Shown piece after piece: positions 1 to 64,000 of a stretch of 64,000 nucleotides of DNA; positions within the stretch are counted from its first letter, which is position 1; every line of letters begins with the position of its first letter. The notes beneath the pieces were generated by a model that searched no databases, was not told where the DNA came from, and was given only the letters and a program-made list of their open reading frames with translations. Location: NCBI GenBank assembly GCA_041660005.1, contig JBAZXG010000002.1, positions 24,356-88,355 on the forward strand, in the 5' to 3' direction. Position numbers and translations under genes: made by a program. The DNA is from Patescibacteria group bacterium (GTDB taxonomy: Bacteria > Patescibacteriota > Patescibacteriia > GWA2-46-9).

Positions 1-115
1 TGCGTACGCACAAAATGGTGTAATTTGATACTTACGTAGCTCTGTCGCACTCCCTTTTTCAGTTCGCTCGGTGACAGATAAAGGGCTTCGGGGCTTTCTA
101 TGGGGTTAATACCAT

Positions 116-1660
116 TTATTTATTTTGCTGCAAACAGACGTACTGATAAACAAACTGGTTCAGCTGATGGAAGCACTCGGCATCAAGTGGTGTGGCGAGT
201 AGCTTTGGCGAAGAAACATAAACATAGGGTGCAATTGGATAGCGGTTCATGAGGGCTTGGCGGCGCACTGATTCTGACGTAGTCCAAAATTCAAACCACT
301 CATCATAGTTCCATTTATCTCTAAATAACCCCGGGGCAATTACGTCGTGTCCGCTCCAGCCCCATACCCATGGGGCGTCATTCGAGGAAACCACCATAAC
401 AGGAACTTGCTTATCAAGTGTCTGCAATTGACGAACTGACTGAAGGAAACTCTCGGTAATGGTATTACCGCGAAAAAGTATTACCAAAGCCCACGGGATA
501 AAAAACATCGGCAAAAAAATTAAAGAGACGATGCGAGATGAAGAAGTTTTTAATTGTGTCAAAATTTTTCCTGCAGCAAATCCTGCATAAAAAATCACAC
601 TGAGATCAAGAAAAATTAATGTCCGCTTATAAAAAGGTAACTGAAAAATAATAAAAATAATGCTAGCTACCCCCAACCAAAAAAGTGGTTGGTGAAAACG
701 TTTTTTACTGTAATACGCCCCAGCTAAAGCTAGGGGCAACAAAAACGCATTTACAATTAAGTAAGTATTTACCGAAATAAATTGACCTTCGCGAACAGCA
801 AAGTAGTCTGGAGCACTCGTTCCTAAAATGAGGATACGCTCTAAAATAAACAATGCTTCTCTTTGCCACCACAAAAAACCAATCGCCACTGGAGCTATGG
901 CAAGTAATATCCAACGGCGATATTGAGGATACATACACCAGAGAGTTGGAAATACTGAGAGCAAAAGAAAAACGCCAGTGGTGCGGTGGCTCACCAGTAT
1001 GAATAGGGCGGGCAAAATTGCCCAGGCAGATTTTTTATAAAGGGCTACGTACGTAAGGAGTAAAAGCGCAAGAGCAAAAAATTGTTTCCAAAGGAAAAAT
1101 TGATATGCGGACGCTTGGGTGAATGATAGTGCAAATAAAATTAAGGTGACGCTCGCCACTGTTGCGCCGTACTCTTTGCGACTTAAAACAAAGAGTCCTA
1201 GTCCAGTCAGCGCAAAAAGACCGGCCATGCTGCCGTACAATATAAAATCTACCGGCAGTCTGCTGAGACTTAATAAATCGAGAAACACACGCGAGCCAAT
1301 GGCGCTACTCGGCAGAAGTAAAGCGGGCGGTCGAGGAAAGGTCAACGTCGGCTGCTCTAAATAATGCTTATAGAAACCAACGTCATAGCCAAAATAAATT
1401 TCTCCTGACCTGAAAAGCGGAGTGAATGCGCTCGTAATAAGCAAAATAATACCAAGAGCAAAAAGACAATTTTTTAACGTTGGTGCTACCTCGATTTTTC
1501 CTTCGCTAAACTTTTTATGCATCAAACCCAAGGTGCCACCACCAAGGAGCACCACCAACGATAACGGCCACGGAGTGAAAAAAGCGACCAGCGCCGAACT
1601 CATGGCGATGCTATAGCTGACGACTGGGAGTTTATCAATGGCTGCGAGAAATTTATGCAT
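116..1660 (-). CDS. GT-C fold membrane glycosyltransferase (GT39/ArnT/PMT-like), about 12 TM helices
   Basis: 514 aa ORF, multiple hydrophobic helices followed by a C-terminal soluble domain; typical architecture of dolichyl/undecaprenyl-phosphate sugar dependent glycosyltransferases. Confidence 0.6.
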   Translation of the reverse strand: MHKFLAAIDKLPVVSYSIAMSSALVAFFTPWPLSLVVLLGGGTLGLMHKKFSEGKIEVAPTLKNCLFALGIILLITSAFTPLFRSGEIYFGYDVGFYKHYLEQPTLTFPRPPALLLPSSAIGSRVFLDLLSLSRLPVDFILYGSMAGLFALTGLGLFVLSRKEYGATVASVTLILFALSFTQASAYQFFLWKQFFALALLLLTYVALYKKSAWAILPALFILVSHRTTGVFLLLSVFPTLWCMYPQYRRWILLAIAPVAIGFLWWQREALFILERILILGTSAPDYFAVREGQFISVNTYLIVNAFLLPLALAGAYYSKKRFHQPLFWLGVASIIFIIFQLPFYKRTLIFLDLSVIFYAGFAAGKILTQLKTSSSRIVSLIFLPMFFIPWALVILFRGNTITESFLQSVRQLQTLDKQVPVMVVSSNDAPWVWGWSGHDVIAPGLFRDKWNYDEWFEFWTTSESVRRQALMNRYPIAPYVYVSSPKLLATPLDAECFHQLNQFVYQYVCLQQNK

Positions 1661-1850
1661 GATTCTAAGTATAGACGCGAAATGTTTTGAATACTAATGT
1701 ACACCTTATCAAAAAATCCTTTAACTCTAAGCAACGCCGTTGACAGCTTAGCTCGTGTCAAATAACATGCGACCATCATCTTTAGAACAAAGGTGACCCA
1801 AGTTCGCCGGGGTATGGCGACCACCGCTCGTTAACAAAGGGCTACAGAAC

Positions 1851-2171
1851 ATGAAAAAGTTCAGAACGCAAATCAGCCGCAATGCAAAACGCGGATTGTT
1901 GTGTGGGCTGTTCCTCATGCTCTCTATGTTCGCCCTTTCAGGGTGGGTGGACGCTATAGAAGCACGGAATAGCATCATGCCAGGGCTCAAGCAGTCAGGA
2001 GCTTGGGCGCTCTTCACTCTTGCTGCGTCGTCTGGCGCGTTAGGAGTAGGGCTCGGACTGGTAGAAAGCTGCATGGTTGAGCCGACTTCGAGAGTCACGG
2101 TGGCACTCATGGCTTGCTCGGCGATCTTCGCTGCAGTGGGTGACTGGCTTTACAGAATCAACGTCATCTAG
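1851..2171 (+). CDS. small membrane protein, paralog A of the downstream gene (GC-rich islet)
   Basis: 106 aa; N-terminus MKKFRTQISRNAKRGLL..TM resembles next ORF (TTTQIGRNAKHGVLLVLLL); GC well above flanks. Confidence 0.35.
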   Translation: MKKFRTQISRNAKRGLLCGLFLMLSMFALSGWVDAIEARNSIMPGLKQSGAWALFTLAASSGALGVGLGLVESCMVEPTSRVTVALMACSAIFAAVGDWLYRINVI

Positions 2172-2502
2172 CAACGGCTATCGTAGCGGTAGTAAAAGGG
2201 GTGCAATGGATATGACAAGCTACAAAACAACAACCCAAATAGGGCGCAACGCCAAACACGGAGTACTGCTAGTGCTGCTCCTCACTGGCACTGCGTTTGC
2301 AGTCTCGGAGTTGCTGTCTCTCTCGCCACCGCTGACAGAGGACGCGAAGACGATAGCCGCCGTCGCGCTCAGCTGCGGACTCGTAGGTGCTGTCAACGCG
2401 ACGGTGCTGCGAAAATTCTCACTCAGCTCCACTTTGCTGGCGGGAGCTGGGGCACTACTGTCCTCAATCGATTACTGGGTGAATGTTTTCAACGCTCCCT
2501 GA
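2077..2502 (+). CDS. small membrane protein, paralog B (likely true start near 2209, MDMTSYK...)
   Basis: 141 aa ORF with internal Met start followed by TM helices; paralogous to 1851..2171. Confidence 0.35.
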   Translation: MSRLRESRWHSWLARRSSLQWVTGFTESTSSSNGYRSGSKRGAMDMTSYKTTTQIGRNAKHGVLLVLLLTGTAFAVSELLSLSPPLTEDAKTIAAVALSCGLVGAVNATVLRKFSLSSTLLAGAGALLSSIDYWVNVFNAP

Positions 2503-2733
2503 TTACCGACCCGTGCCTAAACCCCGCACCTCGCGGGGCAATGGCCGAATGAACACGAAAGGCCCTTGCTGTCTCACCAACAGTCCGGGCCTTCGTTCTT
2601 TTTAGAAATGACGAAGGGCGGGTCGATCAGCGTTGCTGACCAATCCCGCCCTTCTCGTCGGTGTTACTCCTCCTTCTTGTGTGAGACGTGCGACCACCGT
2701 ATCGCTACGTCAACTCCCCTCCTGTTCTTCTCG

Positions 2734-3099
2734 TTACTTTGGAGCGGCTATCAACCACTTGCCGCAGAAATGCACTGGTGACTCCATCGAACGGAACATG
2801 AGTCGCGTACCGCTCTTCTCGTCGTCCAGTATCACCCACTGAGGGTGCCCGACCACCTTACGCACCGACCCGCGGCACGAGGGGTGGTGAATATTGCGAT
2901 AGACTTCGCACGGACCACTGGCCTGACATGTCGTCGGGACCGGAACGATATCAGCAACGACAAAGGGGCCGTCGCCGTACCGGGTGGGAGCATCGAACGT
3001 CTCGTCGTCTCTTGCCTTTTTGCTCCAGATGACTCGCTGCCCCTTTGTGAAGATCTCAACTGTTTCCTGCGTCATCGATCCGTCCTCCTGTTGAAGCAT
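2734..3099 (-). CDS. hypothetical protein (second gene of a 2-gene GC-rich operon; probable start at 3075 overlapping upstream stop as ATGA)
   Basis: 121 aa ORF; ATGA start/stop overlap with 3072..3317; no recognisable motif. Confidence 0.4.
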   Translation of the reverse strand: MLQQEDGSMTQETVEIFTKGQRVIWSKKARDDETFDAPTRYGDGPFVVADIVPVPTTCQASGPCEVYRNIHHPSCRGSVRKVVGHPQWVILDDEKSGTRLMFRSMESPVHFCGKWLIAAPK

Positions 3100-3317
3100 C
3101 GGGTTGGGGAGAGAACGGACTTGCTAGCTGCCGCTCTCTCGAGTTTCTGTTTCTCATACTGCGAGAGCCGCTCGAGTTCGACACCGTACGTACCGGACCA
3201 GGCTCTCCACCAAGCGAGGTGATCACCACGCGTCTCCTCGAACACTCTCGCTGCCACGCAATCAGCCGCGTACATGGCGCGGGCCATGAGTTGCTCGGTT
3301 GTTCGTGAATCAGCCAA
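3072..3317 (-). CDS. hypothetical protein (first gene of GC-rich 2-gene operon)
   Basis: 81 aa ORF, GC-rich, translationally coupled to downstream ORF. Confidence 0.4.
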   Translation of the reverse strand: MADSRTTEQLMARAMYAADCVAARVFEETRGDHLAWWRAWSGTYGVELERLSQYEKQKLERAAASKSVLSPTRCFNRRTDR

Positions 3318-3517
3318 ATGAACTCCCTCCGAAGTGAACCAACCTATTCGAAGTTGGGTTGTGAGAGAAATGCTTTCTTCAAGCTATTCCTCTGAATTTG
3401 TGAAAATGCCATCAGAAATGCGAACTAACATTTTTATCATAATAACGAGCAGGGGTCAATTGCAGTGTATAAAAAGAAACAAAATACAGCCTTCATAAAA
3501 AGGAGCTCAATTACATT

Positions 3518-3566
3518 GCCATCCACGTCAAAAATACAAAATCCCGCCGAAAGCGGGAGTTGTATT
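3518..3566 (+). repeat. 49 nt repeat containing hairpin CCCGC-CGAAA-GCGGG; second copy at 4109..4157 where it forms the terminator beside tRNA-Lys
   Basis: identical 49-mer gccatccacgtcaaaaatacaaaatcccgccgaaagcgggagttgtatt at both sites. Confidence 0.8.
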
Positions 3567-3940
3567 CTAGTGATGCCCTTCGACCCATTCAACTTCTTTC
3601 AGGGTCGCCCTGAGAATAATCGAATGGGCGACAAGCCCAGGGCATTCAACTCACAAAATACTTGGTTTACCATGAGTCCTTCATTGCCTTAGGATAAACG
3701 AGCGAAGCGATTTATGGTGAGTTCGTCGAACCAGTCGAACGGTGGGTGGGCTCCCCTCAACGGGGACTTCTTCATTTGATAACTAGACTATGGTGAGTCG
3801 TGGGAATTATTTTTACTCCGACCTGCCCGACGGCAAGGCGGGCAAAAAGCCGGCGACCGAAGGAAGTGCTTGTGGTACTCGATTCCCTTCAATAAACGCA
3901 TAAGTAAACAAATAACCCCCATACGGGGGTTCTTGTTTAC

Positions 3941-3959
3941 TGGTGGGTCGGCTGGGAAT
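3941..3959 (-). repeat. direct copy of the 3' terminal 19 nt of tRNA-Lys (att-like), start of a ~170 nt family-2 element (3941..4108)
   Basis: tggtgggtcggctgggaat identical to 4160..4178 (3' end of tRNA-Lys incl. CCA). Confidence 0.8.
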
Positions 3960-4120
3960 TCCGCCGCACTTCGTCTTCAGCAGTACGACTCAGTGCTCTG
4001 TCCGGGGCAGCGCTGCATGCTCGATTGACTCGCATCCATCGGCGTTCGGGGTATTCGTGATTGCTTCCGCAATCACTCAGCCCTCACTGCTGCCCGTTCG
4101 ATTCCCTGGCCATCCACGTC

Positions 4121-4160
4121 AAAAATACAAAATCCCGCCGAAAGCGGGAGTTGTATTTTT
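4121..4160. terminator. hairpin (CCCGC/GCGGG, GAAA-type loop) flanked by A-run/T-run; bidirectional intrinsic terminator between family-2 element and tRNA-Lys
   Basis: aaaaatacaaaatcccgccgaaagcgggagttgtattttt seen directly. Confidence 0.6.
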
Positions 4161-4235
4161 GGTGGGTCGGCTGGGAATCGAACCCAGAACCTTATCCTTA
4201 AGAGGGATCTGCTCTACCAATTGAGCTACCGACCC
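4160..4235 (-). tRNA. tRNA-Lys (anticodon CTT)
   Basis: manual fold: GGGTCGG acceptor, anticodon loop CT-CTT-AA, TTCGATT T-loop, CCA encoded. Confidence 0.85.
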
Positions 4236-4295
4236 GGGTGGCAAATGGCCTATGGCAAATTGCAAATGGCGACTCGGGAAAATTTTCTACCTGCA

Positions 4296-4367
4296 AGTGA
4301 AAAAATTATGAGTACGTCAGCCATAGAACTTTGTTCGCTGACGCACGGAATAATTTTTGAACGACCT
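4296..4367. repeat. REP/MITE-like imperfect long hairpin repeat (family 4); other copies 12673..12744 and partial 12504..12536
   Basis: agtgaaaaaattatgagtacgtcRgccRtagaactttgttcgctgacgcacggaataatttttgaacgacct; nested inverted repeats aaaaattat/ataattttt and cgtcagc/gctgacg; the six-frame ORFs covering it (4221..4436, 12565..12768) just translate the repeat. Confidence 0.7.
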
Positions 4368-4395
4368 CTGCTTGAGGGAAAGTCCGCCACCGTTA

Positions 4396-4480
4396 AAACT
4401 ATGGCGGACAGCCCTTTCTCAAAACGTCTGGCGTAAGCCAGCCGCCGTTGAAACTATGGCTGGCTCGCCAGCCGTAACTT
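4396..4480. repeat. family-3 repeat: two tandem hairpins with conserved loop CCGTTRAAACTAT; second copy 31129..31212
   Basis: 85 nt about 90% identical between the tRNA-Arg and tRNA-Ala loci; both followed by agtgaaggc then a tRNA 3' end sequence. Confidence 0.7.
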
Positions 4481-4490
4481 TAGTGAAGGC

Positions 4491-4566
4491 TGGTGCCTCC
4501 AGAGGGAATCGAACCCCCATTCCTGGTTCCGAAGACCAGTGCTCTATCCGTTGAGCTATAGAGGCC
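4491..4566 (-). tRNA. tRNA-Arg (anticodon TCG)
   Basis: manual fold: GGCCTCT acceptor, anticodon loop CT-TCG-GA, TTCGATT T-loop, CCA encoded. Confidence 0.85.
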
Positions 4567-4685
4567 AAAAAACGTACTATTGTACGCTGAGGCAAAAGTG
4601 TAAACTGTTTTTTTTATTCTGTACACCCTAACCTTTCAACGAACTAAAAAACAAGCTACCACCCAAAAACGAAGACCTGCGTAGA

Positions 4686-5726
4686 CTATAATGTTTCTGG
4701 GTTTGTCATGTAGCGTTTCGCAACGTCCGGTGCAACCACACCTTCTTTCACGAGGCGTGCAATGTCGCGATCCAATGGTTGCATTCCTTCTGCCTTGCCG
4801 GTTTCAATAGCGGTCCTCAACTGCGCAACTTTATTGTCTCGAATGAGCGAACCAACGGCTGGAGTCGCCATCATGATTTCGCGGGCAGCCACACGCCCTC
4901 CACCCACCTTCGGCAATAGTCGCTGCGACACAACGCCGCGGAGGGTCATAGAAATTTGCATGCGCACCTGATCTTGCTGATGCGACGGAAAAGTATCAAT
5001 GATGCGGTCAACAGCCTGCGCCGCACTGAACGTATGCAACGTTGCCAGAACCAGGTGTCCGGTTTCAGCGACCGTAATGGCAGTACCGATAGTTTCCAAA
5101 TCGCGCATTTCCCCAACCATGATGACATTGGGGTCCTGACGGAGCACGTGCTTTAAACCTTCTGAAAACGAAAGCATATCACTGCCAAGCTCACGCTGAA
5201 TGATCATGCTCTTCTTTGGAGTAAAAATAAACTCAACCGGGTCTTCCAGGGTGACAATGTTACAAGCTCGTTCAATGTTAATAAGTTCAATCATGGCGGC
5301 TAGCGACGTGGATTTTCCGTGGCCGGTGGGTCCGGTCATGAGAATAAGCCCTTGATCAAGCCGTGCTAGATTGTACATGACCTCTGGCATCCCCAGTTCT
5401 TCCATGCTCGGAAGAGTAGCCGGAATGACACGGGCAACAAGACCAACTAAACCCTTTTCCCAAAAAAGGTTCACCCGAAAACGACCGGCACCACTGACTG
5501 AATAAGCAAAATCAAGTTCTCTTTCTTTAACAAACTTTGCTTTCTCTGGTGCACTAATCATGCTGAGCGCCGCCTCTTCGACATCTTTGGCTGTAAGCAC
5601 AGCACCCTTCAGCGGAACCAACTCGCCGTCTACCCGCACCGTTGGAGCATAGCCAACGGCTAAATGGAGATCCGACGCTTTGGCGGCGACGGCATCTTTA
5701 AGAAGAGTGTCCACAGAAATTGCCAT
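4686..5726 (-). CDS. pilT: type IV pilus retraction/twitching ATPase PilT
   Basis: 346 aa, Walker A GPTGHGKST, PilT/GspE family order of motifs, typical PilT length. Confidence 0.85.
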   Translation of the reverse strand: MAISVDTLLKDAVAAKASDLHLAVGYAPTVRVDGELVPLKGAVLTAKDVEEAALSMISAPEKAKFVKERELDFAYSVSGAGRFRVNLFWEKGLVGLVARVIPATLPSMEELGMPEVMYNLARLDQGLILMTGPTGHGKSTSLAAMIELINIERACNIVTLEDPVEFIFTPKKSMIIQRELGSDMLSFSEGLKHVLRQDPNVIMVGEMRDLETIGTAITVAETGHLVLATLHTFSAAQAVDRIIDTFPSHQQDQVRMQISMTLRGVVSQRLLPKVGGGRVAAREIMMATPAVGSLIRDNKVAQLRTAIETGKAEGMQPLDRDIARLVKEGVVAPDVAKRYMTNPETL

Positions 5727-5735
5727 AGGATTATA

Positions 5736-6428
5736 TTACCACGACTTAACTTTAAGCGCTGCTCGAGCCGCCGACTCCTCACCCTCTTGCTTACTGGCGC
5801 CTTTCCCTTCTGCCACGAGATCACTACCTAGAAAAATGCCAATCGTAAAAATCTTGGCGTGATCCGGACCTGTTTCTGAAAGCACTCGGTAGTTCGGCGT
5901 AATGCCAACTTTCTCCTGCGCCGCCTCTTGGAAAGCACTTTTTGGATCACGGTACAGTTCATATTCTAAAATATGAGGTAGCCGAGGCAGTAACACTCGC
6001 TGGATGAAATTTTCGGCAACCGAAAAGCCTTGATCAATGTACATAGCACCAACGATCGCCTCAAAGGCGTTGGCTAAAATGTATGTTCTGGCTTTGGTAT
6101 TTGTCTCTTTCGCTTCGCCTCGTGATAAATAAAGATAATCACGCAGATGAAGTTCGTTCGCAACCTCACCGAGCATTTTTGTATTCACCAAGCTCGCTCG
6201 CCAATTCGTCAGATCCCCCTCTGGGTTCTGATAATTACGATACAAAAATTCGGTTACCACGAGCTCCAAAACAGCGTCTCCTAAAAACTCCAACCGCTCG
6301 TTGTTACCGTGTGGAAACTCCGGATTTTCGTTAAGGTACGAACGATGCACCAGCGCTTGCTCTAAAAGCTCTTTGTTCACAAAGGTAACGCCGAGGTGCT
6401 CTTCGATTTCAAAAAGATTGTGCGTCAT
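5736..6428 (-). CDS. rnc: ribonuclease III
   Basis: ERLEFLGDAVLEL signature motif, C-terminal dsRBD, 230 aa. Confidence 0.9.
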   Translation of the reverse strand: MTHNLFEIEEHLGVTFVNKELLEQALVHRSYLNENPEFPHGNNERLEFLGDAVLELVVTEFLYRNYQNPEGDLTNWRASLVNTKMLGEVANELHLRDYLYLSRGEAKETNTKARTYILANAFEAIVGAMYIDQGFSVAENFIQRVLLPRLPHILEYELYRDPKSAFQEAAQEKVGITPNYRVLSETGPDHAKIFTIGIFLGSDLVAEGKGASKQEGEESAARAALKVKSW

Positions 6429-6916
6429 GTGTTCGATGATTGATTAGATGTCTCTACGGAACTGCTTTCGTCGATGCCAGTGATGTCCTTATAAATTGCA
6501 CCGAGAACACCATTCACGAAACGACCAGAAGATTCTCCACCAAACGCTTTAGCGAGTTCGATTGCTTCGTTAATGGCAACTTTTGCCGGCACTTCGCGCG
6601 CGATTGCTAACTCAAAAATACCCAAGCGCAGAATGTTACGGTCAACGACGGTGATTTGATCGATCGGCCACTCCGGCGCGTACTTTCTTATATACGGATC
6701 AATTTCAGCAATATGCTCAACAATGCCGTCGACGAGTCGAAAAGAAAACTCTTGATCTTCGCTCCCTTGAGCAAACTCTTTAAGGTTATTGACGACAAGC
6801 GCTCGAGCAAGCGAACGCATCTCGTCAGACGAACGCCCGAGAGAGAGCGGATTGTTAAAATCGAGCTCGTAGAGCGTTTGCATGGCAACCGTCCGAGCGA
6901 GATGGCGGTTCGACAT
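6425..6916 (-). CDS. nusB: transcription antitermination factor NusB
   Basis: 163 aa, N-terminal ARTVAMQTLYELDF motif typical of NusB; overlaps rnc start. Confidence 0.8.
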   Translation of the reverse strand: MSNRHLARTVAMQTLYELDFNNPLSLGRSSDEMRSLARALVVNNLKEFAQGSEDQEFSFRLVDGIVEHIAEIDPYIRKYAPEWPIDQITVVDRNILRLGIFELAIAREVPAKVAINEAIELAKAFGGESSGRFVNGVLGAIYKDITGIDESSSVETSNQSSNT

Positions 6917-6928
6917 GCTGTAAGCTGC

Positions 6929-7174
6929 TTACTCCGCGTCCTTTTTGGCGCGGGTAGTTGCGACCGTTTTCTTCTTGGCGCTTCTGGCCTGACGAACTGA
7001 AGCCGCTGGTAGAACTTGACGACCACGGTACGTGCCGCACACCAAACATGCAGTGTGGGGTAGTTTTTTCTTGCCGCACTTATCACAGGTCGACAGCGTC
7101 ATTCGCTTAAGGGCATTATGCGACTGACGGCGACGTTTATGCGATGATGTACGGCGTTGCGCTGGTACAGACAT
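6929..7174 (-). CDS. rpmF: 50S ribosomal protein L32 (bL32) with extended basic C-terminus
   Basis: SVPAQRRTSSHKRRRQSH...CDKCGKKKLPHTACLVCGTYRGRQV zinc-ribbon L32 signature. Confidence 0.8.
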   Translation of the reverse strand: MSVPAQRRTSSHKRRRQSHNALKRMTLSTCDKCGKKKLPHTACLVCGTYRGRQVLPAASVRQARSAKKKTVATTRAKKDAE

Positions 7175-7208
7175 AGACTAAATAATAGTTAATAAACGTT
7201 ACAGCATC

Positions 7209-9707
7209 TTACCCGACCAGCGTCACAGAAGCAACCCTATCCTCTGGGTTCTTCAAGCGCATGAGGCGAACACCCTGCGTTACGCGACCGAGTAAGCTGA
7301 CTGATTTATAAGGAATACGGATAACTTGGCCAGCAGTTGAGATGACAATAATGTCCGGCATCTGTTCTTCGTCTGGCACTAAAGCGGCGCCGCCAATCAA
7401 TGGACCGGTCTTTTTGGTGACATCCGCAGCTTTGACGCCGCTTCCACCACGACCCTGCACCTTATGCTGCGCGAGCTTTGTTCGTTTACCAAAACCATAC
7501 TCACTTACCAGAATGAGTTCGTGCGCGTTGGCAGACTTACCGGCCGGCAGTACCTGCATGAGCACCACTGCATCATTGCTCTTGAGGCGAATGCCAAGAA
7601 CGCCGGCAGCAGACCGACCCATGGCACGCACGTTCTTTTCTTTGAAACGAATCGACTGACCCGCTTTGGTTACAAATAATATTTCATCCTGTCCGGTTGA
7701 TGGATGCACCCAGCGCAACGTGTCGTCCTTACGCAAGCGAATGGCAATGAGACCGGACCGGCGCACCGCACTGAATTGCTCAAAGGGCACTTTTTTAATA
7801 ACACCCCGAATAGTACCCATCACGAGGTAGGTATAGGCGGTTCGGCCCGTAACCGGTAGCACCGCGGTAACACTTTCTTCTGGAGCAAGTTGCAAGAAGT
7901 TGACGATGGCTTGACCCTTCGCTGTACGAGAAGAAACCGGAACTTCATAGGCCTTCAATTGGAAGACGCGTCCGGTCGTCGTGAAGAAGAGCAAATCAGC
8001 ATGCGTCGTTGTCGATACGAGGTGCGCAACAAAATCATCTTCTTTTGTCGTAAGACCAATAACACCCTTACCGCCGCGCGCTTGTGTGCGGAAACTGTCG
8101 GGCGGCAAACGTTTAATGTAGCCGCCGCTCGTTACTGCAACGACCGTTGCTTCGTCAGGAATCAAATCTTCTGAGGTGAACTCACCAACCGGACCTTTGA
8201 CCACAACCGTGCGGCGCGGTGAAGCGAAGCGTTCTTTCAAGTCGAGTAATTCAGTAGTCACCACGGCGCGAATTTTTTTCTGTGATGCCAAGAGAATTGA
8301 AAGTTCTTTCATGATTTGACGCTTCTCTTTTAGTTCATCTTCAATTTTCAATCGCTCCAAGTTCGCCAATTGCTGAAGGCGCATTTCCAAAATAGCAACG
8401 GCCTGGCGCTCAGAAAGTTTGAACTTCTGCATAAGCCCAAGCCGCGCTTCGTCTTTATCGGACGATTTTTTGATGAGCTTAATAACCGCATCGATGTTGT
8501 CCTCGGCAATCTTTAATCCTTCCAATATGTGTGCACGTTCTTTTGCTTTTTCCAGTTCATACTCTGCGCGGCGGCGCACAATGACCTCACGATGCTTGAC
8601 GTACTCTTCTAAAATTGTTTTAAGATTCAAAACGCGCGGCTGCTCTCCGTTGACGAGCGCCAGCATGTTTAGGTGAAACGTCTGCTGCAACTCGGTGTGT
8701 TTAAAGAGTTGGTTCAGCACCTTCTTGGGGTAGCTGTCTTTTTTGAGTTCAATCACCACCCGCACGCCAGATTTGTCTGATTCATCGCGGAGATCACGAA
8801 TGCCTTCTATTTTTTTATCCTGCACGAGGTTAGCAATGTGCTCCACAAGCGTGGCTTTGTTCACCTGGTACGGAATCTCTGTAACGATGATGCGGAACGC
8901 ACCGTTCTTTTCTTCTTCAATTTCCGCTTTGGCGCGCGTAACAATTGAACCGCGGCCGGTGCCGTAGGCCTCACGCACCGCTTTGGCGTCATAGATGGTA
9001 CCGCCGGTCGGGTAATCTGGTCCGGGAATAAAGCCAATGAGATCTTCAACCGTGGCTTCAGGATGCTCAATTAAATAAACCGTAGCGTCAATGACCTCAC
9101 CAAGATTGTGTGGTGGAATGGACGTTGCCATACCAACGGCAATACCCGCAGTACCGTTGACGAGCAGGTTAGGAACCTTGGCAGGCAAAACCAACGGCTC
9201 TTCATGCGTGCCATCATAGTTCGGCACATAGGTAACCGTGTTCTTTTCGAGATCAGCAAGAATTTCCTCGGCAATAGGGGACAATTTCGCTTCCGTATAA
9301 CGCATGGCAGCCGCACTATCGCCATCCATCGAACCAAAGTTACCTTGCCCAATAATGAGCGGCTCGCGCATGGAGAAAGGTTGCGCCAAACGAACCAGCG
9401 CTTCATACAACGCGCTGTCGCCATGGGGGTGGTATTTACCCATCACTTCACCGACGACTGTTGCGGATTTTCTTGTTTTACCGCTAGCGCGAAGTCCGGT
9501 CTGGTTCATGGCAAACAAAATACGGCGCTGCACGGGTTTCAAACCGTCGCGCACATCGGGAAGCGCCCGCGAAACAATGACTGACATCGCATAGTCAATG
9601 TAGGACTGTTCCATTTCAGCAACCAACCCGCGCTGCTCCACCTGGCCAACGTCTTTGACAATGGTGATTTCCCCTTCTGCTTTTTTCTTCTCCTGGTCTT
9701 TTTTCAT
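7209..9707 (-). CDS. gyrA: DNA gyrase subunit A
   Basis: 832 aa; [11 protein letters not shown] active-site Tyr region, [14 protein letters not shown], GyrA-box-like QARGGKG in C-terminal beta-pinwheel. Confidence 0.9.
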
Positions 9708-9715
9708 AAACGTAT

Positions 9716-10288
9716 CTATGGCTGTACGGGTAATGACTTCGGTGCAGTGTTCTCTATTACTTTCTGTTTCAATACATCGAGTTCTTCTGGTGTCAGTGGC
9801 TCCGCGCTTGCAGTATTGTTCGGCGCTACCTCAGGCGAAGCTGACGGCACGGGTATATCCTTGATCTGGCTCACCGTACTTTTGAATAACGATGAAAGAT
9901 CATTCGTGGCCTTCATAAGTTCTTGTGGTGGTTGGACACTCGGCACAACCAAGGAGTAGCGAAGCGACCATGCCCACCCAAACACAATCAAAAACATCAT
10001 ACCAGAAACTGCTGCCCACAGCGCCAACTTCCGATTCTCCTGCTTTGTGGTATTCACTGAAAAAGAACCAGTACTATACGTAGGCAATGATTCTGACGGT
10101 AGCGTCCCAACGACCGCAGTTTCAGAGTCAACTACTGTAACAATGTTTTCATCTACTGCCGCGTCTTTTTCAATGACCGCTTTTTTAGCTCGCGCCGGAC
10201 GCACCAAATCAACCGCAGTTTTTCGCGGGCGAGTCGTTCGTTTTTTCGGCACCTTAGGCGTCGAGGATGACAAGCTTGGTTTCGTCAT
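9716..10288 (-). CDS. hypothetical single-pass membrane protein with Lys-rich N-terminus and low-complexity C-terminus
   Basis: 190 aa, one TM helix ([20 protein letters not shown]). Confidence 0.4.
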
Positions 10289-10856
10289 TGGGAAGATCTT
10301 TCTTGGTCACGACAAATTTTTTGAGATGCTCCACGGTTGCCTGACCAAGTTCTTTCGCAAAGGTACCAACCGGTTCCAGTTTTGGGGCAGACTCTTCTTT
10401 GAAATGCATAGGAATAATAATGCGCGGCTCGATTTTGTTCACAACCGCCGCTGCTTCGCTTGAGCTAAGTACTTCACCGCCACCAACCGGCACAAACAGA
10501 ATATCTACCCCCTCCAAAAGCTCTGCCGCTGTTTCATCAAGCTCTTTTTGATTACCAAGATGTCCGATATGCACACCATCGACGACCATTCGAAAGACGG
10601 TTTCTCTATTCGCTCCTGATGCTTGCCCTTCAACTAAAACCTCTTTTACTTCGTACTCCCCCGGCGTTTCAATAATGAATGCATTATCCTTTAAAAAATC
10701 TCTTTCTTTCTCGGGGTAGGAACGTAACAGCAGCAAAAGGTCGGCCGCCACTTTGGGCATACGATTGCCTTTTGAACCTTCAAAAGGATCGACGACAACG
10801 GTCGCCGATTTCCCCTCAATTTTAAAACAATTCTGGCCGAGCCAGGTGATAGTCAT
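10254..10856 (-). CDS. MBL-fold metal-dependent hydrolase (UPF0173 family)
   Basis: 200 aa, motif pattern of UPF0173 beta-lactamase-fold hydrolases (HIGHLG, VPVGGG). Confidence 0.7.
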   Translation of the reverse strand: MTITWLGQNCFKIEGKSATVVVDPFEGSKGNRMPKVAADLLLLLRSYPEKERDFLKDNAFIIETPGEYEVKEVLVEGQASGANRETVFRMVVDGVHIGHLGNQKELDETAAELLEGVDILFVPVGGGEVLSSSEAAAVVNKIEPRIIIPMHFKEESAPKLEPVGTFAKELGQATVEHLKKFVVTKKDLPNDETKLVILDA

Positions 10857-11144
10857 AGATAAATGGTATTAACCCCAGGGCAAAGCCCTTGACTCCTCAA
10901 TCCGCCAGTTGGCGGATTGATAGAGGTAGCGCGGCAAGGCCGCGGGGTATTAAACCCTTTGATGCCTGCGTCGCTCGAAAATGCACATTGCTACGTGCAC
11001 TTTACTCGCTATCCTCAGCAATAAAATCTGATGTCTTTAACTCGCTTATTTTAGCACAAAATTGCGGTCTGTGAAAGTCGTAAAATTTGGATTTATTTGG
11101 GGGAGGTGCCGGCGCGGGAAACGTCGACACCACCCCCAAAGGTC

Positions 11145-11516
11145 TTACTCGATGCTCTCGCTCTGGGCGAGCTCCTCGAGCGCGGCTCGACGAATCGGGT
11201 CTTCGCCCATTTGATGGAGCGCCGCGAGGAACTCCTCAAAAGTGGGCTTCAGCCACGAGACGAGAACTTTGAGACTGGTCCGCTTCTCGTTGGTCTTGGC
11301 GATCCAACCGCCGGTCCTTACAAACTCGCGCTCGATCCTGGATCGAGCCTCATCTTCGGTCATCTGCCCGAGGCATCGGGTGAGTAGGCCTTCTGCGGTG
11401 ACGGCATGAAGGCAATAACCTCCTCCACAACCCCGACGCTTCTGGTAAATGAACCGAACACTGCCGATGTTGACCGGCGTTACAGCCACTGCGGCTGCTT
11501 CTGCATTTCTTACCAT
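11145..11516 (-). CDS. hypothetical protein, GC-rich (possible horizontally acquired)
   Basis: 123 aa ORF, codon-consistent, GC much higher than neighbours, flanked by GC-rich hairpins. Confidence 0.35.
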   Translation of the reverse strand: MVRNAEAAAVAVTPVNIGSVRFIYQKRRGCGGGYCLHAVTAEGLLTRCLGQMTEDEARSRIEREFVRTGGWIAKTNEKRTSLKVLVSWLKPTFEEFLAALHQMGEDPIRRAALEELAQSESIE

Positions 11517-11742
11517 TCAGAGACTCCTCTTCCTCTTTATCCTCTTATCCGAACTGACTTGGGATGCTTGCTTGTGCGGCAAGCTGCGACCCTCCTTCCC
11601 AATTAGAATGCACAGACTCTACAATAAAACACATAAAAAAGCAAGCCTGCCGAGACGTCGGGACTTTCTTTCGTGGTGAACGAAGTCAATTACCCCGCCC
11701 CAAAGGGGACGGGGTATGCGCCTGAATGCTATCACTCCCTTT

Positions 11743-12444
11743 TTACAAATTTCGTTCAATCAAACGAACTAACTCTGGATTTCGAGCGACAAACTTCTGC
11801 ACGAGCATATGAAAAAAACCTCGCGTTGCGGCTTCCTTTCTTAAATACAGTAACCCAAATAATGCCGTTAGCATGGCACCAAGAAAATCATTGATGATGT
11901 CCCACATGGTGTCTCGTAAACTACCATGTTGCATCATCGAACCAATCACACTATCGGTAGAGAATTCAAATATTTCCCAAAGCGCACCAATAGCCAACCC
12001 GAAAGTGCAGGAAAAAATTGCGATGAGGTACGGTTTTGCTATCAGCCGGCCAGAAACCCATAAGGTATAAAGAATAATAAAGCCGGCGAAACCGAAGAAG
12101 ACACCAGACAGCGAGTGCAGTAGCACATCCCACCACCAAAACCGCGCGTAAAAATTTGCCCCGTCGCCAAGAAAAGTAGCGGCGTATACAAAACCAATAA
12201 GCCCTAATTCAAATTCAATAGGTAAGTGGATGCGAACATTTCGGCTGATAAATGCCGGCAGCAAGGTAAGGAAATAGGCCAGCGAAGAAATGAAAAGAAT
12301 GTGCCAGTACCCTCGCCACAATGTATAGCCAATGGCGATTACTAGGGAGGTTTGCAAGATGAGCGACAGAATATATTGAATGCGCTCGGCGACGGTCAAT
12401 TGGTTATGGTATTGCATAGGAAGATACATTATACATTCCAACAA
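11743..12444 (-). CDS. polytopic membrane protein (YjdF/DUF2238-like)
   Basis: 233 aa with about 6 TM helices, FWWWD motif. Confidence 0.45.
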   Translation of the reverse strand: MLECIMYLPMQYHNQLTVAERIQYILSLILQTSLVIAIGYTLWRGYWHILFISSLAYFLTLLPAFISRNVRIHLPIEFELGLIGFVYAATFLGDGANFYARFWWWDVLLHSLSGVFFGFAGFIILYTLWVSGRLIAKPYLIAIFSCTFGLAIGALWEIFEFSTDSVIGSMMQHGSLRDTMWDIINDFLGAMLTALFGLLYLRKEAATRGFFHMLVQKFVARNPELVRLIERNL

Positions 12445-12798
12445 CCTTAAAATGAAAGCGTAGCAAGGCGCGGCTAGTTACCACAACACCCAAGGAACCT
12501 GCGAGTGAAAAAATTATGAGTACGTCGGCCGTAGAATCCCGACGCCATCATTGTTAATACGTCAATGAATCGGGATCCCGACTTCTCGTCGGGACTTCTG
12601 GGTAGCTTTCCTGTTTCTACTATTTGCAATATGCTATTTGCTATTCCTGTTTTCCTTAACGTCTTGCTCGCGAGTGAAAAAATTATGAGTACGTCGGCCG
12701 TAGAACTTTGTTCGCTGACGCACGGAATAATTTTTGAACGACCTCATGCTGAGGGAAAGGAATATTAAGGAAAACCGGGCGGTTTTCCTTAAAGTCTT

Positions 12799-12814
12799 GC
12801 CGGAGGAGGGACTC
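12799..12814 (-). repeat. direct copy of 16 nt of the tRNA-Leu 3' end (lacks CCA), start of family-1 element (12799..12940)
   Basis: gccggaggagggactc identical to 12975..12990 in tRNA-Leu. Confidence 0.75.
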
Positions 12815-12941
12815 CGCTTCGCTAGAACCCTCGTCGCTACGCTCCTCTCTGACACCTTGCGGTTTCAGTACTTCCACTGCGGGAAACCTCCCGGTTTCCC
12901 GACCCCATCCCCGGGTTCGAGTCCTGCTCCAAATACCAAAA

Positions 12942-12970
12942 AGTCCCCGACGAAATCGTCAGGGACTTTT
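12942..12970. terminator. hairpin AGTCCC..GGGACT plus T-run between family-1 element and tRNA-Leu
   Basis: aagtccccgacgaaatcgtcagggactttttg. Confidence 0.55.
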
Positions 12971-13057
12971 TGGTGCCGGAGGAGGGACTCGAACCCTCAA
13001 GCCCTTGCGGGCACAGGGTCCTAAACCCTGCGTGTATACCAGTTCCACCACCCCGGC
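12971..13057 (-). tRNA. tRNA-Leu (anticodon TAG), class II with long variable arm
   Basis: manual fold: GCCGGGG acceptor, anticodon loop TT-TAG-GA, variable arm GCCCGCAAGGGC, TTCGAGT T-loop, CCA encoded. Confidence 0.85.
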
Positions 13058-13154
13058 TCACGAAGCATCAGTATATCCTGACGCTCAAAAGACGACAATT
13101 ATTTTTCGTTATTAAAAAAGTGTATACTGAAAAGATTAATTTTTTAACAAAACT

Positions 13155-16046
13155 ATGGGCAGAGCAACGCTTTTTGTTCCGATCACCGTTCTTTTTGTTT
13201 CGCTTTTCGTTTCAGGACCAACCAGAGCAGCAGCCGTTGACCACATTGTTATTTCAAAAATACAAACCGCAGGGGTGAGCACCAAAGATGAATTTATCGA
13301 TCTCTACAACCCTACTGACGCTCCTGTTTCGCTTATTGGCTGGCGACTTAGCAAACAAACAGCAAGCGGCACCTCTTCAAACCTCCTCACCACCTTTCCC
13401 GACATAACACTGGCATCGCACGCAACTCTGCGAATTGCGCACCCAGACTACGCAGGGAGTACTCCTGCTGACGCAACTTATACAACACAAAACTCCATTG
13501 CGGCAGACAACACCGTTACGCTCTATGGCGACGCTGGCATCACCATTATTGACCGCGTCGGTTTTGGCAGCGCTACCATATATGAAGGCGCTGCAACCGT
13601 AAACCCTACGGACGGAGCACAAATTGAACGCCACTTTGTAAACGGAGCAATAGTTGACACTGACAATAATGCAGCGGACTTTGAACTTTCTACCACCGCA
13701 CCACCCGAAACTCAACCAACCCCCGAACCAGCGCCGACTTTGAACGGGAGTCCAGCAAACACCTCCGGTGGGAGCGGCATGCCAATAGTTGACGTAGGAA
13801 CGGTGCGCATCAATGAATTTGTGTCTGACCCGGCAGACAATGATGTTGAATGGATCGAGCTCTACAACACTAGGACCACTGATGTACCCATTGATGGTTG
13901 GACCATAGAAGACGGCTCAGGACAGGCAACGAAACTGTCTGGAATAATTTCGGCGAACGGATTTTTTATCGTAAGCCAACCCAAAGGTCAACTCAATAAT
14001 AGTGGTGACGCCATCACCCTCAAAGCCACATCCGGGAACATTGTTGACGCTATTGCTTACGGGGACTGGAAAAATAATAAAGACAACGCACCGAGCGCCA
14101 ACGACCCGAATGCAGTGGCGCGATCAAAAGATGGCCTCTCAACTGGCAACGATGCAGTAGATTTTGCTCTTACCACAACTCCAACGAAAGGGGTCAGTAA
14201 TACCATTGGATCACCATCAGCAACAACACCAACGGAGACAACAGCAACGGGTTTGATATTAAACGAACTATTCCCGAATCCACTTGGTAGTGATGAGGGA
14301 GAATTCGTTGAGCTCCTGAACACCGCGACAAAACCCATTGACGTTGCGGGCTGGGAACTGGCAACCGCAGACGGACAGCACTATTGGATAGAGCAAGCTG
14401 ATTTTGCCGCTACACTACTCCAACCAAACACGTATTTTATTATCCCAAAAACAATATCGGGGCTCACTATGAAAAACCAGGGCGGAGACATGGTGCGCCT
14501 CATTGCTCCCGGCAAAACCCGGGCAAGCGACACCGCACCGTATAGTGAAGATGCGCTTGAAAATGAAAGTTATAGTTTGACGTCAAATGGCTGGCTCTGG
14601 AGTAAAAATCCAACTCCTGGGGCAAGTAACAGTGTTGTTCAAAAAGACAAACCGCCAGTACCTATCCTGTATGTACCAAGAGAAGCGGCACTTTTTGAAG
14701 CGGTGGTGCTGAGCGCTGAAGACAGTTTTGATCCAGAACGTGAACCACTGACGTACGCTTGGTCTCTAGGAGACGGCTCGAATGCCACGGGCGAAATCGT
14801 CGTGTACACCTTTCCGCACGCTGGCGTTTTTCCAATTACGCTTACCGTGAGCGATGACCATGATAACCAACAAAAAATAGAACGAAATATTGCCATCGGC
14901 ACTATAACCACTTCCACTGGACGAGTCGCTGGCGCGCATGCAAGCACTACTGCGGTTAAAATAAACGAACTTTTGCCAAACCCCAATACAAATGAAGACG
15001 AATGGATAGAGCTCTACAACGACAGCATGGTCGATGTTTCTCTCGCTGGATGGAGTATAGAAGACGCGAGCAGTAAGCGCTTCACTTTTTCAAGTAATGC
15101 TACAATGCCTGCTTTTTCCTATTTAGTCATTCCTAAAACCCAAACACACATTGCTTTAAACAACGATAAAGATACGCTAACGCTTTCAACTCCTGAAGGC
15201 GACGAAGCTGATACAGTCAGCTACGCTAAAAGTTTCAGTGGCTCCTCTTTGGCGCGCAACACAGACAGTGGCTGGCAGTGGACAAGCGATCCAACGCCAG
15301 GCAGTGAAAACACCATAGAAGCAACCGCAAACATACTGACCGCCGGCAACCTGACGGTTGCAGGAACCGTACTTGCAGAACCAGGAACGATTGGCGCGCA
15401 CACGCTGTACCTCGCGCGCATTGGCGCAAGCAGCGGCATAGAGCAACTGCGCGTAGATCTTGACCCCAGCATTGAAACATCCTTTGAACGGGGGGACGAA
15501 TTTCAAATGAGCGGGACACTGCGTACCGTCGCCAGTGAACCACGATTACAAGTTACCGACGAAGCCGCAATTTCCTTGATTGGTCACGACGAAACGTCCA
15601 TAGTACCCATATCCTACACAGCTGATGCCACAAAACTCGGCGTCCTCATGAGTGCGAGTGGAACCGTCGGCAAAGGAAACAGTAATGGCTTCATCTTAGA
15701 GCTGCCCCAAGACGAAACGGTACGCATCATTATGCCAATCGGCGTAACACCAAAGCGTCCGTATGCTATCGGCAGTTCTCTCACGGTAAATGGCATACTC
15801 AGCACAACAAGCGCAGGCTTCCGGCTTCTGGTACGCGACGCCAATGATCTCATCCCTGAAACACCGGCACCAGCAGCGACACTAACCTCAAGCGTTCCAA
15901 CGACCACAGCGAAACCGTGGTCAGAAAATTATCTCATGGTAAGTGCACTGGGATGCTTGTTCATTGCGGGTGCTCTTGCCTACCGTTGGTGGCGCAGCTC
16001 TCCCGCATTGCCATTCGACATCATCGACGAAGAAGAAACAGTCTAA
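13155..16046 (+). CDS. large surface protein with four lamin-tail domains (LTD), a PKD domain and a C-terminal TM anchor
   Basis: 963 aa; signal peptide; four repeats of INEF/LNEL..P.P....DEWIELYN...V...GW LTD signature; PKD-like DPEREPLTYAWSLGDGS; C-terminal hydrophobic anchor + RWWRSS. Confidence 0.8.
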   Translation: MGRATLFVPITVLFVSLFVSGPTRAAAVDHIVISKIQTAGVSTKDEFIDLYNPTDAPVSLIGWRLSKQTASGTSSNLLTTFPDITLASHATLRIAHPDYAGSTPADATYTTQNSIAADNTVTLYGDAGITIIDRVGFGSATIYEGAATVNPTDGAQIERHFVNGAIVDTDNNAADFELSTTAPPETQPTPEPAPTLNGSPANTSGGSGMPIVDVGTVRINEFVSDPADNDVEWIELYNTRTTDVPIDGWTIEDGSGQATKLSGIISANGFFIVSQPKGQLNNSGDAITLKATSGNIVDAIAYGDWKNNKDNAPSANDPNAVARSKDGLSTGNDAVDFALTTTPTKGVSNTIGSPSATTPTETTATGLILNELFPNPLGSDEGEFVELLNTATKPIDVAGWELATADGQHYWIEQADFAATLLQPNTYFIIPKTISGLTMKNQGGDMVRLIAPGKTRASDTAPYSEDALENESYSLTSNGWLWSKNPTPGASNSVVQKDKPPVPILYVPREAALFEAVVLSAEDSFDPEREPLTYAWSLGDGSNATGEIVVYTFPHAGVFPITLTVSDDHDNQQKIERNIAIGTITTSTGRVAGAHASTTAVKINELLPNPNTNEDEWIELYNDSMVDVSLAGWSIEDASSKRFTFSSNATMPAFSYLVIPKTQTHIALNNDKDTLTLSTPEGDEADTVSYAKSFSGSSLARNTDSGWQWTSDPTPGSENTIEATANILTAGNLTVAGTVLAEPGTIGAHTLYLARIGASSGIEQLRVDLDPSIETSFERGDEFQMSGTLRTVASEPRLQVTDEAAISLIGHDETSIVPISYTADATKLGVLMSASGTVGKGNSNGFILELPQDETVRIIMPIGVTPKRPYAIGSSLTVNGILSTTSAGFRLLVRDANDLIPETPAPAATLTSSVPTTTAKPWSENYLMVSALGCLFIAGALAYRWWRSSPALPFDIIDEEETV

Positions 16047-16085
16047 CCTAGCTTCACGTAGGCAAAATTTGGTACACTACAAAGT

Positions 16086-16946
16086 ATGCAACGGATCACA
16101 AAAGCAGTTATACCGGCGGCTGGGTTTGGCACCCGGTTCCTCCCGGCCACAAAAGCCCAACCGAAAGAAATGCTGACGCTCGTGGATAAACCGGTCATCC
16201 AATACGTTGTGGAAGAAGCGGTTGCTTCAGGCATTAAAGACATTATTATCATTACCGGACAGAGTAAGCGTGCCATAGAAGACCACTTCGACCGTAACCT
16301 AGAGCTTGAATCACGTCTGCGCCGGGAAGGTAAGCGCCGCGCTTTGAAAGAAATTCAGCGCCTGGCTCACCTTGCCAACTTTATCTATATTCGTCAGCCC
16401 GAACCTTTGGGTGACGGACACGCAGTACTCGAGGCCTACAGTCTTTTGAAAAACGAACCGTTCGCCATGCTCTATGGCGACGAAATCATTCAGAGTGATT
16501 CTCCGTGCCTCGCAGAAGTGATTAAAGTGTATGAAGAATTTTTGGCGCCTGTGATTACGGTCACCAAAGTGCCGCGTGATCACGTAACGCGCTTTGGTAT
16601 CATTGGTGGTGAGCAAATTCGCCCAAACCTGCATCGCGTAACGAAATTTATCGAAAAACCATCGCTTGCTAACGCACCGTCCCGTTTGGCTAATATCGGC
16701 AGAGCCATTATCACGCCTGGCCTTTTGAAAGTTCTGCGCGGCATTAAAGTTAAGCCAGGAAAAGAGCTGCGCGTGGCGGACGCCTTTGAACCCTATCGTA
16801 AAAAACATCCGCTCTATGCCTACACGCACAGCGGTACGCGACTTGATTGCGGTGACCAAATTGGATTTTTAAAAGCGACGGTCGAAATGGGGCTCATGCA
16901 CGCCGAACTGAAAGCACCGTTTCGCCAATATCTTAAAAAAGTATGA
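16086..16946 (+). CDS. galU: UTP--glucose-1-phosphate uridylyltransferase
   Basis: AVIPAAGFGTRFLPATKAQPKEML N-terminal signature, 286 aa. Confidence 0.85.
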   Translation: MQRITKAVIPAAGFGTRFLPATKAQPKEMLTLVDKPVIQYVVEEAVASGIKDIIIITGQSKRAIEDHFDRNLELESRLRREGKRRALKEIQRLAHLANFIYIRQPEPLGDGHAVLEAYSLLKNEPFAMLYGDEIIQSDSPCLAEVIKVYEEFLAPVITVTKVPRDHVTRFGIIGGEQIRPNLHRVTKFIEKPSLANAPSRLANIGRAIITPGLLKVLRGIKVKPGKELRVADAFEPYRKKHPLYAYTHSGTRLDCGDQIGFLKATVEMGLMHAELKAPFRQYLKKV

Positions 16947-18310
16947 TGAAAAGGTTACGCACTCTACTTCCCTTACTGCTTCTGTTGTTGGCGCTCCCTG
17001 CCGTTGGGCTCGGGTGTCAACAACGCACTGCTCCAAAACCAGTGACGTTACAATACTGGCGTGTCTTCGATTCAGAAGACACCATGAAAGACATTATTGC
17101 CGCTTACCATAAATTACACCCCTACGTTAGCATAGAATACAAAAAGCTTCGGTTTGAGGAGTACGAACAGCTGATGCTAGAAGCGCTGGCAGAAGACCGA
17201 GGGCCTGATCTGTTTTCAATCCACAACACCTGGATTGGAAAGTATCAATCAAAAATTGCCCCACTACCAGCAACCACAACCGTTGCCGAAGCAACCACAA
17301 CTGGTGACAACCCCGTCTACGCCACTAAGACAACTGCCACTGCCACGGTATCGAATATCCGCCAGGCATTCATTGATGCGGTTGGTAAAGACGTCATCCG
17401 AAAAGATACTGACAAGAAAGAAAAAATCTACGGTCTTCCTCTGGGCGTTGATACACTGGCACTTTTCTATAACCGCGACATCTTAAATAGCGCCGGTATT
17501 GCAACCCCTCCCGAGGACTGGACGCAATTCCTGGCAGCCGTTTCCCGCATTACAAAACTTAGCGAAGCGGGCCAAATTGTGGTGGCAGGAGCATCGCTCG
17601 GAACTGCCAGCAACGTTCCACGTTTTTCCGATATTCTCTCCCTCCTTATGATGCAAAACGGGGCAAACATGACTGATGATAACGGCTACGCCACGTTTCA
17701 ACTCGTTCCCTCGCAATTCCCTAATAAATCATTTGTACCCGGACTTGAGGCGTTACGCTTCTATACCGACTTTGCGAATCCAACAAAAGAAGCCTATACC
17801 TGGAACAAGGAAATGCCCGATGGTCTTGAGGCGTTCTTGAGTGGACGCACAGCGTTTTTTTTCGGCTACAGCTACCAAATCCCCACTATTCGCTCACGTG
17901 CACCACAGTTGAACTGGGACATTGCTCCTGTACCGCAAGCTGATGCAGTGAACAACCGGGTCAACTTTGCAAATTACTGGATAGAGACTGTTTCAAAGAA
18001 ATCAACGAAACAAGATATCGCTTGGGACTTTTTGCAATTCGCCGCGCGAGCAGAGCAGGACCGCTCGTACCTGGCGGCTTCCGGCAAACCACCCGCACTG
18101 CGCTCACTCATCGACGAACAAAAGGGTGACCCCATGCGCGAACCTTTTGCCTCTGAGCTCCTGACTTCCCGCAGCTGGTACCGTGGCGTTGATCCGGCAG
18201 CAGCTGAGTCAGCTCTTGGTGATCTCATTACCGCAGTTGTTGATGGCACCACCGACTTAAAAAATGCCGTAGGAAACGCCGTGGAACGTATTAACCAAAC
18301 CATTAAGTAG
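16943..18310 (+). CDS. ABC transporter extracellular solute-binding lipoprotein (family 1, sugar-type)
   Basis: 455 aa, lipobox LGC, SBP_bac_1-like composition; start overlaps galU stop. Confidence 0.7.
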   Translation: MMKRLRTLLPLLLLLLALPAVGLGCQQRTAPKPVTLQYWRVFDSEDTMKDIIAAYHKLHPYVSIEYKKLRFEEYEQLMLEALAEDRGPDLFSIHNTWIGKYQSKIAPLPATTTVAEATTTGDNPVYATKTTATATVSNIRQAFIDAVGKDVIRKDTDKKEKIYGLPLGVDTLALFYNRDILNSAGIATPPEDWTQFLAAVSRITKLSEAGQIVVAGASLGTASNVPRFSDILSLLMMQNGANMTDDNGYATFQLVPSQFPNKSFVPGLEALRFYTDFANPTKEAYTWNKEMPDGLEAFLSGRTAFFFGYSYQIPTIRSRAPQLNWDIAPVPQADAVNNRVNFANYWIETVSKKSTKQDIAWDFLQFAARAEQDRSYLAASGKPPALRSLIDEQKGDPMREPFASELLTSRSWYRGVDPAAAESALGDLITAVVDGTTDLKNAVGNAVERINQTIK

Positions 18311-18315
18311 CTAAT

Positions 18316-18750
18316 ATGCACAAAGTTCGCGGTCATTTTTTGTTCGGTACGGCAATACTCAGTATGCTCATGCTACCAATTTTAGTTAGCGCAGCTGGCC
18401 TTATTCCAGCCAACTGTACCGCGATCGGCGCATCAAACTGTGGCCTGCTTGATTTCCTTCAACTCGGCAACAATATCTATGAGTGGCTCTTTGGTATTCT
18501 CGGCAGCGTAACGCTCGTCATTTTTATGTATGGTGGGCTCGTTTGGCTCACTTCGGCAGGCAATGCGCAGCGCGTCGAGCAGGGAAAAAAAATCTTTGAA
18601 GGCGCGCTCATCGGCTTAGCTCTTATTTTTAGTTCCTGGCTCATTGTGAATTTTGTTGTCACCGCACTAACGGGAGGAGATTTGGAGAAACCAGCTACGA
18701 TCTTCAATCGTCCTGCGCTCGAAGCACCAGCAACACTCCCTACGCAATAG
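18316..18750 (+). CDS. VirB2/TrbC-like (T4SS-type) pilin paralog 1
   Basis: signal peptide, TM helix, loop motif YGGLVWLTSAGNAQRVEQGKK, second TM; family motif GG..WMTA.GNEE. Confidence 0.65.
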   Translation: MHKVRGHFLFGTAILSMLMLPILVSAAGLIPANCTAIGASNCGLLDFLQLGNNIYEWLFGILGSVTLVIFMYGGLVWLTSAGNAQRVEQGKKIFEGALIGLALIFSSWLIVNFVVTALTGGDLEKPATIFNRPALEAPATLPTQ

Positions 18751-18857
18751 GTTCTGCATTGACCTTTTTGTCATTCACCCTTATGCTAATAACAGCAGAA
18801 TTATATCGTAGCTGCCAACCCTTAGCTCCCACCGGGAGATCGAGAGGAGGTGATACC

Positions 18858-19250
18858 ATGAAGAAACAACTCATCAAACGACTCGCAGCAACAGGCGTCG
18901 CCATCGGCATGATGGCGCCTTTGGTTGCTTTTGCTCAGGGCAGTGACCTCAACAACTCCCTTGATCTTAATAACATCGGCAATGAACTCGGTCTCAGCCA
19001 AGAGACGAACGTTAAAATTGTCGTAGCAAGAATTATTCGCGTCCTCCTCGGCTTCCTCGGTATCGTCGCAGTATTAATCGTACTTTACGGCGGATTCCAA
19101 TGGATGACTGCAGCAGGTAACGAAGAACGCGTTTCATCCGCTCGCGCCACTTTAACGGCTGGCCTTATCGGTCTCGTTATTATTTTGAGCGCTTACGCTA
19201 TCGCTAGCTACATCATCACCACGATTCTCGACGTCACTTCGGCAAACTAA
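18858..19250 (+). CDS. VirB2/TrbC-like pilin paralog 2 (ORF track 18759..19250; start set at MKKQLIKRL after RBS GAGGAGG)
   Basis: YGGFQWMTAAGNEERVSSAR loop motif between two hydrophobic helices. Confidence 0.65.
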   Translation: MKKQLIKRLAATGVAIGMMAPLVAFAQGSDLNNSLDLNNIGNELGLSQETNVKIVVARIIRVLLGFLGIVAVLIVLYGGFQWMTAAGNEERVSSARATLTAGLIGLVIILSAYAIASYIITTILDVTSAN

Positions 19251-19329
19251 TAGTTCATTGAGTAACTAGAGAGTTAGCTACACCCCTCGCCTTTTTGGGC
19301 AGAGGGGTGTAGTATTATGTACATAAAAC

Positions 19330-19731
19330 ATGTCCTGGTCAGCACGCACAACTCTTCGAGCCCTGTCGCTTACCTTACTGTTGGCTACTGTTTTAGTCGC
19401 CGTACCGATCTTTGCCCAAACGTCAGATCCTTCGTACGGACTTAACAAAACAGCAACAGAAGCTAAACTGAACGTCAGTCAAAATTTAAATCAAGTCATC
19501 GGTGGCATCATTAAAACGACGCTCAGTATTGCGGCCATACTGTTTATGATTACCATCCTTGGTGCCGGTCAAATGTGGTTGGCCTCAGAAGGTAACGAAG
19601 AAAAAATAGAAAAGGCGCGTGGCATTATTTTTAACGCGGCAGTGGGTTTTATGATTACCTTTGGCGCCTACCTCGGCACTGATTTTATATTAAACGCAGT
19701 TTTCTCAGCAGTTGGCATTGGCAGTAAGTAA
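19330..19731 (+). CDS. VirB2/TrbC-like pilin paralog 3
   Basis: GAGQMWLASEGNEEKIEKAR motif. Confidence 0.65.
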   Translation: MSWSARTTLRALSLTLLLATVLVAVPIFAQTSDPSYGLNKTATEAKLNVSQNLNQVIGGIIKTTLSIAAILFMITILGAGQMWLASEGNEEKIEKARGIIFNAAVGFMITFGAYLGTDFILNAVFSAVGIGSK

Positions 19732-20162
19732 TGGAAAATATGAACAAAGGATTCTCTCTCGCATTTGTTACAGTAACTTCGCTCGTTTTTATTATTGCGG
19801 GCATTCAACCGTATGCGGTCAATGCAAGCGGTCCAAGTGGTCTTTCTAACCTCGTTAAAAATAGTTTCCAAGAAGCCGGCAACGCCGCAGGGCTCAAACC
19901 TAGTACTAACGACTTGTCAGTACTTGATCTCTTTGGTCTCTATGTGGCCGTAGCCCTTGGCTTCATTGGGGTTCTATTCCTTGTACAAGTAGTGCATGGC
20001 GGCATTCTATGGATGAGCGCCGGTGGCAATGAAGAACAGATTACGCACGCACGGAAAAAAATTCTAAACGCAGGCATAGGAGCAGCTATTGTTTTTGCCT
20101 GCTTCGTCTTTACCGTTTTCATTATGACGCAAATCGCAACCACGGTTGGGGTACAATTTTAA
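19731..20162 (+). CDS. VirB2/TrbC-like pilin paralog 4
   Basis: HGGILWMSAGGNEEQITHAR motif. Confidence 0.65.
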   Translation: MENMNKGFSLAFVTVTSLVFIIAGIQPYAVNASGPSGLSNLVKNSFQEAGNAAGLKPSTNDLSVLDLFGLYVAVALGFIGVLFLVQVVHGGILWMSAGGNEEQITHARKKILNAGIGAAIVFACFVFTVFIMTQIATTVGVQF

Positions 20163-20619
20163 TATGCAAAATTCTTCAAAATTCTTAACAGCGACCGCAC
20201 TCTGCTTGCTGCTCTTTGCCCCACTGGCAACCGCGCAGGCCACCACTGGTTTCCGTTCATCCTGTGACACGAATCAAATTCAAGGGTTTGGCGCAGGGTT
20301 AAGACGTGTGGCATGCGACGCTGGTCTCATATCTTCAGCTGAGGGTGGGGACTCAATCAACGAAGACACTATTATTCAAATTTTTGGGAGTGTTATAAGC
20401 TTGGTTTTTGGCTTTGTTGGAGTTGTCTTTGCGGTTTTGACCATCTATGGTGGCTACCTCTGGATGACGGCTCGCGGCAATGAAGAGCAGGTGCAGCAGT
20501 CGCAAAACTACATTCGTAACTCAGTCATTGGTATCATTATTGTGCTCGCTGCTTTCTCTATCACCCAGTTTATTATTGCGCGTCTTATTTCCGCGGTTTC
20601 CCAAACATCAGTATTATGA
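20146..20619 (+). CDS. VirB2/TrbC-like pilin paralog 5
   Basis: YGGYLWMTARGNEEQVQQSQ motif. Confidence 0.65.
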   Translation: MGYNFNMQNSSKFLTATALCLLLFAPLATAQATTGFRSSCDTNQIQGFGAGLRRVACDAGLISSAEGGDSINEDTIIQIFGSVISLVFGFVGVVFAVLTIYGGYLWMTARGNEEQVQQSQNYIRNSVIGIIIVLAAFSITQFIIARLISAVSQTSVL

Positions 20620-21029
20620 AATCACCTTCCTTGTGGAAAAGCATTGTTAACGCAGCAATCTTACTTTCCTTGCCAGCTGCTGCGGCTGCTGACACCAACA
20701 GTTCTTCTGGTTTTGAAGCAGTGCAACATAACCTCGGAGTTCTTCAAACCTTTGTCATTGGCGACCAAACACCGCAAACACCACAAGAGATTATTGCTCG
20801 CGTCATAGGCATTGCCCTTGGCCTCATTGGCATCGTCTTCGTTATTCTCATGATCTACGGTGGATACCTTTGGATGACCGCTCGCGGCAATGAAGAGCAG
20901 GTCAACAAAGCGCGAGATTTAATTATTCAATCAATTATTGGTGCTGTTATTGTCTTTCTCGCCTATTTTGTCACCGCCTTCGTCGTACAACGAGTAGGAG
21001 AAGCGGTCTTTGAACCAATTTTCTATTAA
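20616..21029 (+). CDS. VirB2/TrbC-like pilin paralog 6
   Basis: YGGYLWMTARGNEEQVNKAR motif, 18 nt identical to paralog 5 over the loop. Confidence 0.65.
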   Translation: MKSPSLWKSIVNAAILLSLPAAAAADTNSSSGFEAVQHNLGVLQTFVIGDQTPQTPQEIIARVIGIALGLIGIVFVILMIYGGYLWMTARGNEEQVNKARDLIIQSIIGAVIVFLAYFVTAFVVQRVGEAVFEPIFY

Positions 21030-21447
21030 TCATATGAGCATGAAAAAACTAGTAGCGAGCTCTCTTCTCTTTTTCGTGCTCATGGCAACAGGGGTCTCTT
21101 TTGCTTCAGCTGCTGTTGCACCACTGGACGAAATTTATCATAACTTGGGGCCGATTGCTAACACCTACGGACAGAGCTCTCTCCTGGACTCCCAAAACAC
21201 GCAACACGCACTAGTAGTGCGAGTTGCTCGAGTTATTAATGTCGCTCTTTCACTTCTCGGAATCATTTTTTTAGTACTCACCATCTACGCTGGTGCACGT
21301 TGGATGACGGCTCGAGGTAATGACGAACTAGTAACAACGGCTCGGGATACCTTACTCAATGCCCTTATTGGACTTGTTATTATTTTTGCCTCTTACGCCT
21401 TTACTACCTACCTGGTAACAAAAATTCTACAGGGAACAATTGGATAA
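21010..21447 (+). CDS. VirB2/TrbC-like pilin paralog 7
   Basis: YAGARWMTARGNDELVTTAR motif. Confidence 0.65.
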   Translation: MNQFSINHMSMKKLVASSLLFFVLMATGVSFASAAVAPLDEIYHNLGPIANTYGQSSLLDSQNTQHALVVRVARVINVALSLLGIIFLVLTIYAGARWMTARGNDELVTTARDTLLNALIGLVIIFASYAFTTYLVTKILQGTIG

Positions 21448-21455
21448 TAAGCCCT

Positions 21456-21492
21456 CAAATGCTTCGACAATAAACGCCTCACCAAGGTGTTT
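21456..21492. terminator. bidirectional intrinsic terminator between pilin array (+) and GT2 gene (-)
   Basis: aataaacgcctcaccaaggtgtttattttattttt hairpin + T-run. Confidence 0.55.
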
Positions 21493-21495
21493 ATT

Positions 21496-22248
21496 TTATT
21501 TTTGGATCTGACACCTTAACCTACGTAAACGAGGTCGTAAAAGTAGGAGTTCACGAGTATACTCTACGCTTGTACGTACAATAGGAAGTGTACTTACTGA
21601 TACTCCGACTTTCCTCTCTTCCCAAATCACCGGCACCTCAGCAATTTTTTCCTTGGTGGCCTCCGCGATGAGTAACAACTCTGAATCAAAAAACCACTGC
21701 ATACTCTTAACTTGCGGCAACAGTCTGTCCCGAGCTTGACGGGTTACTGCTTTAAAACCACAAGGTAAATCAGTAAGTTTGGTGCCAACCAACAATTGTG
21801 AAAGGAGATGGTAAGACCGAGAAATAAACTGTCGAAACAAACTTCGATGCGCGATACTGTTTGGCAAAAATCGGGAACCAACTACCACAGTTGCTCCTTT
21901 TACAAAGGCGTCGAGTGCCTTAGGCAGCGCCTCTGCAAGGTCCGCAGAAAGATCAGCGTCTGTGAAAAAATAAATATCAGCAACTGCTGCTTCCCACCCA
22001 GCGGACAGAGCTGCACCTTTACCAGCAGTCGGCAACTGAAGCAATGAAACATTGGATAACCGCCGACTTGCCGCCAGTACCAAGGATGACGACCCGTCCG
22101 TGGAGCCATTGTCAACAATAATGATTTTCCAGTTCTGTTTAAAAACATCACCACAAATTGCATGGGCTTTATGAATACTCTCAACAATAATACCCGCTTC
22201 GTTATAAGCAGGTAACACAAGAACAACCGTGGGACATTCGTTCATCAT
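21496..22248 (-). CDS. GT2 family glycosyltransferase (polyprenyl-phosphate sugar synthase-like)
   Basis: 250 aa; VVLPAYNE, IIVDNGSTDGS, DAD motif region of GT-A fold. Confidence 0.75.
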   Translation of the reverse strand: MMNECPTVVLVLPAYNEAGIIVESIHKAHAICGDVFKQNWKIIIVDNGSTDGSSSLVLAASRRLSNVSLLQLPTAGKGAALSAGWEAAVADIYFFTDADLSADLAEALPKALDAFVKGATVVVGSRFLPNSIAHRSLFRQFISRSYHLLSQLLVGTKLTDLPCGFKAVTRQARDRLLPQVKSMQWFFDSELLLIAEATKEKIAEVPVIWEERKVGVSVSTLPIVRTSVEYTRELLLLRPRLRRLRCQIQK

Positions 22249-23822
22249 AAAGGAAGAGAGAAAATAGCTCCATCGCTATCAGTATAGCGCAACCGGTAAC
22301 CAGACCGACGGAGCGCGGAAACAAGTTTTTGAGACTGATCTCTAGCGCTAATAACCAGAATGTTTGAATGTATCTCTTGCATCAAAGTCTTTAGTGGAGC
22401 GGCATCACCCTCTACTAAATTTTTCCTTGCCTCAATTACTTCAGACGCGTTTGGTAAAAACCGAGCATCCAGCCCCCACAGATATCGTACATTTTGATTA
22501 TAATAGAACAGCTGCGGAAACTCATCCCAGCGCAGATTGAAGATCAAATCTCCGGGTTCACCAACAACAGAAAGATGTTCAGCTACTGACTTGAGTGTCT
22601 GCACAGGGGAACTCGCACGAAACACCTCATAGGTCTGATAGTCATTGACAAAAAAGTAGCCACCAACGGTAACGCCAAGCAAGTAAAGCAACAAAAAAGT
22701 GGCGGTCGTTTCACGTCGGAAATTTTGCTTCATGCTCTCAAAGAGCGCTCTCCAAACACCGAGCTCTGAGAGGTAGGCTGCCCATAGACTGACTGATAAA
22801 AAACCCAACGGGACTAAATACTCAACGTAACGGCGAGAGAGCATAGTTGCAATCAAAAAAAGTACGGCCATACCAGTTGTCAAAAAACGCAAACGTCCCG
22901 AAGAGCCGACCTGACTGCCCTGAAACAACCTTTTTGGCTCTACTGATAGTGCAAAAAAACCAACCAACAAAACTACAAGAAAGGCCATGACTAAAGGCAA
23001 GATGCGAGGAAAAAGCATCGCAGGGTCTAAGGACGACCACTCTTGACCGGCCGCTGCGTTGCCGCCCGGCGCCAAAGCAATTTCAACAACCTGATACCAA
23101 TAAAAAACGACGTTCTGAGGGAACCAAGGATTTACGACAAGGCCAACCAAACTACCTGCACTAGCCGCAAAAAAACCATTAAACATTTCCCGGCTCAGTT
23201 TTTTCTCCAAGCATACTCGAACGGGCACAATGATCAAACTTGTCACCCAAAGAAGCGGCCAACCCCCATATGCCCAGACATACAATGCAGAAATGAAAAA
23301 AAGTCGCCACTGTCGGCGTTCAACCAATGCAGAGAGCCCTAAAAGATAAAAAATAAGAGACAAAGAAAGCGCTTTAACGAGATTCAGCCGAAAGAGAAAG
23401 GGCGCTGTTATGAATGCTAGTATCGTCCACCAAAAAGCACCCGGCACACGATAGCGACGTAAAACTTCGTAATAGACAACCATTGAAAGTGAAGCGAGGA
23501 GCGCTGTAGTGACCTTTATACCAGTCAGTCCACCAAGCGCCACAAATGGTGCCTCAAAAACATGCAGCAAAAAATGATGGTCGGCAAAGGACTGAGCCAG
23601 TACGGTTAGTGGCAGCCAGGTAAAATGACGTACTACCTCGCCGTGGCTTATCTGCGAGGCAAGTGCGGCATGGTAGTAAACATCTGGATCAGGAAAACCA
23701 TGGCCCCAACTAAGTAGAGCAGCAACACCGCTAACAATACTGACTAATGACGTAACAGCAAGTGCATGTCTCGAGCGAGCACCAAGCGCGCTCACGTGAA
23801 GAGCAGACAGACCGCGCTGCAT
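22245..23822 (-). CDS. polytopic membrane protein with C-terminal soluble domain (GT-C-like glycosyltransferase candidate)
   Basis: 525 aa, >10 TM helices then about 130 aa soluble domain; translationally coupled to GT2 gene. Confidence 0.45.
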   Translation of the reverse strand: MQRGLSALHVSALGARSRHALAVTSLVSIVSGVAALLSWGHGFPDPDVYYHAALASQISHGEVVRHFTWLPLTVLAQSFADHHFLLHVFEAPFVALGGLTGIKVTTALLASLSMVVYYEVLRRYRVPGAFWWTILAFITAPFLFRLNLVKALSLSLIFYLLGLSALVERRQWRLFFISALYVWAYGGWPLLWVTSLIIVPVRVCLEKKLSREMFNGFFAASAGSLVGLVVNPWFPQNVVFYWYQVVEIALAPGGNAAAGQEWSSLDPAMLFPRILPLVMAFLVVLLVGFFALSVEPKRLFQGSQVGSSGRLRFLTTGMAVLFLIATMLSRRYVEYLVPLGFLSVSLWAAYLSELGVWRALFESMKQNFRRETTATFLLLYLLGVTVGGYFFVNDYQTYEVFRASSPVQTLKSVAEHLSVVGEPGDLIFNLRWDEFPQLFYYNQNVRYLWGLDARFLPNASEVIEARKNLVEGDAAPLKTLMQEIHSNILVISARDQSQKLVSALRRSGYRLRYTDSDGAIFSLPL

Positions 23823-23854
23823 AACAACACTCGAATTGTTCTTCTCAAGAAACG

Positions 23855-25852
23855 CTAACTCAAAATGAACGCAACAACGAGTAATGCAACAATATTCAAG
23901 ACTTTAATCATGGGATTAATGGCCGGACCAGCAGTATCCTTATAAGGGTCGCCCACCGTGTCCCCGGTAACCGCAGCTTGGTGCGCAGGAGAACCTTTGC
24001 CACCATATGCTCCCGATTCAATGTATTTTTTAGCATTATCCCATGCGCCGCCACCAGTCGTCATGGAAATGGCGACAAAAATACCCGTAATAATTGCTCC
24101 AATAAGTAGCCCGCCGAGCGCTTCAGCTCCCAAAGCAAAACCAACAACGATTGGCGCGAGCACCGCAAGAAGTGCAGGAGGAATCATTCTCCGAATAGCT
24201 TCTTTGGTGACAATATCAACCGCCTTGCCGTAGTCAGGCTTGCCGCTGCCATCCATGATTCCTGGAATTTCTCTAAACTGCCGGCGCACCTCTTCAACAA
24301 CGCTACCAGCAGCAACGCCGACCGCTTGCATAGCTAGCGCTGCAAACCAAAATGTTACGAGGCCACCGAGAAATAATCCGGCAATGACTGCAGGCGTACT
24401 CAGCGAAAAGTCGAGAAGCGAACCCGTTTGTTCAACGGCATGCAGGTAGTCACCAAAAAGCACCAACGTTGCTAACCCAGCAGAGCCAATGGCATACGCT
24501 TTCGTAACTGCTTTCGTGGTATTGCCAACAGCATCCAAAGGATCGGTAACCTGACGTACTGACTCTGGTAGGTGGGCCATTTCAGCGATACCTCCCGCGT
24601 TGTCCGTAATGGGACCATAGGCATCAATCGTCACAATGATACCAGTTAGGGAAAGCATGGCCATTGCGGCAACGGCGATTCCCAAAAGACCCGAAAGATA
24701 ATTCGCAAACAGTATGCCAAGTACAATCACAATCACGGGTGCAGCCGTTGCCCGCATCGATAAAGCGAGTCCAGCAATAATATTCGTGCCATGACCGCCA
24801 ACTGAAGCGGCAGCAAGATCTTTCACTGGACGATGTGCAGTGCTGGTGTAGTACTCAGTGATATAAATAAGAGCGCCGGTCACCGCCAGACCAATAAGCG
24901 CAGAGAGAAAAACTGCTTTAACCGAAAGCCCTGGAATACCAGCGAGCATGCGATCCGTCACGGGCCAGAATCCAATGGCTGCTAAGATGCCGGAAATAAT
25001 CAACCCGTGATAGAGCGCCGCCATAATACGGGTCCCCTTCAAGGTAATGAACCAAGTTCCAATAATTGAAGCAACAATAGCCACAGCGCCGAGCGCCAAC
25101 GGGTAAAGCACGACTGCCGGATACCCAGGGTAAAGCAGTGTCGCGAGTAGCATTGTTGCAATTGAAGTAACCGCATAGGTTTCAAACAGGTCAGCTGCCA
25201 TACCCGCGCAGTCTCCTACATTATCCCCGACGTTGTCGGCAATGACCGCAGGGTTTCTCGGATCATCTTCAGGAATACCTGCTTCGAGTTTACCAACAAG
25301 GTCCGCACCAACGTCCGCAGCCTTGGTAAAAATACCGCCGCCGAGTCTGGCAAAAATAGAAATTAAACTACCACCAAAGGCAAGACCCAAAAGCGCATGC
25401 ACGTCGCCACTTATTAAATAGAAACCAGCCACACCAAGAAGACCTAACCCCACAACCAAAAACCCAGTAACCGCACCGCCACGAACGGCTACCTGGAACG
25501 CTTCGGACAACCCCTTTTTTGCGGCTTCAGTTGTGCGCACATTTGCTTTTACCGAAATACGCATGCCCGTATAACCAGCAAGCGCAGAAAGGAATGCTCC
25601 AACAGCAAAACCGACAGCGGTCAGCCAGGAAATAAAAAGGCCAATAAGCAAGAAGATAGGAATCGCCACAACAAGCACACTCGTATACTGCCGTTTCAAG
25701 TACGCACGCGCACCTTCTTCAATAGCACGAGCAATCACTTGCATCTGTTCGTCGCCCGGAGAAAGTTTCAAAAGCCAACGAATAAGAAAGAGCCCATATA
25801 ACACTGCAGCAGCACCGGCGAACAATGCAAACAAAATAGTAGATGAAATCAT
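23855..25852 (-). CDS. hppA: membrane-bound H+/Na+-translocating pyrophosphatase
   Basis: 665 aa; [18 protein letters not shown] and [26 protein letters not shown] signatures. Confidence 0.9.
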
Positions 25853-25883
25853 AAATGCAAACGGGTTAATAAATGACGAACGT

Positions 25884-27173
25884 CTATGATGTTTTTTCTT
25901 CTGCTGAACTTTGTTCTACTGGCGCATCTTTTGACCCCGCCTCGTCGGGTAGACCACTTTCGATAATGGGCTCTGCAACATCTTCTTCATCATACACCCC
26001 GGGAATGATTACTGGCTCATCGTCAGACTCTGTAATTTCTTGCAACTCTCCCTCTTCAGATCGAATATCAATACGCCAGCCGGTCAACTTGGCGGCCAAT
26101 CGGACATTCTGTCCGCCCTTACCAATGGCTAAGGACAACTGATCTTCAGCAACGGTCGCAACAGCCGTGTGGGCTTCTTCGTCTACCTCAAGCGTCAAAA
26201 CTTTCGCTGGCGAAAGAGCGTTAGAAATGTAACGAATAGGGTCTTCGCTAAACTCAATGATATCAATTTTTTCGCCACCGAGCTCGCCAATAATCGTCTG
26301 CACACGCGTTCCCCGCTGTCCAACACATGAACCAATTGGATCAACATTGGGGTCCACCGCCGCCACCGAAACCTTGGAGCGGGAACCAGCTTCTCGCGCC
26401 AGTCCTTTTATCTCAATAAGCCCATTGGCAATTTCAGGAATTTCCATAGCAAAAACCTGCCGAACAACTTCAGGGTGCGAACGTGAAAGTAAAATTTCCG
26501 GTCCTTTTGAAGTCTCGTTAACACTCATCAAATAAACGCGCAGTCGGTCTCCTGGATTGTAGTGCTCACGGGGAATCTGCTCTTCAAAAGGAAGAACCCC
26601 TGTGCCGCGACCAAGTTCCATAATCACCGATCGACCGTCACGGCGCTGCACCGTAGCAGTCAGCACCTGACGCACTCTGTCTTTGTACGCCTCGAAGACG
26701 TTAGCATGTTCTGCCTCTCTAATCTTTTGAATAATGACCTGCTTTGCCGTTTGCGCCGCCATTCTTCCGTATTCACCTGGCACAGAAAGCTCGCTACGAA
26801 TTTCTTCACCAACCTCTGCACTTGATTTAAATTCCTGAGCTTGGGAAAGACCGATATGCAACTTGGGATTGTAACGCAGCTCTTCCTCTCCTTCGGGTTC
26901 AGTAATAGCACCAGAGGCGTCTGCCTCCGCATCCGACCGTGCCTCTGCCGCTTCTATTAAAGCATTATCAACGACGATTTTTACGTCATAGACATGCGTC
27001 TCGCCGGTCTCCAGGTCAAATGTGACTTTAATATTCTGATTTTTTTCTCCAAAATCTTTTCGATAGGCAGCCGCTAGCGCCGCTTCAATAGTGTTTACAA
27101 TTGATGCGACTGTTAAGCCCTTTTCTTCGGCAATCTGCTCAACTGCCGCTTTAATTGATGACGCTATCGCCAT
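25884..27173 (-). CDS. nusA: transcription termination/antitermination factor NusA with acidic C-terminal tail
   Basis: 429 aa; N-terminal NusA domain, S1 and tandem KH regions ([16 protein letters not shown]), acidic tail. Confidence 0.85.
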
Positions 27174-27253
27174 GTTGATAATCCTTTAAGCCCGTGTGGG
27201 GCAAATAAAAAACTCATTCTGATGGAATGAGGTCTGTCAAAAGTCTAGCGCAT

Positions 27254-27655
27254 CTATGAAAGAAACGCAAGCCGACCGTTCCCCACGGCACGAAAATGTT
27301 TCACCCGAGGTTTTGTCCCTTCACTAAAGTAAACTGAGACGACATCGATACGCGCATGAGCAACTTCCCGATGCTCTGCCACATAACGGGCAAGTGCCTG
27401 TTCAAGATTATGGAGCTTGCGGGTGGTTACTGCTTCTTCTGGCGTGCCATAGGCACTGCCCGTACGTGCTTTTACCTCAACGAAGACGAGGTCTTTACCG
27501 TCGCGCGCTATAATATCAACTTCATGATGTCCCAGACGTGCGTTCTTTTCTAAAATAGAGAAGCGTCGATACACCAAATACTGACACGCTAACTCCTCAC
27601 CTTGTCGACCAACCTTACTCTTTCCCTCCATAAAAATTTGAAAGAGCCTGTTCAA
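27254..27655 (-). CDS. yraN: YraN family (UPF0102) endonuclease
   Basis: 133 aa; GEELACQYL...HHEVDIIARDGKDLVFVEVKAR motif. Confidence 0.7.
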   Translation of the reverse strand: MNRLFQIFMEGKSKVGRQGEELACQYLVYRRFSILEKNARLGHHEVDIIARDGKDLVFVEVKARTGSAYGTPEEAVTTRKLHNLEQALARYVAEHREVAHARIDVVSVYFSEGTKPRVKHFRAVGNGRLAFLS

Positions 27656-27804
27656 AATTTCGTGGTACCCGTTCTGAAAATGCAGGTTTTTGAGCGAAAA
27701 ACAATACGAGGGACGTACCGTAATGGTGTTACGGTAAGTGCGAGACGAAGTTTTGCAGCCAAAAACATAGCATTTTAAGGATGGGGGAAGGTGTTGAACG
27801 GGCT

Positions 27805-28212
27805 CTAGGGCAGATACTTTCTTCGACGGCGGTCGTCTGCTTCAAGGGTAGCTTTGGCCGGAACGTCACGCCAAGCCAAAAAACCAAGGTAAGCGCTCCA
27901 GGCGAGCAGTAACAAAACCCACAGCACTATCCAATAACGCGCAGAAAACCAGGGTGTCTGCTCCTGCCGAAAAAACAACAGGATAAAAGCAAATACGCCG
28001 AACGTTACTGCAGCCGCACCAACGCGTTGCCACCACTTCACCCATGCTGGCAAAAAATCCTTGCGATAATGTGACCAAATACGAAGCATAATACCGCCAA
28101 CGATCATGATAATACCAATGGCTATCCAAGCCCTCAGAAAACCACTACTGAGCGGCCTCGGAAAATTCATAAAAAGATAGCTGGGCGAAGCAAACTTCAA
28201 AATATCAATCAT
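27805..28212 (-). CDS. hypothetical membrane protein
   Basis: 135 aa, 3 predicted TM helices, Trp-rich. Confidence 0.4.
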   Translation of the reverse strand: MIDILKFASPSYLFMNFPRPLSSGFLRAWIAIGIIMIVGGIMLRIWSHYRKDFLPAWVKWWQRVGAAAVTFGVFAFILLFFRQEQTPWFSARYWIVLWVLLLLAWSAYLGFLAWRDVPAKATLEADDRRRRKYLP

Positions 28213-28258
28213 AGAGACAAGTTAGTGAATGATGCTTACTAATAGTATAGCAAGTTTT

Positions 28259-28912
28259 TTAGAGAAGACTGAAGGATCGGCGATGTATGGGGCTTGCGCC
28301 TAGACGGCGGATAGCACGACGATGTTCAACCGTTCCGTAACCAACATGTTGGCAAAAACCGTAACCGGGGTAGCGTTTATCCATTTGCACCATTAAAGCA
28401 TCGCGATACACCTTGGCAATGACAGAAGCGGCGGCAATAACGCGCACTTCGCGATCTCCCCCACGTACTCCTTCGATGGTACAAGTGAAACCATCGAGAG
28501 AGAAATAATCTGCCAATACATAGTTCGGCTGCGGCAAAAGCTGCTTCAGCGCCCGCATAAATGCTAGGTCGTTGGCGGCGGCAATACCTAACGTATCAAT
28601 CTCTTTCGGCGACACAGATCCAAAAGCATAGGAGAGTGCATGTTGGGTGATATGGATAGCGAAACGTTCACGTTGTTTTGCGCTGAGTGCTTTTGAGTCT
28701 TTCAACCCTGGAAGTTTTACGTGGGGACGCAAAATTAATCCTGCGGCAACAAGTGGTCCAGCGAGCGCTCCCCTCCCCACTTCATCGATACCAGCAATAA
28801 GCGCGTACCCTTGTTGCCGACGGTACGACTCGACGTAACGAAAATGGTGAGTACGGCGTCGCATCGTCAATTCACAAATTCTGGAACCTCGTAATGCCAC
28901 CCAGGCTGCCAA
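28259..28912 (-). CDS. rnhB: ribonuclease HII
   Basis: AGIDEVGRGALAGPLVAAGLIL and DSKALSAKQRE motifs. Confidence 0.85.
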   Translation of the reverse strand: MAAWVALRGSRICELTMRRRTHHFRYVESYRRQQGYALIAGIDEVGRGALAGPLVAAGLILRPHVKLPGLKDSKALSAKQRERFAIHITQHALSYAFGSVSPKEIDTLGIAAANDLAFMRALKQLLPQPNYVLADYFSLDGFTCTIEGVRGGDREVRVIAAASVIAKVYRDALMVQMDKRYPGYGFCQHVGYGTVEHRRAIRRLGASPIHRRSFSLL

Positions 28913-29412
28913 CGAAAAGGTGCCGCAACAACTTTAGCCAGACTCTTATGATTCAATACCTGCTCAAGCCCATACTGAGTTGCCCGGTGTCCAATGACGA
29001 GAATTGTTTTGTCCTGGTGCCGCAGCACTACATCTTTCAAAAACGCTTTTACATTTTCTGTTGTCTCAAGATAGCTCTGTCCGCCAGGGAACGGCCTCTC
29101 TATACGATTCATTTTTTCATGCTCAATCACTACACTTGAAAATCGTGTCATAGTGCCGTAATCGCACTCATTCAATCGTGCGTCCGTAAGCAAAGGCACA
29201 TTGCTACCTTCAAAAGCAAGGTATCCCGTTTCATAAGAACGTCGCAATGCAGAGCAATAGACAGCAACGAGCTTAACGTCTCGATAGCGTTCTCCTAATT
29301 CTTGCGCTTGCCGCTCGCCAGCGGCTGAAAGTTTTGGATCAGAGCAACCGGAAGCAATATCCTGTTCGTTATCTGTACTCGTTGAGTGCGTTTCAAAAAT
29401 TAATTCCACCAT
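28867..29412 (-). CDS. histidine phosphatase family protein (phosphoglycerate mutase-like), divergent
   Basis: 181 aa; fold-consistent motifs (ETHSTS instead of RHGE, CSALRRSYETG); weak. Confidence 0.5.
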   Translation of the reverse strand: MVELIFETHSTSTDNEQDIASGCSDPKLSAAGERQAQELGERYRDVKLVAVYCSALRRSYETGYLAFEGSNVPLLTDARLNECDYGTMTRFSSVVIEHEKMNRIERPFPGGQSYLETTENVKAFLKDVVLRHQDKTILVIGHRATQYGLEQVLNHKSLAKVVAAPFRWQPGWHYEVPEFVN

Positions 29413-29444
29413 ACACCATTAGCAACCGCACTCCCCTTTTTGAA

Positions 29445-29771
29445 TTAACGAATAAGTGCGTCTAATTTTTTACTAAGAGCATCTTCTGATTGCACGCCAA
29501 CAATCTGGTCTTGCACCTTGCCGCCCTTAAAAAGGAGAATGGTCGGAATGCTCATGATGTTAAAGCTGCCTGCTGTTGTTTGGTTCTCGTCAACATTTAA
29601 TTTTCCAATTTTGATTGGCTTACCTTCGTATTCGTGTGCCAATTTTTCAATGATTGGTCCCATGACGCGACACGGTCCGCACCAAGGTGCCCAAAAATCA
29701 ACGAGCACAGGAACGGGCGATTGCAGCACTTCTGCTGGGAAGTTCTGGTCATTTAATAGTATTTCGGCCAT
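29445..29771 (-). CDS. trxA: thioredoxin
   Basis: WAPWCGPCR active site, 108 aa. Confidence 0.9.
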   Translation of the reverse strand: MAEILLNDQNFPAEVLQSPVPVLVDFWAPWCGPCRVMGPIIEKLAHEYEGKPIKIGKLNVDENQTTAGSFNIMSIPTILLFKGGKVQDQIVGVQSEDALSKKLDALIR

Positions 29772-29794
29772 AAAATGTATTAATTGATAAATAA

Positions 29795-30136
29795 CTAATA
29801 TAACCTTCCGCCAATTACCGCCTGGTCAATGTCTGGAACAATAAGTATACACTCACCCGATTGATCTGGCACGCCGAGCGTCAAAACCTCTGAAATAAAG
29901 GGTCCAATTTGCTTGTTTGGGAAGTTAACAACAGCCAAAGCCAGCTTTCCGATAAGCTCCTGCTTAGTGTAATGGGCGCATAGTCTCGCACTCGACATTT
30001 TCGTACCAATAGATTCACCAAAATCTATCTTCAATTTGTACGCTGGTATTTTTGCTTCAGGAAAATCTTCCACCGCAACAATTTTTCCAACGCGAATATC
30101 AAGTGCTGTAAATTCGTTGTAAGATGCCATAAACAA
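29795..30136 (-). CDS. tRNA-binding protein (CsaA/EMAP OB-fold domain)
   Basis: 113 aa; ALDIRVGKIV OB-fold tRNA-binding motif. Confidence 0.65.
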   Translation of the reverse strand: MFMASYNEFTALDIRVGKIVAVEDFPEAKIPAYKLKIDFGESIGTKMSSARLCAHYTKQELIGKLALAVVNFPNKQIGPFISEVLTLGVPDQSGECILIVPDIDQAVIGGRLY

Positions 30137-30174
30137 ACGGTTAGTCGCGCTTTTAATTAAACGCTAATAATGAG

Positions 30175-30618
30175 TTAACGGTTGCGTCGAACCTTCAAAT
30201 ACTCCTCTACTCCCGTCAGCCATCCACCTTCAAAGTACTTTGCAGGATCAAACGTGTCGATTGAAACCCAGAGCATTTCTATATGCAGATCAGAAAGGTG
30301 AATGATTCCACTTTTCAAAACTCCGGCATACCCAAGAGCAAAGATTCGCACGGTGGGTAAACCGGGCACTTGCTCAACTCTTTGGTGTCGCATAAAAACT
30401 TTTGCTTCACCAATCTCGTACTGAATCTCGTCCCCCAATTCCTCCAACATCTTCCTCTTAATGACCTCGTCCAGAGAAACGGTGAATTCATCCTTTCTTA
30501 TTCTGCCGCCGGGTAAATCCCAATCACCAAATTTATCGCGAAGGATAAGTAGTTTGCCGTCCTTTTCTAAGAAGACCTTAACGGCAACAAAGTAGGTATC
30601 TTTTTGTTCAACGCTCAT
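30175..30618 (-). CDS. NUDIX hydrolase
   Basis: Nudix box GGRIRKDEFTVSLDEVIKRKMLEELG. Confidence 0.75.
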   Translation of the reverse strand: MSVEQKDTYFVAVKVFLEKDGKLLILRDKFGDWDLPGGRIRKDEFTVSLDEVIKRKMLEELGDEIQYEIGEAKVFMRHQRVEQVPGLPTVRIFALGYAGVLKSGIIHLSDLHIEMLWVSIDTFDPAKYFEGGWLTGVEEYLKVRRNR

Positions 30619-31075
30619 TGTATAACTTATGTTTCAAAAGTGCGTGTGCTCGCGTCAAAAAAAGTGCGGCATTCCCCCACACAAACGGTAGCCATGCCGG
30701 AAAACCCAAGACATTATAATTCTTGTAACTCCAAATTCCATACTGAATAGCCAGAGACTCTGACAGCGGACCAAGTACGAAAGCAATGATATATAAATAG
30801 AATGCGGCCCTGTTTCTCTCAACGGCAAGCATGAGCAAACTAATTATGCTAAGAAGAAAAACAAGTACAATAGTATTCCTCCACAAGAACAAAACAAACA
30901 AAATTGTAACAACTGCTAGAATAAAATTGATCAGCGATTTTTTCCGTTCGCTATACATAGACAATGTAATAATGAATGACTTGCCATTTGTCCTTCGGCT
31001 ATCTGTGGTCGCTTCCCTCGGTGAGACACCTCGGGATCTTCGACAGGATATTTCGACCGAGAAAGAACTAACCAT
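30608..31075 (-). CDS. hypothetical membrane protein
   Basis: 155 aa, 4 TM helices. Confidence 0.4.
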   Translation of the reverse strand: MVSSFSVEISCRRSRGVSPREATTDSRRTNGKSFIITLSMYSERKKSLINFILAVVTILFVLFLWRNTIVLVFLLSIISLLMLAVERNRAAFYLYIIAFVLGPLSESLAIQYGIWSYKNYNVLGFPAWLPFVWGNAALFLTRAHALLKHKLYNER

Positions 31076-31128
31076 AAACTATTCGTCCGCCGTCGTTAAC
31101 CACCTACGCTAAGGCTTCGGCGGTCAAG

Positions 31129-31212
31129 AACTATGGCGGACAGCCTCAACTCAAAACGTCTGGCGTAAGCCAGCCGCCGTTGGAACTGTGGCTGGCTCGC
31201 CAGCCGTAACTT
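31129..31212. repeat. family-3 double-hairpin repeat (second copy, see 4396..4480)
   Basis: aactatggcggacagcc...gccgtaactt about 90% identical to the copy beside tRNA-Arg. Confidence 0.7.
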
Positions 31213-31262
31213 GCCACCTCCGCCAAAGTAGCCAAAGGCTACGGCGGCTGGATAGTGAAGGC

Positions 31263-31282
31263 TGGTGGACCTGGGGGGAATC
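31263..31282 (-). repeat. direct copy of the 3' terminal 20 nt of tRNA-Ala (incl. CCA), start of family-1 element (31263..31410)
   Basis: tggtggacctggggggaatc identical to 31460..31479. Confidence 0.8.
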
Positions 31283-31420
31283 CGTCACTCCGCCCGTCGG
31301 CGGAGCTCCTAGAACCTGTCGCTTCGCTCTTTCAAACCCATCGGTTTGAATAATTCCGCCGCAGGGAAACTCCCGTTTCCCCGACCCCTTTCCCGTGTTC
31401 GATTCCCTCGCAGTATATCA

Positions 31421-31460
31421 AAAAATAAATTAGCTGGCATATAGCCAGCAATTTATTTTT
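31421..31460. terminator. bidirectional terminator hairpin GCTGGCatatAGCCAGC flanked by A/T runs
   Basis: aaaaataaattagctggcatatagccagcaatttattttt. Confidence 0.6.
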
Positions 31461-31533
31461 GGTGGACCTGGGGGGAATCGAACCCCCGACTAATCCATGC
31501 CATGGATTCGTGTTACCGCTATACCACAGGCCC
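31460..31533 (-). tRNA. tRNA-Ala (anticodon GGC), G3:U70 present
   Basis: manual fold: GGGCCTG acceptor with G3:T70, anticodon loop AT-GGC-AT, TTCGATT T-loop, CCA encoded. Confidence 0.75.
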
Positions 31534-31817
31534 TTGCACGTATTTCTCATTGATCACCTCGCAAATGAGAGTCAGCTCATTATACACATCCGCTGAATAA
31601 TAATCTATACACAAAACTTTATAAATTGTTTGGTCTGCATTGTAAAGTTATTATAACAGAAGTTTGACAAAAGATTAAATTTGTTATGTATACTATATAA
31701 TATAACACTATCACTATAAAAAAGCAATAGTAATCATCCAAGTTATTACTAATAAACATACGTATTATTCATTTTTTACCAATGAATTCAGTGTTTTTTC
31801 AGTTTTTGACTAAAAAT

Positions 31818-31831
31818 GTTCCACGTGGAAC
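31818..31831. promoter_or_regulatory. perfect 14 bp palindrome GTTCCACGTGGAAC (operator-like) in AT-rich leader
   Basis: exact palindrome; identical copy 128 bp downstream. Confidence 0.5.
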
Positions 31832-31945
31832 AGATTTTTGGCTAAATTAACTGGGAGTGCGCCTCAAGATACTCTTCGTGTCCAAAGTCCCGTGCGGACA
31901 AATATAAGAAACTTCATGAAAGCAAGGACAAATTTTAGTTTTTTT

Positions 31946-31959
31946 GTTCCACGTGGAAC
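31946..31959. promoter_or_regulatory. second copy of palindrome GTTCCACGTGGAAC upstream of ABC exporter gene
   Basis: exact repeat of 31818..31831; third identical 14-mer lies inside livG at 37727..37740. Confidence 0.5.
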
Positions 31960-32103
31960 ATCTATAGAAATAATAAATCGATAGTTTTAACCATTTTTAC
32001 TAGTAAATATTGATTTTTTTTATAAATTATTCTATAATCGAATTTCCAGGCAGCGTCGAATCAACCAAGTTGAGCTTTAACGTCAGTGTGAACATACGAT
32101 TAT

Positions 32104-33867
32104 ATGAAAAAGGAAATTCGGGGAACAAACAGAGAAATAGGAAGGATTTTCTGGCAACACAGTGCACGCTATAAAAAAGTCGTTGCGCTTGGTCTTACCA
32201 GTATTCTCATCTATAACCTGGCTAGCTTAACCGCACCTTGGTTTTATAGAGCTTTTTTCAATACATTAGCTGCACATCCGGCTGACGCGGTCTCTCAATT
32301 GTCAATAATACTGCTTAAAATACTGGGACTTTACATCATTTCCGTCGTTTTTCGGAGAGTTTCTGCGTTTTCAAACATCTATTGGCAGGCGAAAATTATG
32401 GGCGACCTTTCGCAAACAAGTGAGGCATACATGCTGCAGCATTCGCACCAGTTTTTCATGAATAACTTCGCAGGCTCCTTGGTGCGTAAAGTAAACAAAT
32501 TTTCCCGTGCCTTTGAAGATATAAGTGATAAAATTGTCTTCAACTTTTTACCACTCGTTATTTCTATTTGTGTCATTTTGCCCGTCCTGTTCTCAAGAAG
32601 TATAATTTTGGGCACAGTTTTAACCCTATGGATCACGGTATTTGTTCTTTTGAGCTACCTTTTTGCTCGATGGAAGCAAAAATATGACATAGAACGAAGC
32701 GAAAAGGACTCTGAGGCAACCGGGGTACTCGCTGATATCATCGGCAACAGTTCAACGGTTGAGCTATTCGCTGGGCACAAAAACGAAGAAAACCGCTACA
32801 AAAAAGTTACTGATGAACTCACTGCTATTAGACGTTATTCGTGGGCGCTTAACGAAAAAATGGATGCCGTACATGCAATATTGGCAACATTTACCGAAAT
32901 CGGAGTTATGTATGTGGCTATTAGACTTTGGCAACGAGGGCTTTTAACCCTTGGAGATTTTGCGCTTATACAGTCTTATCTCATTGTACTTATTAACCGC
33001 ATTTGGGATCTCGGAAGCATTATTCGACGATTCTATGAGGGCATGGCAGACGCTGCAGAAATGGTCGGTATTCTTAAGACACCCCATGGCATTCAAGATA
33101 GAAGAAACGCGAAGCCAATAAAGATATTAAAAGGGAAGCTAGAGTTCCAGGATGTAGGTTTTAGCTATCGACAAACGCGAACAATACTGCACAACTTCAA
33201 TCTCACCATTAAACCAGGAGAGCATGTTGCTTTTGTTGGACCGTCTGGGGCTGGAAAAACCACAATCACGAAGCTTATTCTCCGACTTTATGACATAGAT
33301 CAAGGGCGTATTCTCGTTGATGAACAAAACATTGCGGAAGTTACACAAGAAAGTCTGCGGCAACAAATTGCCATGGTGCCTCAGGAACCAATGTTGTTTC
33401 ACCGAACGCTCGCTGAAAATATTCGCTATGGTCGGCCGGGGGCAAGCGATGAAGAGGTAATCGAAGCATCAAAAAAAGCGCATTGCCATGATTTTATTTT
33501 AGAGCTACCGCGTGAGTACGGAACGTATGTTGGAGAGCGAGGCGTTAAGTTGTCTGGCGGCGAACGCCAGCGCGTGGCGATAGCCCGCGCCATCCTGAAA
33601 GACGCGCCGATACTTTTGCTCGACGAGGCAACTTCTTCTCTGGACTCCGAGTCTGAGGCACTCATTCAAGATGCGTTAAAAACACTCATGCAGCACCGAA
33701 CGACAGTCGTGGTCGCTCACCGTCTTTCAACTATCATGCAGATGGATAGAATTGTCGTGGTTGATCAAGGGCAGGTGGTTGACTCAGGGACGCACACTGA
33801 ACTTTTGCAAAGAGAGGGTATATATAAAAAGTTGTGGGATATTCAGGCAGGCGGTTTTATTCCGTAA
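32104..33867 (+). CDS. ABC exporter, fused permease/ATP-binding (ABCB/MsbA-like)
   Basis: 587 aa; 6 TM N-terminal domain; Walker A GPSGAGKTT, signature LSGGERQR, Walker B LLLDEATS. Confidence 0.85.
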   Translation: MKKEIRGTNREIGRIFWQHSARYKKVVALGLTSILIYNLASLTAPWFYRAFFNTLAAHPADAVSQLSIILLKILGLYIISVVFRRVSAFSNIYWQAKIMGDLSQTSEAYMLQHSHQFFMNNFAGSLVRKVNKFSRAFEDISDKIVFNFLPLVISICVILPVLFSRSIILGTVLTLWITVFVLLSYLFARWKQKYDIERSEKDSEATGVLADIIGNSSTVELFAGHKNEENRYKKVTDELTAIRRYSWALNEKMDAVHAILATFTEIGVMYVAIRLWQRGLLTLGDFALIQSYLIVLINRIWDLGSIIRRFYEGMADAAEMVGILKTPHGIQDRRNAKPIKILKGKLEFQDVGFSYRQTRTILHNFNLTIKPGEHVAFVGPSGAGKTTITKLILRLYDIDQGRILVDEQNIAEVTQESLRQQIAMVPQEPMLFHRTLAENIRYGRPGASDEEVIEASKKAHCHDFILELPREYGTYVGERGVKLSGGERQRVAIARAILKDAPILLLDEATSSLDSESEALIQDALKTLMQHRTTVVVAHRLSTIMQMDRIVVVDQGQVVDSGTHTELLQREGIYKKLWDIQAGGFIP

Positions 33868-34050
33868 ATTATTTGATCCGCCACGTACACAGGCGGCTTT
33901 ATACCTTAATAATTTTTTGTACTGCCAGGTGAACAGGCTGGTGGATTTATTTTTCGACAACTCCTTGCGTCGCCGAGCAAACCATTGCTTTACCCACAAA
34001 AGCTATTTCCACGAGCTTGTTTACATGCTCATAATTGATTCAATCGTTGT

Positions 34051-34076
34051 GCTTCCATGTACTAGTACATGGAAGC
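34051..34076. promoter_or_regulatory. perfect 26 bp palindrome GCTTCCATGTACTAGTACATGGAAGC about 45 bp upstream of a TTGACA box; core GTACTAGTAC recurs at 34661..34671 before the paralogous gene
   Basis: seen directly; same relative position upstream of both mini-genes. Confidence 0.5.
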
Positions 34077-34193
34077 ATATACGAAACATCTATTTATACA
34101 AGCATAATATACATATAATTGACAACATTAAACTGCGTTGGTTAACTACCAATGTCTACAACGTAGAAATGCTCACAATGCTGGAGGTGCAAC

Positions 34194-34535
34194 GTGATAC
34201 TTTTTCTTAGGCCCCAGGAATGTTCCGTTCAGAATCCTTGTGCTGAACCGCTGACGGCCGATCCTCGGTTTCCGGTTCTGGTTCAGTACGAGATGCTACA
34301 CGGAGGGTGCCGTGGTTCAGTCGAAGCACTGGAAGATGGCCATACCGGCTACCGCCTGAAGTGCATGAAGTGCGGAGAGCAGGTAACGATTTCCCCGCAA
34401 ACGGTCCTTGACGACATCTTCCGCTCTGTCGTGATACGCCAGAATTACTGGAAAGGGGGCGACACGACAGTCTTCCCGTGGACATGGGAACTGGTGATGG
34501 CGACGATACAGATCGCCGACGAGCTGAAGCCCTAG
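34194..34535 (+). CDS. small zinc-ribbon-like protein, paralog 1 (GTG start after GGAGG)
   Basis: 113 aa; H-x3-C ... C-x2-C pattern (HGGC...CMKCG) shared with 34796..35107; GC-rich vs AT-rich flanks. Confidence 0.5.
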   Translation: MILFLRPQECSVQNPCAEPLTADPRFPVLVQYEMLHGGCRGSVEALEDGHTGYRLKCMKCGEQVTISPQTVLDDIFRSVVIRQNYWKGGDTTVFPWTWELVMATIQIADELKP

Positions 34536-34582
34536 CGTCGACCACACAAGCCGATCTAGCCACAAAGAGGGACCGAGGACAG

Positions 34583-34616
34583 AAGCCGGGCACGCACCAT
34601 GCGTCGCCCGGCTTCC
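34583..34616 (+). terminator. hairpin GAAGCCGGGC..GCCCGGCTTC followed by T-rich tract; near-identical copy at 35141..35174 after the paralog
   Basis: 10 bp stem, duplicated with one mismatch. Confidence 0.55.
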
Positions 34617-34795
34617 TCTTATTTATAAGAGTACTCATCACTTTAGTGCCCGTGTTTCCTTGTACTAGTACGTAGATATTAGAAAAGCTCAACTTTTAGG
34701 TAAAACAACTACTGTATCGTTGACAGAATAGAGTTTAACTGTTTAGCTATCGCTATTCGCACTAGCGAAAAGACTGACGAAGGAGGAACGTCACG

Positions 34796-35107
34796 ATGAT
34801 GATTGGTGTAATGATTGATGACTTCGCTGGCCCTCAGCATACGGAACAAGGAGCGAACTTGAAAGTGCACCATCTCGCTCAGCTCCTCTACCTACATGTC
34901 CCGTGTATGAAACCGGTGCGGCTTAGGAAGGAAGGGGGCAACTACCGATTCGTCTGCGAAGATTGTGGGGCAAACGAGGCCACTATACGGCAGGTCAACC
35001 TGCAAGAGGCCCTCAAAATCGTCCTGCGTTGCAAGCTGTACTACAGGGACGAAAAACATAAACTCCTAATGCTGGAGCTGCCATACGACGAAGGAGTGGG
35101 TTCCTAA
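34796..35107 (+). CDS. small zinc-ribbon-like protein, paralog 2
   Basis: 103 aa; strong RBS GAAGGAGG; HVPC...CEDCG motif; homologous core YxxLHxxC...GYRxxCxxCG..TI. Confidence 0.55.
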   Translation: MMIGVMIDDFAGPQHTEQGANLKVHHLAQLLYLHVPCMKPVRLRKEGGNYRFVCEDCGANEATIRQVNLQEALKIVLRCKLYYRDEKHKLLMLELPYDEGVGS

Positions 35108-35140
35108 AGAGAGACCCGACAGCGAAGGCGCAGAAGCACA

Positions 35141-35174
35141 GAAGCCGGGCACGCACCATGCGTCGCTCGGCTTC
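35141..35174 (+). terminator. duplicate of the 34583..34616 terminator hairpin
   Basis: gaagccgggcacgcaccatgcgtcgctcggcttc + T-rich tail. Confidence 0.55.
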
Positions 35175-35192
35175 CTCACTTTTCAAATTACA

Positions 35193-36374
35193 CTAGCGGG
35201 CTAACTGGTAGAGAACTTCGTAAACTGCGCTCGCAAAAAAAATGCCAATAATGAGAGCGTAGTGAACCTTACCAAAAGGCAGAAATGTTTGACCGCCTGG
35301 ATTCTTTTTTCGCATGGTGCGCATCATAAACATGATAAAAATAGCGTCAACCGCAATAAAAAGACCACCGACAAGGGCGATCAGGTTTATGAAATTCTCA
35401 GCACCGTACATAAACGGAATAATCGGCACGAGCATTGCCAAAGCCCAAGCAGAAAGCGGACTCATTTTAACATCAAATACATAGAGCTCTTTCAAATCGT
35501 AACCAATAGCCAAATACGAAGTAAACACCGCCAATAGTCCCATGGCAGCACCAAACTGCACAACACCTACGCCAAGCGTTGGCACAAGTCCGGAAATGGC
35601 ATCGACACTAACAGATGTGCCGGACGCCATCAGCACCCCAATACCAAATATGATGCTTACGAAAAAGGGGATAGCACTACCTACCACAATGGCTTCGCGC
35701 AAGTGAAATCTATTTTTGCGCGCACCATGAAAAATCTGGTACACGTCAGGAATAATAGTGTAGCCAGTGAGCGAAAAAACAATAACGGCAAAAACAAAGA
35801 ATGGATCCGTTGGCGTAATTGCTAAATGAACAAAACTGCCACGTGTGGCAGCAGCAATGGCTATGGCGAGCAATGCACCAACAAGGGGAATCGTCAAAAT
35901 TAAGTCGATCTCGCCAATCTGTGTTGCCTTGCCGATAAGCAGAGCACCGCAGACAATAAAAAAAACGAGCGTCCATAGAGCAATGGAACCGCCGAAAAGT
36001 TGGCTCAAAAAAATGCCCGCCAAGAGCGCGTAACCAACGAGGATGCCGTTCAATGTCAAAATCTGGTTGACTGATTCAAACCTTCCCGCAAAAGACCCAA
36101 GATAATGCCGAACGTAACCCGGTAGGCGGTGACGGCCTGGCGTGTTCACCACGACTTCACCATACGCAAGCTGAACAGAAATAACCGCAAAAAAAGCGAC
36201 CACACTAAAAAGGAGCGACCAACGCAAACCAGAAACTCCCATGGCAAAGGGGAGCGCAAAAAGTCCTGATCCTAAAATCATACCACTCATGAGACCAACC
36301 GCCGACCAAAAATTTTTTCCTGTCTCTTTCATATACTTAATCAAAAGCGCCGACAAAAACTTTACGAAGTACAT
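35193..36374 (-). CDS. amino acid permease-like polytopic membrane transporter
   Basis: 393 aa, about 11 TM helices, N-terminal pattern typical of amino acid/aromatic amino acid permeases; adjacent to liv operon. Confidence 0.55.
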   Translation of the reverse strand: MYFVKFLSALLIKYMKETGKNFWSAVGLMSGMILGSGLFALPFAMGVSGLRWSLLFSVVAFFAVISVQLAYGEVVVNTPGRHRLPGYVRHYLGSFAGRFESVNQILTLNGILVGYALLAGIFLSQLFGGSIALWTLVFFIVCGALLIGKATQIGEIDLILTIPLVGALLAIAIAAATRGSFVHLAITPTDPFFVFAVIVFSLTGYTIIPDVYQIFHGARKNRFHLREAIVVGSAIPFFVSIIFGIGVLMASGTSVSVDAISGLVPTLGVGVVQFGAAMGLLAVFTSYLAIGYDLKELYVFDVKMSPLSAWALAMLVPIIPFMYGAENFINLIALVGGLFIAVDAIFIMFMMRTMRKKNPGGQTFLPFGKVHYALIIGIFFASAVYEVLYQLAR

Positions 36375-37056
36375 TACTGTTTTTTAGATTAACGGTGTCG
36401 TCGTCAGCAATGACTGCTCCGTCAACCATGATAATACCACGATTTGCGATATCTAAAACACTACGGATATTATGTTCGACGATCAACACCGTTAAACCAA
36501 AGCGCTCTTTAATTTGAGCAATGGTGGCAAACGTATCTTTTACTAATTTCGGTGAAAGACCGAGAGATGGTTCATCGAGAAACAGAACGCGAGGAATATT
36601 AACAAGTGCTCGAGCAATTGCCAACATTTGCTGTTCACCGCCAGAGAGACTGAAGGCATAGCCATTGCTCTTTTTCTTGAGAACGGGAAAGGTTTCGTAC
36701 ATCGCTTCAATATTTTTCTGGATGCGCTCTTCGTCGTGCAGATGATATGCACCGAGTCGCAAGTTTTCAGCAACGGTCAAAAGCCCAAAATTAATTCGTC
36801 CCTGCGGCACAAATCCCAGCCCGTGCTCTGCACGACAATGCGTGGGTGTTGTTGTTATTTCATTACCCAAAAAGGTAACGCTGCCGTTAGTAATGGAAGT
36901 CAACCCATAGAGCGCTTTCAACAATGTTGATTTACCTGCGCCATTCGGACCCATTAAAACAGTGATGCTGCCTTCTTTCAACTCAAAAGAAACATCTTGC
37001 AAAACTGGAATGTCGCCGTAACCAGCACTTAGATTTGATACCGTAAGCATACTCAT
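36337..37056 (-). CDS. livF: branched-chain amino acid ABC transporter ATP-binding protein LivF
   Basis: Walker A GPNGAGKST, signature LSGGEQQM, 239 aa. Confidence 0.85.
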   Translation of the reverse strand: MSMLTVSNLSAGYGDIPVLQDVSFELKEGSITVLMGPNGAGKSTLLKALYGLTSITNGSVTFLGNEITTTPTHCRAEHGLGFVPQGRINFGLLTVAENLRLGAYHLHDEERIQKNIEAMYETFPVLKKKSNGYAFSLSGGEQQMLAIARALVNIPRVLFLDEPSLGLSPKLVKDTFATIAQIKERFGLTVLIVEHNIRSVLDIANRGIIMVDGAVIADDDTVNLKNSNVLRKVFVGAFD

Positions 37057-37802
37057 AGACCGAGATACGCTTCTAAAACGCGCTCATCACGCAACGCAGT
37101 GTCTGGATGACCAGCTACTAAAACACGACCGGCATCCATGACAACGACATGATCGGCTAAGCGTTTTACAAAACCCATGTCGTGCTCCACGATGAGCATC
37201 GTCTCAACGGAATCAGACCCGGAGGTGGGGGACGCTTTCATGGCAAGCAAGAGCGACTCAATTTCCTGCTGGACAACGGCGTTCACGCCAGCAACTGGTT
37301 CATCGAGCAGCAACAGGTGGTGCGGCTTCAATGTGGCCATGGCAAGTTGCAACAACTTGCGCTGACCATAACTCAAATCAGCGACTAGTGTAGTAAGCGG
37401 TTTTTTTAGTTGAAACCGTTCAAGATGCGCGGAAAAAAAATCGTGATCAATTGGTGGATGGCGCCAAACGTTTTTTAGGAGGTTCATATCATCGTTATCT
37501 TTGGCCATGAGCAGATGATCAATAATGGTCAGGTTACGGAAAAGTCGCACCTGTTGGAATGTTCTGCTGATACCGGCATTTGCAACAACGTGCGACGGCT
37601 TATTCGTCAAATTTTGCTCACCCAAAAAAACATGGCCAGTGTCGAGCTTGATGAGACCCGTAATGATATCAAACACCGTCGTTTTACCGGCACCATTGGG
37701 GCCAATAAGCGCCGTTACTGTTCCTGGTTCCACGTGGAACGTACAGCCCGTAACGGCCGCAACGCCGCCAAAATGTTTTGAAACATTCTCAACGCGCAGC
37801 AT
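37053..37802 (-). CDS. livG: branched-chain amino acid ABC transporter ATP-binding protein LivG
   Basis: Walker A GPNGAGKTT, signature LSYGQRK, 249 aa. Confidence 0.85.
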   Translation of the reverse strand: MLRVENVSKHFGGVAAVTGCTFHVEPGTVTALIGPNGAGKTTVFDIITGLIKLDTGHVFLGEQNLTNKPSHVVANAGISRTFQQVRLFRNLTIIDHLLMAKDNDDMNLLKNVWRHPPIDHDFFSAHLERFQLKKPLTTLVADLSYGQRKLLQLAMATLKPHHLLLLDEPVAGVNAVVQQEIESLLLAMKASPTSGSDSVETMLIVEHDMGFVKRLADHVVVMDAGRVLVAGHPDTALRDERVLEAYLGL

Positions 37803-37804
37803 AT

Positions 37805-38671
37805 TTATTCAAGCGTAACAGTACCAAAAAGACCGCGAGGTCTATACATCAGCACTAAGAGAAGAATGACGGCATAGAGTAGCTGGCGAGCTGGCCCCAA
37901 AACCGATGAAGGTAAAGAAACAAAACGCAGTAGCTCAGGAAGCAAAACAAGGAGAACGACCGCACTGACCGTACCGCGCAAAGAAGCTAAGCCACCGACA
38001 ACCACAACAGAAACAATAAAGATGACCTCCGATATGTCATAGCCCGACGGGTCGATATAGCTAATGTAGTGGGCGCCGATACTGCCTGCGATACCTGCCA
38101 AAAAAGCGGCGAGGGCAAGACTCTCCATTTTTAAACGCAAAACATTTTTTCCAAGCATTGCCACACCGCGCTCGTCATCACGAACTGCGCCGAGCAGTAT
38201 GCCGTAACGAGAAGTGGTGAGACGGTGGAGAAAAAAAAGAACGAGTGCTGCCATCACGATAGAGAATGCGAGAAAGTCAAAACGACTTGTGATGACAAAA
38301 CCAAAAACGGCTGGGCGAGGGATGCCAGGAATGCCGAGCGGTCCACGGGTAAGACTGAGCCAATTCAAAAAAATAGAGTGAAGAACGAGGCCAAATCCTA
38401 ATGTGGCAAGCGCAAGGTAATCTCCTTTCGTTTTTTTTGTTATGAGAATAAGCAAAGGGGCAAACAGCGCAGCCAAACAACCAGAGGCAAGGAACGCGAT
38501 CGGGAAAGGGACGCCAGCAAGCGTCAGCAGAGCTGAGGTATACGCACCAATACCAAAAAAAGCTATGTGTCCTAAATTAAGAAGACCGGTAAAACCAAAG
38601 GATAAATTCAGACCAGCAGCCAACACAATATCAACGGCAATAAGAACAAGAAGGTGGTTAAGGTACGGCAT
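37805..38671 (-). CDS. livM: branched-chain amino acid ABC transporter permease LivM
   Basis: 288 aa polytopic permease, operon context. Confidence 0.8.
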   Translation of the reverse strand: MPYLNHLLVLIAVDIVLAAGLNLSFGFTGLLNLGHIAFFGIGAYTSALLTLAGVPFPIAFLASGCLAALFAPLLILITKKTKGDYLALATLGFGLVLHSIFLNWLSLTRGPLGIPGIPRPAVFGFVITSRFDFLAFSIVMAALVLFFLHRLTTSRYGILLGAVRDDERGVAMLGKNVLRLKMESLALAAFLAGIAGSIGAHYISYIDPSGYDISEVIFIVSVVVVGGLASLRGTVSAVVLLVLLPELLRFVSLPSSVLGPARQLLYAVILLLVLMYRPRGLFGTVTLE

Positions 38672-38674
38672 AGT

Positions 38675-39595
38675 TTATTCGCGCACTCCTTTGGTAACGC
38701 CGAGAATCCCAATGGGACGAATAACAAGAAAAATAATAAGAAGACCAAAAACAATGGCATCTTTGTAACCACTCGGTAAGAACCAGGCGCCGAAGTTTTC
38801 CATTAACCCAACGAAATAGCTGCCAAGAATGGCTCCGGGAAGCGACGTTATGCCGCCAATCACAGCGCCACTAAACCCTTTGATGACAAGCTTTGTCGCC
38901 ATAAAAGGCGTAGCATTTTGTTCAAGCACAATAAAAACGGCGGCTATTCCCGCAAGAGCAGAGCCCAAAATGAAACTTAGCTCCTGCACTCGTTCGGTGT
39001 TGATGCCACTGATGCGTGCAAGTTCTGAATGGTCAGCCACTGCACGAATGGTAATGCCGATTTTTGAATAGCGCATCAATACCCAAAATAAAATTAAAAA
39101 AAGCACCGACAAAAGTACAATAGAAATTTGCAATGGTGTTACGGCCGCACCCAACAAGTTAACACCCTTCTCGGTCACAAAATAATTGATTGATTTCACG
39201 TTTGAGCCAAAAGAAAGAATGATACTATTTTCGAAAAAAAACAGAAGCGCCAAACCAGCAATTAACAGAATAGAACTTGAAGCCCCGCGACGTACTAATG
39301 GACGGTACACAACCCGATACGTTGCAAGACCAGCCAAGGTGGCAACGGCAACGGCAAAGATCGCTGCTAGAAAAAGGGGGAGATTAAACTTAGTGAACCC
39401 ACACCATAATGCATAAGCGCCGACCGTCACTATGCTGCCATGTGCAAAATGCATAAAACGGTTGGTGTTGTAGATCAACGAAAAACCCGCTGCCACTAAA
39501 GCGTAAATTGATCCGGCTATGAGCCCGTTAGCTATAATTTGTGCAACATCCATACAGCAAGAAGAGTAGCAACGAAAACCGCCCCGGCGCAACAC
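38675..39595 (-). CDS. livH: branched-chain amino acid ABC transporter permease LivH
   Basis: 306 aa polytopic permease, operon context. Confidence 0.8.
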   Translation of the reverse strand: MLRRGGFRCYSSCCMDVAQIIANGLIAGSIYALVAAGFSLIYNTNRFMHFAHGSIVTVGAYALWCGFTKFNLPLFLAAIFAVAVATLAGLATYRVVYRPLVRRGASSSILLIAGLALLFFFENSIILSFGSNVKSINYFVTEKGVNLLGAAVTPLQISIVLLSVLFLILFWVLMRYSKIGITIRAVADHSELARISGINTERVQELSFILGSALAGIAAVFIVLEQNATPFMATKLVIKGFSGAVIGGITSLPGAILGSYFVGLMENFGAWFLPSGYKDAIVFGLLIIFLVIRPIGILGVTKGVRE

Positions 39596-39628
39596 CGGAG
39601 CGGTCTTGGTTTCGAACTTTACCTTTGG

Positions 39629-40735
39629 TTACTTAGCAGGAACAAAAGCGCCGTTCTTCACAACAAGCACATCGTAGCCACCAGCGACGTCGCCATGTTC
39701 ATCAAAAGAAATGTGTCCCGACGCACCTTCGAAAGATAACTTGTGGAGAGCATCGGCAATCTCTTTTCCGGTTCTGGCGCCACCGAGAATAGCAAGGTTC
39801 ACTGCGCGCATAGCGTCATACCCTTGTGCTGCAAACGGACCTGGGTCAGCACCGTTGTTTTCAGCACGATGACGATCGATAAATCCGCTTGTTCCTGAGC
39901 TCACCGAAGAAACGATTAATCCTTCAGAAACATTACCGGCGGCGGTAACATCTGGACTCTTCAACCCCTCTGAGCCAAACAGCGATACCTTCACCCCAAG
40001 TTCCTTGATCTGTTTCAAAGCAGCAACCGCAGTTTCGGGGTTATTCACAATGAGATAAACAGCGTCTGGATTGGCATCGCGAACTTTTGTTACCTGCGTG
40101 CGGACATCCGTATCGTCTCGACCGAACGTCTCACTGGCAACAACTTCACCGCCAAGTTCTTTAAACTTCGCACTCAGCACGTCATTAAATCCAATACCAT
40201 ACTCTTCATTGCTATAGAGAACGGCTAACTTGCGGAATCCTTTGTTGTAAACAAGCTCAGCACCATACGAACCTTGTAGTGTGTCAGATGGTACCGTACG
40301 AAAAATGTATCTACCAGCTTCGGAAAGTTTTGGGCTTGTTGACGCTGGACTGATGAGTACGGTTTCGTCCTGATTAGCAATTGGCGCAGCAGCGAGCGTG
40401 GCACCGGAACAAACCTCACCAATAATTGCTGAAACGTGATCGACTGAAATCAGTTTTGTAACGGCATTCACGGCGTCTGCACCCTCACACTTGGTATCTT
40501 CATAAATGAGCTCAACCGTGCCAGCATTTACTTCCTTGGCAGCCATTTCGACTCCTCGCTTAATACTTTCACCATAGCTTGCCGCTGCCCCAGACAATGG
40601 ACCAATCCAACCAATTTTCACCGGACCGGTAGCGACGGGCTCTTCAACCCTTTGCTGCTGGTAGATAGTAAAAGCAGACCATGCTAAAACGACGACCACA
40701 ATGACACCAATAAGATACTTCGTTGTATTATTCAT
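39629..40735 (-). CDS. livJ: branched-chain amino acid ABC transporter substrate-binding protein (LivJ/K-like)
   Basis: 368 aa, N-terminal TM/signal anchor, Peripla_BP_6-like. Confidence 0.8.
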   Translation of the reverse strand: MNNTTKYLIGVIVVVVLAWSAFTIYQQQRVEEPVATGPVKIGWIGPLSGAAASYGESIKRGVEMAAKEVNAGTVELIYEDTKCEGADAVNAVTKLISVDHVSAIIGEVCSGATLAAAPIANQDETVLISPASTSPKLSEAGRYIFRTVPSDTLQGSYGAELVYNKGFRKLAVLYSNEEYGIGFNDVLSAKFKELGGEVVASETFGRDDTDVRTQVTKVRDANPDAVYLIVNNPETAVAALKQIKELGVKVSLFGSEGLKSPDVTAAGNVSEGLIVSSVSSGTSGFIDRHRAENNGADPGPFAAQGYDAMRAVNLAILGGARTGKEIADALHKLSFEGASGHISFDEHGDVAGGYDVLVVKNGAFVPAK

Positions 40736-40799
40736 ATAAACAATAAATGGTAAATGACCTATTTATGATAGCAAATGCGGCCCAAAGAACAAAATGGGA

Positions 40800-41210
40800 C
40801 TAATTACTTTTCTCAAAAAAAATTAACACCTCTATTATCCACTCACCTCGCAGCTTACCCTTCATGCTTTGAATTTCTTCGGAGGTAAACCACTGAACAT
40901 CCAATAACTGATCTTCTGGAATATGTAAATCTCCACCGACTATTTTTGCCTCAAAAATATGCTTTGGTGGATCTGTCGCCAGGTTCTGAAAAATATCAAT
41001 TTTTCTAACTAGGGCAACATCAAAGCCCGTTTCCTCCTTCGCTTCTTTGATTGCTGTTTCCTCTATGGTATCTCCGGCGTCAACTCGACCAGCAGGAAAA
41101 TTCCAAAGCCCATATACTTTGGGCTTTTTTTCCTGTACCAACAAGTACTTACCATCCTGTTTAACAACAACGCCCGCAACGACTGATACTTTTTGAATTT
41201 CTTTTTCCAT
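40800..41210 (-). CDS. NUDIX hydrolase
   Basis: Nudix box GRVDAGDTIEETAIKEAKEETG. Confidence 0.75.
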   Translation of the reverse strand: MEKEIQKVSVVAGVVVKQDGKYLLVQEKKPKVYGLWNFPAGRVDAGDTIEETAIKEAKEETGFDVALVRKIDIFQNLATDPPKHIFEAKIVGGDLHIPEDQLLDVQWFTSEEIQSMKGKLRGEWIIEVLIFFEKSN

Positions 41211-41220
41211 AATTTACTTC

Positions 41221-41778
41221 CTATAACTCGCTTACCACCTTCACGACGTCCTCAACCGGTTTACGAATACGCGGACGTTTTTCTTTCTCTTGCACAACTG
41301 GGTCTAAACTTTCTAGTGTGCCTTCGTAGCCAATAGCAACTACGACCACCGGAGCTTCCTCAGGAGACATTCCTAACACGCGGTGTAATACTTCTTCTTT
41401 AAAACCGGCCATTTGATGAGCGCGCAACCCCTGATGCTCGGCTTCAACAACGAGACTCATCACGGACAAAGCGACATCATAGGCGCCATACTCTCTTGAT
41501 TCCGATTTATGGTCGAGCGAAGTGTCGCGCGTCACCGCAAGTATGAGCGGCGCCTTGAGTGCCCACTGGTTTCCAGTATTTAGTGCTTCAGAAAGTTTTT
41601 CCCGTGCGCTGCCAACAACAGCATAATAATGCCAGTCTTGTTTGTTGGAAAAACTTGGCGCCCACTGCGCGGCAGCCCAAAGCGCATCGAGTTTCTCTGG
41701 CTCAATTTTTTGCTCCAAAAATGCACGAACGGATTTGCGCTGATTTAGTTCTTTTAAAATGGGCTTATCGGTGTTCAT
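41221..41778 (-). CDS. nitroreductase family protein
   Basis: 185 aa; RKSVRAF N-terminal motif and fold-typical spacing. Confidence 0.7.
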   Translation of the reverse strand: MNTDKPILKELNQRKSVRAFLEQKIEPEKLDALWAAAQWAPSFSNKQDWHYYAVVGSAREKLSEALNTGNQWALKAPLILAVTRDTSLDHKSESREYGAYDVALSVMSLVVEAEHQGLRAHQMAGFKEEVLHRVLGMSPEEAPVVVVAIGYEGTLESLDPVVQEKEKRPRIRKPVEDVVKVVSEL

Positions 41779-41793
41779 TTGAGGCAGAAATAC

Positions 41794-42084
41794 TTAGTGG
41801 CCGTGTTGCTTTTCTAAGCTTAATAACTTTTCAGTTTTCCTTTTATAAAGATACTGAACGCCATCCTTTTTTTCCAACTCGGTTTGTCCTAAGACTAAAA
41901 CAACTTCGTACAAGCCACTCGCAGTGGCTTGCTCGGCTCTCTTGCACGCATCTTGAAACTGTTCAGGAATAGTATGATGAAACGAATACAGAGATTCCCA
42001 CCCCTCTGATTCTAACTCAGCAATCGTTTTGTCGGTTGTTCGGCAGGGCATGACGTCTAACTGCTTTCTGATTTCGGAGTCCAT
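41794..42084 (-). CDS. hypothetical protein
   Basis: 96 aa ORF. Confidence 0.4.
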   Translation of the reverse strand: MDSEIRKQLDVMPCRTTDKTIAELESEGWESLYSFHHTIPEQFQDACKRAEQATASGLYEVVLVLGQTELEKKDGVQYLYKRKTEKLLSLEKQHGH

Positions 42085-42155
42085 AGTTTTAATGACTAAT
42101 TACAAATTCAATAACGCGATAAATAGCGATTGAGTTGTTTGATATCTACTAAACG

Positions 42156-42221
42156 CTCTCCTCTATAGTATAGGTGTTTCAAACTGTTTTGCCAGATAAT
42201 GATTTATGCACGTGGGTCGGG
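42156..42221. repeat. about 65 bp promoter-bearing direct repeat, copy 1 (copy 2 at 42504..42566; rearranged partial copy at 44196..44240)
   Basis: ctctatagtataggYgtttcaaactgttWtgccagataaYgattta...ggtcgggg about 88% identical. Confidence 0.65.
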
Positions 42222-42527
42222 GCCAGAATTTTTTCGGTAGAGAAAATACTGAATGAGGGTAATACCCCACATGACGATTCCTACTGCAAAAGAAATAAGT
42301 GGAAGATAGGCACCCGTTGCTGTGAAAAAACCAATTTGGGAAGCATAAAACCCTAACGCAATGAATATAGTAAGGAGGGGCTGTCCCGAACGTTTTTCAC
42401 GATAGTTTTTTGTAATTTGTGCGGGTATTCCAACCAATACCAAAGCGAGTGAGAAAATGCTGACCAAAATACTCAAAAGAAAGGTAAGATTCATAGAATA
42501 ATTCTCTCTATAGTATAGGCGTTTCAA
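42204..42527 (-). CDS. small membrane protein (probable true start at 42494, MNLTF...)
   Basis: 3 TM helices; flanked on both sides by the 65 bp direct repeat. Confidence 0.45.
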   Translation of the reverse strand: MKRLYYRENYSMNLTFLLSILVSIFSLALVLVGIPAQITKNYREKRSGQPLLTIFIALGFYASQIGFFTATGAYLPLISFAVGIVMWGITLIQYFLYRKNSGPDPRA

Positions 42528-42566
42528 ACTGTTATGCCAGATAACGATTTAGGTATGTTGGTCGGG
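42504..42566. repeat. 65 bp promoter-bearing direct repeat, copy 2
   Basis: see 42156..42221. Confidence 0.65.
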
Positions 42567-42628
42567 GGTTGGCGATTCAAATTTTAGTTTATTTGACTAC
42601 GCACGACTCAGCATTACGGACATCACTT

Positions 42629-43378
42629 CTAATCTTCGACTTTCTTCGTCGAGAGCACAAATCCACTATCTTCACGAGTTTGATACCCTAGTTTTTCGGT
42701 ACTCGCTACTAATCGGCCGAGGTCTGTAGGATCTTCGGGTACCAACCGAGAGAATATCAGCGAACAAGCATTATCTTTGGCAACGCGCTCGGCGATCAAT
42801 AGTAACTGTTTGCCTGCTCCTTGTCCTTGCAAAGGAGGCGCCACGTATCTATCGGCGATATACAAATACTTTTTTCTTGACCCGTCTTTCAAGACCAAGT
42901 TGAAAATTTTGAGATTTATGAAACAGTGATGATTCTCACTGCCAATATTCACGAGGTGTGCGATGGACTTTTCATAATCAATAGTTGTAGCACTTATGGC
43001 GTTATCTATAGATATAGCATCGGAATAGTTACTAATTTCATTGGCTCTTGCTTGAAGAGCCAGATTCTTACCACTAAGACGTAATCTGTATTCTTCTTGA
43101 ATAAACGGTTTTGTTTTACCGCTATCGCCAATCAATCGCCGATCTCCTAGTCCTCTAAGTGCTTCCTGCAGCAATTGACGATATCTATTTTTTAGTGGAC
43201 CTGGCTCAACCTCTGCTACTTTGGCTTCGAGAAGTTCAATTAATTTTGTTCCTTCACCCTCGTTTAAATTTTCGAGTACCGACCTTTCTGGTCTCTCCGG
43301 ATTTTCTAAATTTTCGTCAAACCATACTTCTGGCGACGACCATTCTCTTTCAAGTCTATTTCTTTCCATTTCAGACAT
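42629..43378 (-). CDS. GNAT family N-acetyltransferase with N-terminal extension of unknown function
   Basis: C-terminal LQGQGAGKQLL (Q/RxxGxG/A acetyl-CoA motif). Confidence 0.55.
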   Translation of the reverse strand: MSEMERNRLEREWSSPEVWFDENLENPERPERSVLENLNEGEGTKLIELLEAKVAEVEPGPLKNRYRQLLQEALRGLGDRRLIGDSGKTKPFIQEEYRLRLSGKNLALQARANEISNYSDAISIDNAISATTIDYEKSIAHLVNIGSENHHCFINLKIFNLVLKDGSRKKYLYIADRYVAPPLQGQGAGKQLLLIAERVAKDNACSLIFSRLVPEDPTDLGRLVASTEKLGYQTREDSGFVLSTKKVED

Positions 43379-43515
43379 ACATCTTGAATGTTTTCCTTTA
43401 AACTATATTTTCATGAGGGCAAATGGGGCGCTCGATAAAAAACATGGAATTCCTTTTAGGAACTAACTGACTTTTCGGTGGTCACGACTACGTCTTGACC
43501 TATTTTATTGATGTC

Positions 43516-43702
43516 GGAGAGGGAGGGATGCTTCGCTTGTGGAACCCGTCGCTACGCTCTTTCAAACCCAGTTGCTTGGCGCGACACTTACTGATCTTTG
43601 ATTTTGCTGTTGATGTCAGTTTGAATAATTCCGCCACGGGAAACTCCCGTTTCCCAGCCTGTCCGCCTTCGGCGGAACCCCTTCCCGGGGTTCGAATCCC
43701 TA
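43516..43702 (-). repeat. family-1 element (copy A) beginning with a 14 nt copy of the tRNA-Ser 3' end (43516..43529); marks the left border of the island
   Basis: ggagagggagggat matches 58195..58208 of tRNA-Ser; body shares cgctctttcaaaccca..gtttgaataattccgccRcgggaaactcccgtttccc..ggttcgaatccct with the Ala and Leu loci; contains a 50 nt insertion in the P1 loop. Confidence 0.7.
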
Positions 43703-43926
43703 CCAACTATTCTAAGTGGTCTGTGCATTACCCTACAAGAGAGGAGGATTCGCCTACAAGTCGCCTCGCCTTCCGGCTTGGCGCTCGCAGGCCGCCCCTC
43801 GCGGTCTTGCTCGCCCAATTGCGTCGCAAGACATCGCTGCGGTCTTCGAATCCCTCACGCGAGCAAAGCAGTTTGCTCGCTCCTCTCCTCGGCGTTTTTA
43901 TCTTTGATATTTTAAGGAAACTCCTC

Positions 43927-44150
43927 GGAGAGGGAGGGATTTCCGCGTTCCTCGTCGCCAGCATAGCGACTCGTCGCTCTGTCCGGGGCAGCGCTGAAAG
44001 CTGCGCCCGCTCACTTTCATCGGCGCTCGCTTCATTCGCTTTGTCTTCCGCCAAAACTCATGGCTCGCTGCTGCCCGTTCGAATCCCTCTCCATCTTACC
44101 AAAAATGAGCTGTGCCGCCCACGCACACGTGGGCACCACAGCTCATTCGG
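43927..44150 (-). repeat. family-2 element (copy B) beginning with a second 14 nt copy of the tRNA-Ser 3' end (43927..43940), followed by a long hairpin
   Basis: body shares ctctgtccggggcagcgctg...catcggcg...ctgctgcccgttcgaatccct with the element next to tRNA-Lys; 11 bp stem hairpin aatgagctgtg/cacagctcatt at about 44103..44149. Confidence 0.7.
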
Positions 44151-44412
44151 TGTGTCGCGGTCTAGAACCGCCCCATCGCTAGTATTGTAAGGGGTTTCAA
44201 GGGGTTTGGCGATTCAGCGTTTTTAACCGTCTCGGTCGGGGTCTGCTTGAGAAGAGCGAAGCTGAATGCCAAAAAATGCCAAATATTTTCACCTGCCATA
44301 TTATATACAAATAGCGTACTCCTGCTCAGGATACGCCTATTACTGTTATTAAATGCGGATTAGCACCCTCCTCTCTCATTGAGCGCACCACAGACTTTTG
44401 GCATTTGACGAA

Positions 44413-44892
44413 TCAGATCACTCGGCACTCCATTAGGTGACGACAGAGCGCTTCTTTGCTCACTAAGTATTTTTTTGCCAAAAATTCAAGATCGGGATTT
44501 CGTGAGAAGTCTCCTCTAATAAACGCGAGCGGTATCAGGAGCTCGGCTCCAAATTGATAGGCTTCCCGTTCTGCATTACTGTCAGGGTTTTGCCCACAGA
44601 CGTGCCCCATAAGGAAGTGTCCAATCTCGTGAGCAATCGTGAGTCGCCGCCGTACCCAGGCCGGCGTTGGGTTGAAGCCAATCGTCGGCTGACCATCGAT
44701 CATGAGAAGTGCACCATCAACGGTTTCAAACTCAACGCGCATGATATCAAGGCCACGCTGTGCCTTGAGGTGATTAATGACCTTCCACAGCGAGACCGGA
44801 ATTTCATTCACCCCGGAATCTTTAAAGAGCTTTCTGGCGAGTTTCCTCGCCCCACCTACATTCGGACCAAGCTGTACGTCATCATTTTCCAC
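44413..44892 (-). CDS. ImmA/IrrE family metallo-endopeptidase
   Basis: HEIGHFLMGH (HEXXH) motif, 159 aa, downstream of and overlapping XRE gene. Confidence 0.75.
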   Translation of the reverse strand: MENDDVQLGPNVGGARKLARKLFKDSGVNEIPVSLWKVINHLKAQRGLDIMRVEFETVDGALLMIDGQPTIGFNPTPAWVRRRLTIAHEIGHFLMGHVCGQNPDSNAEREAYQFGAELLIPLAFIRGDFSRNPDLEFLAKKYLVSKEALCRHLMECRVI

Positions 44893-45211
44893 GGCGTTTT
44901 TTAGCTAGCTCGATGAAGCGTAGGAGAGCTTCCTTGTCTTTGGCCGTCAGGTCCTTATCAGCCCTGAGAGCAACTTTGATATCCACGGGGCGACTCTCTT
45001 GCCCAAGGAAGTAGGCAATGTCTCGATGCAACGCTTTAGCAGCTTTGTGTAGGTCTTCGGATCTGAGTTTGCGTTCTCCCGCCTCAATAAGCGAAATGGC
45101 TGTAGCTGACTCATAGTCCAAGGCCTTTGCTAATTGCGCCTGAGACAGTCCGGCCGCTTCACGCGCGGCCCGCAAACGAGCCCCAATTTGAACATTCACC
45201 TCATCTTTCAT
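44882..45211 (-). CDS. XRE family HTH transcriptional regulator (ImmR-like)
   Basis: LRAAREAAGLSQAQLAKAL HTH. Confidence 0.75.
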   Translation of the reverse strand: MKDEVNVQIGARLRAAREAAGLSQAQLAKALDYESATAISLIEAGERKLRSEDLHKAAKALHRDIAYFLGQESRPVDIKVALRADKDLTAKDKEALLRFIELAKKRRGK

Positions 45212-45328
45212 ATTGATATTCTAAATCAATCAGAATGATTTGACAAGGAATTTGCCACTTTGCTAAACTAGATATATCATTATGTTTATATGGATTAGAC
45301 AGCCCTTACCCTACCTAACAACTCCCTT

Positions 45329-46591
45329 ATGAAAATTGAACATGTCAACGTAGGCGATCTTAAACCCTCAGTCTACAATCCCAGAAAGTGGGATGAGAAA
45401 ATTATCGCGGATATGACCGAGAGCATCAAGCGGTTCGGTCTGTGCGATCCCCTGATTGTGAATGGTGCCCCCGACAGAAAGAATATCGTAATTGGTGGCC
45501 ATCTGCGCCTGAAGGTTGCGACCAGCCTCGGATTCACCGAGGTGCCAGTCGTTTATCTGAACATTCCAGAGATTGAGCGTGAGCAGGAACTCAACCTTCG
45601 TCTCAATAAAAATCTCGGTAATTGGGACGACGAGCTTCTAAAGGCGTTCGACATGAACCTTCTGCTTGATGTCGGATTCACCCCCGACGAACTGAACTTC
45701 CACTTCGATGACGTCCTCGACGTGAGCGACGACGGATTCAACGTCAAGGAGGAACTTGCCAAAATCACAACGCCGGAGAGTAGGCCGGGCGACCTCTACG
45801 AACTTGGACAACATCGACTGCTCTGTGGCGACGCGCTCGATCTCAATAATATCACAAAGCTAATGGGCAACGAGAAAGCGCATATGATCTTCTGCGATCC
45901 GCCGTACAACATCGGTCTTGACTACAGGAATGGCATCGGCACAGCTGGAAAGTACACCACGGACAAGCTCGTAAACGATAATAAAAGCATAAAAGATTAC
46001 GAGCAGTTTATCGAACAATCCTTACAAAACGCCTTGGCCGCAAGTCGTGACGACGTCCATGTCTTCTACTGGTGCGATGAAAAAAATGTCTGGCTTTTGC
46101 AACAACTCTACCAGAAGCACGGCATCACGAACCGGCGGCTGTGCCTCTGGGTGAAAAACAATTTCGATCCTACACCGCAGGTTGCCTTTAACAAGGTTAT
46201 TGAACCATGCGTCTATGGCACCCGCGGCAAACCCGCACTTAACTCTAGCATTAAGAACCTGTCGGAAATCATGAACCAAGATGTGAACTCTATTGGTATG
46301 TACGACGACCTCATGAGCATCGTCCAGCTCTGGCTCGTGAAGCGCGACAACACCGCCGACTATGAGCACCCCACTCAAAAGCCAATCACTCTAAATGAGA
46401 AGCCGATGAAGCGCTGCAGTGCACCTGGAGAAATCGTACTCGACTTCTTCGGCGGAAGCGGATCGACACTCATTGCTGCCGAGCAGTTGAAACGCCGCGC
46501 TTTCCTCGTTGAGCTCGATCCCATATTTTGCGATCTCATTATTCGACGCTATGAACACTTCACCGGCAACCACGCCAAAAGAATCCAATAA
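45329..46591 (+). CDS. ParB-like nuclease domain fused to beta-class DNA methyltransferase (N6-adenine or N4-cytosine)
   Basis: N-terminal ParB/Srx fold (IVIGGHLRLKVA); motif IV DPPYNIG then motif I FFGGSGSTLIAAEQLKRRAFLVE at C-terminus (IV before I = beta class). Confidence 0.8.
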   Translation: MKIEHVNVGDLKPSVYNPRKWDEKIIADMTESIKRFGLCDPLIVNGAPDRKNIVIGGHLRLKVATSLGFTEVPVVYLNIPEIEREQELNLRLNKNLGNWDDELLKAFDMNLLLDVGFTPDELNFHFDDVLDVSDDGFNVKEELAKITTPESRPGDLYELGQHRLLCGDALDLNNITKLMGNEKAHMIFCDPPYNIGLDYRNGIGTAGKYTTDKLVNDNKSIKDYEQFIEQSLQNALAASRDDVHVFYWCDEKNVWLLQQLYQKHGITNRRLCLWVKNNFDPTPQVAFNKVIEPCVYGTRGKPALNSSIKNLSEIMNQDVNSIGMYDDLMSIVQLWLVKRDNTADYEHPTQKPITLNEKPMKRCSAPGEIVLDFFGGSGSTLIAAEQLKRRAFLVELDPIFCDLIIRRYEHFTGNHAKRIQ

Positions 46592-47333
46592 TCCCTCCGA
46601 CGGCCTATGGCGGCTCGGCAGTCACCGCCTTCTTCGCGGAGACGCCACAAAGAAGGCGGATGTGGACAGGCTCATCAACGGCGACAAAGTGACGCTGCTT
46701 TTAACCGATCCTCCGTACGGTGTTGGGTACGTTGAAGGCAAGCAAGAATTCTTGAAAACAATTCACCGAGGAAACAAATCAAAAAAATTTACTGCCATCC
46801 AAGGAGACGGTGTGGGGGATGACTACTACGACTTCTCACGAAAATGGCTGGAAACGGTTCGGCCTCACTTCAAGGACAAAAATGCATTTTATATTTTTAA
46901 CGGAGACGCGAAGCTCAGAGAGTTCCTGAACGCCCTGCACGACACGGGATACACAAAGTCGGCACTCCTCATCTGGCTGAAGAACCATCTCGTCGTCGGC
47001 CGAAAAGATTTTCACCCGCAGCACGAGCTCATCGCCTACGGCTGGTACGGCAGACACGCGTTTTTCGGCAACAAGGATAGGACGACACTCTTCTACCCCA
47101 AACCGAGCAGCAGCAAGCTCCACCCCACCATGAAGCCACCCGCACTTCTGCGACGCCTCATCTATCACAGCACCAAGCCGGGAGATATCGTCCTGGATTT
47201 ATTTGGTGGTTCCGGATCGACTTTGATCGCCTGCGAGCAGCTAGGCAGACGATGCTTCATGATGGAATGCGACACCTCGTACTGCGCCACCATCGTCGAA
47301 CGATGGCAGAAACTCACCAAGGGAAAAGCATAA
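46509..47333 (+). CDS. beta-class DNA methyltransferase (second, stand-alone; start probably internal Met)
   Basis: motif IV LLTDPPYGVGY, motif I LDLFGGSGSTLIACEQLGRRCFMMEC; overlaps upstream MTase in another frame. Confidence 0.8.
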   Translation: MSSIPYFAISLFDAMNTSPATTPKESNNPSDGLWRLGSHRLLRGDATKKADVDRLINGDKVTLLLTDPPYGVGYVEGKQEFLKTIHRGNKSKKFTAIQGDGVGDDYYDFSRKWLETVRPHFKDKNAFYIFNGDAKLREFLNALHDTGYTKSALLIWLKNHLVVGRKDFHPQHELIAYGWYGRHAFFGNKDRTTLFYPKPSSSKLHPTMKPPALLRRLIYHSTKPGDIVLDLFGGSGSTLIACEQLGRRCFMMECDTSYCATIVERWQKLTKGKA

Positions 47334-47749
47334 CCCTGTCCTCATGTATCACGTCTATGGAAAGTACGGAGGCCGAACATTCGAAAACCATATCAGTGTA
47401 CAAGAAACAAGAATTCGAGGCCTACGTGCTGTGGCGATCGATGCCGTCAATCCTGCGTGGCCAGCCGAGGCACGTCATCGAAAAACTTGGCATCGACGAC
47501 GAGATTGCTATGTCGCTCCTCGACATCAAGAACCAGACCGAGTTCGCCAAGCGGTATGGCATCAAGGATCTCGGGACCCTGACAGACTGGAACAAACGAA
47601 TCGATGAGATGGGCGGACTCATGCGCTACATCAACGCCTGGGCCAAGCGCCTGACTCCGAACGTTATCTCAGCCCTGTACCGCGAGGCCACGAAGAGCGG
47701 ACGGGCCGCCGAGGTCAAAGCCTGGATGGAAATTATTGAAGGGATGTAA
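47252..47749 (+). CDS. putative HTH DNA-binding protein (terminase-small-subunit/Nu1-like helix-turn-helix); probable start at 47360
   Basis: EFAKRYGIKDLGTLTDWNKR resembles wHTH of phage small terminase/Nu1; weak. Confidence 0.3.
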   Translation: MLHDGMRHLVLRHHRRTMAETHQGKSITLSSCITSMESTEAEHSKTISVYKKQEFEAYVLWRSMPSILRGQPRHVIEKLGIDDEIAMSLLDIKNQTEFAKRYGIKDLGTLTDWNKRIDEMGGLMRYINAWAKRLTPNVISALYREATKSGRAAEVKAWMEIIEGM

Positions 47750-47754
47750 ACAAT

Positions 47755-47973
47755 ATGGAGATTGAAGAAAAAAATCTACGGAAAACACTCAGCATAGAAG
47801 AAGCGGCGGGCATTTTGTCTGACACGCTCCGCGATGTGGCCGAGCGCAAGACTACAGTGCGGCGGGCGCTGGTAATGTCGCGCCTGGCGTTGGCACTCTC
47901 CAGAGTACTCGAAATTGCCGACCTCAAAGCTCGCGTCGAGTTTTTAGAGCAAATGTTAAAGAAACGACGCTAA
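47755..47973 (+). CDS. small coiled-coil hypothetical protein
   Basis: 72 aa ORF tightly packed between neighbours. Confidence 0.3.
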   Translation: MEIEEKNLRKTLSIEEAAGILSDTLRDVAERKTTVRRALVMSRLALALSRVLEIADLKARVEFLEQMLKKRR

Positions 47974-47974
47974 T

Positions 47975-49816
47975 ATGGCCAACCTCTCCACCGCTCTGCG
48001 GACCGGGAACCTGACCGCACGCGAACGGTTCCTGCTCCTCATCCAAAACGACATCCAGCGCATGAAGACGGGAAAAGATATCCTGACGACGGCCGACAAA
48101 GCCGCGCTCGAGAATTGGCAAGCTAAAAATAACGTCGAAGCGTCTGAGTGGAACCGCCTGAACGAGGGGTGGAAACACACTGGACGCATGGACATTGAAG
48201 TTGAGTTCGCCTACCAGGAAGCGAACGCCGCACATCTCGCCAAGCTGCCAATCATCATTGAGCTCCTCACCTACCGGGCTGATCGAGAGATGAGCCGCTG
48301 TATCAATGTCCTGAAGCGATTGAAAAAAGTAAACCCAAAAGAAGCGAGCGTGATCATCGCCAAGCAGAAAGCCGCCAAACTCAAAGAAGGCATAGACGTC
48401 GAGTACGCGGTTTACCGGTTGGCCTTCGAGCGCCTCACTCCGGCAGAACAACAGCAAATGAAAGAGCTCTACGGCGACGTTGAAACTGACCATCAGTACC
48501 TCGACCAAGAGGAGGTTATCGCCAATCTGTACGGCAACCAAACCGAGCTCACCCCCGAGGCAAAAGATAAGCTCGCCACGCTGGTAGCCGAACGGAGCTA
48601 TAACGCATTTGCCAAAGAACATCAACTCTTCCATTACTTCGCCTGCATCCCGCTTGCTGAGGTGGCCCGATACTTCATCGCGCTAAAAAATATCATCCTG
48701 CCAAGCGAATCATCGCCTGCAGACGGAAAGGAAAAGGACCCATTCGCCGATCTCAATCAGTGCAACGAGTTGGCTGAAGCATTACAAACGTACGCGACGA
48801 CGCACCACACCACGGTCGAGAAGCTGCTCACGGAAGCGTGCCGCGTCTGGCTCGATGACGGCCTTCTTGAAACTTACACGCCGCTCGTCACGAGCAACAA
48901 TGCCGCGCTTTTTGAGCGGTGGCTCGCGGCCAAAATTGAAGCCAAGACGGTTATAACTCAACACGTTAGTGCTGGTGAACTCATGCTGCGCCATCGTACG
49001 GAGGAAGAAACAAGAAAGGAAAAGCTCTTGAGCAAAGACAGCTACGACCGTGAGTTAGCCACGGCACAAGCAGTACTTGAGGAGATCGGACGGGAGGCGA
49101 CAATCAAAGGAGAGCTTGATGAAAAATCAGCCTTCGAGACGTTCGCCGATCAGGTCATTACTGGCGAGAGTCTCTACGCATTCCCGGGCGACTACGAATT
49201 TGTGAAAAGCTTCAAGGAGCGAGCCGACATATACGACCCCAACCTCGGCATTGTCTACGCGGACGATGATCCAAACCACGCAGGCGAGCACTTGGACCAG
49301 GAACTCCTCATCTGCGACATAACCGACAGCGGCGACGCGAGCGTCTTTAGCCGCTACGGCATGGCGATATCGCTACTCGCAAACATCTTCGATAAAAAAA
49401 TGTTTTTTGAGGAGGTTGCCGAGGACGGAAAACTATTCCTTCACTTCAAGGATTCGCAGATTGAGGAGGCGTTCCGGGCAAGACAACAAAACCTCGTCGA
49501 TGGCTACGCCAAACTCCTCGCCTATCAAGCGGTGTTTAGCAAAGTGGCCGCCATCTACGAGGCCGACCTTGCCTACCACGTCACGGAACGGCTGACGGGG
49601 TTACGCGAAAATATTACCCAGCACAACGAGGCAGTTCAGCAAGCGACGAACCTCGGCGAACGGCTGCACCGAAAAGCAAAGTACGACTTCTTCCGGAGAC
49701 GTGACCGGCTATACTTGAAAGAGGATCTTGTTATAAATATCGATACGATCAAGCCTGACCAAGCAACCATGAAAGAGCACGAAGCGAAGTTGAAAAGGAT
49801 TTTTGGGAACTTCTAA
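47975..49816 (+). CDS. large hypothetical alpha-helical protein (island cargo)
   Basis: 613 aa, no P-loop or known motif recognised. Confidence 0.5.
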   Translation: MANLSTALRTGNLTARERFLLLIQNDIQRMKTGKDILTTADKAALENWQAKNNVEASEWNRLNEGWKHTGRMDIEVEFAYQEANAAHLAKLPIIIELLTYRADREMSRCINVLKRLKKVNPKEASVIIAKQKAAKLKEGIDVEYAVYRLAFERLTPAEQQQMKELYGDVETDHQYLDQEEVIANLYGNQTELTPEAKDKLATLVAERSYNAFAKEHQLFHYFACIPLAEVARYFIALKNIILPSESSPADGKEKDPFADLNQCNELAEALQTYATTHHTTVEKLLTEACRVWLDDGLLETYTPLVTSNNAALFERWLAAKIEAKTVITQHVSAGELMLRHRTEEETRKEKLLSKDSYDRELATAQAVLEEIGREATIKGELDEKSAFETFADQVITGESLYAFPGDYEFVKSFKERADIYDPNLGIVYADDDPNHAGEHLDQELLICDITDSGDASVFSRYGMAISLLANIFDKKMFFEEVAEDGKLFLHFKDSQIEEAFRARQQNLVDGYAKLLAYQAVFSKVAAIYEADLAYHVTERLTGLRENITQHNEAVQQATNLGERLHRKAKYDFFRRRDRLYLKEDLVINIDTIKPDQATMKEHEAKLKRIFGNF

Positions 49817-50029
49817 CTCATTAGTCTACCCGGACCACCTCGAGACCGGACCCAAATTGGTCAACGCCGATAAGGTTTTTGAAGCCTATTTATGATTATT
49901 GAAACAACGTACCCTAAGCACCCTGAAATATAATCTCCCAAACATTAATACCCACATAAGGTGTACGGAGAAAATAGACCACAGAAACGAAGTGTATTCC
50001 GTCCTCCACTTTCCATATTTCAGAACTTT

Positions 50030-51116
<1,087 letters not shown>

Positions 51117-51122
<6 letters not shown>

Positions 51123-51485
51123 ACATCCCCTATAACTAAAGTGCAGCAAGAAATACCGATTGTGCAAAAACTCTACGATCTCTACAAAACCTTCTACGGC
51201 TTCGCCGTGCTTTTTCCGAAGAAAGATAAGTACACACTCGGCGCAAAGTGTGAACAGTACATAATCAACACACTGGAATTGATACTGGCAGCAAGTGCAG
51301 TTACTCCGGCAGAGAAGCTTGGTCTACTACGTCAAGCAAACGTAAAGTTCGATACGCTTAAGGTATTTCTTCGATTATCCCGTGAGATTGGAGCAATCGA
51401 CGCGAAAAAATATCTTGTCCTCCAGAGAGAAATTCAAGAAATTGGTCGCATGCTTGGCGGCTGGCAACGGTCGCTCAGTGCATAA
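51117..51485 (+). CDS. avd: DGR accessory variability determinant Avd (four-helix-bundle protein)
   Basis: 122 aa; KLYDLYKTFYGFAVLFPKKDKYTLG...EIGRMLGGWQRS resembles Bordetella phage bAvd (..EVGRILGSWIAR) and the four-helix-bundle family; start ATG overlaps RT start in palindrome ATGCAT. Confidence 0.75.
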
Positions 51486-51544
51486 TCAACATCGGGGACC
51501 TGTAAGAACAGAATCCCCGAGCCAACTGCTATCGTAGACACAAT

Positions 51545-51663
51545 CCGAGGAAGGACACTCCACCAGAGTAGTTGTCGTTCGCATTCGCAAGATTCGTCCT
51601 GTTGTCGAACTCGAGCTTATCGTCGTTCGGGTTCAGGTAGAGCGAGTACTCAGCGGACTGCCA
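51545..51663 (-). repeat. DGR template repeat (TR)
   Basis: 119 nt about 89% identical to 52085..52203; 12 of 13 differences are at TR adenines (coding strand). Confidence 0.85.
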
Positions 51664-51965
51664 GAATATACCATTCCCCACCGATATGCACCGGCCCTCG
51701 GCCAGAGTTTCCTCTAGCTCCGAGCCTGAATTTTATTCGGTTCATTAGAGAACCCTAGAAAATGGTACGTAGTGTCTACGTGCTCTGCATACGCTCTGGC
51801 AATCAAGTATTTCCTTACCTGACAACTACCAGACTCTGATACATTGATGAGCATGAAGGATTTCGGCGGCCGTGATTAGATGAAGCCAACCACGGTACAT
51901 GAGCCTAATCTCAAAAGCAGTGTAGCATCAGTTCTCGTTTGTTGAAAAATTTTGAAAAAGGAAAA

Positions 51966-51990
51966 GCGGCATGACTGGAAATCATGCCGC
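51966..51990 (-). terminator. terminator hairpin for the DGR target gene (GCGGCATGA/TCATGCCGC), T-run on minus strand
   Basis: 9 bp stem, followed on minus strand by ttttcctttttcaaaattttt. Confidence 0.55.
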
Positions 51991-52080
51991 TGTCCGTAGG
52001 AGGGATCCGGAAGAAAACCGGAAGACCAAAAACCGAAATCCTTGGTCCAAGGTTCAAACTTCCGAAACCCGAAGTCCACA

Positions 52081-52983
52081 CTACCCGAGGAAGGACACCC
52101 CACCAGAGGAGTCGTCGCACGCATGCGCAAGAGCCGTCCTGTTGTCGAACTCGAGCTCCTCGTCGTGCGGGAGCAGGTAGAGCGAGTACTCAGCGGACTG
52201 CCACTGGTAGGCGGAGAGGTCGATCACCGGGGTGTTGTTGTCCCGGCAGATGACCTCTGGCCACATGATGGCTGAGAGGATGGCGTTGAAGCCGTTGAGG
52301 ATGAACCCCTCCGGCAACGTCGCCATCTGCTCACGCTGGGCGTGCACCGAGAATCCCTGCGTTGCACAAGGCAGCTCGATCGTGGCGATCGGACCTTCCT
52401 TGGCGCGAACGAGGAGAAGATCGAGCCGACTCTCCGGCACGACCGTCACTTGCCCTTCGAGCTGACCCCGACGGTGGTTGGTAAAACCACGACCAGGGAA
52501 CTCGGCCTTGTACGCACGCTCGAGCGCCGAGAGAAGAAACTCGAGCATCTGGCCGTGGTCGTGGACAACCATCTGCGGAACGATGATTGGCAGGTGCACA
52601 CCCATCCCGACGTTCACCACCGAGGAATCGTCGAGGATGACCATGAGACGGCCGACCTCGTCCTCGAACCAAGCCGCGTCGGGCAACACGATGTTGCCTT
52701 CGAAGGCGTGATCCATGCGCTCGCGACGAGCTGCGTAGTCAATGACCTCCGGCTGGAGCAGATGGTACGCGCGATTGGCGTCGCAGACCTTGGCCTTGAT
52801 GCCACGAGGTGGAATACGCCGACCGTGACGATCGAAGAACATCGAGATGACCTCTTCGATCGTTACCTTGGCACCGGCCAAGATTGCGTTCACGGCTCCG
52901 AGCCCGTCGCCGCCGTAGACGCATCCCAGCAGATCGATGAGCTTCTCGTTCTGATTCCCTGTCAAAGATCCGTACTTTGCCAT
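52081..52983 (-). CDS. DGR variable (target) protein; VR occupies the last about 40 codons
   Basis: 300 aa, GC-rich; C-terminus ...QSAEYSLYLLPHDEELEFDNRTALAHACDDSSGGVSFLG aligned to TR-encoded ...QSAEYSLYLNPNDDKLEFDNRTNLANANDNYSGGVSFLG (Asn AAC/AAT codons diversified). Confidence 0.8.
   Translation of the reverse strand: MAKYGSLTGNQNEKLIDLLGCVYGGDGLGAVNAILAGAKVTIEEVISMFFDRHGRRIPPRGIKAKVCDANRAYHLLQPEVIDYAARRERMDHAFEGNIVLPDAAWFEDEVGRLMVILDDSSVVNVGMGVHLPIIVPQMVVHDHGQMLEFLLSALERAYKAEFPGRGFTNHRRGQLEGQVTVVPESRLDLLLVRAKEGPIATIELPCATQGFSVHAQREQMATLPEGFILNGFNAILSAIMWPEVICRDNNTPVIDLSAYQWQSAEYSLYLLPHDEELEFDNRTALAHACDDSSGGVSFLG
52085..52203 (-). repeat. DGR variable repeat (VR) at the 3' end of the target gene
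   Basis: see TR; adenine-specific substitution pattern. Confidence 0.85.
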
Positions 52984-53402
52984 TGCTGGCCTCCGTTATC
53001 AGGCATCATGTGCCCGATGTCTTTAGCCAATTCCCTTGGCCGTTGGGGTCTTTTCCTCTACAGGATCAATCTAGAAATACTAGGGAAAAGACATTGCAAT
53101 GTAGCAGAAATGACAGGAAAAGTCAATGACTTTCGGGTGAATATTTAAATGGTTGATTCAATACAATCTGCTTGCACATATCACAATAAATAAAGGCATC
53201 AATAACTCCTAAAGTATAACCACCAAAAATCAGCCGGATGTAAAACATCAATACCCAGGCTTTCGCCTGGGTATTGATCCTAATGTGTATTCTGTGGGAA
53301 CGATGCTTCTCGATGCTCGTTCTTAACGTGATTGAAAATCCGGTGCCGTTTATTGGGTTCGTATAACCTATCCCACGCTAAGTCGGACAAATGCAGCAAC
53401 AC

Positions 53403-53867
53403 TTACCGCTCAAGAATTTGTTTCTTCTTGGCCTGAAATTCTACTTCCGTTAAGACACCCTTATCTCGAAGATCAGCATATTTCGCCAGCTCATCAACGC
53501 CACTAACCGCTGAACCTCCTCCTCGAATCTGGGCTATTCTTGCTTCGATAAGCTCTCTGACTTTTGCAGAGCGTTCATTGTTGTTATTGGTGATATGGAA
53601 GTTAATACTATTTTCGTCAGTGGCGGACTGAAAAAGACCGCTCTTTGCCTCTGAACCACCAACCAAGGTTAGCTGGAGATAGCCGGCAGTCATACCTGCT
53701 TTTTTGAGTTGCACGGCGACAATGGAGCTATAGGGAATTGTTTTTTCGCCTCGCAGCATCATACCGCCAAGGAGGAAACCCTTTACCCCTCGCTTTATAA
53801 CGACGCCAACATCGGTGAGGATAAGCGTTCCGTTATAGCCGCGAAATTCTTCTATTGATTCGTTCAT
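53403..53867 (-). CDS. DUF4429 (PH-like) domain protein with C-terminal SHOCT domain
   Basis: C-terminal LAKYADLRDKGVLTEVEFQAKKKQIL SHOCT motif. Confidence 0.55.
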   Translation of the reverse strand: MNESIEEFRGYNGTLILTDVGVVIKRGVKGFLLGGMMLRGEKTIPYSSIVAVQLKKAGMTAGYLQLTLVGGSEAKSGLFQSATDENSINFHITNNNNERSAKVRELIEARIAQIRGGGSAVSGVDELAKYADLRDKGVLTEVEFQAKKKQILER

Positions 53868-53878
53868 AAAAGAGTGTG

Positions 53879-54895
53879 TTATTTCTCCCAGGTTGTGCCG
53901 TCGGTAAAATGAACATGGTATGGCTCAACCTCGATCTTCGACGTGGTGTCGTGACCAAAGAGACTCCACGCATCCGAACCTGTTTTGCTGGGAGCAATAA
54001 GAGAACCTTGGCTAAGACCATTGAAGACGTTATCTCCCAGAAAGCTGGCGGGCTCCCCAAAACTGTTAAACATCCTGATATGCAGCTTGTATGCGTCGAT
54101 GGTTTTGTCTGACACATTCTTAATCGTCACATTCGCTTGAGGCATACCAATGATGTCTTTGGTAACACTGCTTTTCACAATCTCGAGAGGAATTGGTTCT
54201 TGTGCGATTGTTGCGGCTGATGGCTTAGACGAAACTACTGGCGTTGTTGTCGCCGTAGATGAATCTAATTTATTTGTGCTAGTTGATGAAGCAGCGGCTA
54301 CAATCACCAGAACAACCAAGACCGCGACCGTGATTGCAGTCTTATGCCGCGTTATGTTTTCCTCCCACTTACTTAAGTGGGGTTGTGCCAGTGGTTCTCC
54401 TTCCATACGATGCGTGTATCGAGAAGCAAGGAGGTGCATAATAATACCGCCGGACAACCCAACAACAAACCCTAGTCCAACCGCTAATGTCCCGCCTATC
54501 GCCGTACCAATAGCTGCGCCAGCTTGCGCTGCCCCGCTCGTGTTCCTCACCGCCGCCGCGCCGACATGAAACATTATAGCGAGTGCAGAGATGGGCAGAA
54601 GAAAGAAGCCAATCTCTGTGGCCCGAAACAAATCCTTCAGTACTTTATTCTTGTTCGTATCCGACCACACATGCAGAATTAGCAGAGCCCAAAAAATTAT
54701 AAACCCGAGACCCATGGCTCGGTTTCCAGACATCCACGCCCAATTTTGAGTAAATACAGCGGCAGGAAGGAGAGTGGCCAATATCTTCGTTGGCAAGAAT
54801 CGATTCTTCGATTGAGGAGTGTGTTGCTCCATAAAAATAAAGAATAAAAAAATAAGCACCTCGGGTATGACGAGACGCTTTGGGTATATACACAA
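53879..54895 (-). CDS. membrane protein with 5-6 TM helices and C-terminal extracytoplasmic domain, hypothetical
   Basis: 338 aa. Confidence 0.45.
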   Translation of the reverse strand: MCIYPKRLVIPEVLIFLFFIFMEQHTPQSKNRFLPTKILATLLPAAVFTQNWAWMSGNRAMGLGFIIFWALLILHVWSDTNKNKVLKDLFRATEIGFFLLPISALAIMFHVGAAAVRNTSGAAQAGAAIGTAIGGTLAVGLGFVVGLSGGIIMHLLASRYTHRMEGEPLAQPHLSKWEENITRHKTAITVAVLVVLVIVAAASSTSTNKLDSSTATTTPVVSSKPSAATIAQEPIPLEIVKSSVTKDIIGMPQANVTIKNVSDKTIDAYKLHIRMFNSFGEPASFLGDNVFNGLSQGSLIAPSKTGSDAWSLFGHDTTSKIEVEPYHVHFTDGTTWEK

Positions 54896-55085
54896 AGCCC
54901 CCCGCCAGCGATAGCCTTACGGCTACCCATACCCGTTTCCAGGTATGACCGGTAAGGGTGCTCTGACGAGGAGCCCTTTATTCCTTACCGGTTTTCGGCC
55001 ATGCCCAGAGCGAACTCTGAGTTTAGGCCATACTCAAATTGTGCTCACATGGTAGCAGGGAAACCCCTATAAATAAAGGGTCTTT

Positions 55086-56540
55086 ATGGGGACTTACCTA
55101 CAAGTTACCTACAGCTCGTTTAGGGACTTTTTGCGGATTCCAGTGATTCTAGCCGCTCTGGACTCCCTAGAGGGGTTGCGTCATCAATGTGGCTATATGA
55201 ACCACGGTAATACAACGGGGCCGGACGGAGCGGACGCCCCAACCAAGGAACAACCGCTCCCTATTAACGTGCGGTACTGCCTGTACGCAAGGAAAAGTAC
55301 CGAATCGGAGGAACGCCAGATCCTCTCCATTGATTCGCAGATTAAAGAGATGCTGGAATTGGCTGAGCGGGAGGGGTTGGAGGTAGCCGAGATAAGGCGC
55401 GAGAGCCACTCGGCTAAGAGTTCTGGTGCGAGAAAGGTGTTCAACGAAATCCTCGTTGACATTAGAGGGGGCCGCTTCAATGGACTTCTAACCTGGGCTC
55501 CAGATAGGCTTGCGCGTAATGCGGGTGACCTAGGGTCGTTAGTTGACCTTATTGACCAGAAAACGCTTATTGAAATACGCACGTTCAGCCAACGGTTCAC
55601 GAACAACCCGAATGAGAAATTCCTCCTCATGATTCTCGGCAGCCAGGCAAAGCTCGAGAACGATAACCGTGGCATTAATGTCAAGCGCGGTATGAAGACC
55701 CGCTGCGAAATGGGACTACGGCCGAACGTCGCACCGACCGGATACTTGAATGAGAAACGGACGGATAAAAAGTGCCACGCTATCGTTGACCCCGAACGTG
55801 GGCCCATCATCAAACAAATGTTTGAGAAAGTAGCGAACGAACACTGGTCAGGACGGAAGCTCTACCACTGGTTGAAGTTCGAGTTGAACTTTAAGACCAA
55901 AGGAAATAAAAACTTGTCGCTCTCCAATATTTACATCATCATCAATAATCCCTTCTACTACGGTGTCTTCGAATTCCCGCGAGGCAGCGGTAACTGGTAT
56001 ACCGGAATCCATACGCCACTAGTCGCGAAGGAGCTCTACGACCAAGCCCATACCCAGTTAAAGCGTGACCGCATTGTCCGAGCTGAGATTAAAGAATTCG
56101 CCTTCACGAAGCTCCTAGCCTGTGGCGATTGCGGGTCTGGAATCTCGGCTGACGAGAAGTACAAGCATCTCAAAGATGGCACCATGGCACGGTATGTGTA
56201 CTACGGCTGCACGCGAGCAAGAAACCTGCACTGCAAAGGTGGATACATCCGCGAGGAGGAACTGATCAATCAAATGATTGCCATCATTGATCAGCTCGAC
56301 ATCAACGAGATTGGCATGCGGTACAAGTTTGACGAAGAGATGGCAAGGCTCGCCAAGTTCCAAAAGAACTTCTACGGCGCAGCTGGCGGCACCGCACCTA
56401 AACTTGAGAACGTGGACTTGAAGGGCTACGCCAAATACTTACTGCGCGAGGGCAGCGTCATTGAAAAACGTGAACTCATGGCCTGCATCAAAAGCAAGCT
56501 CGTGCTGACGCGGAAAGTGTTGACGCTGCAAACACAGTAA
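55086..56540 (+). CDS. large serine recombinase/integrase (start probably at internal Met about 55197)
   Basis: resolvase catalytic domain YARKSTESEERQILSIDSQ, recombinase domain, zinc ribbon CGDCGS...YYGCTRARNLHCKGG, C-terminal coiled coil. Confidence 0.8.
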   Translation: MGTYLQVTYSSFRDFLRIPVILAALDSLEGLRHQCGYMNHGNTTGPDGADAPTKEQPLPINVRYCLYARKSTESEERQILSIDSQIKEMLELAEREGLEVAEIRRESHSAKSSGARKVFNEILVDIRGGRFNGLLTWAPDRLARNAGDLGSLVDLIDQKTLIEIRTFSQRFTNNPNEKFLLMILGSQAKLENDNRGINVKRGMKTRCEMGLRPNVAPTGYLNEKRTDKKCHAIVDPERGPIIKQMFEKVANEHWSGRKLYHWLKFELNFKTKGNKNLSLSNIYIIINNPFYYGVFEFPRGSGNWYTGIHTPLVAKELYDQAHTQLKRDRIVRAEIKEFAFTKLLACGDCGSGISADEKYKHLKDGTMARYVYYGCTRARNLHCKGGYIREEELINQMIAIIDQLDINEIGMRYKFDEEMARLAKFQKNFYGAAGGTAPKLENVDLKGYAKYLLREGSVIEKRELMACIKSKLVLTRKVLTLQTQ

Positions 56541-56573
56541 GACCACCTTCGTCAGCCAGACTGTCTATTGATA

Positions 56574-58019
56574 TTATCCCCAAATTGAATTGATAACGTC
56601 TGTACCGAGAAAATCTGCTAATTGCCCCTCTGGTTTTTTATCTCCAATACACTTAGCTACCCGTTGGGTCCAGGGAACATTTTTCGAGCTGAGTATTTGT
56701 GATAATTGCAAAATTACATCTTTAATATCAGCATTTTTTCTGTCCCAGGAATCACATTGATCCAATTGAGTCTTTTTCTCTCCATAATTTTGGCTTTCTT
56801 CTTTAACTTTTGTCTTCGCCGCTTCCCAATTCTCAAAACCGAGCGACGTCAAGACTTCATCGGATAGAAAAAGATTCTCGCTTTCGCGACATTCTAGTTT
56901 GACATACTTTATATTTGTCTGTGGATTGTTCGCGTCAGCAACCGGAAGGGTTTGATCACCATCAAGTAGCGCAAAGCCAACGGCTTTGGTTTGGTCTGTC
57001 CTTAGGCTGGCAAATATTTTTTCCAGTGTTTTTTGATACCGCTTAACTTCGTCCGCCCCACTACAAGGAATAACCGCCAGCTTCACATTGTTATATCTTG
57101 GCACTTGACTCCAAATTTTATTGTCATCATCTCCCTCTACCAATAATAACGGCGCACTGAACAGGGGCCCCATGAGAGCATGCCCGCCGAGACACGTTGA
57201 GAGCTCCTGCAAAATTTTGTCGAACTGTACCGCTTTCTGTTCGCTGACAGAGTTATTGAGATAGATGACACTTGTCCTCTCACCGCCATGATAGCCGAGT
57301 GCCGACAGAAGAGTGGTACTATGAGAGGCGATAATCATTTGCACCTTATATTTACTCAAAAGTTGTACCAAAAAATGGCCGAGGTGCTGTTGTAGATCGG
57401 GATGTAAGTGTGTGTCTGGTTCGTCAATCAGAAGAACTCGTTCGCTCTGATTATCCAACTCCCATATCGCGCAAATCGTCAACAAATCCAATGCGAGAGT
57501 CAGTATTTCTGCTTCGCCACTGCTTAATGTATTGACGCTTGAAACGCGATCATCGCCGTGAATCCGCCTGAATTCATAAGGAGGGTTTTCTCCTGTAATG
57601 GAGAACTGAAAGTCAGGAAGTAGAACCTGTAAAAAATTTTCAATATCCCCAAGATCGACTGAGCTGGCAGTCGCTCGTCCGGCAACATTTCCAATTTTAA
57701 TTAATAAGGCTTGTATCCGCGAGACTGCTTCCTGACGGTAAGTAGACGACAAATTTTGCTGTCGACGGTTTGCTCTACCGGGGGCCGTTAGTTCTTCCTG
57801 CGTTATTCCAACTTCGTGCGTGATGTCTCCAGCTCTTTCGGGGGAAGTATAGTGATAGACGTTCTGATTACTATTTCGTAAAGTACGCAACAACTGACTC
57901 TTGCCAGAACCGTTTTTCCCAAACAAAATTGTTATCTCATTTAAGTCCTTGAGTTCCCACTGATTTCCGCCAAGATAGTCAGGTCTTATTATATTCAATT
58001 CTTGAAAATATTTTGCCAT
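56574..58019 (-). CDS. OLD-family ABC-type ATPase fused to TOPRIM/DUF4435-like nuclease domain (PARIS/AriAB- or OLD-like defence candidate)
   Basis: Walker A GKNGSGKSQ, LLIDEPDTHLHPDL (DEP..HLHP hallmark), H-loop ASHS; C-terminal LLLVEGDDDNKIW ... GFALLDGD TOPRIM-like acidic motifs. Confidence 0.65.
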   Translation of the reverse strand: MAKYFQELNIIRPDYLGGNQWELKDLNEITILFGKNGSGKSQLLRTLRNSNQNVYHYTSPERAGDITHEVGITQEELTAPGRANRRQQNLSSTYRQEAVSRIQALLIKIGNVAGRATASSVDLGDIENFLQVLLPDFQFSITGENPPYEFRRIHGDDRVSSVNTLSSGEAEILTLALDLLTICAIWELDNQSERVLLIDEPDTHLHPDLQQHLGHFLVQLLSKYKVQMIIASHSTTLLSALGYHGGERTSVIYLNNSVSEQKAVQFDKILQELSTCLGGHALMGPLFSAPLLLVEGDDDNKIWSQVPRYNNVKLAVIPCSGADEVKRYQKTLEKIFASLRTDQTKAVGFALLDGDQTLPVADANNPQTNIKYVKLECRESENLFLSDEVLTSLGFENWEAAKTKVKEESQNYGEKKTQLDQCDSWDRKNADIKDVILQLSQILSSKNVPWTQRVAKCIGDKKPEGQLADFLGTDVINSIWG

Positions 58020-58189
58020 ATATAAATTTAAGAACAGGTCTATCTTAGCTCAAATCTCACAATAAACAAAAAAGACCGGGTGACCGGTCGTTTTTGTTTT
58101 GGTATGCCAATAACATGCAGTAGCGTGGGGGAACCGTCTCGGTCGCGCTGACCTATCGACTGACTCGGTCCCTCGATACTAAATGTTGT

Positions 58190-58279
58190 TGGCGGAGAGG
58201 GAGGGATTCGAACCCTCGAGGCCCTTGCGGGCCTACCGCTTTTCGAGAGCGGCACCTTCAACCACTCGGCCACCTCTCC
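58190..58279 (-). tRNA. tRNA-Ser (anticodon CGA), class II
   Basis: manual fold: GGAGAGG acceptor, GCCGAGTGGTTGAAGG D-arm, anticodon loop CT-CGA-AA, long variable arm GGCCCGCAAGGGCC, TTCGAAT, discriminator G, CCA. Confidence 0.85.
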
Positions 58280-58377
58280 ATATTTCTCGGCAAAGCCTCG
58301 GTCAAAAAATTGAGGCCTCTGGTTGCCGGGGCGGTCTTTTACCGCCCGTTTAATCCTGCGCCACTCGGATTAAACCC

Positions 58378-58394
58378 ACTCGGCCACCTCTCCA
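58378..58394 (-). repeat. 17 nt direct copy of the tRNA-Ser 5' end (GGAGAGGTGGCCGAGT..) about 100 bp upstream of the gene
   Basis: actcggccacctctcca identical to 58264..58280. Confidence 0.7.
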
Positions 58395-58522
58395 TAGATT
58401 GGCTATTTTGTTTTGCTCACCTTTTTTTATCCGTCCGGGTAGCGCTTTTTCAACTACCTCCAAACAATAAAGTATTCGCACGCTACCACGCTCTTCTATA
58501 GTCGACAAGAGCGATGCGCTGT

Positions 58523-60145
58523 TTAATTCAATGGGCGCAATCGAATGCCAACAACTCCAAGGTAATTCTCGTCTTCTTCGCTATACCGCTCTCGCAGTAC
58601 TGCCATACCATGCTCATGGTTATCAAAGCCAAGCTCTGCTGGATGAAACGCTGCTAGAAGCTCTGTGAAACTTGGTCGTGGTGTTACCTCAATAACTTCT
58701 GCGCGCATGCACTCATAGGTATTATGGTGCGGATAACAGAGTAGGAGATCGCCAACTTGAATATCGCGTTGTTGTCGGTCGAAAAGTCTCGCCTCAACAC
58801 GCTTCAGCCCACGCATCAGCTGGTTATACGATTCGCTGCCGACATTCAAGACATGCACTCGACGACTCTCCAGAAGTGGGATTGCCATAATAACCCAAAA
58901 AAGAATTGAAAGGTCGTTTTTAAAATAGGGAACATCAACAAGACCATGAACGAGGAGCGCCACCATCGCTGCCATAGCGGCAATGCTTAATGCCTGCCCG
59001 CGTCGCTGCCACGCCGTGTGAAAGAAAGCGCCGAGCAACCAGACAAATACCAAGAGACCAGCAACCCCAAGTTCGGTCCAGGCGTTCAAGAATACATTGT
59101 GAGGGTAGAGAAAAATTTCTAACTTATAAGGTGACACGTCATGTCGCCATTCTTGATGATAGGGAACAAGCGCACTTTGGTAACCCGCGAGTCCAGACCC
59201 AACAATAGGATGGTCGCGAAGGAGTGCCAGGGTTTCTTGCCAAACAACAATGCGCATTTTCCCTGAAGGGGAGTGCAGTGTTACTTGGTTGAGCAAGGCC
59301 ACCCGTGTTGGTGGTACGACAAAAATAGCAATCAAAGCTAGGGTAGCAACCCCAACAAGTATGACACGACGGCTCCCTGTGAGCGCCAAGAAAGCGCCAA
59401 AAAGAATACCCACCACAACACCGACCCAGGCGCCTTTGGTCACGGAGAAAACAATTGCTACGAGACCAAACAAAAACACTACCATCAACCACAAAAGTCG
59501 TGACCCGTGTTTGGCGCTATAGAGCACCCAGGTGCCGTAAAGAGCAATGACTGGCGCTAAAAATAAACCAACGGCATTCGGATAAGAAAAGAAGCTCGTT
59601 ACCTTGAACGACTCGGCGAGCGCATACGGTTCAGGAATAAAAAGACCCGTCACTTTTTGAAACCAGGCACCAAGTGCTATAGCAAGGGCTGCAATGCCGA
59701 GGGCATAGACTGGCCAGTGACGCTCTGGCGTGCCCCGAAATTCAACAACAAAAATAGCAAAAACAAGTAACGGCTCAATAAAATATGCTTTCCAAATGCC
59801 GAGCGCACTAAATAGGTTAGGGGAAATAACAACGCTTACCGTTGCAACAAGTAGCCAAAGGAGAATCGGAAAAAAATAGGGGCGAAACGGATTACTCTCT
59901 GACAAAGCTAACGATGGTCGCGGTAAAGGCAATCCCTGATGCTCTTGGTACTTCAAGAAAAACCATGTAATGGCAACCGTCCAAATACTCACCTCGAGCA
60001 AAGTAAACGGAACCCCAAACACAGTGAACCGAATAAGGTAGGATGGTAATAAAACAATTAAAAGCGAGAGTGCTAAACGCGCCGAGCGATAGGTTAGATA
60101 GGCAAAGAAAAAAATGTAGAGCGTAAGAAGTAACGGCATGGTCAT
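58523..60145 (-). CDS. O-antigen ligase/polymerase-like (Wzy_C) polytopic membrane protein with C-terminal ASCH (PUA-like) domain
   Basis: 540 aa; 10-12 TM helices with large periplasmic loop typical of Wzy_C; C-terminal about 110 aa soluble domain resembling ASCH. Confidence 0.55.
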   Translation of the reverse strand: MTMPLLLTLYIFFFAYLTYRSARLALSLLIVLLPSYLIRFTVFGVPFTLLEVSIWTVAITWFFLKYQEHQGLPLPRPSLALSESNPFRPYFFPILLWLLVATVSVVISPNLFSALGIWKAYFIEPLLVFAIFVVEFRGTPERHWPVYALGIAALAIALGAWFQKVTGLFIPEPYALAESFKVTSFFSYPNAVGLFLAPVIALYGTWVLYSAKHGSRLLWLMVVFLFGLVAIVFSVTKGAWVGVVVGILFGAFLALTGSRRVILVGVATLALIAIFVVPPTRVALLNQVTLHSPSGKMRIVVWQETLALLRDHPIVGSGLAGYQSALVPYHQEWRHDVSPYKLEIFLYPHNVFLNAWTELGVAGLLVFVWLLGAFFHTAWQRRGQALSIAAMAAMVALLVHGLVDVPYFKNDLSILFWVIMAIPLLESRRVHVLNVGSESYNQLMRGLKRVEARLFDRQQRDIQVGDLLLCYPHHNTYECMRAEVIEVTPRPSFTELLAAFHPAELGFDNHEHGMAVLRERYSEEDENYLGVVGIRLRPLN

Positions 60146-60241
60146 AACAACAGTATAGCGCGATGAAATAATGAGCGGTAGTGAAAACCCGGCGAGCTTA
60201 AAATAACTAGACTAGACGGCTTTATAGAAAACTTCGCACAC

Positions 60242-61837
60242 CTAATTATTCTCTGCTTTAGAAAAAATTTCTATCAGCAGTTTTCGTGGCGTTGGGTCAA
60301 TTGCCAAGAGTACGGCAGCATAAATCACAACCGCCAGTGGAATTGTCAGAATGACTGAAAAATTTATTGCGAGCCAGAGAAATAGCGCCATTACAATTGT
60401 TGCAAGAAGAGACGGAAGAAGTGGAGCAAGAGTAAAAAAAGAATTAATCCGTCGTCTGAGATAGTAGTAAAGGAGCACTGCGATAAGTAATTCCACTGCA
60501 ACCGTAACCGCTGCCGCACCGATAGCGCCGGCAACGGGAATGACTACAAGATAGGCAACGAGACTGAACGCCGCAGCAAGTGCATACGCCCACAGTACCG
60601 AGCGCTGCTCATTAATGGCAACGATAATATGCCCAAAAAATGTACCAACAAAAATAATTGCGGTTGCTACACCAAGGAGACGCAGAACATCGCCGCCTTG
60701 CGCGGTAAAGTCTGAACCAAAAAGCGCAACGACCTTTGGCGCTGTAATCGCTAGGCCAACCGCCAAGGGAAGAGCAATAGACACGATGGCGGTAAAAGAT
60801 TCAGCTACGGTACGACGAAAATCTTCATAGCGTTTATTTGCCCAGGCAGTGGTGAGTATGGGCAAAAGAAGACCGGCAAACATGGTCGGGAAAGTAACGA
60901 GCACTTCCAACACGCGATACATGGCGCCATACACACCTACCTCGGTTTCGGAACGTACAAAAGAGAGAATGAGCGTGTCTGCTTTGAGGTACACCAGGTT
61001 AAAAACAACACCAAGCGCAATCGGCCAAGAACGATGCCAAATGAGTTTCCAGTACTCGGGTTCAAAAGCAATGCGAACTTTTACAACGTTATGGCTAAGT
61101 AAAGCGGCGAGCGCAAGATTAAGGAGACTGCCAACCGTTACCCCAATAACGATGAACAAAATACCGCGCTCTTGCGTGACCGCGAAGAGAACAAAGCCAA
61201 GAAGCGTCGTGCGTCCAAGCAACTCACCGGCAACCGAACGCCACATGGTAAGTGCTTGCTGGAAAAAACCGGTAAACACCTGCAGAAGCGCCACGAATAA
61301 AAATGACAAGGTCAAAATGACGACGCCTGCTTTCACTGTTGTTGAATAAGGAAAAAGCCAAATGACGAGCGGTGCAGCCATTAAAATAGCGGCGCTCGTT
61401 ACGAGCCGAAACCCCAAGAGGTTGGCAAAGATGCGTTCTTTCTCGTTCGCCCGCTCGGCAAAGAGCTGTGAACTGACCAACACCAGGCCGAGATCTGCGG
61501 CCACACCAAAAAATTGCAGGTAGGCGGTCATGATAGTGTACGAACCAAACCCTGCAGCTCCCAAATAATTGGTCATGGCGAGCACTGTTCCCCAACCCAA
61601 AATGACGCTTAGAATTTTTCCGAGCGTTTGAATGATTGTATTACGAGTTAAAGCCCGACGCTCAAGCATGACTAGTGGGGTTGACAGAAAGGATGCGCTG
61701 TGATAGGGTGATCTGTTTCGAGGAAGCGGAACTGCATCCACGACAAGCGTGGAATTCAGTGCTGGAGGAGTTCTCGGTGTGTCCCACTTAGGTCTTCCCC
61801 GCGCAGGATTCCTTGGATGCAGTTCCCCTTCTTCCAA
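60242..61837 (-). CDS. polysaccharide biosynthesis protein / Wzx-type flippase (MOP superfamily)
   Basis: 531 aa, about 14 TM helices. Confidence 0.7.
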   Translation of the reverse strand: MEEGELHPRNPARGRPKWDTPRTPPALNSTLVVDAVPLPRNRSPYHSASFLSTPLVMLERRALTRNTIIQTLGKILSVILGWGTVLAMTNYLGAAGFGSYTIMTAYLQFFGVAADLGLVLVSSQLFAERANEKERIFANLLGFRLVTSAAILMAAPLVIWLFPYSTTVKAGVVILTLSFLFVALLQVFTGFFQQALTMWRSVAGELLGRTTLLGFVLFAVTQERGILFIVIGVTVGSLLNLALAALLSHNVVKVRIAFEPEYWKLIWHRSWPIALGVVFNLVYLKADTLILSFVRSETEVGVYGAMYRVLEVLVTFPTMFAGLLLPILTTAWANKRYEDFRRTVAESFTAIVSIALPLAVGLAITAPKVVALFGSDFTAQGGDVLRLLGVATAIIFVGTFFGHIIVAINEQRSVLWAYALAAAFSLVAYLVVIPVAGAIGAAAVTVAVELLIAVLLYYYLRRRINSFFTLAPLLPSLLATIVMALFLWLAINFSVILTIPLAVVIYAAVLLAIDPTPRKLLIEIFSKAENN

Positions 61838-61868
61838 ACAGCCCCGACGTAATGTCGGGGTTATTTGT

Positions 61869-62090
61869 TTATTCGCTTTGTAAAATTTCGTTCAATAATT
61901 TTCGTGTCTGCTCACGCTCGTCATCTTTAGCGTCGTCCTCTGAACGCAAACTCAGAGCAATGGTACTACCTTCTTTGGCGCCAAAAGGTAAGTCAGCACT
62001 GCGCCAACGAACTTCTTGCCCATCATCGGTTTTCAGAATGGCGACATCTCCCTCTAGTCGATCAACAATAACCTTGCGTGTTGTTGGCAT
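61869..62090 (-). CDS. small protein, DUF3006-like
   Basis: 73 aa, VIVDRLEGDVAILKTDDG pattern. Confidence 0.4.
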   Translation of the reverse strand: MPTTRKVIVDRLEGDVAILKTDDGQEVRWRSADLPFGAKEGSTIALSLRSEDDAKDDEREQTRKLLNEILQSE

Positions 62091-62093
62091 ATA

Positions 62094-62549
62094 TTATAGT
62101 GCATCAATTTCTCGCACCGAAACCGACGTAGGTTCGCTGCGTTTTATTATAATAGTGAGGACTCCATTTTTCATTATCGCTTCAGCGCTATCCGCCTGAA
62201 CGGGCATCGGCAGCACGACTGACCGAGAAAAAGCGCCCCAATGACATTCCTGCAAGACGTAGTGACGGTTTGTTTCGGTGTGCTCTTCGTTGCGCCGACC
62301 ACGAATCGTTAAGAGATCATTATGTAACGCCACGCTAATATCTTCCGGACGAACACCAGCCACAACCGTGCGTACCACAACATTCGTGTCAGTAACATAA
62401 ACATCTAACGATAACTCACCCTCTTGCTCAACCCAGTTACCAGCATTTGCCACCTGGAGAATATCAGCACCTTGCCAGGTTGCTTCTGCGTCATCAGCTA
62501 TCGGTATAGAGAGATTTTTTGTTGGTTTTGTATTTTTGAATAGTGCCAT
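62094..62549 (-). CDS. Hsp20/alpha-crystallin family small heat shock protein
   Basis: 151 aa alpha-crystallin domain (LDVYVTDTNVVVRTVVAGVRPEDISVALHNDLLTIRGRR). Confidence 0.8.
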   Translation of the reverse strand: MALFKNTKPTKNLSIPIADDAEATWQGADILQVANAGNWVEQEGELSLDVYVTDTNVVVRTVVAGVRPEDISVALHNDLLTIRGRRNEEHTETNRHYVLQECHWGAFSRSVVLPMPVQADSAEAIMKNGVLTIIIKRSEPTSVSVREIDAL

Positions 62550-62603
62550 ACTGTTTAATTCGTTATGACTAGTATAGAAGAGGAGACAACGTGGGGCAAG
62601 CTC

Positions 62604-63716
62604 TTAGTCGTTACCAAAGGTTACCGCACCGTCCCGACTCATAGAGGCAATCTCGACCCAGACCGGACCGCGAGCAAAAGCGAACGGCAAACCGTTGGCA
62701 TCAAGGTACTTGGTGGGGCTTCCCGCACTACTCTTTTCCCAGCTACCAGAAAATGCTTGTCCGTCTCGGAAAAACCAGGCCTTCCCTTTGCCCACAGTGC
62801 CTACTGTCACCGCGTCGGGGACTGCTGCGCGAGGTGCTGGTGTTATCTTTGTAATTTCGGCAACGATCGTGGCGGCACGAATAACTTCGGCGTTTTCGCG
62901 GTCGGTCGCCTGAACCCCGTCGATGAAACGCGCATAACGCTTGCGTTCACTATCCCAGCGCCACAGCACCCCATAACTTGGCACAGAAAAATCAACCCGG
63001 ACAACTTGTGCTGGTTCGCCACCCTTCGGCGCTTCGTCTGAGAACGTCTGTTGATGGAGCTTAACCGTACTCTCCCAACCACGACGTGTAACAAGGTCAT
63101 CTAACTTTTCCGTCGTGGTAAAAAGATTATGCGGAGGTATCAAGCCGGACCGACGATAATACGCATAACCATTTGCAAATTCGTCTGCATTCGCAATCGT
63201 CTGCATATCAGAGAGCGCAGCAAGCGCCGCAGGACTACCGCCTGAATGTACGTACACGGCAGAAAGCTCACTCGCTAACGGCAAAAAATATTCTCGCGCT
63301 GAACGCACGGGTCCGATGACGACCTTATTGGTGCTTTGGAACACCGCCATGAGTCTCGTCACACCACCTTCAACGAGCGTCTCCCATACCCAACTTGCTT
63401 GACTGAGACCAGAAGCCGGGCGAACACTTGGAAAATTATCAACCATAATTGCATAAGGTCGTTTTACTGCCTGTGCCTCAGGAATATACTCACCCGTAAG
63501 CTCTGAACGAATCATGCCGATGGGTGGTTCTTCGACGGCTGGTGTTGGCACTATTGGGGTCGGTGGCGTTGCGGTGGTAAAAAAGATGACGTAAATAAAA
63601 ACTGCGTTTATTACCAAGACCGCCAGTGCAAGAAAAAGCCAAACATTTTTTTTGAAAAACTCTTTCACCTTTACCGTGAACCCCTTGGGAGAAGTGGAAG
63701 AGATCGCGTCAGCCAT
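62604..63716 (-). CDS. DUF3048 domain-containing secreted/membrane-anchored protein
   Basis: 370 aa; N-terminal TM anchor; VDNFPSVRPASGLSQASWVWETLVEGGVTRLMAVF matches DUF3048 N-domain. Confidence 0.6.
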   Translation of the reverse strand: MADAISSTSPKGFTVKVKEFFKKNVWLFLALAVLVINAVFIYVIFFTTATPPTPIVPTPAVEEPPIGMIRSELTGEYIPEAQAVKRPYAIMVDNFPSVRPASGLSQASWVWETLVEGGVTRLMAVFQSTNKVVIGPVRSAREYFLPLASELSAVYVHSGGSPAALAALSDMQTIANADEFANGYAYYRRSGLIPPHNLFTTTEKLDDLVTRRGWESTVKLHQQTFSDEAPKGGEPAQVVRVDFSVPSYGVLWRWDSERKRYARFIDGVQATDRENAEVIRAATIVAEITKITPAPRAAVPDAVTVGTVGKGKAWFFRDGQAFSGSWEKSSAGSPTKYLDANGLPFAFARGPVWVEIASMSRDGAVTFGND

Positions 63717-63719
63717 GGT

Positions 63720-64000
63720 TACACAATCGATGGGAGTTTTGGTAGGGGAAACTCCTCGTCAGTAACCACGCTTTGAATGCGATAGGCGCCGTGCGTTGGC
63801 GCTTCTACGTAGCCGCTCCAGGCCATGCGCGCAAGCCCGCCGCTCTCCACCCAATCAAAAAGCCATTCATTAGTGTACTGGGGGTCATTTTGTGGAACGC
63901 CGCCGCCAACAGTCTGCAGCCAACGGGCATTAAAATCTTCCTGTGACCCAAGCGGTGGCGCAATAATAATAGGAATACCCGCACCAGTATAGAATGACTG
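63720..64000 (-). CDS. 3' end of a glycosyltransferase-like gene (GT28/MGDG-synthase-like C-terminal region), runs off window
   Basis: reverse translation ...GIPIIIAPPLGSQEDFNARWL..GGGV...; partial, no start in window. Confidence 0.35.

Follow-up and report, generated by a model that had tools for sequence, protein, structure and literature searches.

Positions 3941-4159 of the window (the whole stretch of 64,000 nucleotides analyzed here) hold the youngest unit in a tandem array behind a tRNA-Lys gene. We classify this unit as a non-autonomous tRNA-integrating element with an unusual covarying, attC-like recombination structure. Our preferred interpretation, to which we give a little less than an even chance, is that the unit is a gene-less mobile element that is site-specific for the T-loop of tRNA-Lys, and that its body is a recombination site acting as a folded single strand. 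What we observe is the anatomy of the unit, a family of homologs, conservation of structure, a shared target motif, and presence or absence of the element between relatives. The family is widespread in CPR/Patescibacteria, is real and non-random, and apparently has not been described before. Genomes in this group are tiny, and the mobile elements characterized in them are few. An element of 100-150 nucleotides that colonizes many tRNA genes without inactivating them, and that conserves fold over sequence, would indicate a recombination route undescribed for tRNA targets.

Anatomy of the element and its neighbors in the window

The tRNA-Lys(ctt) gene resides at 4160-4235 on the minus strand (ARAGORN and Rfam; 71 bits). 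A preliminary description of this DNA had reported a copy of the tRNA 3' end at 3941-3959 (TGGTGGGTCGGCTGGGAAT), and all 19 nucleotides indeed match 4160-4178, with the repeat starting 200 nucleotides downstream of the gene. The identity with the tRNA 3' end breaks off within the T-loop, past nucleotide 58, and we estimate the expectation of a chance 19-mer match in 64 kb at about 5e-7. An insert flanked by a direct repeat of a tRNA 3' end, here 19 nucleotides long and exact, is characteristic of tRNA-targeting genomic islands. T-loop recombination with an element-borne tRNA 3' end, as carried out by T-loop-class integrases, characteristically leaves a repeat that stops in the T-loop. We interpret the left repeat, on the minus strand, as the displaced old end of tRNA-Lys (nucleotides 58-76, including CCA), and the last 19 nucleotides of the present gene (4160-4178) would have been supplied by the element. 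In contrast to such islands, the 200-nucleotide unit was found to contain neither an integrase nor a real ORF. One nominal ORF (3943-4224) was rejected as a coding sequence: it has no Pfam match and no homolog among 5.8 billion proteins, and it is open only because the strand is poor in A nucleotides.

The body of the unit (3960-4108) is 149 nucleotides long. It begins with a short junction (J1, TCCGC) and a hairpin, hp0 (3966-3996), formed by GCACT and AGTGC with an inner GTC/GAC pairing. A long-range helix, P1, joins GGGCAGC (4005-4011) to GCTGCCC (4089-4095) and encloses two further hairpins. The first, hp1 (4014-4038), pairs TGCATGC with GCATCCA around an 11-nucleotide loop, and the second, hp2 (4049-4083), has a GGG/CCC base helix, a stem formed by GTGATTGC and GCAATCAC, and a TTCC loop. 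An outer helix, P0, pairs GGGAAT of the tRNA fragment (3954-3959) with ATTCCC (4101-4106). The segment at 4096-4120 on the plus strand opens with GTTCGATTCCCT, which had been noted earlier as T-loop-like. This motif is an inverted copy of the T-loop and T-stem of the host tRNA itself, with nucleotide 59 agreeing in every copy, and a diverged copy of the acceptor 3' strand comes after it. The interval 4121-4159, with a GC-rich hairpin (stem 4133-4149) and a run of T nucleotides, is predicted to be an intrinsic terminator on both strands and would be carried by the element. One long imperfect palindrome extends from the inverted copy through the terminator to the tRNA end.

The units share a common order on the plus strand: an antisense tRNA 3' fragment that extends to T-loop nucleotide 57-59, a body of 65-190 nucleotides, the inverted copy, a terminator, and the intact tRNA. 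The inverted copy presents the T-loop and T-stem of the host tRNA in sense orientation (GTTCGAxTCCC), in some copies together with a diverged or perfect acceptor strand. The motif GTTCGAWTCC occurs eight times in the window compared to 0.26 expected occurrences, four times on the minus strand in real tRNAs and four times on the plus strand at element ends.

A second member of the same family (family 2), which we call copy B (43925-44150), forms the far border of a 14-kb island at tRNA-Ser. It comprises a 16-nucleotide fragment (43925-43940) equal to the tRNA-Ser 3' end at 58190, a body (43941-44089), and a terminator (about 44100-44150). Covariance model R1, described below, scores 151.6 bits for the Lys body and 156.2 bits for copy B. 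The alignment of 3955-4114 to 43936-44095 has zero gaps and 73-75% identity, with exact blocks (GCTCTGTCCGGGGCAGCGCTG, CATCGGCG, and CTGCTGCCCGTTCGAWTCCCT) separated by variable blocks of equal length, and GTCCGGGGCAGCGCTG is present in the window only at positions 4000 and 43981. The preliminary description had proposed the tRNA-Ser fragment, the conserved blocks common to the two bodies, and the GGGCAGC/GCTGCCC pairing. All of these are borne out: the bodies align gap-free over 3960-4108 and 43941-44089, and the pairing is found in both window copies and in 10 of 12 homologs.

Units of other families have the same layout. Family-1 units are located at tRNA-Leu and tRNA-Ala (12799-12970 and 31264-31459) and at the tRNA-Ser border, a unit of a third kind is also present, and each comprises a fragment, a structured body, an inverted T-loop copy, and a terminator. 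At the tRNA-Ser border, a family-1 unit (43513-43700), a unit of a third kind (43739-43870), and copy B stand in tandem. The earlier claim that every tRNA of the window except tRNA-Arg has such an element is correct, with family-1 units at tRNA-Leu and tRNA-Ala and none at tRNA-Arg. The match of nucleotide 59 to the host tRNA extends to the five window units of these other families, including the unit that faces tRNA-Leu with its unusual GAGT loop.

Older, decayed units of the Lys array occupy 3507-3940 and leave an inverted end with its terminator (3507-3566), a hairpin (3752-3766), a tRNA fragment (3789-3808), and a terminator (3914-3931). One older unit can still be traced through its fragment TGGTGAGTCGTGGGAAT (3789-3808), the short body that follows, CTCGATTCCCT, and its terminator (3914-3931). 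At 3542, 3752, 3914, and 4133, terminator-like hairpins recur with a spacing of about 200 nucleotides, and seven terminator-like sites were found compared to 1.9 expected. The terminator next to tRNA-Lys had been described as duplicated at 3518-3566. This duplicate is real and slightly longer than claimed, since 3507-3566 and 4098-4157 are 93% identical over 60 nucleotides. Recombination at this locus, which had been proposed on that basis, is upheld, whereas a separate duplication event is not, because the second terminator is a remnant of an older array unit.

Other repeats are present in the window. Modules D3 (about 90 nucleotides) and D4 (about 84 nucleotides), whose copies are 92-93% identical, flank tRNAs at 4293-4480, 12497-12759, and 31129-31212, and at 6182-6330 of locus L025 in a relative. 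Module D3 and a conserved terminator (TTAAGGAAAACC..GGTTTTCCTTAA) recur in relatives after tRNA-Arg (L025) and after a displaced Lys fragment (L024). A further repeat family, D2, with a period of about 430 nucleotides, corresponds to six tandem paralogous genes with T4SS_pilin domains (18316-21447).

Homologs of the element and conservation of its fold

At least 12 distinct family-2 homologs are present in metagenome contigs from CPR/Patescibacteria, where they are located beside 10 tRNA species. A metagenome scan with the 21-nucleotide 3' block yielded 10 loci, all of which are true homologs with identical layout, and three of these are duplicate or partial records of one sequence. Covariance model R1 was built on six copies. 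In the window it recovers only the two family-2 copies, and outside the window it recovers L024/L022 and ten strain variants of a Parcubacteria population. A literature search returned no description of the family, a 19-mer scan of genome contigs gave chance matches only, and viral contigs and collections of phages and plasmids gave no match to the element. Same-strain contigs from other samples end at the repeats, and neither an excised circle nor a polymorphism between strains was observed for family 2. The proposal of the preliminary description that tRNA-linked elements of this kind constitute a family made by recombination is supported by the homologs, by covariation, and by the empty site of a relative.

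The occupied tRNAs are Lys, Ser, Trp, Gly, Gln, Ala, Glu, Asn, Arg, and one of Ser type, and the orientation of the element is constant. Every occupied tRNA has the T-arm GGG-TTCGAWT-CCC, and neighboring tRNAs with other T-arms (Thr, Tyr, Pro, Phe, and Ile) are empty of elements. In 11 of 11 copies, the A or T at T-loop position 59 of the inverted copy is the one found in the host tRNA or fragment. A canonical terminator separates the tRNA from the body in most copies, and in 9 of 12 it is the only feature between them. Identical terminators are present on both sides of the element in L012, and the flanking terminators differ in the window and in L024. Target-site duplication of the tRNA end plus terminator was considered and rejected, as it fits L012 but fails for the window and L024. 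Reverse transcription primed by a tRNA, with the fragment serving like a retroviral primer-binding site and with a DGR reverse transcriptase nearby, was rejected on two grounds: in L012 and L015 the terminator is part of the repeat, and the repeat ends at nucleotide 58 or 57 rather than 59.

The orthologous loci L013 and L016 carry different tRNAs, namely tRNA-Gly(tcc) at 4234-4307 and tRNA-Ala(tgc) at 826-899, respectively, with the same degenerate Gly-type fragment to the left of the family-2 body in both. The inverted end in L016 fits Ala, and therefore the inverted end, the terminator, and the tRNA were swapped as one unit.

Evidence for a conserved fold comes from pairing in P0, P1, hp1, and hp2, within a small dataset of 12 copies. 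When six copies are aligned with MAFFT, 91.4% of the cells are paired compared to 78.8% in shuffles, and 11 of 28 pairs have changed on both sides. When eleven distinct copies are aligned to the covariance model, which biases the alignment towards the structure, 93.8% of the cells are paired compared to 78% in shuffles, and 15 of 28 pairs (41 cells) carry compensatory changes. Sliding the partner strand by 1-3 columns lowers pairing to 38-47%, and one-sided variation is seen in 0 pairs. P0 is paired in 100% of 11 sequences, and its nucleotide-59 pair flips between A-T and T-A in step with the host tRNA. P1 and the adjacent GTTCGAWTCCCT are nearly invariant, and in L026 the helix carries a C-G to T-A change (GGGTAGC/CCTACCC). 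Two-sided changes affect all seven pairs of hp1 across the family, and covariation is evident in seven of the eight pairs of hp2. The hp0 arm folds but is variable, including a compensatory change between L013 and L016, and is missing from L012 and L014. Such an imperfect palindrome, in which structure is kept and sequence is not, is also a property of integron attC sites.

The cells that are not Watson-Crick pairs differ between the strands. Nine are A.C on the plus strand, which is equivalent to G.T or G.U on the tRNA-sense strand, and eight are of other types, five of them in one poorly aligned hairpin. On the plus strand, 0 G-T pairs are found in 273 cells, and thus a plus-strand RNA is unlikely. 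We consider it improbable that the body is a gene for a small structured RNA read on the minus (tRNA-sense) strand, whether such a gene arrived as mini-cassette cargo or arose in situ. Its 3' end would consist of the displaced tRNA 3' end and the old terminator, and P0, P1, and the conserved junctions would be the architecture of the RNA. Such a gene agrees with the finding that all nine wobble-type cells read as G.U on the minus strand, against zero on the plus strand, with an hp2 loop that reads GGAA (GNRA) on the minus strand of four copies, and with a minus strand rich in purines and poor in U. Functional RNAs also usually combine an invariant helix with conserved junctions and covarying peripheral hairpins, and minus-strand folds are the more stable in four of five units of other families. 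However, in most copies a transcript in the tRNA-sense direction would meet a strong intrinsic terminator immediately before the body. The body has no predicted promoter-like site, no Rfam family matches 3941-4108 at the gathering threshold, and the folding z-score is only -2.1. An RNA gene also leaves unaccounted for both the direct repeat and the T-loop copy that tracks the host tRNA, and mutation bias can yield strand asymmetry. If the body is nevertheless an RNA, it would represent a new widespread structured RNA. Two specific candidates were rejected. A tmRNA or permuted tmRNA is disfavored by score and length, with 16 bits against a threshold of 47 that derive from the tRNA end and terminator only, and ARAGORN calls no tmRNA. 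A putative hammerhead core (CUGA..GAA around hp0/hp2) failed a hand check, with G8 and A9 absent.

A proposed folded-strand integration model and known recombination systems

We infer that the body folds as single-stranded DNA rather than as RNA. In the integration model that we prefer, the element would enter between T-loop nucleotides 57 and 58 of tRNA-Lys and bring its own tRNA nucleotides 58-76 and terminator, shifting the original 3' end 200 bp downstream as a 19-nucleotide fragment. Because the tRNA 3' end is borne by the element, the tRNA would remain intact, and repeated integration would stack tandem arrays behind the gene. The 149-nucleotide body would be the recombination site of the element, active as a folded single strand. 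P0, formed by the tRNA fragment and the inverted T-stem copy, would provide a duplex identical to the 3' arm of the target. The invariant P1 would be a second arm, presumably bound by protein, and the 7-nucleotide T-loop copy between P0 and P1 would be the central region.

Plus-strand cleavage at GGG/AWT in both partners, with exchange of that strand alone, would give both of the observed junctions. The incoming target strand AWTCGAAC would be fully complementary to GTTCGAWT of the element, which would account for conservation of this block and of the nucleotide-59 match. If the sites are instead read as double-stranded, the overlap of the element (AWTNNCG) shares only AWT with the target (AWTCGAA), which is too little for two-strand exchange. 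A single-strand exchange by a tyrosine-type recombinase supplied in trans, finished by replication, is the chemistry that we propose. Such a route, with a folded single strand, one-sided exchange, and a trans-acting enzyme, would account for tRNA flanks stacked with short repeats and small islands (DGRs and defense genes). The covariance model offers a concrete tool for tracing the responsible enzyme through co-occurrence.

Two features do not follow from the model. All nine wobble-type mismatches are G.T on the tRNA-sense strand, which counts against a folded plus strand and conflicts with the polarity argument, which needs the plus strand to be exchanged. The asymmetry could alternatively reflect C-to-T decay on the lagging-strand template in presumably old, island-displaced copies, to which five of the nine cells belong. 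In addition, the terminators that are unlike in the two Lys copies and those that are identical on both sides in L012 are, in neither case, simply predicted by integration.

The wobble asymmetry keeps alive both the minus-strand RNA and a derivative of a single-strand transposon (an IS200/IS605-type PATE or another HUH substrate), although we view the latter as very unlikely. On this reading, insertion would take place on the tRNA-sense strand, 3' of GTTCG, and the left end of the derivative would include the tRNA 3' copy. In its favor, it is the tRNA-sense strand, the template of lagging-strand synthesis, that appears to be folded, the ends are rich in hairpins, orientation is fixed, and the inverted T-loop copy could serve as a base-pairing guide to the target. 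However, no Y1/HUH gene and no Y1_Tnp match was found at any of the loci. The two end hairpins are unrelated, unlike the similar subterminal hairpins of IS200/IS605 ends, and the hairpin nearest the left end, a terminator, differs between copies.

More generally, the element resembles MITEs, PATEs, and REPINs in being small, non-coding, hairpin-rich, multi-copy, and non-autonomous. It differs from them in its strict specificity for tRNA T-loops and in its long, functional direct repeat, which replaces the short target duplication. We know of no parent IS for the element.

In integron attC sites, as in the element, the ends and the fold are conserved and the intervening sequence is free. Both have two helices of about 7 bp (the R and L boxes of attC; P0 and P1 of the element), a short spacer, and a variable terminal structure, and crossover would occur at the spacer-proximal end of the R-like box. 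Like integron cassettes, the units are non-autonomous and are stacked in tandem beside a fixed primary site. In contrast, the attC core sites (R'' RYYYAAC and R' GTTRRRY) are absent from the element, whose core is GTTCGAW(T), with C at position 4, and whose partner AWTCCC is taken from the tRNA. Its primary site is a tRNA T-loop rather than attI, its repeat of at least 19 nucleotides restores the tRNA, and a 30-50-nucleotide arm (hp0) resides in one spacer strand. Its cargo is a terminator only, and no IntI was found. A tyrosine recombinase beside the array, as in intI/attI loci, was likewise not found in the scanned window ORFs or flanks. No integrase is present in the flanks of gene-less copies, nor among the other ORFs of the window within the top 25 families.

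It is possible, if on the doubtful side, that CPR bacteria maintain an integron-like cassette system anchored at tRNA genes. Folded single-strand sites composed of P0, the T-loop copy, and P1 would recombine with any tRNA T-loop of the form GGG-TTCGAWT-CCC. The arrays behind tRNAs would then correspond to arrays of cassettes, with the gene-less units as minimal selfish members. If true, this would represent a new class of site-specific recombination system, with tRNA genes in the role of primary attachment site.

The attP(+) sites of CTXphi and IMEX elements, which depend on XerCD, offer a second parallel. There, too, a folded strand mimics the duplex of the host target, one-sided central homology predicts exchange of one strand completed by replication, and a host-type recombinase would act in trans. 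The element differs from these systems by targeting a tRNA gene instead of dif, by lacking a phage genome, and by its length of about 200 nucleotides.

Relatives, an empty site, and larger islands

The PilT protein encoded beside the locus is 100% identical to a MAG protein from a 'Patescibacteria group bacterium' and 81% identical to a Candidatus Uhrbacteria protein. Two relatives have syntenic loci (gyrA-nusB-rnc-pilT-tRNA-Arg-tRNA-Lys). The L025 site is empty, with a plain terminator behind tRNA-Lys. In L024, the tRNA-Lys 3' end is the same as that of the window, and a 4.3-kb DGR insert (Avd and reverse transcriptase) without an integrase follows. On the far side of this insert are an exact Lys fragment and a family-2 body that has 12 differences from that of the window in about 150 positions (about 92% identity). 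One of the 12 is a compensatory G-C to C-G change at the base of hp2, and another restores pairing at a C.C mismatch in hp1. To the left, the two Lys copies have unrelated flanks, and therefore they look like independent acquisitions of closely related elements.

The L024 DGR island (6432-10750), which is inserted at the tRNA-Lys 3' end, contains a target gene in addition to Avd and the reverse transcriptase. Its distal end carries a hairpin made from an inverted copy of the last 8 nucleotides of the tRNA (CTGGTGGGA..TCCCACCAG).

A cassette-like system at a T-loop was also observed in another CPR lineage, where a 0.73-kb cassette with one HAD-like gene is present in one strain (L026, 4025-4870) and absent from another (L027, 4493-4620). 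It is bounded by 33-nucleotide direct repeats that consist of two hairpins. These repeats are placed within the T-loop of a pseudo-tRNA-Arg, a copy located shortly downstream of tRNA-Arg(tct).

Three loci have a family-2 copy at the tRNA-distal border of a larger insert: the Ser island of the window, the L024 DGR island, and an island in L017 with an OLD nuclease and restriction genes. These arrangements, and the fact that tRNA 3' direct repeats are a classic island signature, are consistent with the copies being decayed attL/attR arms of ordinary integrase-bearing islands, with the short units as deletion remnants like the CIMEs left by ICEs. We regard this explanation as unlikely. In 9 of 12 copies, nothing except a terminator lies from the body to the tRNA, and double-stranded arm sites give no cause for compensatory changes in three hairpins. 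A CIME would share att sites with a related autonomous ICE or island; the three inserts appear to begin at separate partial tRNA copies, and one carries a serine recombinase and another no recombinase. The L024 island lacks an integrase. In L024, L017, and L014, the larger insert begins past an additional partial copy of the tRNA end, 6-12 nucleotides long, that is located behind the terminator of the element (TGGTGGGACGGC, TGGCGG, and TTGTTGG). Such copies fit sequential integration at a different tRNA sublocation, and thus we take the islands to be later, separate arrivals, although this is not clear for the Ser island of the window.

Our preferred reading of the units as gene-less mobile elements retains several likenesses to islands with T-loop crossover (the sublocation classes of Williams 2002; tycheposons) and to CIMEs. 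In these islands, the block of identity likewise extends from the T-loop as far as the 3' end of the tRNA, and the tRNA is restored by the inserted DNA. Tandem accretion arrays are known for both, and CIMEs also lack recombination genes of their own. The element is unlike them in having no genes at all, a body with a conserved covarying fold, and an inverted T-loop copy, and in that a single element family spans at least 10 tRNA species.

The Ser island of the window encodes a large serine recombinase, a LOOT RNA, methylases, an AAA ATPase, and a DGR. The preliminary description had allowed that the shared segments might prove to be an att arm of an island with an intact integrase. A serine recombinase is indeed present in this island, but most copies have neither an island nor an integrase, and serine integrases are not known to create a 19-nucleotide repeat. 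An att site for a large serine recombinase was also rejected at the junction itself, where the half-sites lack dyad symmetry and a long repeat would not be left by such enzymes. A 14-nucleotide direct repeat, AACCGTCTCGGTCG, at 44224-44237 and 58133-58146 lies near both ends of the 14-kb island, and these repeats may be its true att sites, apart from the family-2 unit.

The LOOT RNA (RF03000, 90.7 bits) is at 54910-55029 on the minus strand, directly upstream of and divergent from the gene for the large serine recombinase (55086-56540, plus strand). The DGR of the same island is complete (50030-52203), with a reverse transcriptase (50030-51167, minus strand), Avd (51024-51485), a TR at 51538-51663, and a VR at 52078-52203 that forms the 3' end of an ORF (52081-52983, minus strand). 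Of the 15 mismatches between TR and VR, 13 are at adenines of the TR.

What the first reader, a model, noticed from the sequence alone, without database searches (positions are those of the whole stretch)
18316..21447. Seven tandem VirB2/TrbC-like pilin paralogs
Seven consecutive small genes encode proteins with the following layout: signal peptide, hydrophobic helix, the loop motif GG(Y/I)LWMTA(R/A)GNEEQV..AR, and a second helix. This is the topology of T4SS/conjugative pilins, not type IV (PilA) pilins. Paralogs 5 and 6 are nearly identical across the loop, while the N-terminal mature regions are highly divergent. This is consistent with antigenic or functional diversification. A partial terminator hairpin lies between genes 2 and 3 (about 19286..19320), which suggests graded expression. 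No VirB4/VirD4 is in the window, so the array may be unlinked from the secretion ATPase genes. The array is flanked by glycosyltransferases and an ABC solute-binding protein.
Basis: partly seen in the sequence, partly recalled or inferred. Interest (0 to 1): 0.6.

Follow-up and report, generated by a model that had tools for sequence, protein, structure and literature searches.

The report
Seven-gene T4SS-type pilin array, Patescibacteria
Seven neighbouring small genes in an ultrasmall (Patescibacteria, Uhrbacteria-like) bacterium encode divergent VirB2-like "type IV secretion pilins"; such arrays are already described for this phylum, but this one shows a conserved division of labour and a fixed partnership with a solute-binding lipoprotein gene.

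Summary
Seven tightly packed + strand genes (18316-21447) encode proteins with a signal peptide, a variable region, a two-helix hairpin and a conserved loop. All seven hit Pfam PF18895 (T4SS_pilin); six reach the curated cut-off.

The host is a Patescibacteria MAG of class ABY1, Uhrbacteria-like. NCBI already names these proteins "pilin". A 2025 survey reported 441 such "VirB2 arrays" of 2-11 genes, and the array in Southlakia is essential. This is therefore a new member of a known kind.

What I add:
- The seven paralogs are old. They are 1:1 positional orthologs in two relatives (40-75% identity, against 21-42% between paralogs).
- In 69 of 70 ABY1 genomes with enough sequence, a type-1 pilin gene (usually Cys-bearing) starts directly after an SBP_bac_1 gene.
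- Pilin 2 is the most conserved. It has its own upstream region and a strong 3' stem-loop that recurs across the class. This fits a major subunit and graded expression.
- No VirB4/VirD4/VirB6 was found in the window or within 10 kb in 77 relatives. A published table lists VirB4 in the syntenic sister genome.
- The neighbouring 525-aa protein is predicted to be an oligosaccharyltransferase-like GT-C enzyme.

Pilus formation itself remains inferred.

The parts
18316..18750 (+). Pilin 1 (144 aa), 'type 1'. It starts 6 nt after the SBP stop codon. It has a Cys pair in the exposed N-terminal region and a 25-aa C-terminal tail.
   Evidence: PF18895 at 47.3 bits. Orthologs in relatives are 57% and 53% identical. 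In 73 of 75 ABY1 loci the SBP-adjacent pilin is the best match to this paralog. Type-1 pilins are Cys-rich and other pilins mostly are not.
18759..18857 (+). Intergenic region upstream of pilin 2. It holds a promoter-like site TTGACC-17-TATGCT (18759-18787), a short CTCCC/GGGAG stem and a strong Shine-Dalgarno GGAGGTGA.
   Evidence: Consensus scan. The TTGACC box, the stem and SD+ATG are conserved in relatives, while the spacing upstream changes by non-triplet indels. Promoter function is inferred only.
18858..19250 (+). Pilin 2 (130 aa from the conserved ATG), 'type 2', candidate major subunit.
   Evidence: PF18895 at 27.2 bits and TrbC PF04956 at 21.2 bits nearly full length. It is the most conserved paralog: 75% and 68% identity to orthologs, core 86% and 84%. 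A type-2 pilin is present in nearly every ABY1 array. AF2 gives a confident hairpin.
19277..19313 (+). Strong intercistronic stem-loop after pilin 2, with no U-tract.
   Evidence: -32.7 kcal/mol, z = -5.2. Sequence and position are conserved in L004 and L007, z = -6.5 and -4.6. Across ABY1, 63% of type-2 genes have a hairpin of -15 kcal/mol or stronger within 80 nt downstream, against 5% of other internal pilin genes.
19330..19731 (+). Pilin 3 (133 aa), the most divergent member.
   Evidence: PF18895 at 20.3 bits, below the 26.6 cut-off. It aligns with the others, scores 125 bits on my own family HMM, and has orthologs at 56% and 47% identity.
19731..20162 (+). Pilin 4 (143 aa). Its start overlaps the stop codon of pilin 3 by 1 nt.
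   Evidence: PF18895 at 26.6 bits. Orthologs at 49% and 40% identity.
20164..20619 (+). Pilin 5 (151 aa from ATG 20164; a TTG at 20146 is also open). It has Cys residues in the exposed region.
   Evidence: PF18895 at 32.6 bits. NCBIfam NF045849 'pilin-like conjugal transfer protein' at 43.9 bits, above its cut-off of 40. The 151-aa form is the one called in public records.
20616..21029 (+). Pilin 6 (137 aa). It overlaps pilin 5 by 4 nt.
   Evidence: PF18895 at 40.6 bits. It is 100% identical to a public protein that NCBI names 'MAG: pilin [Patescibacteria group bacterium]'. Its loop-coding DNA is unusually similar to that of pilin 5.
21034..21447 (+). Pilin 7 (137 aa from ATG 21034; a TTG at 21010 is also open).
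   Evidence: PF18895 at 29.0 bits. Orthologs at 63% and 57% identity.
21469..21505 (.). Terminator-like hairpin plus T-run. It closes the array and faces the convergent GT2 gene.
   Evidence: Terminator scan. 78% of last genes in ABY1 arrays have a comparable hairpin.
16943..18310 (+). SBP_bac_1 solute-binding protein (455 aa) with a lipoprotein-type signal (…AVGLGC). It is the conserved upstream partner of pilin 1.
   Evidence: Pfam and NCBIfam. In 69 of 70 GTDB loci with at least 1 kb downstream of the ortholog, a pilin gene starts within -150 to +350 nt of its stop. The lipobox is read from the sequence.
16086..16946 (+). GalU-like UTP-glucose-1-phosphate uridylyltransferase. It overlaps the SBP start by 4 nt.
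   Evidence: TIGR01099 at 310.6 bits, just below its 326.8 cut-off. It lies directly upstream of the SBP in 31 of 65 ABY1 loci.
21496..22248 (-). GT2 glycosyltransferase. Its weak matches are to polyprenyl-phosphate sugar transferases (ArnC/PpgS/AglJ-like). It is a context gene and may be part of a glycosylation module.
   Evidence: Pfam PF00535 and NCBIfam weak hits. A GT2 gene lies within 10 kb downstream of the SBP in 18 of 46 ABY1 loci.
22245..23822 (-). 525-aa polytopic membrane protein with a predicted GT-C fold, most like oligosaccharyltransferases. Context gene.
   Evidence: No Pfam or NCBIfam hit. AF2 pLDDT 87, pTM 0.89. Foldseek top hits are PglB, STT3 and AglB (E = 7e-8, TM 0.55-0.67), then ALG9/12, DPY19 and AftA. 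Remote homologs sit beside GT2 inside other ABY1 arrays (hhalign 98.7%).

Best explanation
The seven genes are the chromosomal pilin set of a Patescibacteria-type type IV secretion system, which is related to the MPF-FATA class. The ATPase and channel genes lie elsewhere in the genome.

Shown or predicted here: each product has a signal-peptide-like N-terminus and two hydrophobic helices joined by a conserved loop. Inferred from the known topology of VirB2-like pilins: after Sec export and signal-peptidase cleavage, both ends lie outside the cell and the WMTAxGNEE loop faces the cytoplasm.

Inferred by analogy with solved VirB2/TraA pili, and with the PrgF model of pCF10: subunits are extracted from the membrane onto a VirB6-like platform and stacked into a tube. 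The conserved loop would line the lumen. The variable N-terminal segments would cover the surface.

The paralogs are not interchangeable:
- Pilin 2 is probably the major subunit. It is the most conserved, has its own upstream region and strong ribosome-binding site, and is followed by a conserved stem-loop. That stem-loop would attenuate read-through or stabilise its mRNA, so pilin 2 would be made in excess over pilins 3-7.
- Pilin 1 is co-transcribed with a solute-binding lipoprotein and carries a disulfide-capable ectodomain. It is probably a specialised (tip, base or adaptor) subunit.
- Pilins 3-7 are probably minor subunits whose faster-evolving exposed parts tune contact with the host cell.

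The whole apparatus most likely serves the host-dependent (epibiotic) lifestyle rather than conjugation.
For: Family assignment:
- All seven hit PF18895, six at or above the cut-off. Pilin 5 passes NCBIfam's 'pilin-like conjugal transfer protein' model.
- NCBI already names the identical protein 'pilin'.
- The family is very large: 69,626 clusters at 50% identity.

Topology:
- N-terminal hydrophobic segments, -3/-1 candidate sites and hydrophobic stretches flanking the loop; a confident AF2 hairpin for pilin 2.

Link to T4SS, from the literature:
- PF18895 genes lie near virB4 in 1135 of 1948 Patescibacteria assemblies. 441 arrays of 2-11 genes were reported (PMC12102498; Table S3).
- The pilin array inside the Southlakia T4SS cluster is essential for epibiotic growth (PMC10633639; PMC12857230).
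- PrgF of pCF10, a monoderm VirB2-like protein, is essential for conjugation (10.64898/2025.12.18.695078).
- Table S1 lists VirB4 in the sister genome that carries the orthologous seven-gene array.

Division of labour:
- 1:1 positional orthology.
- Pilin 2 is the most conserved, and N-terminal parts are less conserved than cores in six of the seven paralogs.
- The SBP-to-pilin-1 coupling holds in 69 of 70 loci, and the adjacent pilin is type 1 in 73 of 75. Type 1 is Cys-rich.
- The stem-loop after pilin 2 is conserved and class-wide: 63% against 5%.
Against: - No T4SS ATPase or channel gene was found in 64 kb of window, or within 10 kb of the array in 77 related genomes. That phmmer screen had no Patescibacteria VirB4 as a positive control.
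- Direct similarity to characterised pilins is not demonstrable. PF04956 stays below threshold. hhalign against R388 TrwL gives 1.8% probability. Profile tests against PrgF are negative.
- No filament has been seen for any PF18895 protein.
- The promoter call is a consensus match at background frequency: 14 found against 10.1 expected.
- The roles proposed for pilins 1 and 2 rest on conservation and gene order only.
Confidence: 0.6

Rival explanations
1. The proteins belong to the T4SS but do not form an extended pilus. They stay in or just above the membrane as a short stalk or channel lining, enough to cross the thin envelope of an ultrasmall monoderm cell. Seven different subunits would build one heteromeric ring or stalk.
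For: Seven stable, non-interchangeable orthologous slots look more like the parts list of one complex than like alternative filaments. Tight packing suggests co-expression. The literature treats a pilus in Patescibacteria only as a possibility (PMC12857230).
Against: The class-wide stem-loop after type 2 implies unequal stoichiometry, which is typical of a major subunit plus minor ones. Array size varies from 4 to 11 among ABY1 genomes, and types 3-7 are not stable beyond close relatives. That argues against a fixed heteromer.
Confidence: 0.2
2. The array is an SBP-dependent uptake or surface module that works without any T4SS. The two-helix proteins would form a membrane pore or scaffold for the solute-binding lipoprotein. 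The name 'T4SS pilin' would then be misleading for the ABY1 branch.
For: The SBP gene is followed by a pilin gene in 69 of 70 ABY1 loci, over 39-81% SBP identity. No ABC permease lies next to this SBP, and no T4SS gene lies within 10 kb. Sugar-related neighbours (GalU, GT2, GT-C) recur.
Against: The same Pfam family sits beside virB4, trsD and virB3 in other Patescibacteria classes (Table S3) and is essential inside the Southlakia T4SS cluster. Table S1 lists VirB4 in the sister genome with the orthologous array. In about 17 loci only pilin 1 stays with the SBP, and the rest of the array lies 4.5-6 kb away. So the coupling concerns one subunit, not the whole array.
Confidence: 0.1
3. The array is an antigenic or host-range variation system. 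Cells would use one variant pilin at a time, or shuffle segments among paralogs, to escape recognition or to switch hosts, as proposed for VirB2 paralogs of Bartonella and Anaplasma.
For: N-terminal exposed regions diverge faster than the cores in six of the seven paralogs. Paralogs 5 and 6 show a short gene-conversion-like tract over the loop. In relative G, nucleotide identity is 86% and third-position identity is 77%, against 32-50% between orthologs. The published survey raises this idea.
Against: Each slot has a 1:1 ortholog in genomes whose housekeeping proteins are only 81-89% identical. So the set is old and stable. No invertible promoter, silent cassette or long repeat lies in or near the array. 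The converted tract covers the conserved loop, not the variable surface part.
Confidence: 0.07
4. The genes encode unrelated small membrane proteins (holin, bacteriocin or immunity-like) that resemble pilins only because they are hydrophobic.
Against: Those hits are all far below their cut-offs; Holin_9, for example, has E = 0.54. PF18895 is the top hit for all seven. The conserved polar loop motif is family-specific. No lysis or bacteriocin genes are nearby.
Confidence: 0.03

Closest known systems
VirB2-like pilin arrays of Patescibacteria (PF18895/PF04956). 441 arrays in 383 assemblies (Quinonero-Coronel et al. 2025, PMC12102498). Includes the six-pilin essential array of Ca. Southlakia epibionticum (Wang et al. 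2023, PMC10633639) and the 'Sec secreted array' of TM7x.
   Same: Same Pfam family and same phylum. The tandem set of sequence-divergent paralogs fits the published range: 7 genes here with mean identity 31% and maximum 42%, against published values of 2-11 genes, mean 25% and maximum 54%. Each has a signal peptide plus a two-helix core. No relaxase is nearby. The orthologous array of the sister genome GCA_002793855.1 belongs to the dataset of that survey.
   Different: Class ABY1 rather than Saccharimonadia or Microgenomatia, where arrays were reported as most abundant. The array is not in the virB4 cluster. It is fixed downstream of an SBP lipoprotein gene, often with GalU. It resolves into two conserved subfamilies (type 1, type 2) plus variable members. 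A class-wide stem-loop follows type 2. I found none of these four points in the papers I could search.
Canonical VirB2/TrbC/TraA conjugative pilins of diderm T4SS (Pfam PF04956; e.g. R388 TrwL, Agrobacterium VirB2, F TraA).
   Same: Small size. A leader peptide followed by two hydrophobic helices joined by a short polar loop. The proposed topology is the same, with both ends outside and the loop inside.
   Different: Sequence similarity is sub-threshold only: best 21.2 bits against a 27.9 cut-off, and hhalign against TrwL gives 1.8%. The exposed region before helix 1 is much longer (25-45 aa). There are seven paralogs instead of one. The host is a monoderm. No VirB5, VirB7, VirB9 or VirB10 context is present.
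PrgF of Enterococcus pCF10 and the VirB2-like proteins newly proposed for Gram-positive conjugative plasmids (ter Beek et al., bioRxiv 10.64898/2025.12.18.695078).
   Same: Monoderm host. MPF-FATA-related machinery: the published VirB4 phylogeny places the Patescibacteria clade next to MPF-FATA. The two-helix hairpin has a charged loop that is predicted to line a pilus lumen.
   Different: PrgF has no signal peptide and no N-terminal extension. It is a single essential gene located next to virB6/virB4. The sequence relationship is not robust here: phmmer gives E of 1.5e-5 or weaker to some ABY1 pilins, but the family profile scores negative and hhalign gives 8%.
Amplified VirB2 paralogs in Bartonella, Anaplasma and Rickettsia virulence T4SS (as cited in PMC12102498 and PMC2653234).
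   Same: Several divergent VirB2 copies in tandem. Surface variation is the proposed driver.
   Different: Those are PF04956 members in diderm pathogens of eukaryotes. They are thought to vary for immune evasion. Here the copies are stable orthologous slots in an environmental monoderm.

Membership tests
Pfam PF18895 T4SS_pilin (Patescibacteria/monoderm VirB2-like pilin) | Whole-protein score at or above the curated gathering score (26.6 bits) | tested here: met
   Six of seven meet it: 47.3, 27.2, 26.6, 32.6, 40.6 and 29.0 bits. Pilin 3 scores 20.3 bits (E = 5.7e-4), below the cut-off, but aligns throughout with the others.
Pfam PF18895 T4SS_pilin (Patescibacteria/monoderm VirB2-like pilin) | Layout: cleavable signal peptide, outside segment, helix, short polar loop, helix, short outside tail | tested here: met
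   Hydropathy segments and -3/-1 candidate sites for the seven proteins, with the second helix of gene 3 and the signal segment of gene 6 below the cut-off. AF2 hairpin with pLDDT above 90 for pilin 2. This is prediction only; no SignalP or experiment.
Patescibacteria 'VirB2 array' as defined in PMC12102498 | Two to eleven pilin genes in tandem or separated by one non-pilin gene, with low identity between members | tested here: met
   Seven contiguous genes with mean identity 31% and maximum 42%. Published values are mean 25% and maximum 54%.
Patescibacteria 'VirB2 array' as defined in PMC12102498 | Host genome is Patescibacteria and carries the Patescibacteria-clade VirB4 | not testable with these tools
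   The host is Patescibacteria. Only 64 kb of its 238-kb contig is visible, and no VirB4 is in it. Table S1 lists VirB4 as present in the sister genome with the orthologous array.
Patescibacteria 'VirB2 array' as defined in PMC12102498 | Location near virB4 (true for 1135 of 1948 assemblies; frequent, not obligatory) | tested here: not met
   No VirB4, VirD4, VirB6 or VirB3 was found by Pfam in the window, in precomputed Pfam lists within 10 kb in relatives, or by phmmer with pCF10 and R388 seeds in the window and the related loci held at that point (no positive control).
Canonical VirB2/TrbC pilin (Pfam PF04956) | Score at or above the gathering cut-off (27.9 bits), or significant profile similarity to a characterised VirB2 | tested here: not met
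   Best scores are 21.2 bits (pilin 2), 14.8 (pilin 5) and 13.4 (pilin 7). hhalign of the family profile against R388 TrwL gives 1.8% probability. No pilin appears among PDB sequence hits.
Canonical VirB2/TrbC pilin (Pfam PF04956) | Fold match to solved conjugative pilins | tested here: inconclusive
Canonical VirB2/TrbC pilin (Pfam PF04956) | Polymerises into an extracellular pilus on a VirB6/VirB4 machine | not testable with these tools
   Needs multimer modelling with the genome's VirB6, or imaging and biochemistry.
PrgF-type VirB2-like protein of Gram-positive MPF-FATA systems | Detectable relationship to PrgF and a position next to virB6/virB4 | tested here: inconclusive
   phmmer with PrgF hits some ABY1 pilins at E = 1.5e-5 to 1e-2. 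The family HMM scores PrgF negatively and hhalign gives 8%. Pfam does not place PrgF in PF18895. No virB6 is nearby.
Type IV (PilA-type) pilin | Class III leader with G|F-T/S-L-I-E and a single N-terminal hydrophobic helix | tested here: not met
   The motif is absent from all seven. Most show three hydrophobic stretches, not one. The PilT gene at 4686-5726 belongs to a separate system.
Holin / bacteriocin-like small membrane proteins | HMM assignment to such a family | tested here: not met
   Only Holin_9 at E = 0.54 (11 bits; cut-off 25.3) for pilin 7.
GT-C glycosyltransferase, oligosaccharyltransferase-like (for the neighbour at 22245-23822) | Polytopic GT-C fold with an acidic motif in the first external loop and a C-terminal soluble domain | tested here: met
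   AF2 pLDDT 87. Foldseek gives PglB, STT3 and AglB at E = 7e-8 to 2e-5, probability 1.00. Invariant residues include D46, H50, E260, R330 and W431-D432. Catalytic activity and acceptor are unknown.

The most novel reading that the evidence does not exclude
In class ABY1 the pilin array is not just a spare-parts list for a distant T4SS. It is a conserved surface module together with its neighbours. A lipoprotein SBP is co-expressed with a disulfide-bearing type-1 pilin that docks it to a filament or conduit. That structure is built mainly of type-2 pilin and decorated by variable minor pilins. The components may be glycosylated through the neighbouring GalU, GT2 (lipid-linked sugar) and OST-like GT-C route. 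Such a structure would capture sugars or other metabolites at, or from, the host cell surface. It would be the first case of a VirB2-type filament coupled to a solute-binding protein, and the first glycosylated T4SS pilin.
Probability: 0.12. Interest if true: 0.8.

Novelty: new member of a known kind. Interest (0 to 1): 0.4.

Why it matters
Patescibacteria make up a large share of bacterial diversity and appear to live on other cells. In the one species tested genetically, the T4SS and its pilin array are essential for that lifestyle, yet nobody knows what the pilins build or move.

This locus does not change the picture. It does give concrete handles:
- a candidate major subunit (type 2) to model, tag or image;
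- a candidate specialised subunit (type 1) with a fixed genetic partner, the SBP;
- a conserved RNA stem-loop that predicts unequal expression;
- a possible glycosylation route next door.

These turn the open question [quoted passage not shown] into specific experiments and co-modelling jobs.

Tried and rejected
2. Sequence link to solved pilins. A profile search of PDB sequences found only spurious matches of the WxT..GN motif to designed 'Pizza' propellers.
3. Link to R388 TrwL and pCF10 PrgF. hhalign and hmmsearch were not significant. The phmmer hits of PrgF are probably driven by composition. Pfam does not put PrgF in PF18895.
4. Search for T4SS genes in the window. The two large family-less ORFs (613 aa at 47975-49816; 514 aa at 116-1660) have no Walker A motif and no Pfam or NCBIfam hit; the 613-aa ORF also has no PHROG hit. 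The T2SSE ATPase at 4686-5726 is PilT (428 bits), not VirB11 (38 bits).
5. Walking along the source contig (238 kb at NCBI). Only short identical Logan/JGI contigs could be fetched. They are 100% identical to the window, so they give no microdiversity.
6. Possible link between the DGR in the window and the pilins. No repeat is shared between the array and the DGR template. Rejected.
7. N-glycosylation sequons in the exposed regions. By eye, they are present in several window pilins but not conserved in the orthologs. I do not use this as evidence.
8. The genes filling the 4.5-6 kb gap inside split arrays. They are housekeeping-like (HTH_25, methyltransferase, UPF0102) plus GT2 and GT-C, not T4SS genes.
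9. A guessed DOI for Wang et al. pointed to an unrelated paper. The correct record is PMC10633639.
10. Rfam. No known RNA family covers the stem-loop.

Full report
**1. What is there**

Seven + strand ORFs fill 18316-21447 with almost no spacing (sequence). Genes 3/4, 5/6 and (with TTG starts) 4/5 and 6/7 touch or overlap. The only real spacers are 108 nt before gene 2 and 79 nt after it.

The products (130-151 aa with the best-supported starts) align over a common core. The consensus is YGGxxWMTAxGNEExVxxAR, and five columns are invariant. Paralog identity is 21-42%, mean 31%. The DNA encoding the loop is found as a six-copy repeat at 410-475 nt spacing.

Most members have an N-terminal hydrophobic segment (gene 6 falls below the hydropathy cut-off). 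All have small residues at -3/-1 candidate sites, and each has hydrophobic stretches on both sides of the loop, though the second is below the cut-off in gene 3. AlphaFold2 models pilin 2 as signal helix, loose linker and a two-helix hairpin (52-84, 89-129) with pLDDT above 90 in the hairpin.

**2. Family**

All seven proteins have Pfam PF18895 (T4SS_pilin) as their best hit. Six reach the gathering score. Pilin 3 is sub-threshold at 20.3 bits. Three also give sub-threshold TrbC/VirB2 (PF04956) matches, the one for pilin 2 being nearly full length. NCBIfam's 'Mbov_0395 family pilin-like conjugal transfer protein' model is passed by pilin 5 and approached by pilins 2 and 6. No holin or bacteriocin family scores meaningfully, and no PilA-type leader is present.

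A profile of these proteins and their database relatives finds 69,626 clusters at 50% identity with E of 1e-3 or better, among 1.84 billion representatives. This is a very large family.

Direct similarity to characterised pilins could not be shown:
- hhalign against R388 TrwL gives 1.8% probability.
- Profile tests against pCF10 PrgF are negative.

The assignment 'VirB2-like' thus rests on three things: the curated Pfam family, the shared topology, and the published genomic association of the family with virB4.

**3. Organism and public record**

Pilin 6 is 100% identical to a protein that NCBI names 'MAG: pilin [Patescibacteria group bacterium]', on a 238-kb contig. The closest named relatives are Candidatus Uhrbacteria, which is class ABY1 in the taxonomy used by PMC12102498.

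The window is ordinary chromosome: GyrA, RNase III, NusB, NusA, H+-PPase, RNase HII and a Liv-type ABC system. It also has a mobile-looking stretch at 43-58 kb.

**4. Comparative anatomy**

- *Stable slots.* The block LTD/PKD protein, GalU-like, SBP and seven pilins is syntenic in Uhrbacteria CG10_48_11 (L004) and GCA_041675205.1 (L007). The seven slots are 1:1 orthologous. Diagonal identities are 49-75% and 40-68%, against 21-42% off the diagonal. Housekeeping proteins of the same genomes are 81-89% identical. The paralogs are therefore old, stable and evolving faster than housekeeping genes. The N-terminal parts change faster than the cores in six of the seven paralogs.
- *SBP coupling.* I used the SBP as a probe against one genome per GTDB species. 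This returned 80 loci with 39-81% identity, all apparently ABY1-type lineages (Uhr-, Falkow-, Kuenen-, Kerfeld- and Buchananbacteria; several records carry implausible submitter labels). With an HMM built from the pilins, 69 of 70 loci with at least 1 kb downstream have a pilin gene starting within -150 to +350 nt of the SBP stop. The 46 loci with at least 9 kb downstream carry 4-11 pilins, median 7.
- *Type 1 and type 2.* The SBP-adjacent pilin is the best match to window pilin 1 in 73 of 75 loci, and a pilin-2 type is present in nearly every array. Types 3-7 are not traceable beyond close relatives. Type-1 pilins usually carry cysteines in the exposed part, some with long Cys-rich extensions. 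Of the other pilins, 216 of 329 have no cysteine.
- *Split arrays.* In about 17 loci, pilin 1 stays with the SBP while the remaining six or seven pilins lie 4.5-6 kb away, beginning with the type-2 gene.
- *Stem-loop.* The stem-loop after gene 2 is conserved in sequence and position in L004 and L007, with z-scores of -6.5 and -4.6. Across ABY1, 63% of type-2 genes have a hairpin of -15 kcal/mol or stronger within 80 nt of the stop. The figure is 5% for type-1 and other internal pilin genes, and 78% for last genes. The spacer before gene 2 keeps a TTGACC box, a short stem and a strong Shine-Dalgarno sequence.
- *Gene conversion.* Paralogs 5 and 6 share unusually similar loop-coding DNA within a genome. 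In W, nucleotide and third-position identities are 79% and 59%. In G they are 86% and 77%. Orthologs show 32-50% at third positions. This points to short-tract gene conversion.

**5. Neighbours**

Upstream lie a GalU-like enzyme and the SBP, whose N-terminus ends in a lipoprotein-type …GLGC. Downstream and convergent lie a GT2 enzyme, with weak similarity to polyprenyl-phosphate sugar transferases, and a 525-aa membrane protein with no family hit. The AF2 model of that protein (pLDDT 87) matches GT-C glycosyltransferases, with the oligosaccharyltransferases PglB, STT3 and AglB on top.

This GT2/GT-C pair is absent from L004 and L007. In Uhrbacteria RIFCSPLOWO2_01_FULL_47_24 a GT2 gene and a 528-564-aa Pfam-less protein lie beside the array; I did not confirm that protein as a GT-C homolog. 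Remote homologs of the GT-C protein (hhalign 98.7%) sit beside a GT2-sized gene (confirmed as GT2 in L020) inside the split arrays.

Because housekeeping genes share that gap, the proximity may be inherited synteny rather than function.

**6. Link to a secretion machine**

No VirB4, VirD4, VirB6, VirB3 or VirB11 is present:
- not in the window by Pfam or NCBIfam;
- not in the precomputed Pfam lists within 10 kb of the arrays in relatives;
- not by phmmer with pCF10 and R388 components against all ORFs of the window and the related loci held at that point. I had no Patescibacteria VirB4 as a positive control.

The T2SSE ATPase at 4686-5726 is PilT. The genome beyond the window could not be fetched.

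The published survey lists VirB4 as present in the sister genome GCA_002793855.1. It also documents unlinked pilin genes in other genomes, for example Uhrbacteria GCA_000994165.1, with VirB4 at CDS 3 and VirB2 at CDS 584.

**7. Literature**

- PMC12102498 reports VirB2-like pilins in 1,948 VirB4-positive assemblies, near virB4 in 1,135 of them. It reports 441 arrays of 2-11 genes with mean identity 25%.
- PMC10633639 shows that the T4SS cluster of Southlakia, including its pilins, is essential for epibiotic growth. It lacks recognisable coupling and relaxase proteins.
- PMC12857230 calls the possible pilus of a monoderm 'intriguing' and speculates about a conduit for uptake.
- A December 2025 preprint shows that PrgF of pCF10 is a VirB2-like protein essential for conjugation.
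- None of the texts I searched mentions the SBP coupling, the type-1/type-2 split, the stem-loop or the GT-C neighbour.

**8. Interpretation**

The most likely reading (0.6) is a heterogeneous pilin set for a distant T4SS. Pilin 2 would be the major subunit, pilin 1 an SBP-linked specialised subunit, and pilins 3-7 variable minor subunits. Expression would be graded by the stem-loop.

Shown or predicted here: family membership, predicted topology, gene order, orthology, conservation patterns, RNA structure and the absence of nearby T4SS genes. Inferred: export and cleavage, polymerisation, the roles of individual paralogs, and the effect of the stem-loop.

The rivals are:
- a short non-pilus stalk (0.2);
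- a T4SS-independent SBP module (0.1);
- antigenic variation (0.07);
- unrelated membrane proteins (0.03).

**9. Verdict**

The finding is correct and well interpreted, but the kind of locus is already described. It is a new member of a known kind.

The value added is a set of specific, testable features of the ABY1 version. The most novel reading not excluded is an SBP-coupled, possibly glycosylated VirB2-type surface structure for nutrient capture. I give it a probability of about 0.12.

Noticed in passing
window 50030-52983 (minus strand): A diversity-generating retroelement. A 126-nt repeat occurs at 51538-51663 (template) and 52078-52203 (variable copy, at the 3' end of the 300-aa ORF 52081-52983). 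Thirteen of 15 mismatches fall at adenines of the template. The reverse transcriptase is split into two ORFs (50517-51167 and 50030-50431), so it may be frameshifted.
   Followed up: partly
window 54910-55029 (minus strand): A full-length match to the Rfam LOOT RNA motif (RF03000; 90.7 bits against a gathering score of 46.4). It lies between a 338-aa membrane/DUF5780-like ORF and a serine recombinase gene.
   Followed up: no
window 43400-58300: A mobile-looking stretch. It holds a ParB-N6/N4 DNA methylase, a 613-aa protein with no family, the DGR, a large serine recombinase (55086-56540) and an AAA_21/OLD-like ATPase. It ends at tRNA-Ser (58190-58279).
   Followed up: partly
window 3500-4570, 12490-13060, 31120-31540, 43500-44100: Families of 40-90-nt repeats with 73-95% identity lie next to four of the five tRNA genes, and also at 43.5-44.1 kb where no tRNA is called (families D3-D7, D10, D11, D19, D20). 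Their origin is unknown.
   Followed up: no
window 20440-20500 and 20850-20910; L007 pilins 5 and 6: A short tract of concerted evolution between paralogs 5 and 6 over the loop-coding DNA. In the relative L007, 44 consecutive nucleotides are identical between the two genes.
   Followed up: partly
proteins P0089-P0234, e.g. P0205 (1775 aa, 16 matched stretches): Many library proteins contain 2-16 pilin units in one polypeptide. They could be true fusions. They could also be arrays read through because of a different genetic code or gene-calling errors.
   Followed up: no
L009-L011 (Uhrbacteria RIFCSPLOWO2_01_FULL_47_24), 6188-12225: The pilin array there is interrupted by two nucleotidyltransferase/HEPN toxin-antitoxin-like pairs and two 23S_rRNA_IVP genes. 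Some of its pilins carry long Cys-rich N-terminal domains.
   Followed up: no
window 13155-16046: A 963-aa surface protein with four lamin-tail domains, a PKD domain and a C-terminal membrane anchor lies just upstream of GalU-SBP. It is syntenic in the close relatives and is a possible adhesin.
   Followed up: no
window 116-1660 (minus strand): A 514-aa polytopic membrane protein with no Pfam or NCBIfam hit. Its layout (many helices plus a C-terminal soluble part) resembles the GT-C protein at 22245-23822.
   Followed up: no
window 4686-5726 (minus strand): A PilT/PilU-family type IVa pilus retraction ATPase (TIGR01420, 428 bits). The organism therefore also has type IV pilus machinery, separate from the array.
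   Followed up: yes

Follow-up and report, generated by a model that had tools for sequence, protein, structure and literature searches.

What stands behind the tRNA-Ala gene of this Patescibacteria genome, where the end of the gene occurs a second time on the far side of a short structured stretch? The original prediction had described such an element behind tRNA-Ala, behind tRNA-Leu and at 43516..43702, and had offered three interpretations: a miniature integrative element that targets tRNA genes, a conserved attL arm of a family of islands, or a small RNA linked to the tRNA. Here we analysed the whole stretch of DNA around this locus (64 kb, called the window) together with matching loci from other genomes. 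On balance, the evidence favours a non-autonomous insertion cassette that replaces gene ends, belongs to a Patescibacteria-wide family and, we propose, would be moved by a recombinase acting in trans on a two-hairpin core.

Three copies of a structured core in the window

A covariance model (R1), trained on sequences of other genomes together with the window copies, was run on the window with filters off. We found exactly three significant cores, with E = 3e-19 (Ala), 2e-17 (Leu) and 4e-9 (Ser, with an insert in the loop of hairpin P1 spanned), in agreement with the three copies that had been predicted. The scores were 84.9 bits for Ala (E = 2.8e-19), 78.0 bits for Leu and 35.3 bits for Ser, the last rising to 48.4 bits when the P1-loop insert was spanned, and all three are far above chance. 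ARAGORN and Rfam called five tRNA genes in the window, all on the minus strand.

At the Ala locus, the intact tRNA-Ala gene (GGC) occupies 31460-31533 on the minus strand, and the element fills the 197 nt ahead of it on the plus strand. A 20-nt direct repeat at 31263-31282 (plus strand), which runs from the T-loop to the CCA and is read as the reverse complement of the gene, is exactly identical to 31460-31479. It is followed by a variable left linker (31283-31325, plus strand), in which we read from the sequence a hairpin (CTCCGCC-CGTC-GGCGGAG), the letters GAACC, which continue the tRNA sequence past the insert, and then GTCGCTTCGCTC. The conserved core (31326-31394, plus strand) consists of hairpin P1 (31331-31338 paired with 31343-31350, loop CATC), the segment TTCCGCCGC, hairpin P2 (31364-31370 paired with 31375-31381, loop TCCC) and the ending CGACCCCTTTCCC, all on the plus strand. 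Next comes an inverted target copy (IR), GTTCGATTCCC, at 31397-31407 (plus strand). It is the reverse complement of GGGAATCGAAC at 31473-31483 in the tRNA-Ala gene, and it spans the end point of the direct repeat. A G+C-rich hairpin at 31433-31449, which stands between an A-run and a T-run, scored as an intrinsic terminator on both strands.

The Leu cassette (12798-12970, plus strand) has the same anatomy. Its direct repeat (12798-12814, plus strand) is 17 nt long, lacks the CCA, matches 12974-12990 exactly and is followed by the insert CGCTTCGCTA. Further along the plus strand are GAACCCTC at 12825-12832, the core at 12844-12912, the IR GGGTTCGAGTCC at 12913-12924 and a hairpin at 12943-12966, after which the tRNA-Leu gene follows (12971-13057, minus strand).

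The Ser cassette (43515-43701, plus strand) begins with a 15-nt direct repeat (43515-43529) that recurs exactly at 43926-43940 and, at a distance, within the tRNA-Ser gene (58193-58207; gene at 58190-58279, minus strand). Its core (43556-43668, plus strand) carries an insert in the P1 loop, which had been put at 50 nt and is about 45 nt long. An extra hairpin (43662-43676) and the IR GGGGTTCGAATCCCT (43687-43701) complete it on the plus strand. The Ser copy had been taken for the border of an island. Instead, it is the outermost of three stacked cassettes, and a 14-kb island lies further in, between the innermost of them and tRNA-Ser; the copy is therefore not the island's own border.

The original prediction was right that each copy starts with an exact copy of the local tRNA 3′ end, with the CCA included for Ala, and only at Ser does the gene end itself stand far away. 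Its order of a terminator hairpin followed by the tRNA held at Ala and, as a hairpin followed by the tRNA, at Leu, whereas the Ser cassette is followed by neither. P2 had been described as a 7-bp stem in which the loop alone differs between copies; the loop is in fact TCCC in all three, and the Leu copy has one extra C-G pair. The 'T-arm-like' box had been regarded as a hairpin. It is not autonomous, being the reverse complement of the adjacent target, and that is why its middle base is T at Ala, G at Leu and A at Ser. We also rejected a tRNA-like, tmRNA or T-arm hairpin reading of GTTCGAWTCC, as the box follows the local tRNA and the five tRNAs called by ARAGORN and Rfam were the only genuine ones.

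A covarying core conserved across Patescibacteria

We scanned species-representative genomes with a degenerate pattern (TTCC...P2) and obtained at least 118 matching stretches, nearly all from Patescibacteria, including Saccharibacteria, Parcubacteria/Paceibacteria, Uhr-, Sung-, Jorgensen-, Kaiser- and Nomurabacteria and similar groups. Among the loci listed by the pattern, model R1 recovered 103 sites in 99 loci, all labelled as or likely to be Patescibacteria, and the non-CPR matches L011, L072 and L088 were not recovered by the model. The element recurs in related genomes. Two model-positive loci, L030 and L046, came from bins labelled Bacteriovorax and Gammaproteobacteria, for which mis-binning, a wrong label or rare copies outside Patescibacteria are possible.

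The cassettes are protein-less, 150-330 nt long and constant in order: the displaced gene end, a linker whose length varies between about 3 and over 50 nt, P1, TTCCNCC, P2, GACCCCTTCC, the IR (10-40 nt), a hairpin or spacer, and the intact gene end. In 102 distinct sequences, P1 was paired in 96.6% of cells compared with 84.5% in shuffles, and double-sided changes occurred in 186 cells against 44.5 in shuffles, a value that none of 500 shuffles reached. When the partners were slid, pairing fell to 33-61%, and in the three outer pairs all four Watson-Crick types occur. P1 is a genuine conserved, covarying hairpin, and the compensatory pattern noted in the window holds in the larger alignment. 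P2, with a stem of 8-9 bp including a closing C-G pair, is nearly invariant across the family, partly because the search pattern required it; its G-run and C-run shorten in concert. Both P1 and P2 resemble GGGAAAC...GTTTCCC.

The plus strand had been proposed as the transcribed one on the basis of G-T pairs in the T-arm-like box. This call does not stand: the box is an inverted target copy, and of about 900 P1 pairs just 12 are wobble (G-U) pairs when read on the plus strand and 23 on the minus strand, so that the strand of a transcript is not callable from them. Folding energy is lower on the minus strand, by about 2.6 kcal/mol for the core and about 5.8 kcal/mol for the whole element, but the minus strand is the G-rich one, and the difference is therefore no evidence for a strand. 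Coding for a short peptide was rejected, as the spacing from P1 to TTCC (7, 8, 9, 10, 24, 25... nt) is not in multiples of three.

Rfam 15 at gathering thresholds gave nothing over the Ala element, and in E-value mode the best hit was an unrelated leader (16 bits, E = 0.37). We found no description of the cassettes in the literature on Patescibacteria MITEs, integrons and tRNA-flank repeats, and the family is apparently undescribed so far. An origin from phages or plasmids was rejected, as the core had no match in 2.9 million viral contigs.

Some copies carry nested insertions of 40-90 nt in the P1 loop (window 43571-43614; L024 at about 1790-1835; L112, L087 and L100), and two unrelated loci have an identical insert sequence there (ACCACARGAGTACTTC...GTCGC). 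L125 and L136 have insertions within P2.

Cassettes stand at gene ends and carry an inverted piece of the target

In 69 of the 123 copies among the matches listed, a tRNA gene on the opposite strand follows P2 at a distance of 15-122 nt, and about 18 specificities occur. The remaining copies adjoin the 5′ or 3′ ends of protein genes. The 5′ ends include the first 20 codons of EF-G (L107) and the N-terminus of L11 (L141); the 3′ ends include the last codons of L11 (L003), of MraY (L014) and of small basic proteins (L005, L016); termini of a dnaX-like gene (L129) and a glycosyltransferase-like gene (L126) are also used. In every case the gene body points away from the right side of the cassette. 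The insertion point lies within the terminal 14-69 nt of the gene: for tRNAs in the T-loop, and for protein genes in the ~20 codons at either end. The left flank has no constant final bases (GA, TC, AT, CC, TG and CG all occur). A single core subfamily occurs at tRNA-Tyr, Ser, Glu, Pro, Lys and Val as well as at protein-gene ends.

The IR stands directly after GACCCCTTCC, and of 104 cases compared, 87 match the intact copy of the gene across the repeat junction. The distance from P2 to the beginning of the IR was 7-14 nt in 48 of the 65 cases scored; the median IR length is 16 nt, and the IR and its target are 3-180 nt apart. Where the two repeat copies differ, the IR agrees with the gene-fused one. 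At 3′-end targets, the IR, the hairpin and the gene end together make one long imperfect palindrome, and the cassette provides a hairpin behind the gene that is often terminator-like. At 5′-end targets, it provides the sequence directly upstream of the start codon. The gene remains intact because the cassette carries its own copy of the gene end.

Stacked cassettes were found at the Lys and Ser loci of the window and at L024, L033, L035 and L065, and repeated insertion produces such stacks. An inserted cassette shifts the original gene end to its far side. At three tRNA-Pro loci that have the core, the IR and the tRNA in common, the hairpin between the IR and tRNA-Pro is entirely different.

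An imported gene end at mraY

We next asked which of the two repeat copies is native. At six protein targets the copies differ at 57 nt and yet at only 5 amino acids. Each copy therefore has a history as coding sequence, in a lineage different from that of the other; a newly made duplicate that then decayed would not show such a synonymous-only pattern. This divergence could also arise if filled alleles move solely by homologous recombination, and it is therefore no proof of a free cassette.

One pair of filled and empty alleles was found, at mraY. In L014 an insert of 278 nt interrupts mraY 66 nt before the stop codon, whereas in L148, L150 and L151, from three samples, mraY runs uninterrupted into a terminator and the next gene. 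The terminator and next gene of the empty relatives stand after the distal repeat copy in L014, and therefore the distal copy is the native end and the gene-fused copy came with the cassette. A simple target-site duplication is ruled out by this synteny together with the synonymous-only differences. The two L014 copies are identical over their first ~22 nt, and the IR maps to this stretch, which is likely to be the place of exchange. In the closest MraY relative (L147, 95% identity), a spacer and an IR-like remnant (TTTGTTTGGCGAATACCTAAAA) follow the stop codon at 2574-2640 with no core, and the cassette may have been lost from this locus by deletion.

By analogy with L014, tRNA-Ala would originally have ended in what is now 31263-31282, and the final 20 nt of the intact gene would have come with the cassette. 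The window genome is, by its closest homologue, related to Uhrbacteria. At the Ala locus, the closest available relative (L145, Uhrbacteria; 73% identity in the neighbouring ABC transporter) has a syntenic tRNA-Ala without the core, so that presence does vary at this tRNA flank. Behind that gene L145 has a different cassette of ~217 nt (3507-3762), bounded by the repeat GCAAATCAAAT(T)TGGTGG, which places the junction at the CCA end and not in the T-loop. Metagenomes gave no match to an empty version of the Ala locus, and look-ups of identical proteins around tRNA-Ala returned only contigs that end at the repeats. In other assemblies of the same strain (L001, L120, L121), one contig starts at the tRNA-Ala 3′ end and two end ~105 nt past the ORF at 30608-31075. 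Independent assemblies break at the repeats, and the cassettes therefore fragment short-read assemblies.

Other elements in the window

Several further elements lie near the cassettes. A cassette of the same architecture with an unrelated core, which we call family 3, is at 43926-44146 on the plus strand (repeat 43926-43940, IR at about 44075-44093, hairpin 44108-44146). It has a paralogue behind tRNA-Lys at 3941-4157, with a displaced tRNA end, a core, an inverted T-arm copy and a hairpin. An exact 20-nt pattern from the family-3 core had no match in the other loci fetched. An 84-nt repeat ending in TAGTGAAGGC, 93% identical between its copies, abuts the tRNA-Arg 3′ end (4397-4490) and the displaced tRNA-Ala end (31129-31262). 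No inverted target copy accompanies it, and it may represent an older tRNA-flank element or one of another kind. Another repeat of ~90 nt (GCGAGTGAAAAAATTATGAGTACGTCGGCC...) is in the tRNA-Lys/tRNA-Arg spacer (4289-4382) and to the left of the Leu cassette (12497-12536 and 12666-12759).

The 14-kb island (44150-58189), between the innermost cassette hairpin and the tRNA-Ser 3′ end, has no tRNA-derived repeat of its own at its junctions. It encodes a large serine recombinase (55086-56540), a ParB-methylase, a second methylase, an M78 peptidase-like protein, an AAA/AbiEii-like ATPase and a diversity-generating retroelement (50517-52983, minus strand). The retroelement comprises a reverse transcriptase ORF (50517-51167), a template repeat (51538-51663) and a variable repeat (52078-52203) at the 3′ end of the ORF at 52081-52983, with 13 of the 15 differences between the repeats at template-repeat adenines. 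The large serine recombinase gene is preceded, at a distance of 56 nt and in divergent orientation, by a LOOT RNA (Rfam RF03000, 90.7 bits; 54910-55029, minus strand). Elsewhere, six tandem paralogous genes of ~140-160 aa (18759-21447) have a conserved block of 27 nt in common, placed identically in every gene, and one of them matches a type IV secretion pilin family.

How the cassette might move

The reading that we favour, by a modest preponderance, is thus a gene-end-replacing cassette moved in trans. In this proposal, a trans-acting recombinase would bind the conserved two-hairpin core, and exchange would take place in the short stretch of identity beside the junction, that is, in the segment complementary to the IR. 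This complementarity, and the fixed distance of the IR from P2, are what led us to propose both the trans-acting recombinase and a fold-back step, in which the duplex formed by the IR and the cassette-borne gene end would serve as a copy of the target site, much like a folded attC site or the attP of CTX phage. Filled alleles would also spread between lineages by ordinary homologous recombination. Of the three earlier candidates the miniature integrative element comes closest, although its restriction to tRNA genes was too narrow, as protein-gene ends are also targeted and a replacement gene end is carried.

The enzyme would have to act in trans. No recombinase, transposase or reverse transcriptase was linked to the copies, and no recombinase family was enriched within 2.5 kb of 120 matches. 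The ORFs near the window copies are housekeeping genes, the window ORFs that were scanned included no tyrosine recombinase, and the sole recombinase in the window is the large serine recombinase inside the unrelated 14-kb island.

Several points weigh against the cassette model. A free or circular form was not seen, and a 180-bp double-stranded circle would be under high strain. The model does not account for the gain, by one core subfamily, of both a new IR and a new gene end for more than 20 different targets, and the differing hairpins at tRNA-Pro are odd if the whole module moves as one piece. At L141, the repeat copies have only ~3 nt in common at the junction, leaving little identity for an exchange.

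A more specific reading, which we consider unlikely though worth stating, is that the core is a handle for a trans enzyme and the adjacent complementary segment of 10-40 nt a DNA or RNA guide that sets the insertion site. If true, this would be a nucleic-acid-guided insertion system, retargeted by changing the segment beside GACCCCTTCC, and the service of one core subfamily to more than 20 gene ends would be explained. A CAST-like fixed insertion distance is contradicted by the 3-180 nt between IR and target. A guide RNA for a TnpB-style nuclease is unlikely, as no ORF is linked and the matching target is intact in the filled allele, so that a guided nuclease would cut its own locus. An IS110 bridge RNA was rejected: IS110 elements are not known to leave long repeats, and no recombinase is linked to the cassettes.

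Alternative explanations

Retargeting with no pre-existing match to the new target, which the cassette model accommodates poorly, is what insertion of the same cassette through an RNA intermediate would allow. A reverse transcriptase supplied in trans would prime on a target nicked behind the hairpin of the gene, snap back on that hairpin and switch template to the 3′ end of a core RNA ending in ...CTTCC; the snap-back would make the inverted gene-end copy, and a staggered cut of the second strand would give a second gene end, which may or may not include the hairpin. Such a route would agree with the fixed right edge of the core, directly adjoined by the IR, next to a left linker varying from ~3 to >50 nt, and with the centring of the long imperfect palindrome of IR, hairpin and gene end on the hairpin loop. 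It would also agree with the inclusion of the hairpin in the direct repeat at several loci (nearly identical at L022, diverged at L019, L074, L081, L104 and L105), and the window does encode a reverse transcriptase. However, none is linked to the copies, poly-A tails are absent, few copies are without the 5′ half of P1, and 5′-end targets have no clear snap-back hairpin. At L014, moreover, the gene-fused copy is a diverged synonymous variant and not a fresh duplicate, so that a later transfer by homologous recombination would be needed. We regard this route as rather improbable.

Less probable again is that the core is a structured RNA or cis element of benefit to the host, either an sRNA ending at the bidirectional terminator or a 3′-end stabiliser or insulator, with the repeats as by-products. 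In favour of this, the two-hairpin core is kept across the phylum with a covarying P1, all five tRNA genes of the window have a repeat element or cassette behind them, the Ala and Leu cores are followed by a hairpin able to terminate plus-strand transcripts, and the mraY transcript of L014 must cross the cassette to reach its native terminator. On the other hand, a scan of the upstream plus strand gave no sigma-70-like promoter, and the near absence of wobble pairs on both strands over ~900 P1 pairs is unusual for an RNA helix. The copies are at non-orthologous positions, one subfamily occurs at many genes, presence varies between relatives, P1 and P2 carry nested insertions, and the same architecture is found in cassettes with unrelated cores. 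The narrower idea of a tRNA-linked small RNA leaves the duplicated gene ends unaccounted for.

The last of these alternatives, and in our judgement the least probable, holds that larger islands or prophages with an integrase lost their interior genes and that the copies, as CIME-like debris, are their decayed att arms. Integrase-mediated insertion classically leaves direct repeats of tRNA 3′ ends beginning in the T-loop, and the repeats here fit this pattern. Stacks of partial tRNA copies occur as they do at island hot spots, and a 14-kb island is present at the same tRNA-Ser. But this island, with its serine recombinase, lies between the innermost cassette hairpin and the tRNA, not between a core and its IR. 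Furthermore, the copies keep the same limits and compact size at more than 120 loci, the core stands beside an integrase or enclosing genes in none of ~140 loci, and viral contigs contain no match. On these same grounds of a compact unit with no interior genes, no enriched recombinase and no viral-contig match, the conserved attL arm of the original prediction is not supported.

Significance

Genomes of Patescibacteria are about 1 Mb in size and are thought to be streamlined. Despite this, every tRNA gene of the window is backed by repeats or cassettes, and metagenome assemblies break there. Protein-less cassettes that alter the ends of essential genes (tRNAs, EF-G, L11, MraY, DnaX-like) are an unnoticed source of genome change in these bacteria, and they can cause chimeric gene ends, annotation errors and assembly errors. 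The arrangement of a fixed scaffold beside a segment complementary to the target suggests that insertion is programmable. Identification of the enzyme would make the mechanism directly testable and could open practical uses; meanwhile, the covariance model and the anatomy described here make the family searchable.

Comparison with known systems

Among known systems, gene-end integrators with tyrosine integrases (P4-like islands, actinomycete pSAM2-type elements, tycheposons) also insert in the 3′ part of tRNA genes, with identity from the T-loop to the CCA, or in gene termini. They likewise bring a replacement gene end, leave the displaced end as a direct repeat and accrete in tandem. The corresponding features, direct repeats of a terminal gene segment and a gene kept whole by the element-borne copy, are present in the window, in the family and at L014. 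The cassettes differ in being only 150-330 nt long, with no integrase or other gene and no coding signal, in the use of one core for more than 20 unrelated targets including the 5′ ends of protein genes, and in having an inverted target copy at a fixed distance from a conserved hairpin. CIMEs, the att-flanked and integrase-less derivatives of ICEs and IMEs, share att-type flanking repeats and the lack of recombination genes, and both would have to be moved in trans or in cis by another element. The cassettes are one to two orders of magnitude smaller, however, and their structured core is conserved across the phylum; no cognate autonomous relative was found in ~140 loci or in viral contigs.

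Integron attC cassettes and the attP of CTX phage (IMEX) are small stacking units that each end in a bulged imperfect palindrome. The cassettes show these features in architecture only, as a terminal imperfect palindrome and as stacks at Lys, Ser, L024, L033 and L035. From these systems we took the idea that a folded single strand mimics a duplex target, and both folding and single-strand exchange are hypothetical for the cassettes. Unlike those of integrons, the arms of the cassette palindrome are local gene ends and not R/L boxes or dif, and there are no GTTRRRY core sites and no intI/attI platform. Where the attP of CTX phage uses XerCD at dif, the cassettes target tRNA T-loops and protein-gene termini.

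PATEs moved by HUH enzymes of the IS200/IS605 type, and REPINs, resemble the cassettes in being ~100 nt long and protein-less, with two similar subterminal hairpins, in the mobilisation in trans that is proposed here, and in that a short DNA 'guide' beside a hairpin could define the site. They have no direct repeats, though, and lie next to a fixed motif of 4-5 nt, whereas the cassettes bring a replacement gene end and have repeats of 14-69 nt and a variable left flank. The pdif modules of Acinetobacter plasmids have sites in alternating orientation, comparable to the cassette order of site, core, inverted site, hairpin and site; the cassette sites, in contrast, are locus-specific gene ends rather than XerC/XerD sites, in a chromosomal context. 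Unlike in MITEs, the only inverted repeat of the cassettes is derived from the target and specific to the locus, and the repeats of 14-69 nt are no fixed-length duplication, one copy being imported. While it fails the defining features of both, the family is closest to integrase-type gene-end integrators in its behaviour and to integron cassettes in its architecture.

Follow-up and report, generated by a model that had tools for sequence, protein, structure and literature searches.

In an uncultured Uhrbacteria-like (CPR) bacterium, we found two adjacent genes for small proteins which, as judged by comparing the two copies, are ancient duplicates. They are located in a 64-kb stretch of DNA, which was analyzed as a whole and is referred to as the window. 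The locus is a real and fairly ordinary lineage-specific gene pair. The explanation that we favor combines a duplicated single-gene transcription unit with its own promoter and terminator, a protein core with a metal-binding motif, and a palindrome-binding protein that co-regulates both genes. Taken jointly, we consider this rather probable.

The host is assigned to the Uhrbacteria-like Patescibacteria (CPR), and the nearest relatives of its ABC exporter are from CPR/Uhrbacteria genomes (52-59% sequence identity). The gene for this exporter (32104-33867, forward strand; ABC_membrane and ABC_tran) is the upstream anchor of the locus, and its CPR orthologs are followed by other orphan single-gene units. 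On the other side, the locus ends 19 nt from the stop codon of a convergent permease gene. The ORFs and their terminator blocks have a GC content of 54-61% and the spacers of 33-40%, which bears out the statement in a preliminary description of this DNA that the genes are GC-rich islands in an AT-rich stretch. The three samples with this locus all have the same sequence here (100% identity), so that there is no strain variation for a dN/dS estimate; JGI 3300014208 and SRR18595301 are the source samples. On a Logan contig that carries the locus (L214), the ORFs were independently called as genes of 113 aa and 103 aa.

The two units (560-600 nt) are collinear. Each consists of a palindrome, the sequence TTGACA-N14-TGn-TTARCT, a strong Shine-Dalgarno sequence, the ORF and a 43-nt GC hairpin block. 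The offset between the copies is 603 nt for the palindrome, 601 nt for the -35 box, 602 nt for the start codon and 559 nt for the terminator. The only parts with high identity are the palindrome, the -35 box, the Shine-Dalgarno region and the terminator, with the spacers no more similar than expected at random. The boundary elements are 84% (palindrome) and 95% (terminator block) identical, compared to about 43% nucleotide identity for the cargo. Because of the collinear offsets, with the protein similarity adding support, we regard it as established from the sequences that the units arose when a single-gene transcription unit was duplicated in tandem long ago. The 10-mer core of the palindrome alone would be insufficient for this. 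The anatomy that had been described initially holds for both units: all elements are present and each ORF is framed by a separate set of conserved cis elements. Only the length of the palindrome and its distance to the TTGACA box require small corrections.

The first palindrome (TGCTTCCATGTACTAGTACATGGAAGCA, 34050-34077) is perfect, as had been noted, but is 28 bp rather than 26 bp long. It has arms of 14 nt each, which are 100% complementary and not separated by a spacer, and is the longest perfect zero-spacer palindrome within the window. Its core, GTACTAGTAC, is found at 34059-34068, and the palindrome is centered about 90 nt before the point where transcription of ORF1 is predicted to start. 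When folded as RNA, it reaches -24.3 kcal/mol (z -8). The second copy (34652-34676, core at 34662-34671) is degenerate, with 84% identity to the first over 25 nt. Its left arm is kept but its right arm has decayed, and it is not palindromic outside the 10-bp core. As RNA, this copy does not form a stable hairpin (-4 kcal/mol, z +1). The distance from the core to TTGACA, initially given as 45-70 bp, is refined to 50 nt in unit 1 and 48 nt in unit 2; both cores are upstream of the box as stated. The palindrome had also been called an operator, which is a plausible but tentative reading. The centers precede the predicted transcription starts by about 86-91 nt, well away from the promoter core. 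If the palindrome is regulatory, it acts from farther upstream than a classical operator.

The GTACTAGTAC 10-mer alone is insignificant, with two matches in the window and at least two in 12 of 100 shuffled sequences. In viral contigs, the pattern GTACTAGTACRT-N40-51-TTGACA has 12 matches (about five families). None has an extended palindrome together with a good -10 hexamer, and these matches were thus treated as chance rather than as real relatives. A metagenome scan returned at least 120 stretches with this pattern; among the matches listed, none combines an extended palindrome with a good -10 hexamer, and the source contig is absent. The pattern is too unspecific. A literature search for the 10-mer retrieved nothing relevant, judging by title and abstract. 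The genome-wide copy number of two motifs, GAAGCCGGGCACGCACCATGCGTCGCYCGGCTTC and the GTACTAGTAC-core palindromes, bears on their reading as repeats, as a regulon or as mobile elements.

Both units have a perfect TTGACA as a putative -35 box, followed after 17 nt by a -10 hexamer which matches the consensus in three of six positions and is directly preceded by TGn. In unit 1 (34119-34147, forward strand), these are TTGACA (34119-34124), 14 nt, TGG (an extended -10 TGn) and TTAACT (34142-34147). In unit 2 (34720-34748, forward strand), they are TTGACA (34720-34725), 14 nt, TGT and TTAGCT (34743-34748). TTGACA precedes the start codon by 75 nt and 76 nt, respectively. The -35 box of unit 1 is aligned and conserved with that of unit 2 and with that of a related locus (L008, see below), and the layout of the promoter-like element is likewise shared by the two units and L008. 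We infer a sigma-70-type promoter for each unit, even though both elements are below the threshold of a consensus scanner. Element 1 was missed by the scanner because only three of the six positions of its -10 hexamer match. The Shine-Dalgarno sequences (forward strand) are GGAGG at 34183-34187, 6 nt before the GTG start codon of ORF1, and GGAGG (within AAGGAGG) at 34782-34786, 9 nt before the ATG start codon of ORF2. An internal ATG at 34293, which is the start used by JGI, has no comparable Shine-Dalgarno sequence upstream.

The terminator blocks (43 nt each, forward strand) are located at 34576-34618 and 35135-35177. The first contains a hairpin (34582-34615) with 15 bp, one bulge and a 3-nt loop, which is followed by CUCUUAUUUAU; the second hairpin is at 35141-35174. 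The preliminary description had reported a near-identical 34-nt GC hairpin after each gene. These hairpins differ by a single mismatch and are part of blocks that are identical in 41 of 43 positions (95%), with zero matches expected by chance. The lone stem difference (C to T in copy 2) converts a G-C into a G-U pair in the RNA from the forward strand, so that pairing is kept. Both hairpins are very stable (-32.3 kcal/mol, z -6.1 and -26.7 kcal/mol, z -5.8). The tails CUCUUAUUUAU and CUCACUUUUCAAAUU are moderately U-rich at best (poor U-tracts), and the hairpins are not called by a consensus scanner. Most likely, the stem-loops terminate transcription. A decayed half of a third hairpin is possibly present at 33963-33985. 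The blocks are 95% identical even in the loop and the 5' flank, in contrast to the saturated synonymous sites and spacers, and the duplication model leaves this unaccounted for. The near-invariance may reflect gene conversion or sequence-specific recognition.

ORF1 (34194-34535, forward strand) starts with GTG and codes for 113 aa (pI 5.0), while ORF2 (34796-35107, forward strand) starts with ATG and codes for 103 aa (pI 6.95). That the two are paralogous, as initially claimed, is confirmed by 26% protein sequence identity over 66 aa. The ORF/ORF pair has a score of 51, the best among 36 frame pairs, and this score is reached in none of 2000 shuffles (z about 6). Identity at codon positions 1, 2 and 3 is 0.45, 0.50 and 0.34 (about 0.27 is expected), with positions 1 and 2 above position 3. 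Of the 16 identical residues, 10 are encoded by different synonymous codons, including the His, two Cys and two Gly. The preliminary description had tied the coding assignment to synonymous-biased conservation between the copies, and such a bias is what we find. The GC content by codon position is 0.61/0.41/0.65 and 0.63/0.30/0.62. An F-x2-P-Q motif upstream of the internal Met codons is kept in both ORFs. The codon-usage log-odds are 0.06-0.11, compared to 0.15-0.40 for the long genes of the window, and some antisense frames score as well. Altogether, the ORFs look protein-coding.

The proteins share the motif H-x2-C...C-x2-C-G. The candidate ligands are H36, C39, C57 and C60 in ORF1 (codons at 34299-34301, 34308-34310, 34362-34364 and 34371-34373) and H34, C37, C54 and C57 in ORF2 (codons at 34895-34897, 34904-34906, 34955-34957 and 34964-34966). 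In both paralogs, the pairs H-x2-C and C-x2-C-G are separated by 16-17 residues. The AlphaFold models have the same order of elements around the motif (helix, three strands, helix) at a pLDDT of 44-45 (57-66 in the core). At this low confidence, both have strands around C-x2-C and the H-x2-C pair at a helix end, unlike a classical knuckle. The core is probably a site for one metal ion, most likely zinc, with the four residues being conserved in just two sequences. GRAVY values are -0.12 and -0.24.

Profile searches with the two proteins, which had been suggested initially, gave no significant match in Pfam, NCBIfam, PHROG, PADLOC or PDB. In Pfam, only DUF951 (E 0.049) and CDC24_OB3 (E 0.064) appeared, both short of the cut-offs, and no zinc-ribbon family; in NCBIfam and PADLOC, there was no match. 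When the first AlphaFold model was compared to PDB by Foldseek, no structure had an E-value below about 1. Only self matches were obtained from 5.8 billion clusters and from an exhaustive profile search of 1.84 billion representative proteins. By tblastn, nothing was found for either protein in 80 related loci or in the window. The two proteins are thus a lineage-specific family without detectable relatives in the databases searched.

The best sequence-profile match in PDB is the zinc-ribbon knuckle of GltJ/AgmX from Myxococcus (7zok, an MJ0042-type finger), which is insignificant (E 0.46). Both have a C-x2-C-G knuckle after a strand that includes one aromatic and one basic residue (Y-R-h-x-C-x2-C-G), another strand after the knuckle, a second metal-ligand pair 16-17 residues upstream and a similarly small domain. 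In contrast to zinc-ribbon proteins, the first pair is H-x2-C at a predicted helix end and not a C-x2-C knuckle. The designation as zinc ribbon is retained as a plausible reading, which fits the motif and the predicted strands around C-x2-C but is not backed by a significant profile or fold match. A double-glycine leader for export by the adjacent ABC exporter was considered and rejected: the LHGG of ORF1 is LHVP in ORF2, and the Pfam domains of the exporter are ABC_membrane and ABC_tran only (plus generic P-loop matches), with no peptidase domain.

We propose the following mode of expression. The GTACTAGTAC-core palindrome would act on the sigma-70-type promoter (TTGACA, 14 nt, TGn, TTARCT) from its position about 86-91 nt upstream of the predicted start. 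Most likely, it is a binding site for a dimeric DNA-binding protein which is encoded elsewhere and which would co-regulate both genes. The transcript would have a 5' leader of about 40 nt, ending in the strong Shine-Dalgarno sequence. The product, of about 100-113 aa, would be soluble and acidic to neutral, with a core formed by a helix ending in H-x2-C, a beta-hairpin, C-x2-C-G, a strand and a helix, probably around a single metal ion. The very stable stem-loop would then most likely end transcription. The predicted transcripts, which would begin about 7 nt after TTAACT and TTAGCT and extend to the hairpins, are about 430-470 nt long. Class I (CRP-type) activator sites are centered near -61.5, -72.5, -82.5 or -92.5. 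The ORF1 and ORF2 promoters resemble class I promoters in having a palindromic site about 86-91 nt upstream, a good -35 box and a weak -10 box. They differ in that the spacing between palindrome and promoter varies by up to about 5 bp among three cases, which is half a helical turn, so that the helical phase is not kept. An activator that strictly depends on the face of the helix is disfavored for this reason.

ORF1 and ORF2 occupy a variable spot after the conserved ABC exporter, where relatives carry one to four unrelated orphan units. In L215/L216, the orthologous exporter is followed by four orphan single-gene units (186, 234, 176 and 121 aa), each with a terminator, TTGACA and a Shine-Dalgarno sequence. 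There is one orphan unit in L008/L219 (175 aa), and L022 has an orphan of 188 aa. These units resemble those of ORF1 and ORF2 in their position directly after the terminator of the exporter and in having their own TTGACA promoter, a Shine-Dalgarno sequence, an ORF without a Pfam match and their own terminator. They differ in that their proteins are unrelated to ORF1 and ORF2, unlike the paralogous pair found here. Also, the units of L215 differ from one another in their terminators and lack the palindrome, whereas the two units described here share a near-identical terminator. Upstream of the unit of L008/L219, the GTACTAGTAC core is part of a near-palindrome of 28 bp, whose arms agree at 11 of 14 positions and which is located 45 nt before TTGACA-N17-TAGAAT; this match is a single post-hoc observation.

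Instead of a regulator encoded elsewhere, each zinc-motif protein might itself recognize the palindrome that precedes its promoter. Some nucleic acid-binding proteins are small zinc ribbons, and each paralog is paired with its own palindrome copy at nearly constant spacing. Such autoregulation is nevertheless unlikely: the proteins are acidic or neutral, the core is also found before an unrelated orphan gene of L008, homologs of the proteins are absent from the searched databases, and the site is placed about 90 nt before the predicted start rather than over the promoter. It might also be argued that the region is a non-coding duplication, in which the GC-rich islands are structured RNAs and the ORFs accidental, given the GC contrast to the flanks, the long ORFs on the antisense strand and the merely weakly positive codon-usage score. 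We consider this very improbable, since conservation is frame-specific and synonymous-biased, strong Shine-Dalgarno sequences are properly spaced before the start codons, and the frame in which the shared hairpin is read differs between the antisense ORFs. The fold of the whole units is modest (z -1.85 and -1.15) and comes largely from the terminator hairpin. Rfam scans (gathering thresholds and E-values) revealed no credible family, with weak sub-threshold chance matches of 20 bits at best, and an ncRNA gene was rejected on these grounds. The suggestion of a toxin/antitoxin-like unit, or of another two-gene defense module, could not be upheld and has hardly any probability left. It would account for two adjacent small genes of unassigned function. 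However, the genes are paralogs of each other, in contrast to type II modules, in which two different genes are co-transcribed from one autoregulated promoter. Promoter-like and terminator-like elements are present separately for each gene, unlike in an operon. They have no match in PADLOC, Pfam or NCBIfam, and, when the sequences are read by eye, lack an obvious hydrophobic segment as in type I toxins.

The preliminary description had also called the units possibly mobile. They would then be captured cassettes, each a mini-gene bounded by a 5' palindrome and a 3' hairpin and inserted after the exporter by a site-specific or hairpin-recognizing recombinase. Several features point in this direction: conservation is much higher in the boundary elements than in the cargo, the content of the locus changes from one relative to the next, a related genome has the same core at the same place, and there is the possible third hairpin half. 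In addition, the 28-bp palindrome can be read as an 11-6-11 layout, as in Xer-type recombination sites. Nevertheless, this reading is quite unlikely. The search for additional palindromes and terminators, run within the window, gave no further copy of either element. The hairpin has zero matches in viral contigs, and the unit is absent from phage and plasmid collections. Among the ten neighboring ORFs scanned (23.9-44.9 kb), there is no integrase, transposase or recombinase, and target-site duplications flanking the units were not found. The orphan arrays of L215 have neither shared boundary repeats nor the palindrome, and paralogous cargos fit a local duplication rather than independent captures. 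Known dif sites are 28 bp long, with an 11-6-11 layout and ATAA-N6-TTAT inner arms. A dif site or chromosome terminus was rejected because these inner arms are missing and the GC skew, which is negative over almost the whole window, does not switch near 34 kb. Integron cassettes are normally promoterless, carry attC with conserved core motifs (GTTRRRY-type) and are found beside intI with attI and Pc. The units are similar to them in being short, tandem and of one gene each, with an imperfect palindrome at the 3' end. They differ in having a promoter-like element each, a hairpin without a GTTRRRY-type core and no integrase nearby. It is tempting to speculate that the palindrome and the 43-nt hairpin block are recognition sites of a CPR-specific system, although we assign a low probability to this. 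A dedicated regulator, or a DNA- or RNA-binding factor, could mark and co-control lineage-specific orphan genes after the exporter, or a capture mechanism could install mini-genes, from promoter to terminator, at this place. If either version is true, the occurrence of the palindrome in two genomes with an exporter identity as low as about 52% would reflect function and not chance.

We thus return to the favored explanation, a duplicated transcription unit that would be regulated from an upstream palindrome. Of most use beyond this is the GTACTAGTAC-core palindrome as a candidate cis-regulatory site: in two distant CPR genomes, it precedes the predicted starts of TTGACA promoters by about 86-91 nt. 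We know of no experimentally defined transcription-factor sites in the CPR group. The near-invariant hairpin between saturated flanks is a small puzzle, and neither gene conversion nor recognition would change the field. If our explanation is true, the locus adds a family of small metal-motif proteins without relatives. The region after the ABC exporter in Uhrbacteria-like CPR genomes would then be a turnover spot for independently transcribed orphan genes. Such turnover bears on how lineage-specific genes are gained and lost in the very small and fast-evolving genomes of the CPR.

The region 34050-35177 contains two collinear units of ca. 600 and ca. 560 nt, each consisting of a palindrome, a promoter-like element, a small ORF and a GC-rich hairpin, which is the anatomy given in the preliminary description. 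Palindrome 1 (34050-34077, a perfect 28-mer) and its degenerate copy, palindrome 2 (34652-34676), have a common GTACTAGTAC core. TTGACA boxes follow at 34119 and 34720 (50 and 48 nt past the palindrome core), then ORF1 (34194-34535, 113 aa) and ORF2 (34796-35107, 103 aa), and then the hairpin, which lies within a 43-nt block (34576-34618 and 35135-35177; 41 of the 43 positions are identical). The offsets between the units (palindrome, 603 nt; -35 box, 601 nt; start codon, 602 nt; hairpin, 559 nt) are the signature of a tandem duplication. Recurrence of the hairpin is remarkable, as 0 matches are expected by chance. The duplication proposed in the preliminary description is supported. In a sliding-window comparison, only two elements, palindrome and terminator, reach an identity of at least 85%, with lesser peaks at the -35/-10 and Shine-Dalgarno regions. 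In the spacers and most of both ORFs, identity is close to the random level, so that the duplication must be old. The elements that are still alike are presumably constrained or homogenised.

Both units have the same promoter-like layout: a perfect -35 box (TTGACA) is followed after 14 nt by TGn, which gives an extended -10, and directly by a hexamer that is a weak -10 (TTAACT in unit 1, TTAGCT in unit 2); 17 nt separate the two hexamers. This element is located 75 nt (unit 1) and 76 nt (unit 2) ahead of the start codon. The hairpins are predicted to be very stable, with folding energies of -32 and -27 kcal/mol (z about -6), and are followed by mediocre U-tracts. Their sole stem difference results in a G-U pair on the plus strand, as expected of an RNA hairpin transcribed in the ORF direction. 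A consensus scanner called neither promoters nor terminators in either unit; we infer both assignments from the sequence.

Palindrome 1 had been described as perfect, which it is, but it measures 28 bp rather than 26 bp. It is the longest perfect zero-spacer palindrome of the window; the count of the GTACTAGTAC 10-mer by itself is statistically unremarkable. As RNA, palindrome 1 would form a hairpin (-24 kcal/mol) that is not followed by a U-tract. Palindrome 2 does not fold, so that the two have in common only the 10-bp core, as a duplex, and the left arm. A DNA site bound by a protein accounts for this better than a structure in RNA. Both palindromes carry a central CTAG, despite the strong depletion of this tetramer in the whole window (80 seen, whereas base composition predicts 247 and a second-order model 109).

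The 43-nt block is 95% identical between the units, including the loop and the unpaired 5' flank, unlike synonymous sites and spacers, which are saturated. Termination alone would permit covarying stems. The options are repeated gene conversion over short tracts, which would keep the tandem copies of the block uniform, and recognition of the block's sequence by some factor. At 33963-33985, ca. 65 nt before palindrome 1, CCTTGCGTCGCCGAGCAAACC is weakly similar to CCATGCGTCGCCCGGCTTCC, the 3' half of the cassette hairpin. If an upstream unit had been lost, its terminator would be expected at this place. The sequence is possibly a decayed third copy of this hairpin half, or it could be a chance match.

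Several independent lines of sequence evidence support ORF1 and ORF2 as protein-coding genes. Among 36 frame combinations, the ORF/ORF pair obtained the top Smith-Waterman score (51; runner-up, 44), which none of 2000 shuffles reached (mean 25, sd 4). Across 58 aligned codons, identity at codon positions 1, 2 and 3 is 0.45, 0.50 and 0.34, with ca. 0.27 predicted from composition. The synonymous-biased conservation, the absence of which had been named beforehand as speaking against genes, is present: 10 of 16 identical residues use different synonymous codons, among them the conserved His, both conserved Gly and all but one of the three conserved Cys. In both ORFs, GC content per codon position is coding-like (position 1 above position 2, position 3 high), and a GGAGG is found 6 nt (ORF1) and 9 nt (ORF2) before the start codon of the long form. 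The public JGI calls begin at internal ATGs (34293 and 34907; 80 and 66 aa), and no Shine-Dalgarno-like signal is found in the sequence before these. An F-x2-P-Q motif, kept in both proteins, is N-terminal to the JGI start Met codons, and the 66-aa form of ORF2 would lose the conserved H-x2-C. A second gene caller, applied to a Logan contig carrying the locus, gave 113 and 103 aa. The Shine-Dalgarno signals, the conserved N-terminal residues and the Logan calls support the long forms and indicate that the JGI starts truncate both ORFs. The remaining weakness of the coding case is a low codon-usage log-odds (0.06-0.11, versus 0.15-0.40 for the long genes of the window). A structured RNA was considered as another reading. 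The whole transcripts fold barely better than shuffles (z -1.85 and -1.15), and much of this is terminator-derived. Rfam gave no credible match, and antisense ORFs cross the common hairpin in differing frames, all of which speaks against this reading.

The two proteins retrieved only themselves in a word-indexed search of 5.8 billion clusters, and again when 1.84 billion representatives were searched exhaustively with HMMER profiles. For neither was anything significant found in Pfam, NCBIfam, PHROGs, PADLOC or PDB. By these searches, they are true orphans and form a new family. A zinc ribbon had been proposed. The two proteins do share H-x2-C, 16-17 residues and C-x2-C-G, and both AlphaFold models show, at low confidence, the order helix, H-x2-C, beta-hairpin, C-x2-C, strand, helix (mean pLDDT 44-45, ca. 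57-66 within the core). A fold search with the first AlphaFold model gave no match. The top PDB sequence match, which is not significant (E 0.46), is to a bacterial zinc ribbon (7zok), at its second knuckle. A single metal site is therefore a reasonable prediction, and the zinc-ribbon reading is plausible. With pI values of 5.0 (ORF1) and 6.95 (ORF2), the two proteins are acidic or neutral; GRAVY is slightly negative, and neither a signal peptide nor a membrane segment was seen when both sequences were read by eye.

The upstream ABC exporter (32104-33867, plus strand) has its nearest relatives in CPR genomes, chiefly those of Candidatus Uhrbacteria and other Parcubacteria (52-59% identity), which points to an Uhrbacteria-like patescibacterium as host. 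Three contigs, each from a different sample, carry the locus with 100% identity. Neighbouring genes are ordinary in function (NusA, RNase HII, H+-pyrophosphatase, amino-acid permease, and, for a Liv-type amino-acid importer, ORFs of the ABC ATPase and the periplasmic binding protein). The exporter gene's final 20 nt, stop codon included (33848-33867), recur 42 nt downstream at 33890-33909 with 85% identity. GGCGG, CCGCC and GGCGG around this stop codon allow two mutually exclusive 5-bp hairpins, the second of which precedes a U-rich run; this may be a terminator or an attenuator-like arrangement. Further away, four long genes at 45329-56540 have a GC3 of 0.62-0.78 (ca. 0.35-0.54 in nearly all others), the extreme being 52081-52983 (minus strand; GC3 0.78, GC 0.61), and this segment may be compositionally foreign DNA. 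A full-length LOOT RNA (RF03000) is found at 54910-55029 (minus strand; 90.7 bits, gathering score 46.4). The ORF at 44413-44892 (minus strand) has a Peptidase_M78 (ImmA/IrrE-like) domain (E 2e-15). Such proteins are usually partnered by an HTH regulator; Pfam gave no match for the adjoining 231-aa ORF (43495-44190).

Neither of the two proteins has a relative encoded among 80 related loci, and the position after the orthologous exporter is variable among related genomes. In the Uhrbacteria-like loci L215 and L216, four orphan single-gene units (186, 234, 176 and 121 aa; L215 5006-7727, also in L216-L218) lie between the exporter and recR. None of these orphans has a Pfam domain, and each has its own terminator, TTGACA and Shine-Dalgarno sequence. 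Loci L008 (2360-3190) and L219 have one 175-aa orphan, 48% identical to the 176-aa protein of L215, and a further family member directly follows the exporter in L022 (7737-8400). This family (175-188 aa) thus recurs in three of these genomes. None of these post-exporter orphans is related to ORF1 or ORF2. The common layout implies that promoter, Shine-Dalgarno sequence, small ORF and terminator are the normal packaging of such lineage-specific genes in this group.

In 930 kb of related loci, GTACTAGTAC occurs once, in L008, with about one occurrence expected by chance. It is found 87 nt past the exporter stop codon; after a further 45 nt comes TTGACA-N17-TAGAAT, and then the unrelated 175-aa orphan. 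A rough post-hoc estimate puts the chance of this combination of position and promoter distance at ca. 1e-3, and we thus regard the match as probably meaningful. The site lies within a 28-bp near-palindrome, cGTACttacGTACtaGTACatgaGTACg (L008 2437-2464, identical to L219 2380-2407), with arms CGTACTTACGTACT/AGTACATGAGTACG (11 of 14 positions complementary); its outer arms and those in the window have different sequences. We consider this probably a conserved putative binding site, centred ca. 86-91 nt upstream of the inferred transcription starts, with the limit that palindrome-promoter spacing varies by ca. 5 bp. The claim is limited further: in L215, the palindrome is absent after the exporter and before the 176-aa homologue, and no further instances were found among the metagenome matches listed, for which the search pattern was unspecific. 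The L008 near-palindrome has four GTAC motifs (start-to-start spacing 8, 6 and 8 nt), and its outer halves fit GTAC-N4-GTAC, which presumably resembles the RGTAC-N3-DGTWCB LexA box reported for cyanobacteria. A family of viral contigs in IMG/VR (L082, L083, L085, L089) has six GTAC/AGTAC motifs ca. 70 nt upstream of a TTGACA, the last three ca. 10 nt apart. The arrangement resembles an array of operators and probably has no relation to the window.

It is possible that the small proteins themselves bind the palindrome, each unit having both. This autoregulation is disfavoured by their acidic pI and by the same core preceding an unrelated gene in L008. The preliminary description had also considered a mobile or toxin/antitoxin-like unit. 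A mobile cassette is not supported: no further copy of palindrome or hairpin was found in the window or in viral, phage and plasmid collections, no recombinase is among the ten neighbouring ORFs scanned, and the L215 orphan array has no boundary repeats. A toxin-antitoxin pair is likewise not supported: the genes are paralogous, are predicted to be separate transcription units and match no toxin or antitoxin family. An exported double-glycine-leader peptide was rejected, as the motif is not kept between the paralogs and the exporter has no Pfam peptidase domain. A dif site or replication terminus was rejected as well, since GC skew keeps its negative sign over nearly all of the window and does not switch near 34 kb.

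The favoured reading is that one lineage-specific single-gene unit was duplicated locally in this genome. It is a new orphan family in ordinary packaging, located in a gene-turnover spot of a CPR genome and accompanied by a candidate regulatory palindrome that is worth testing.
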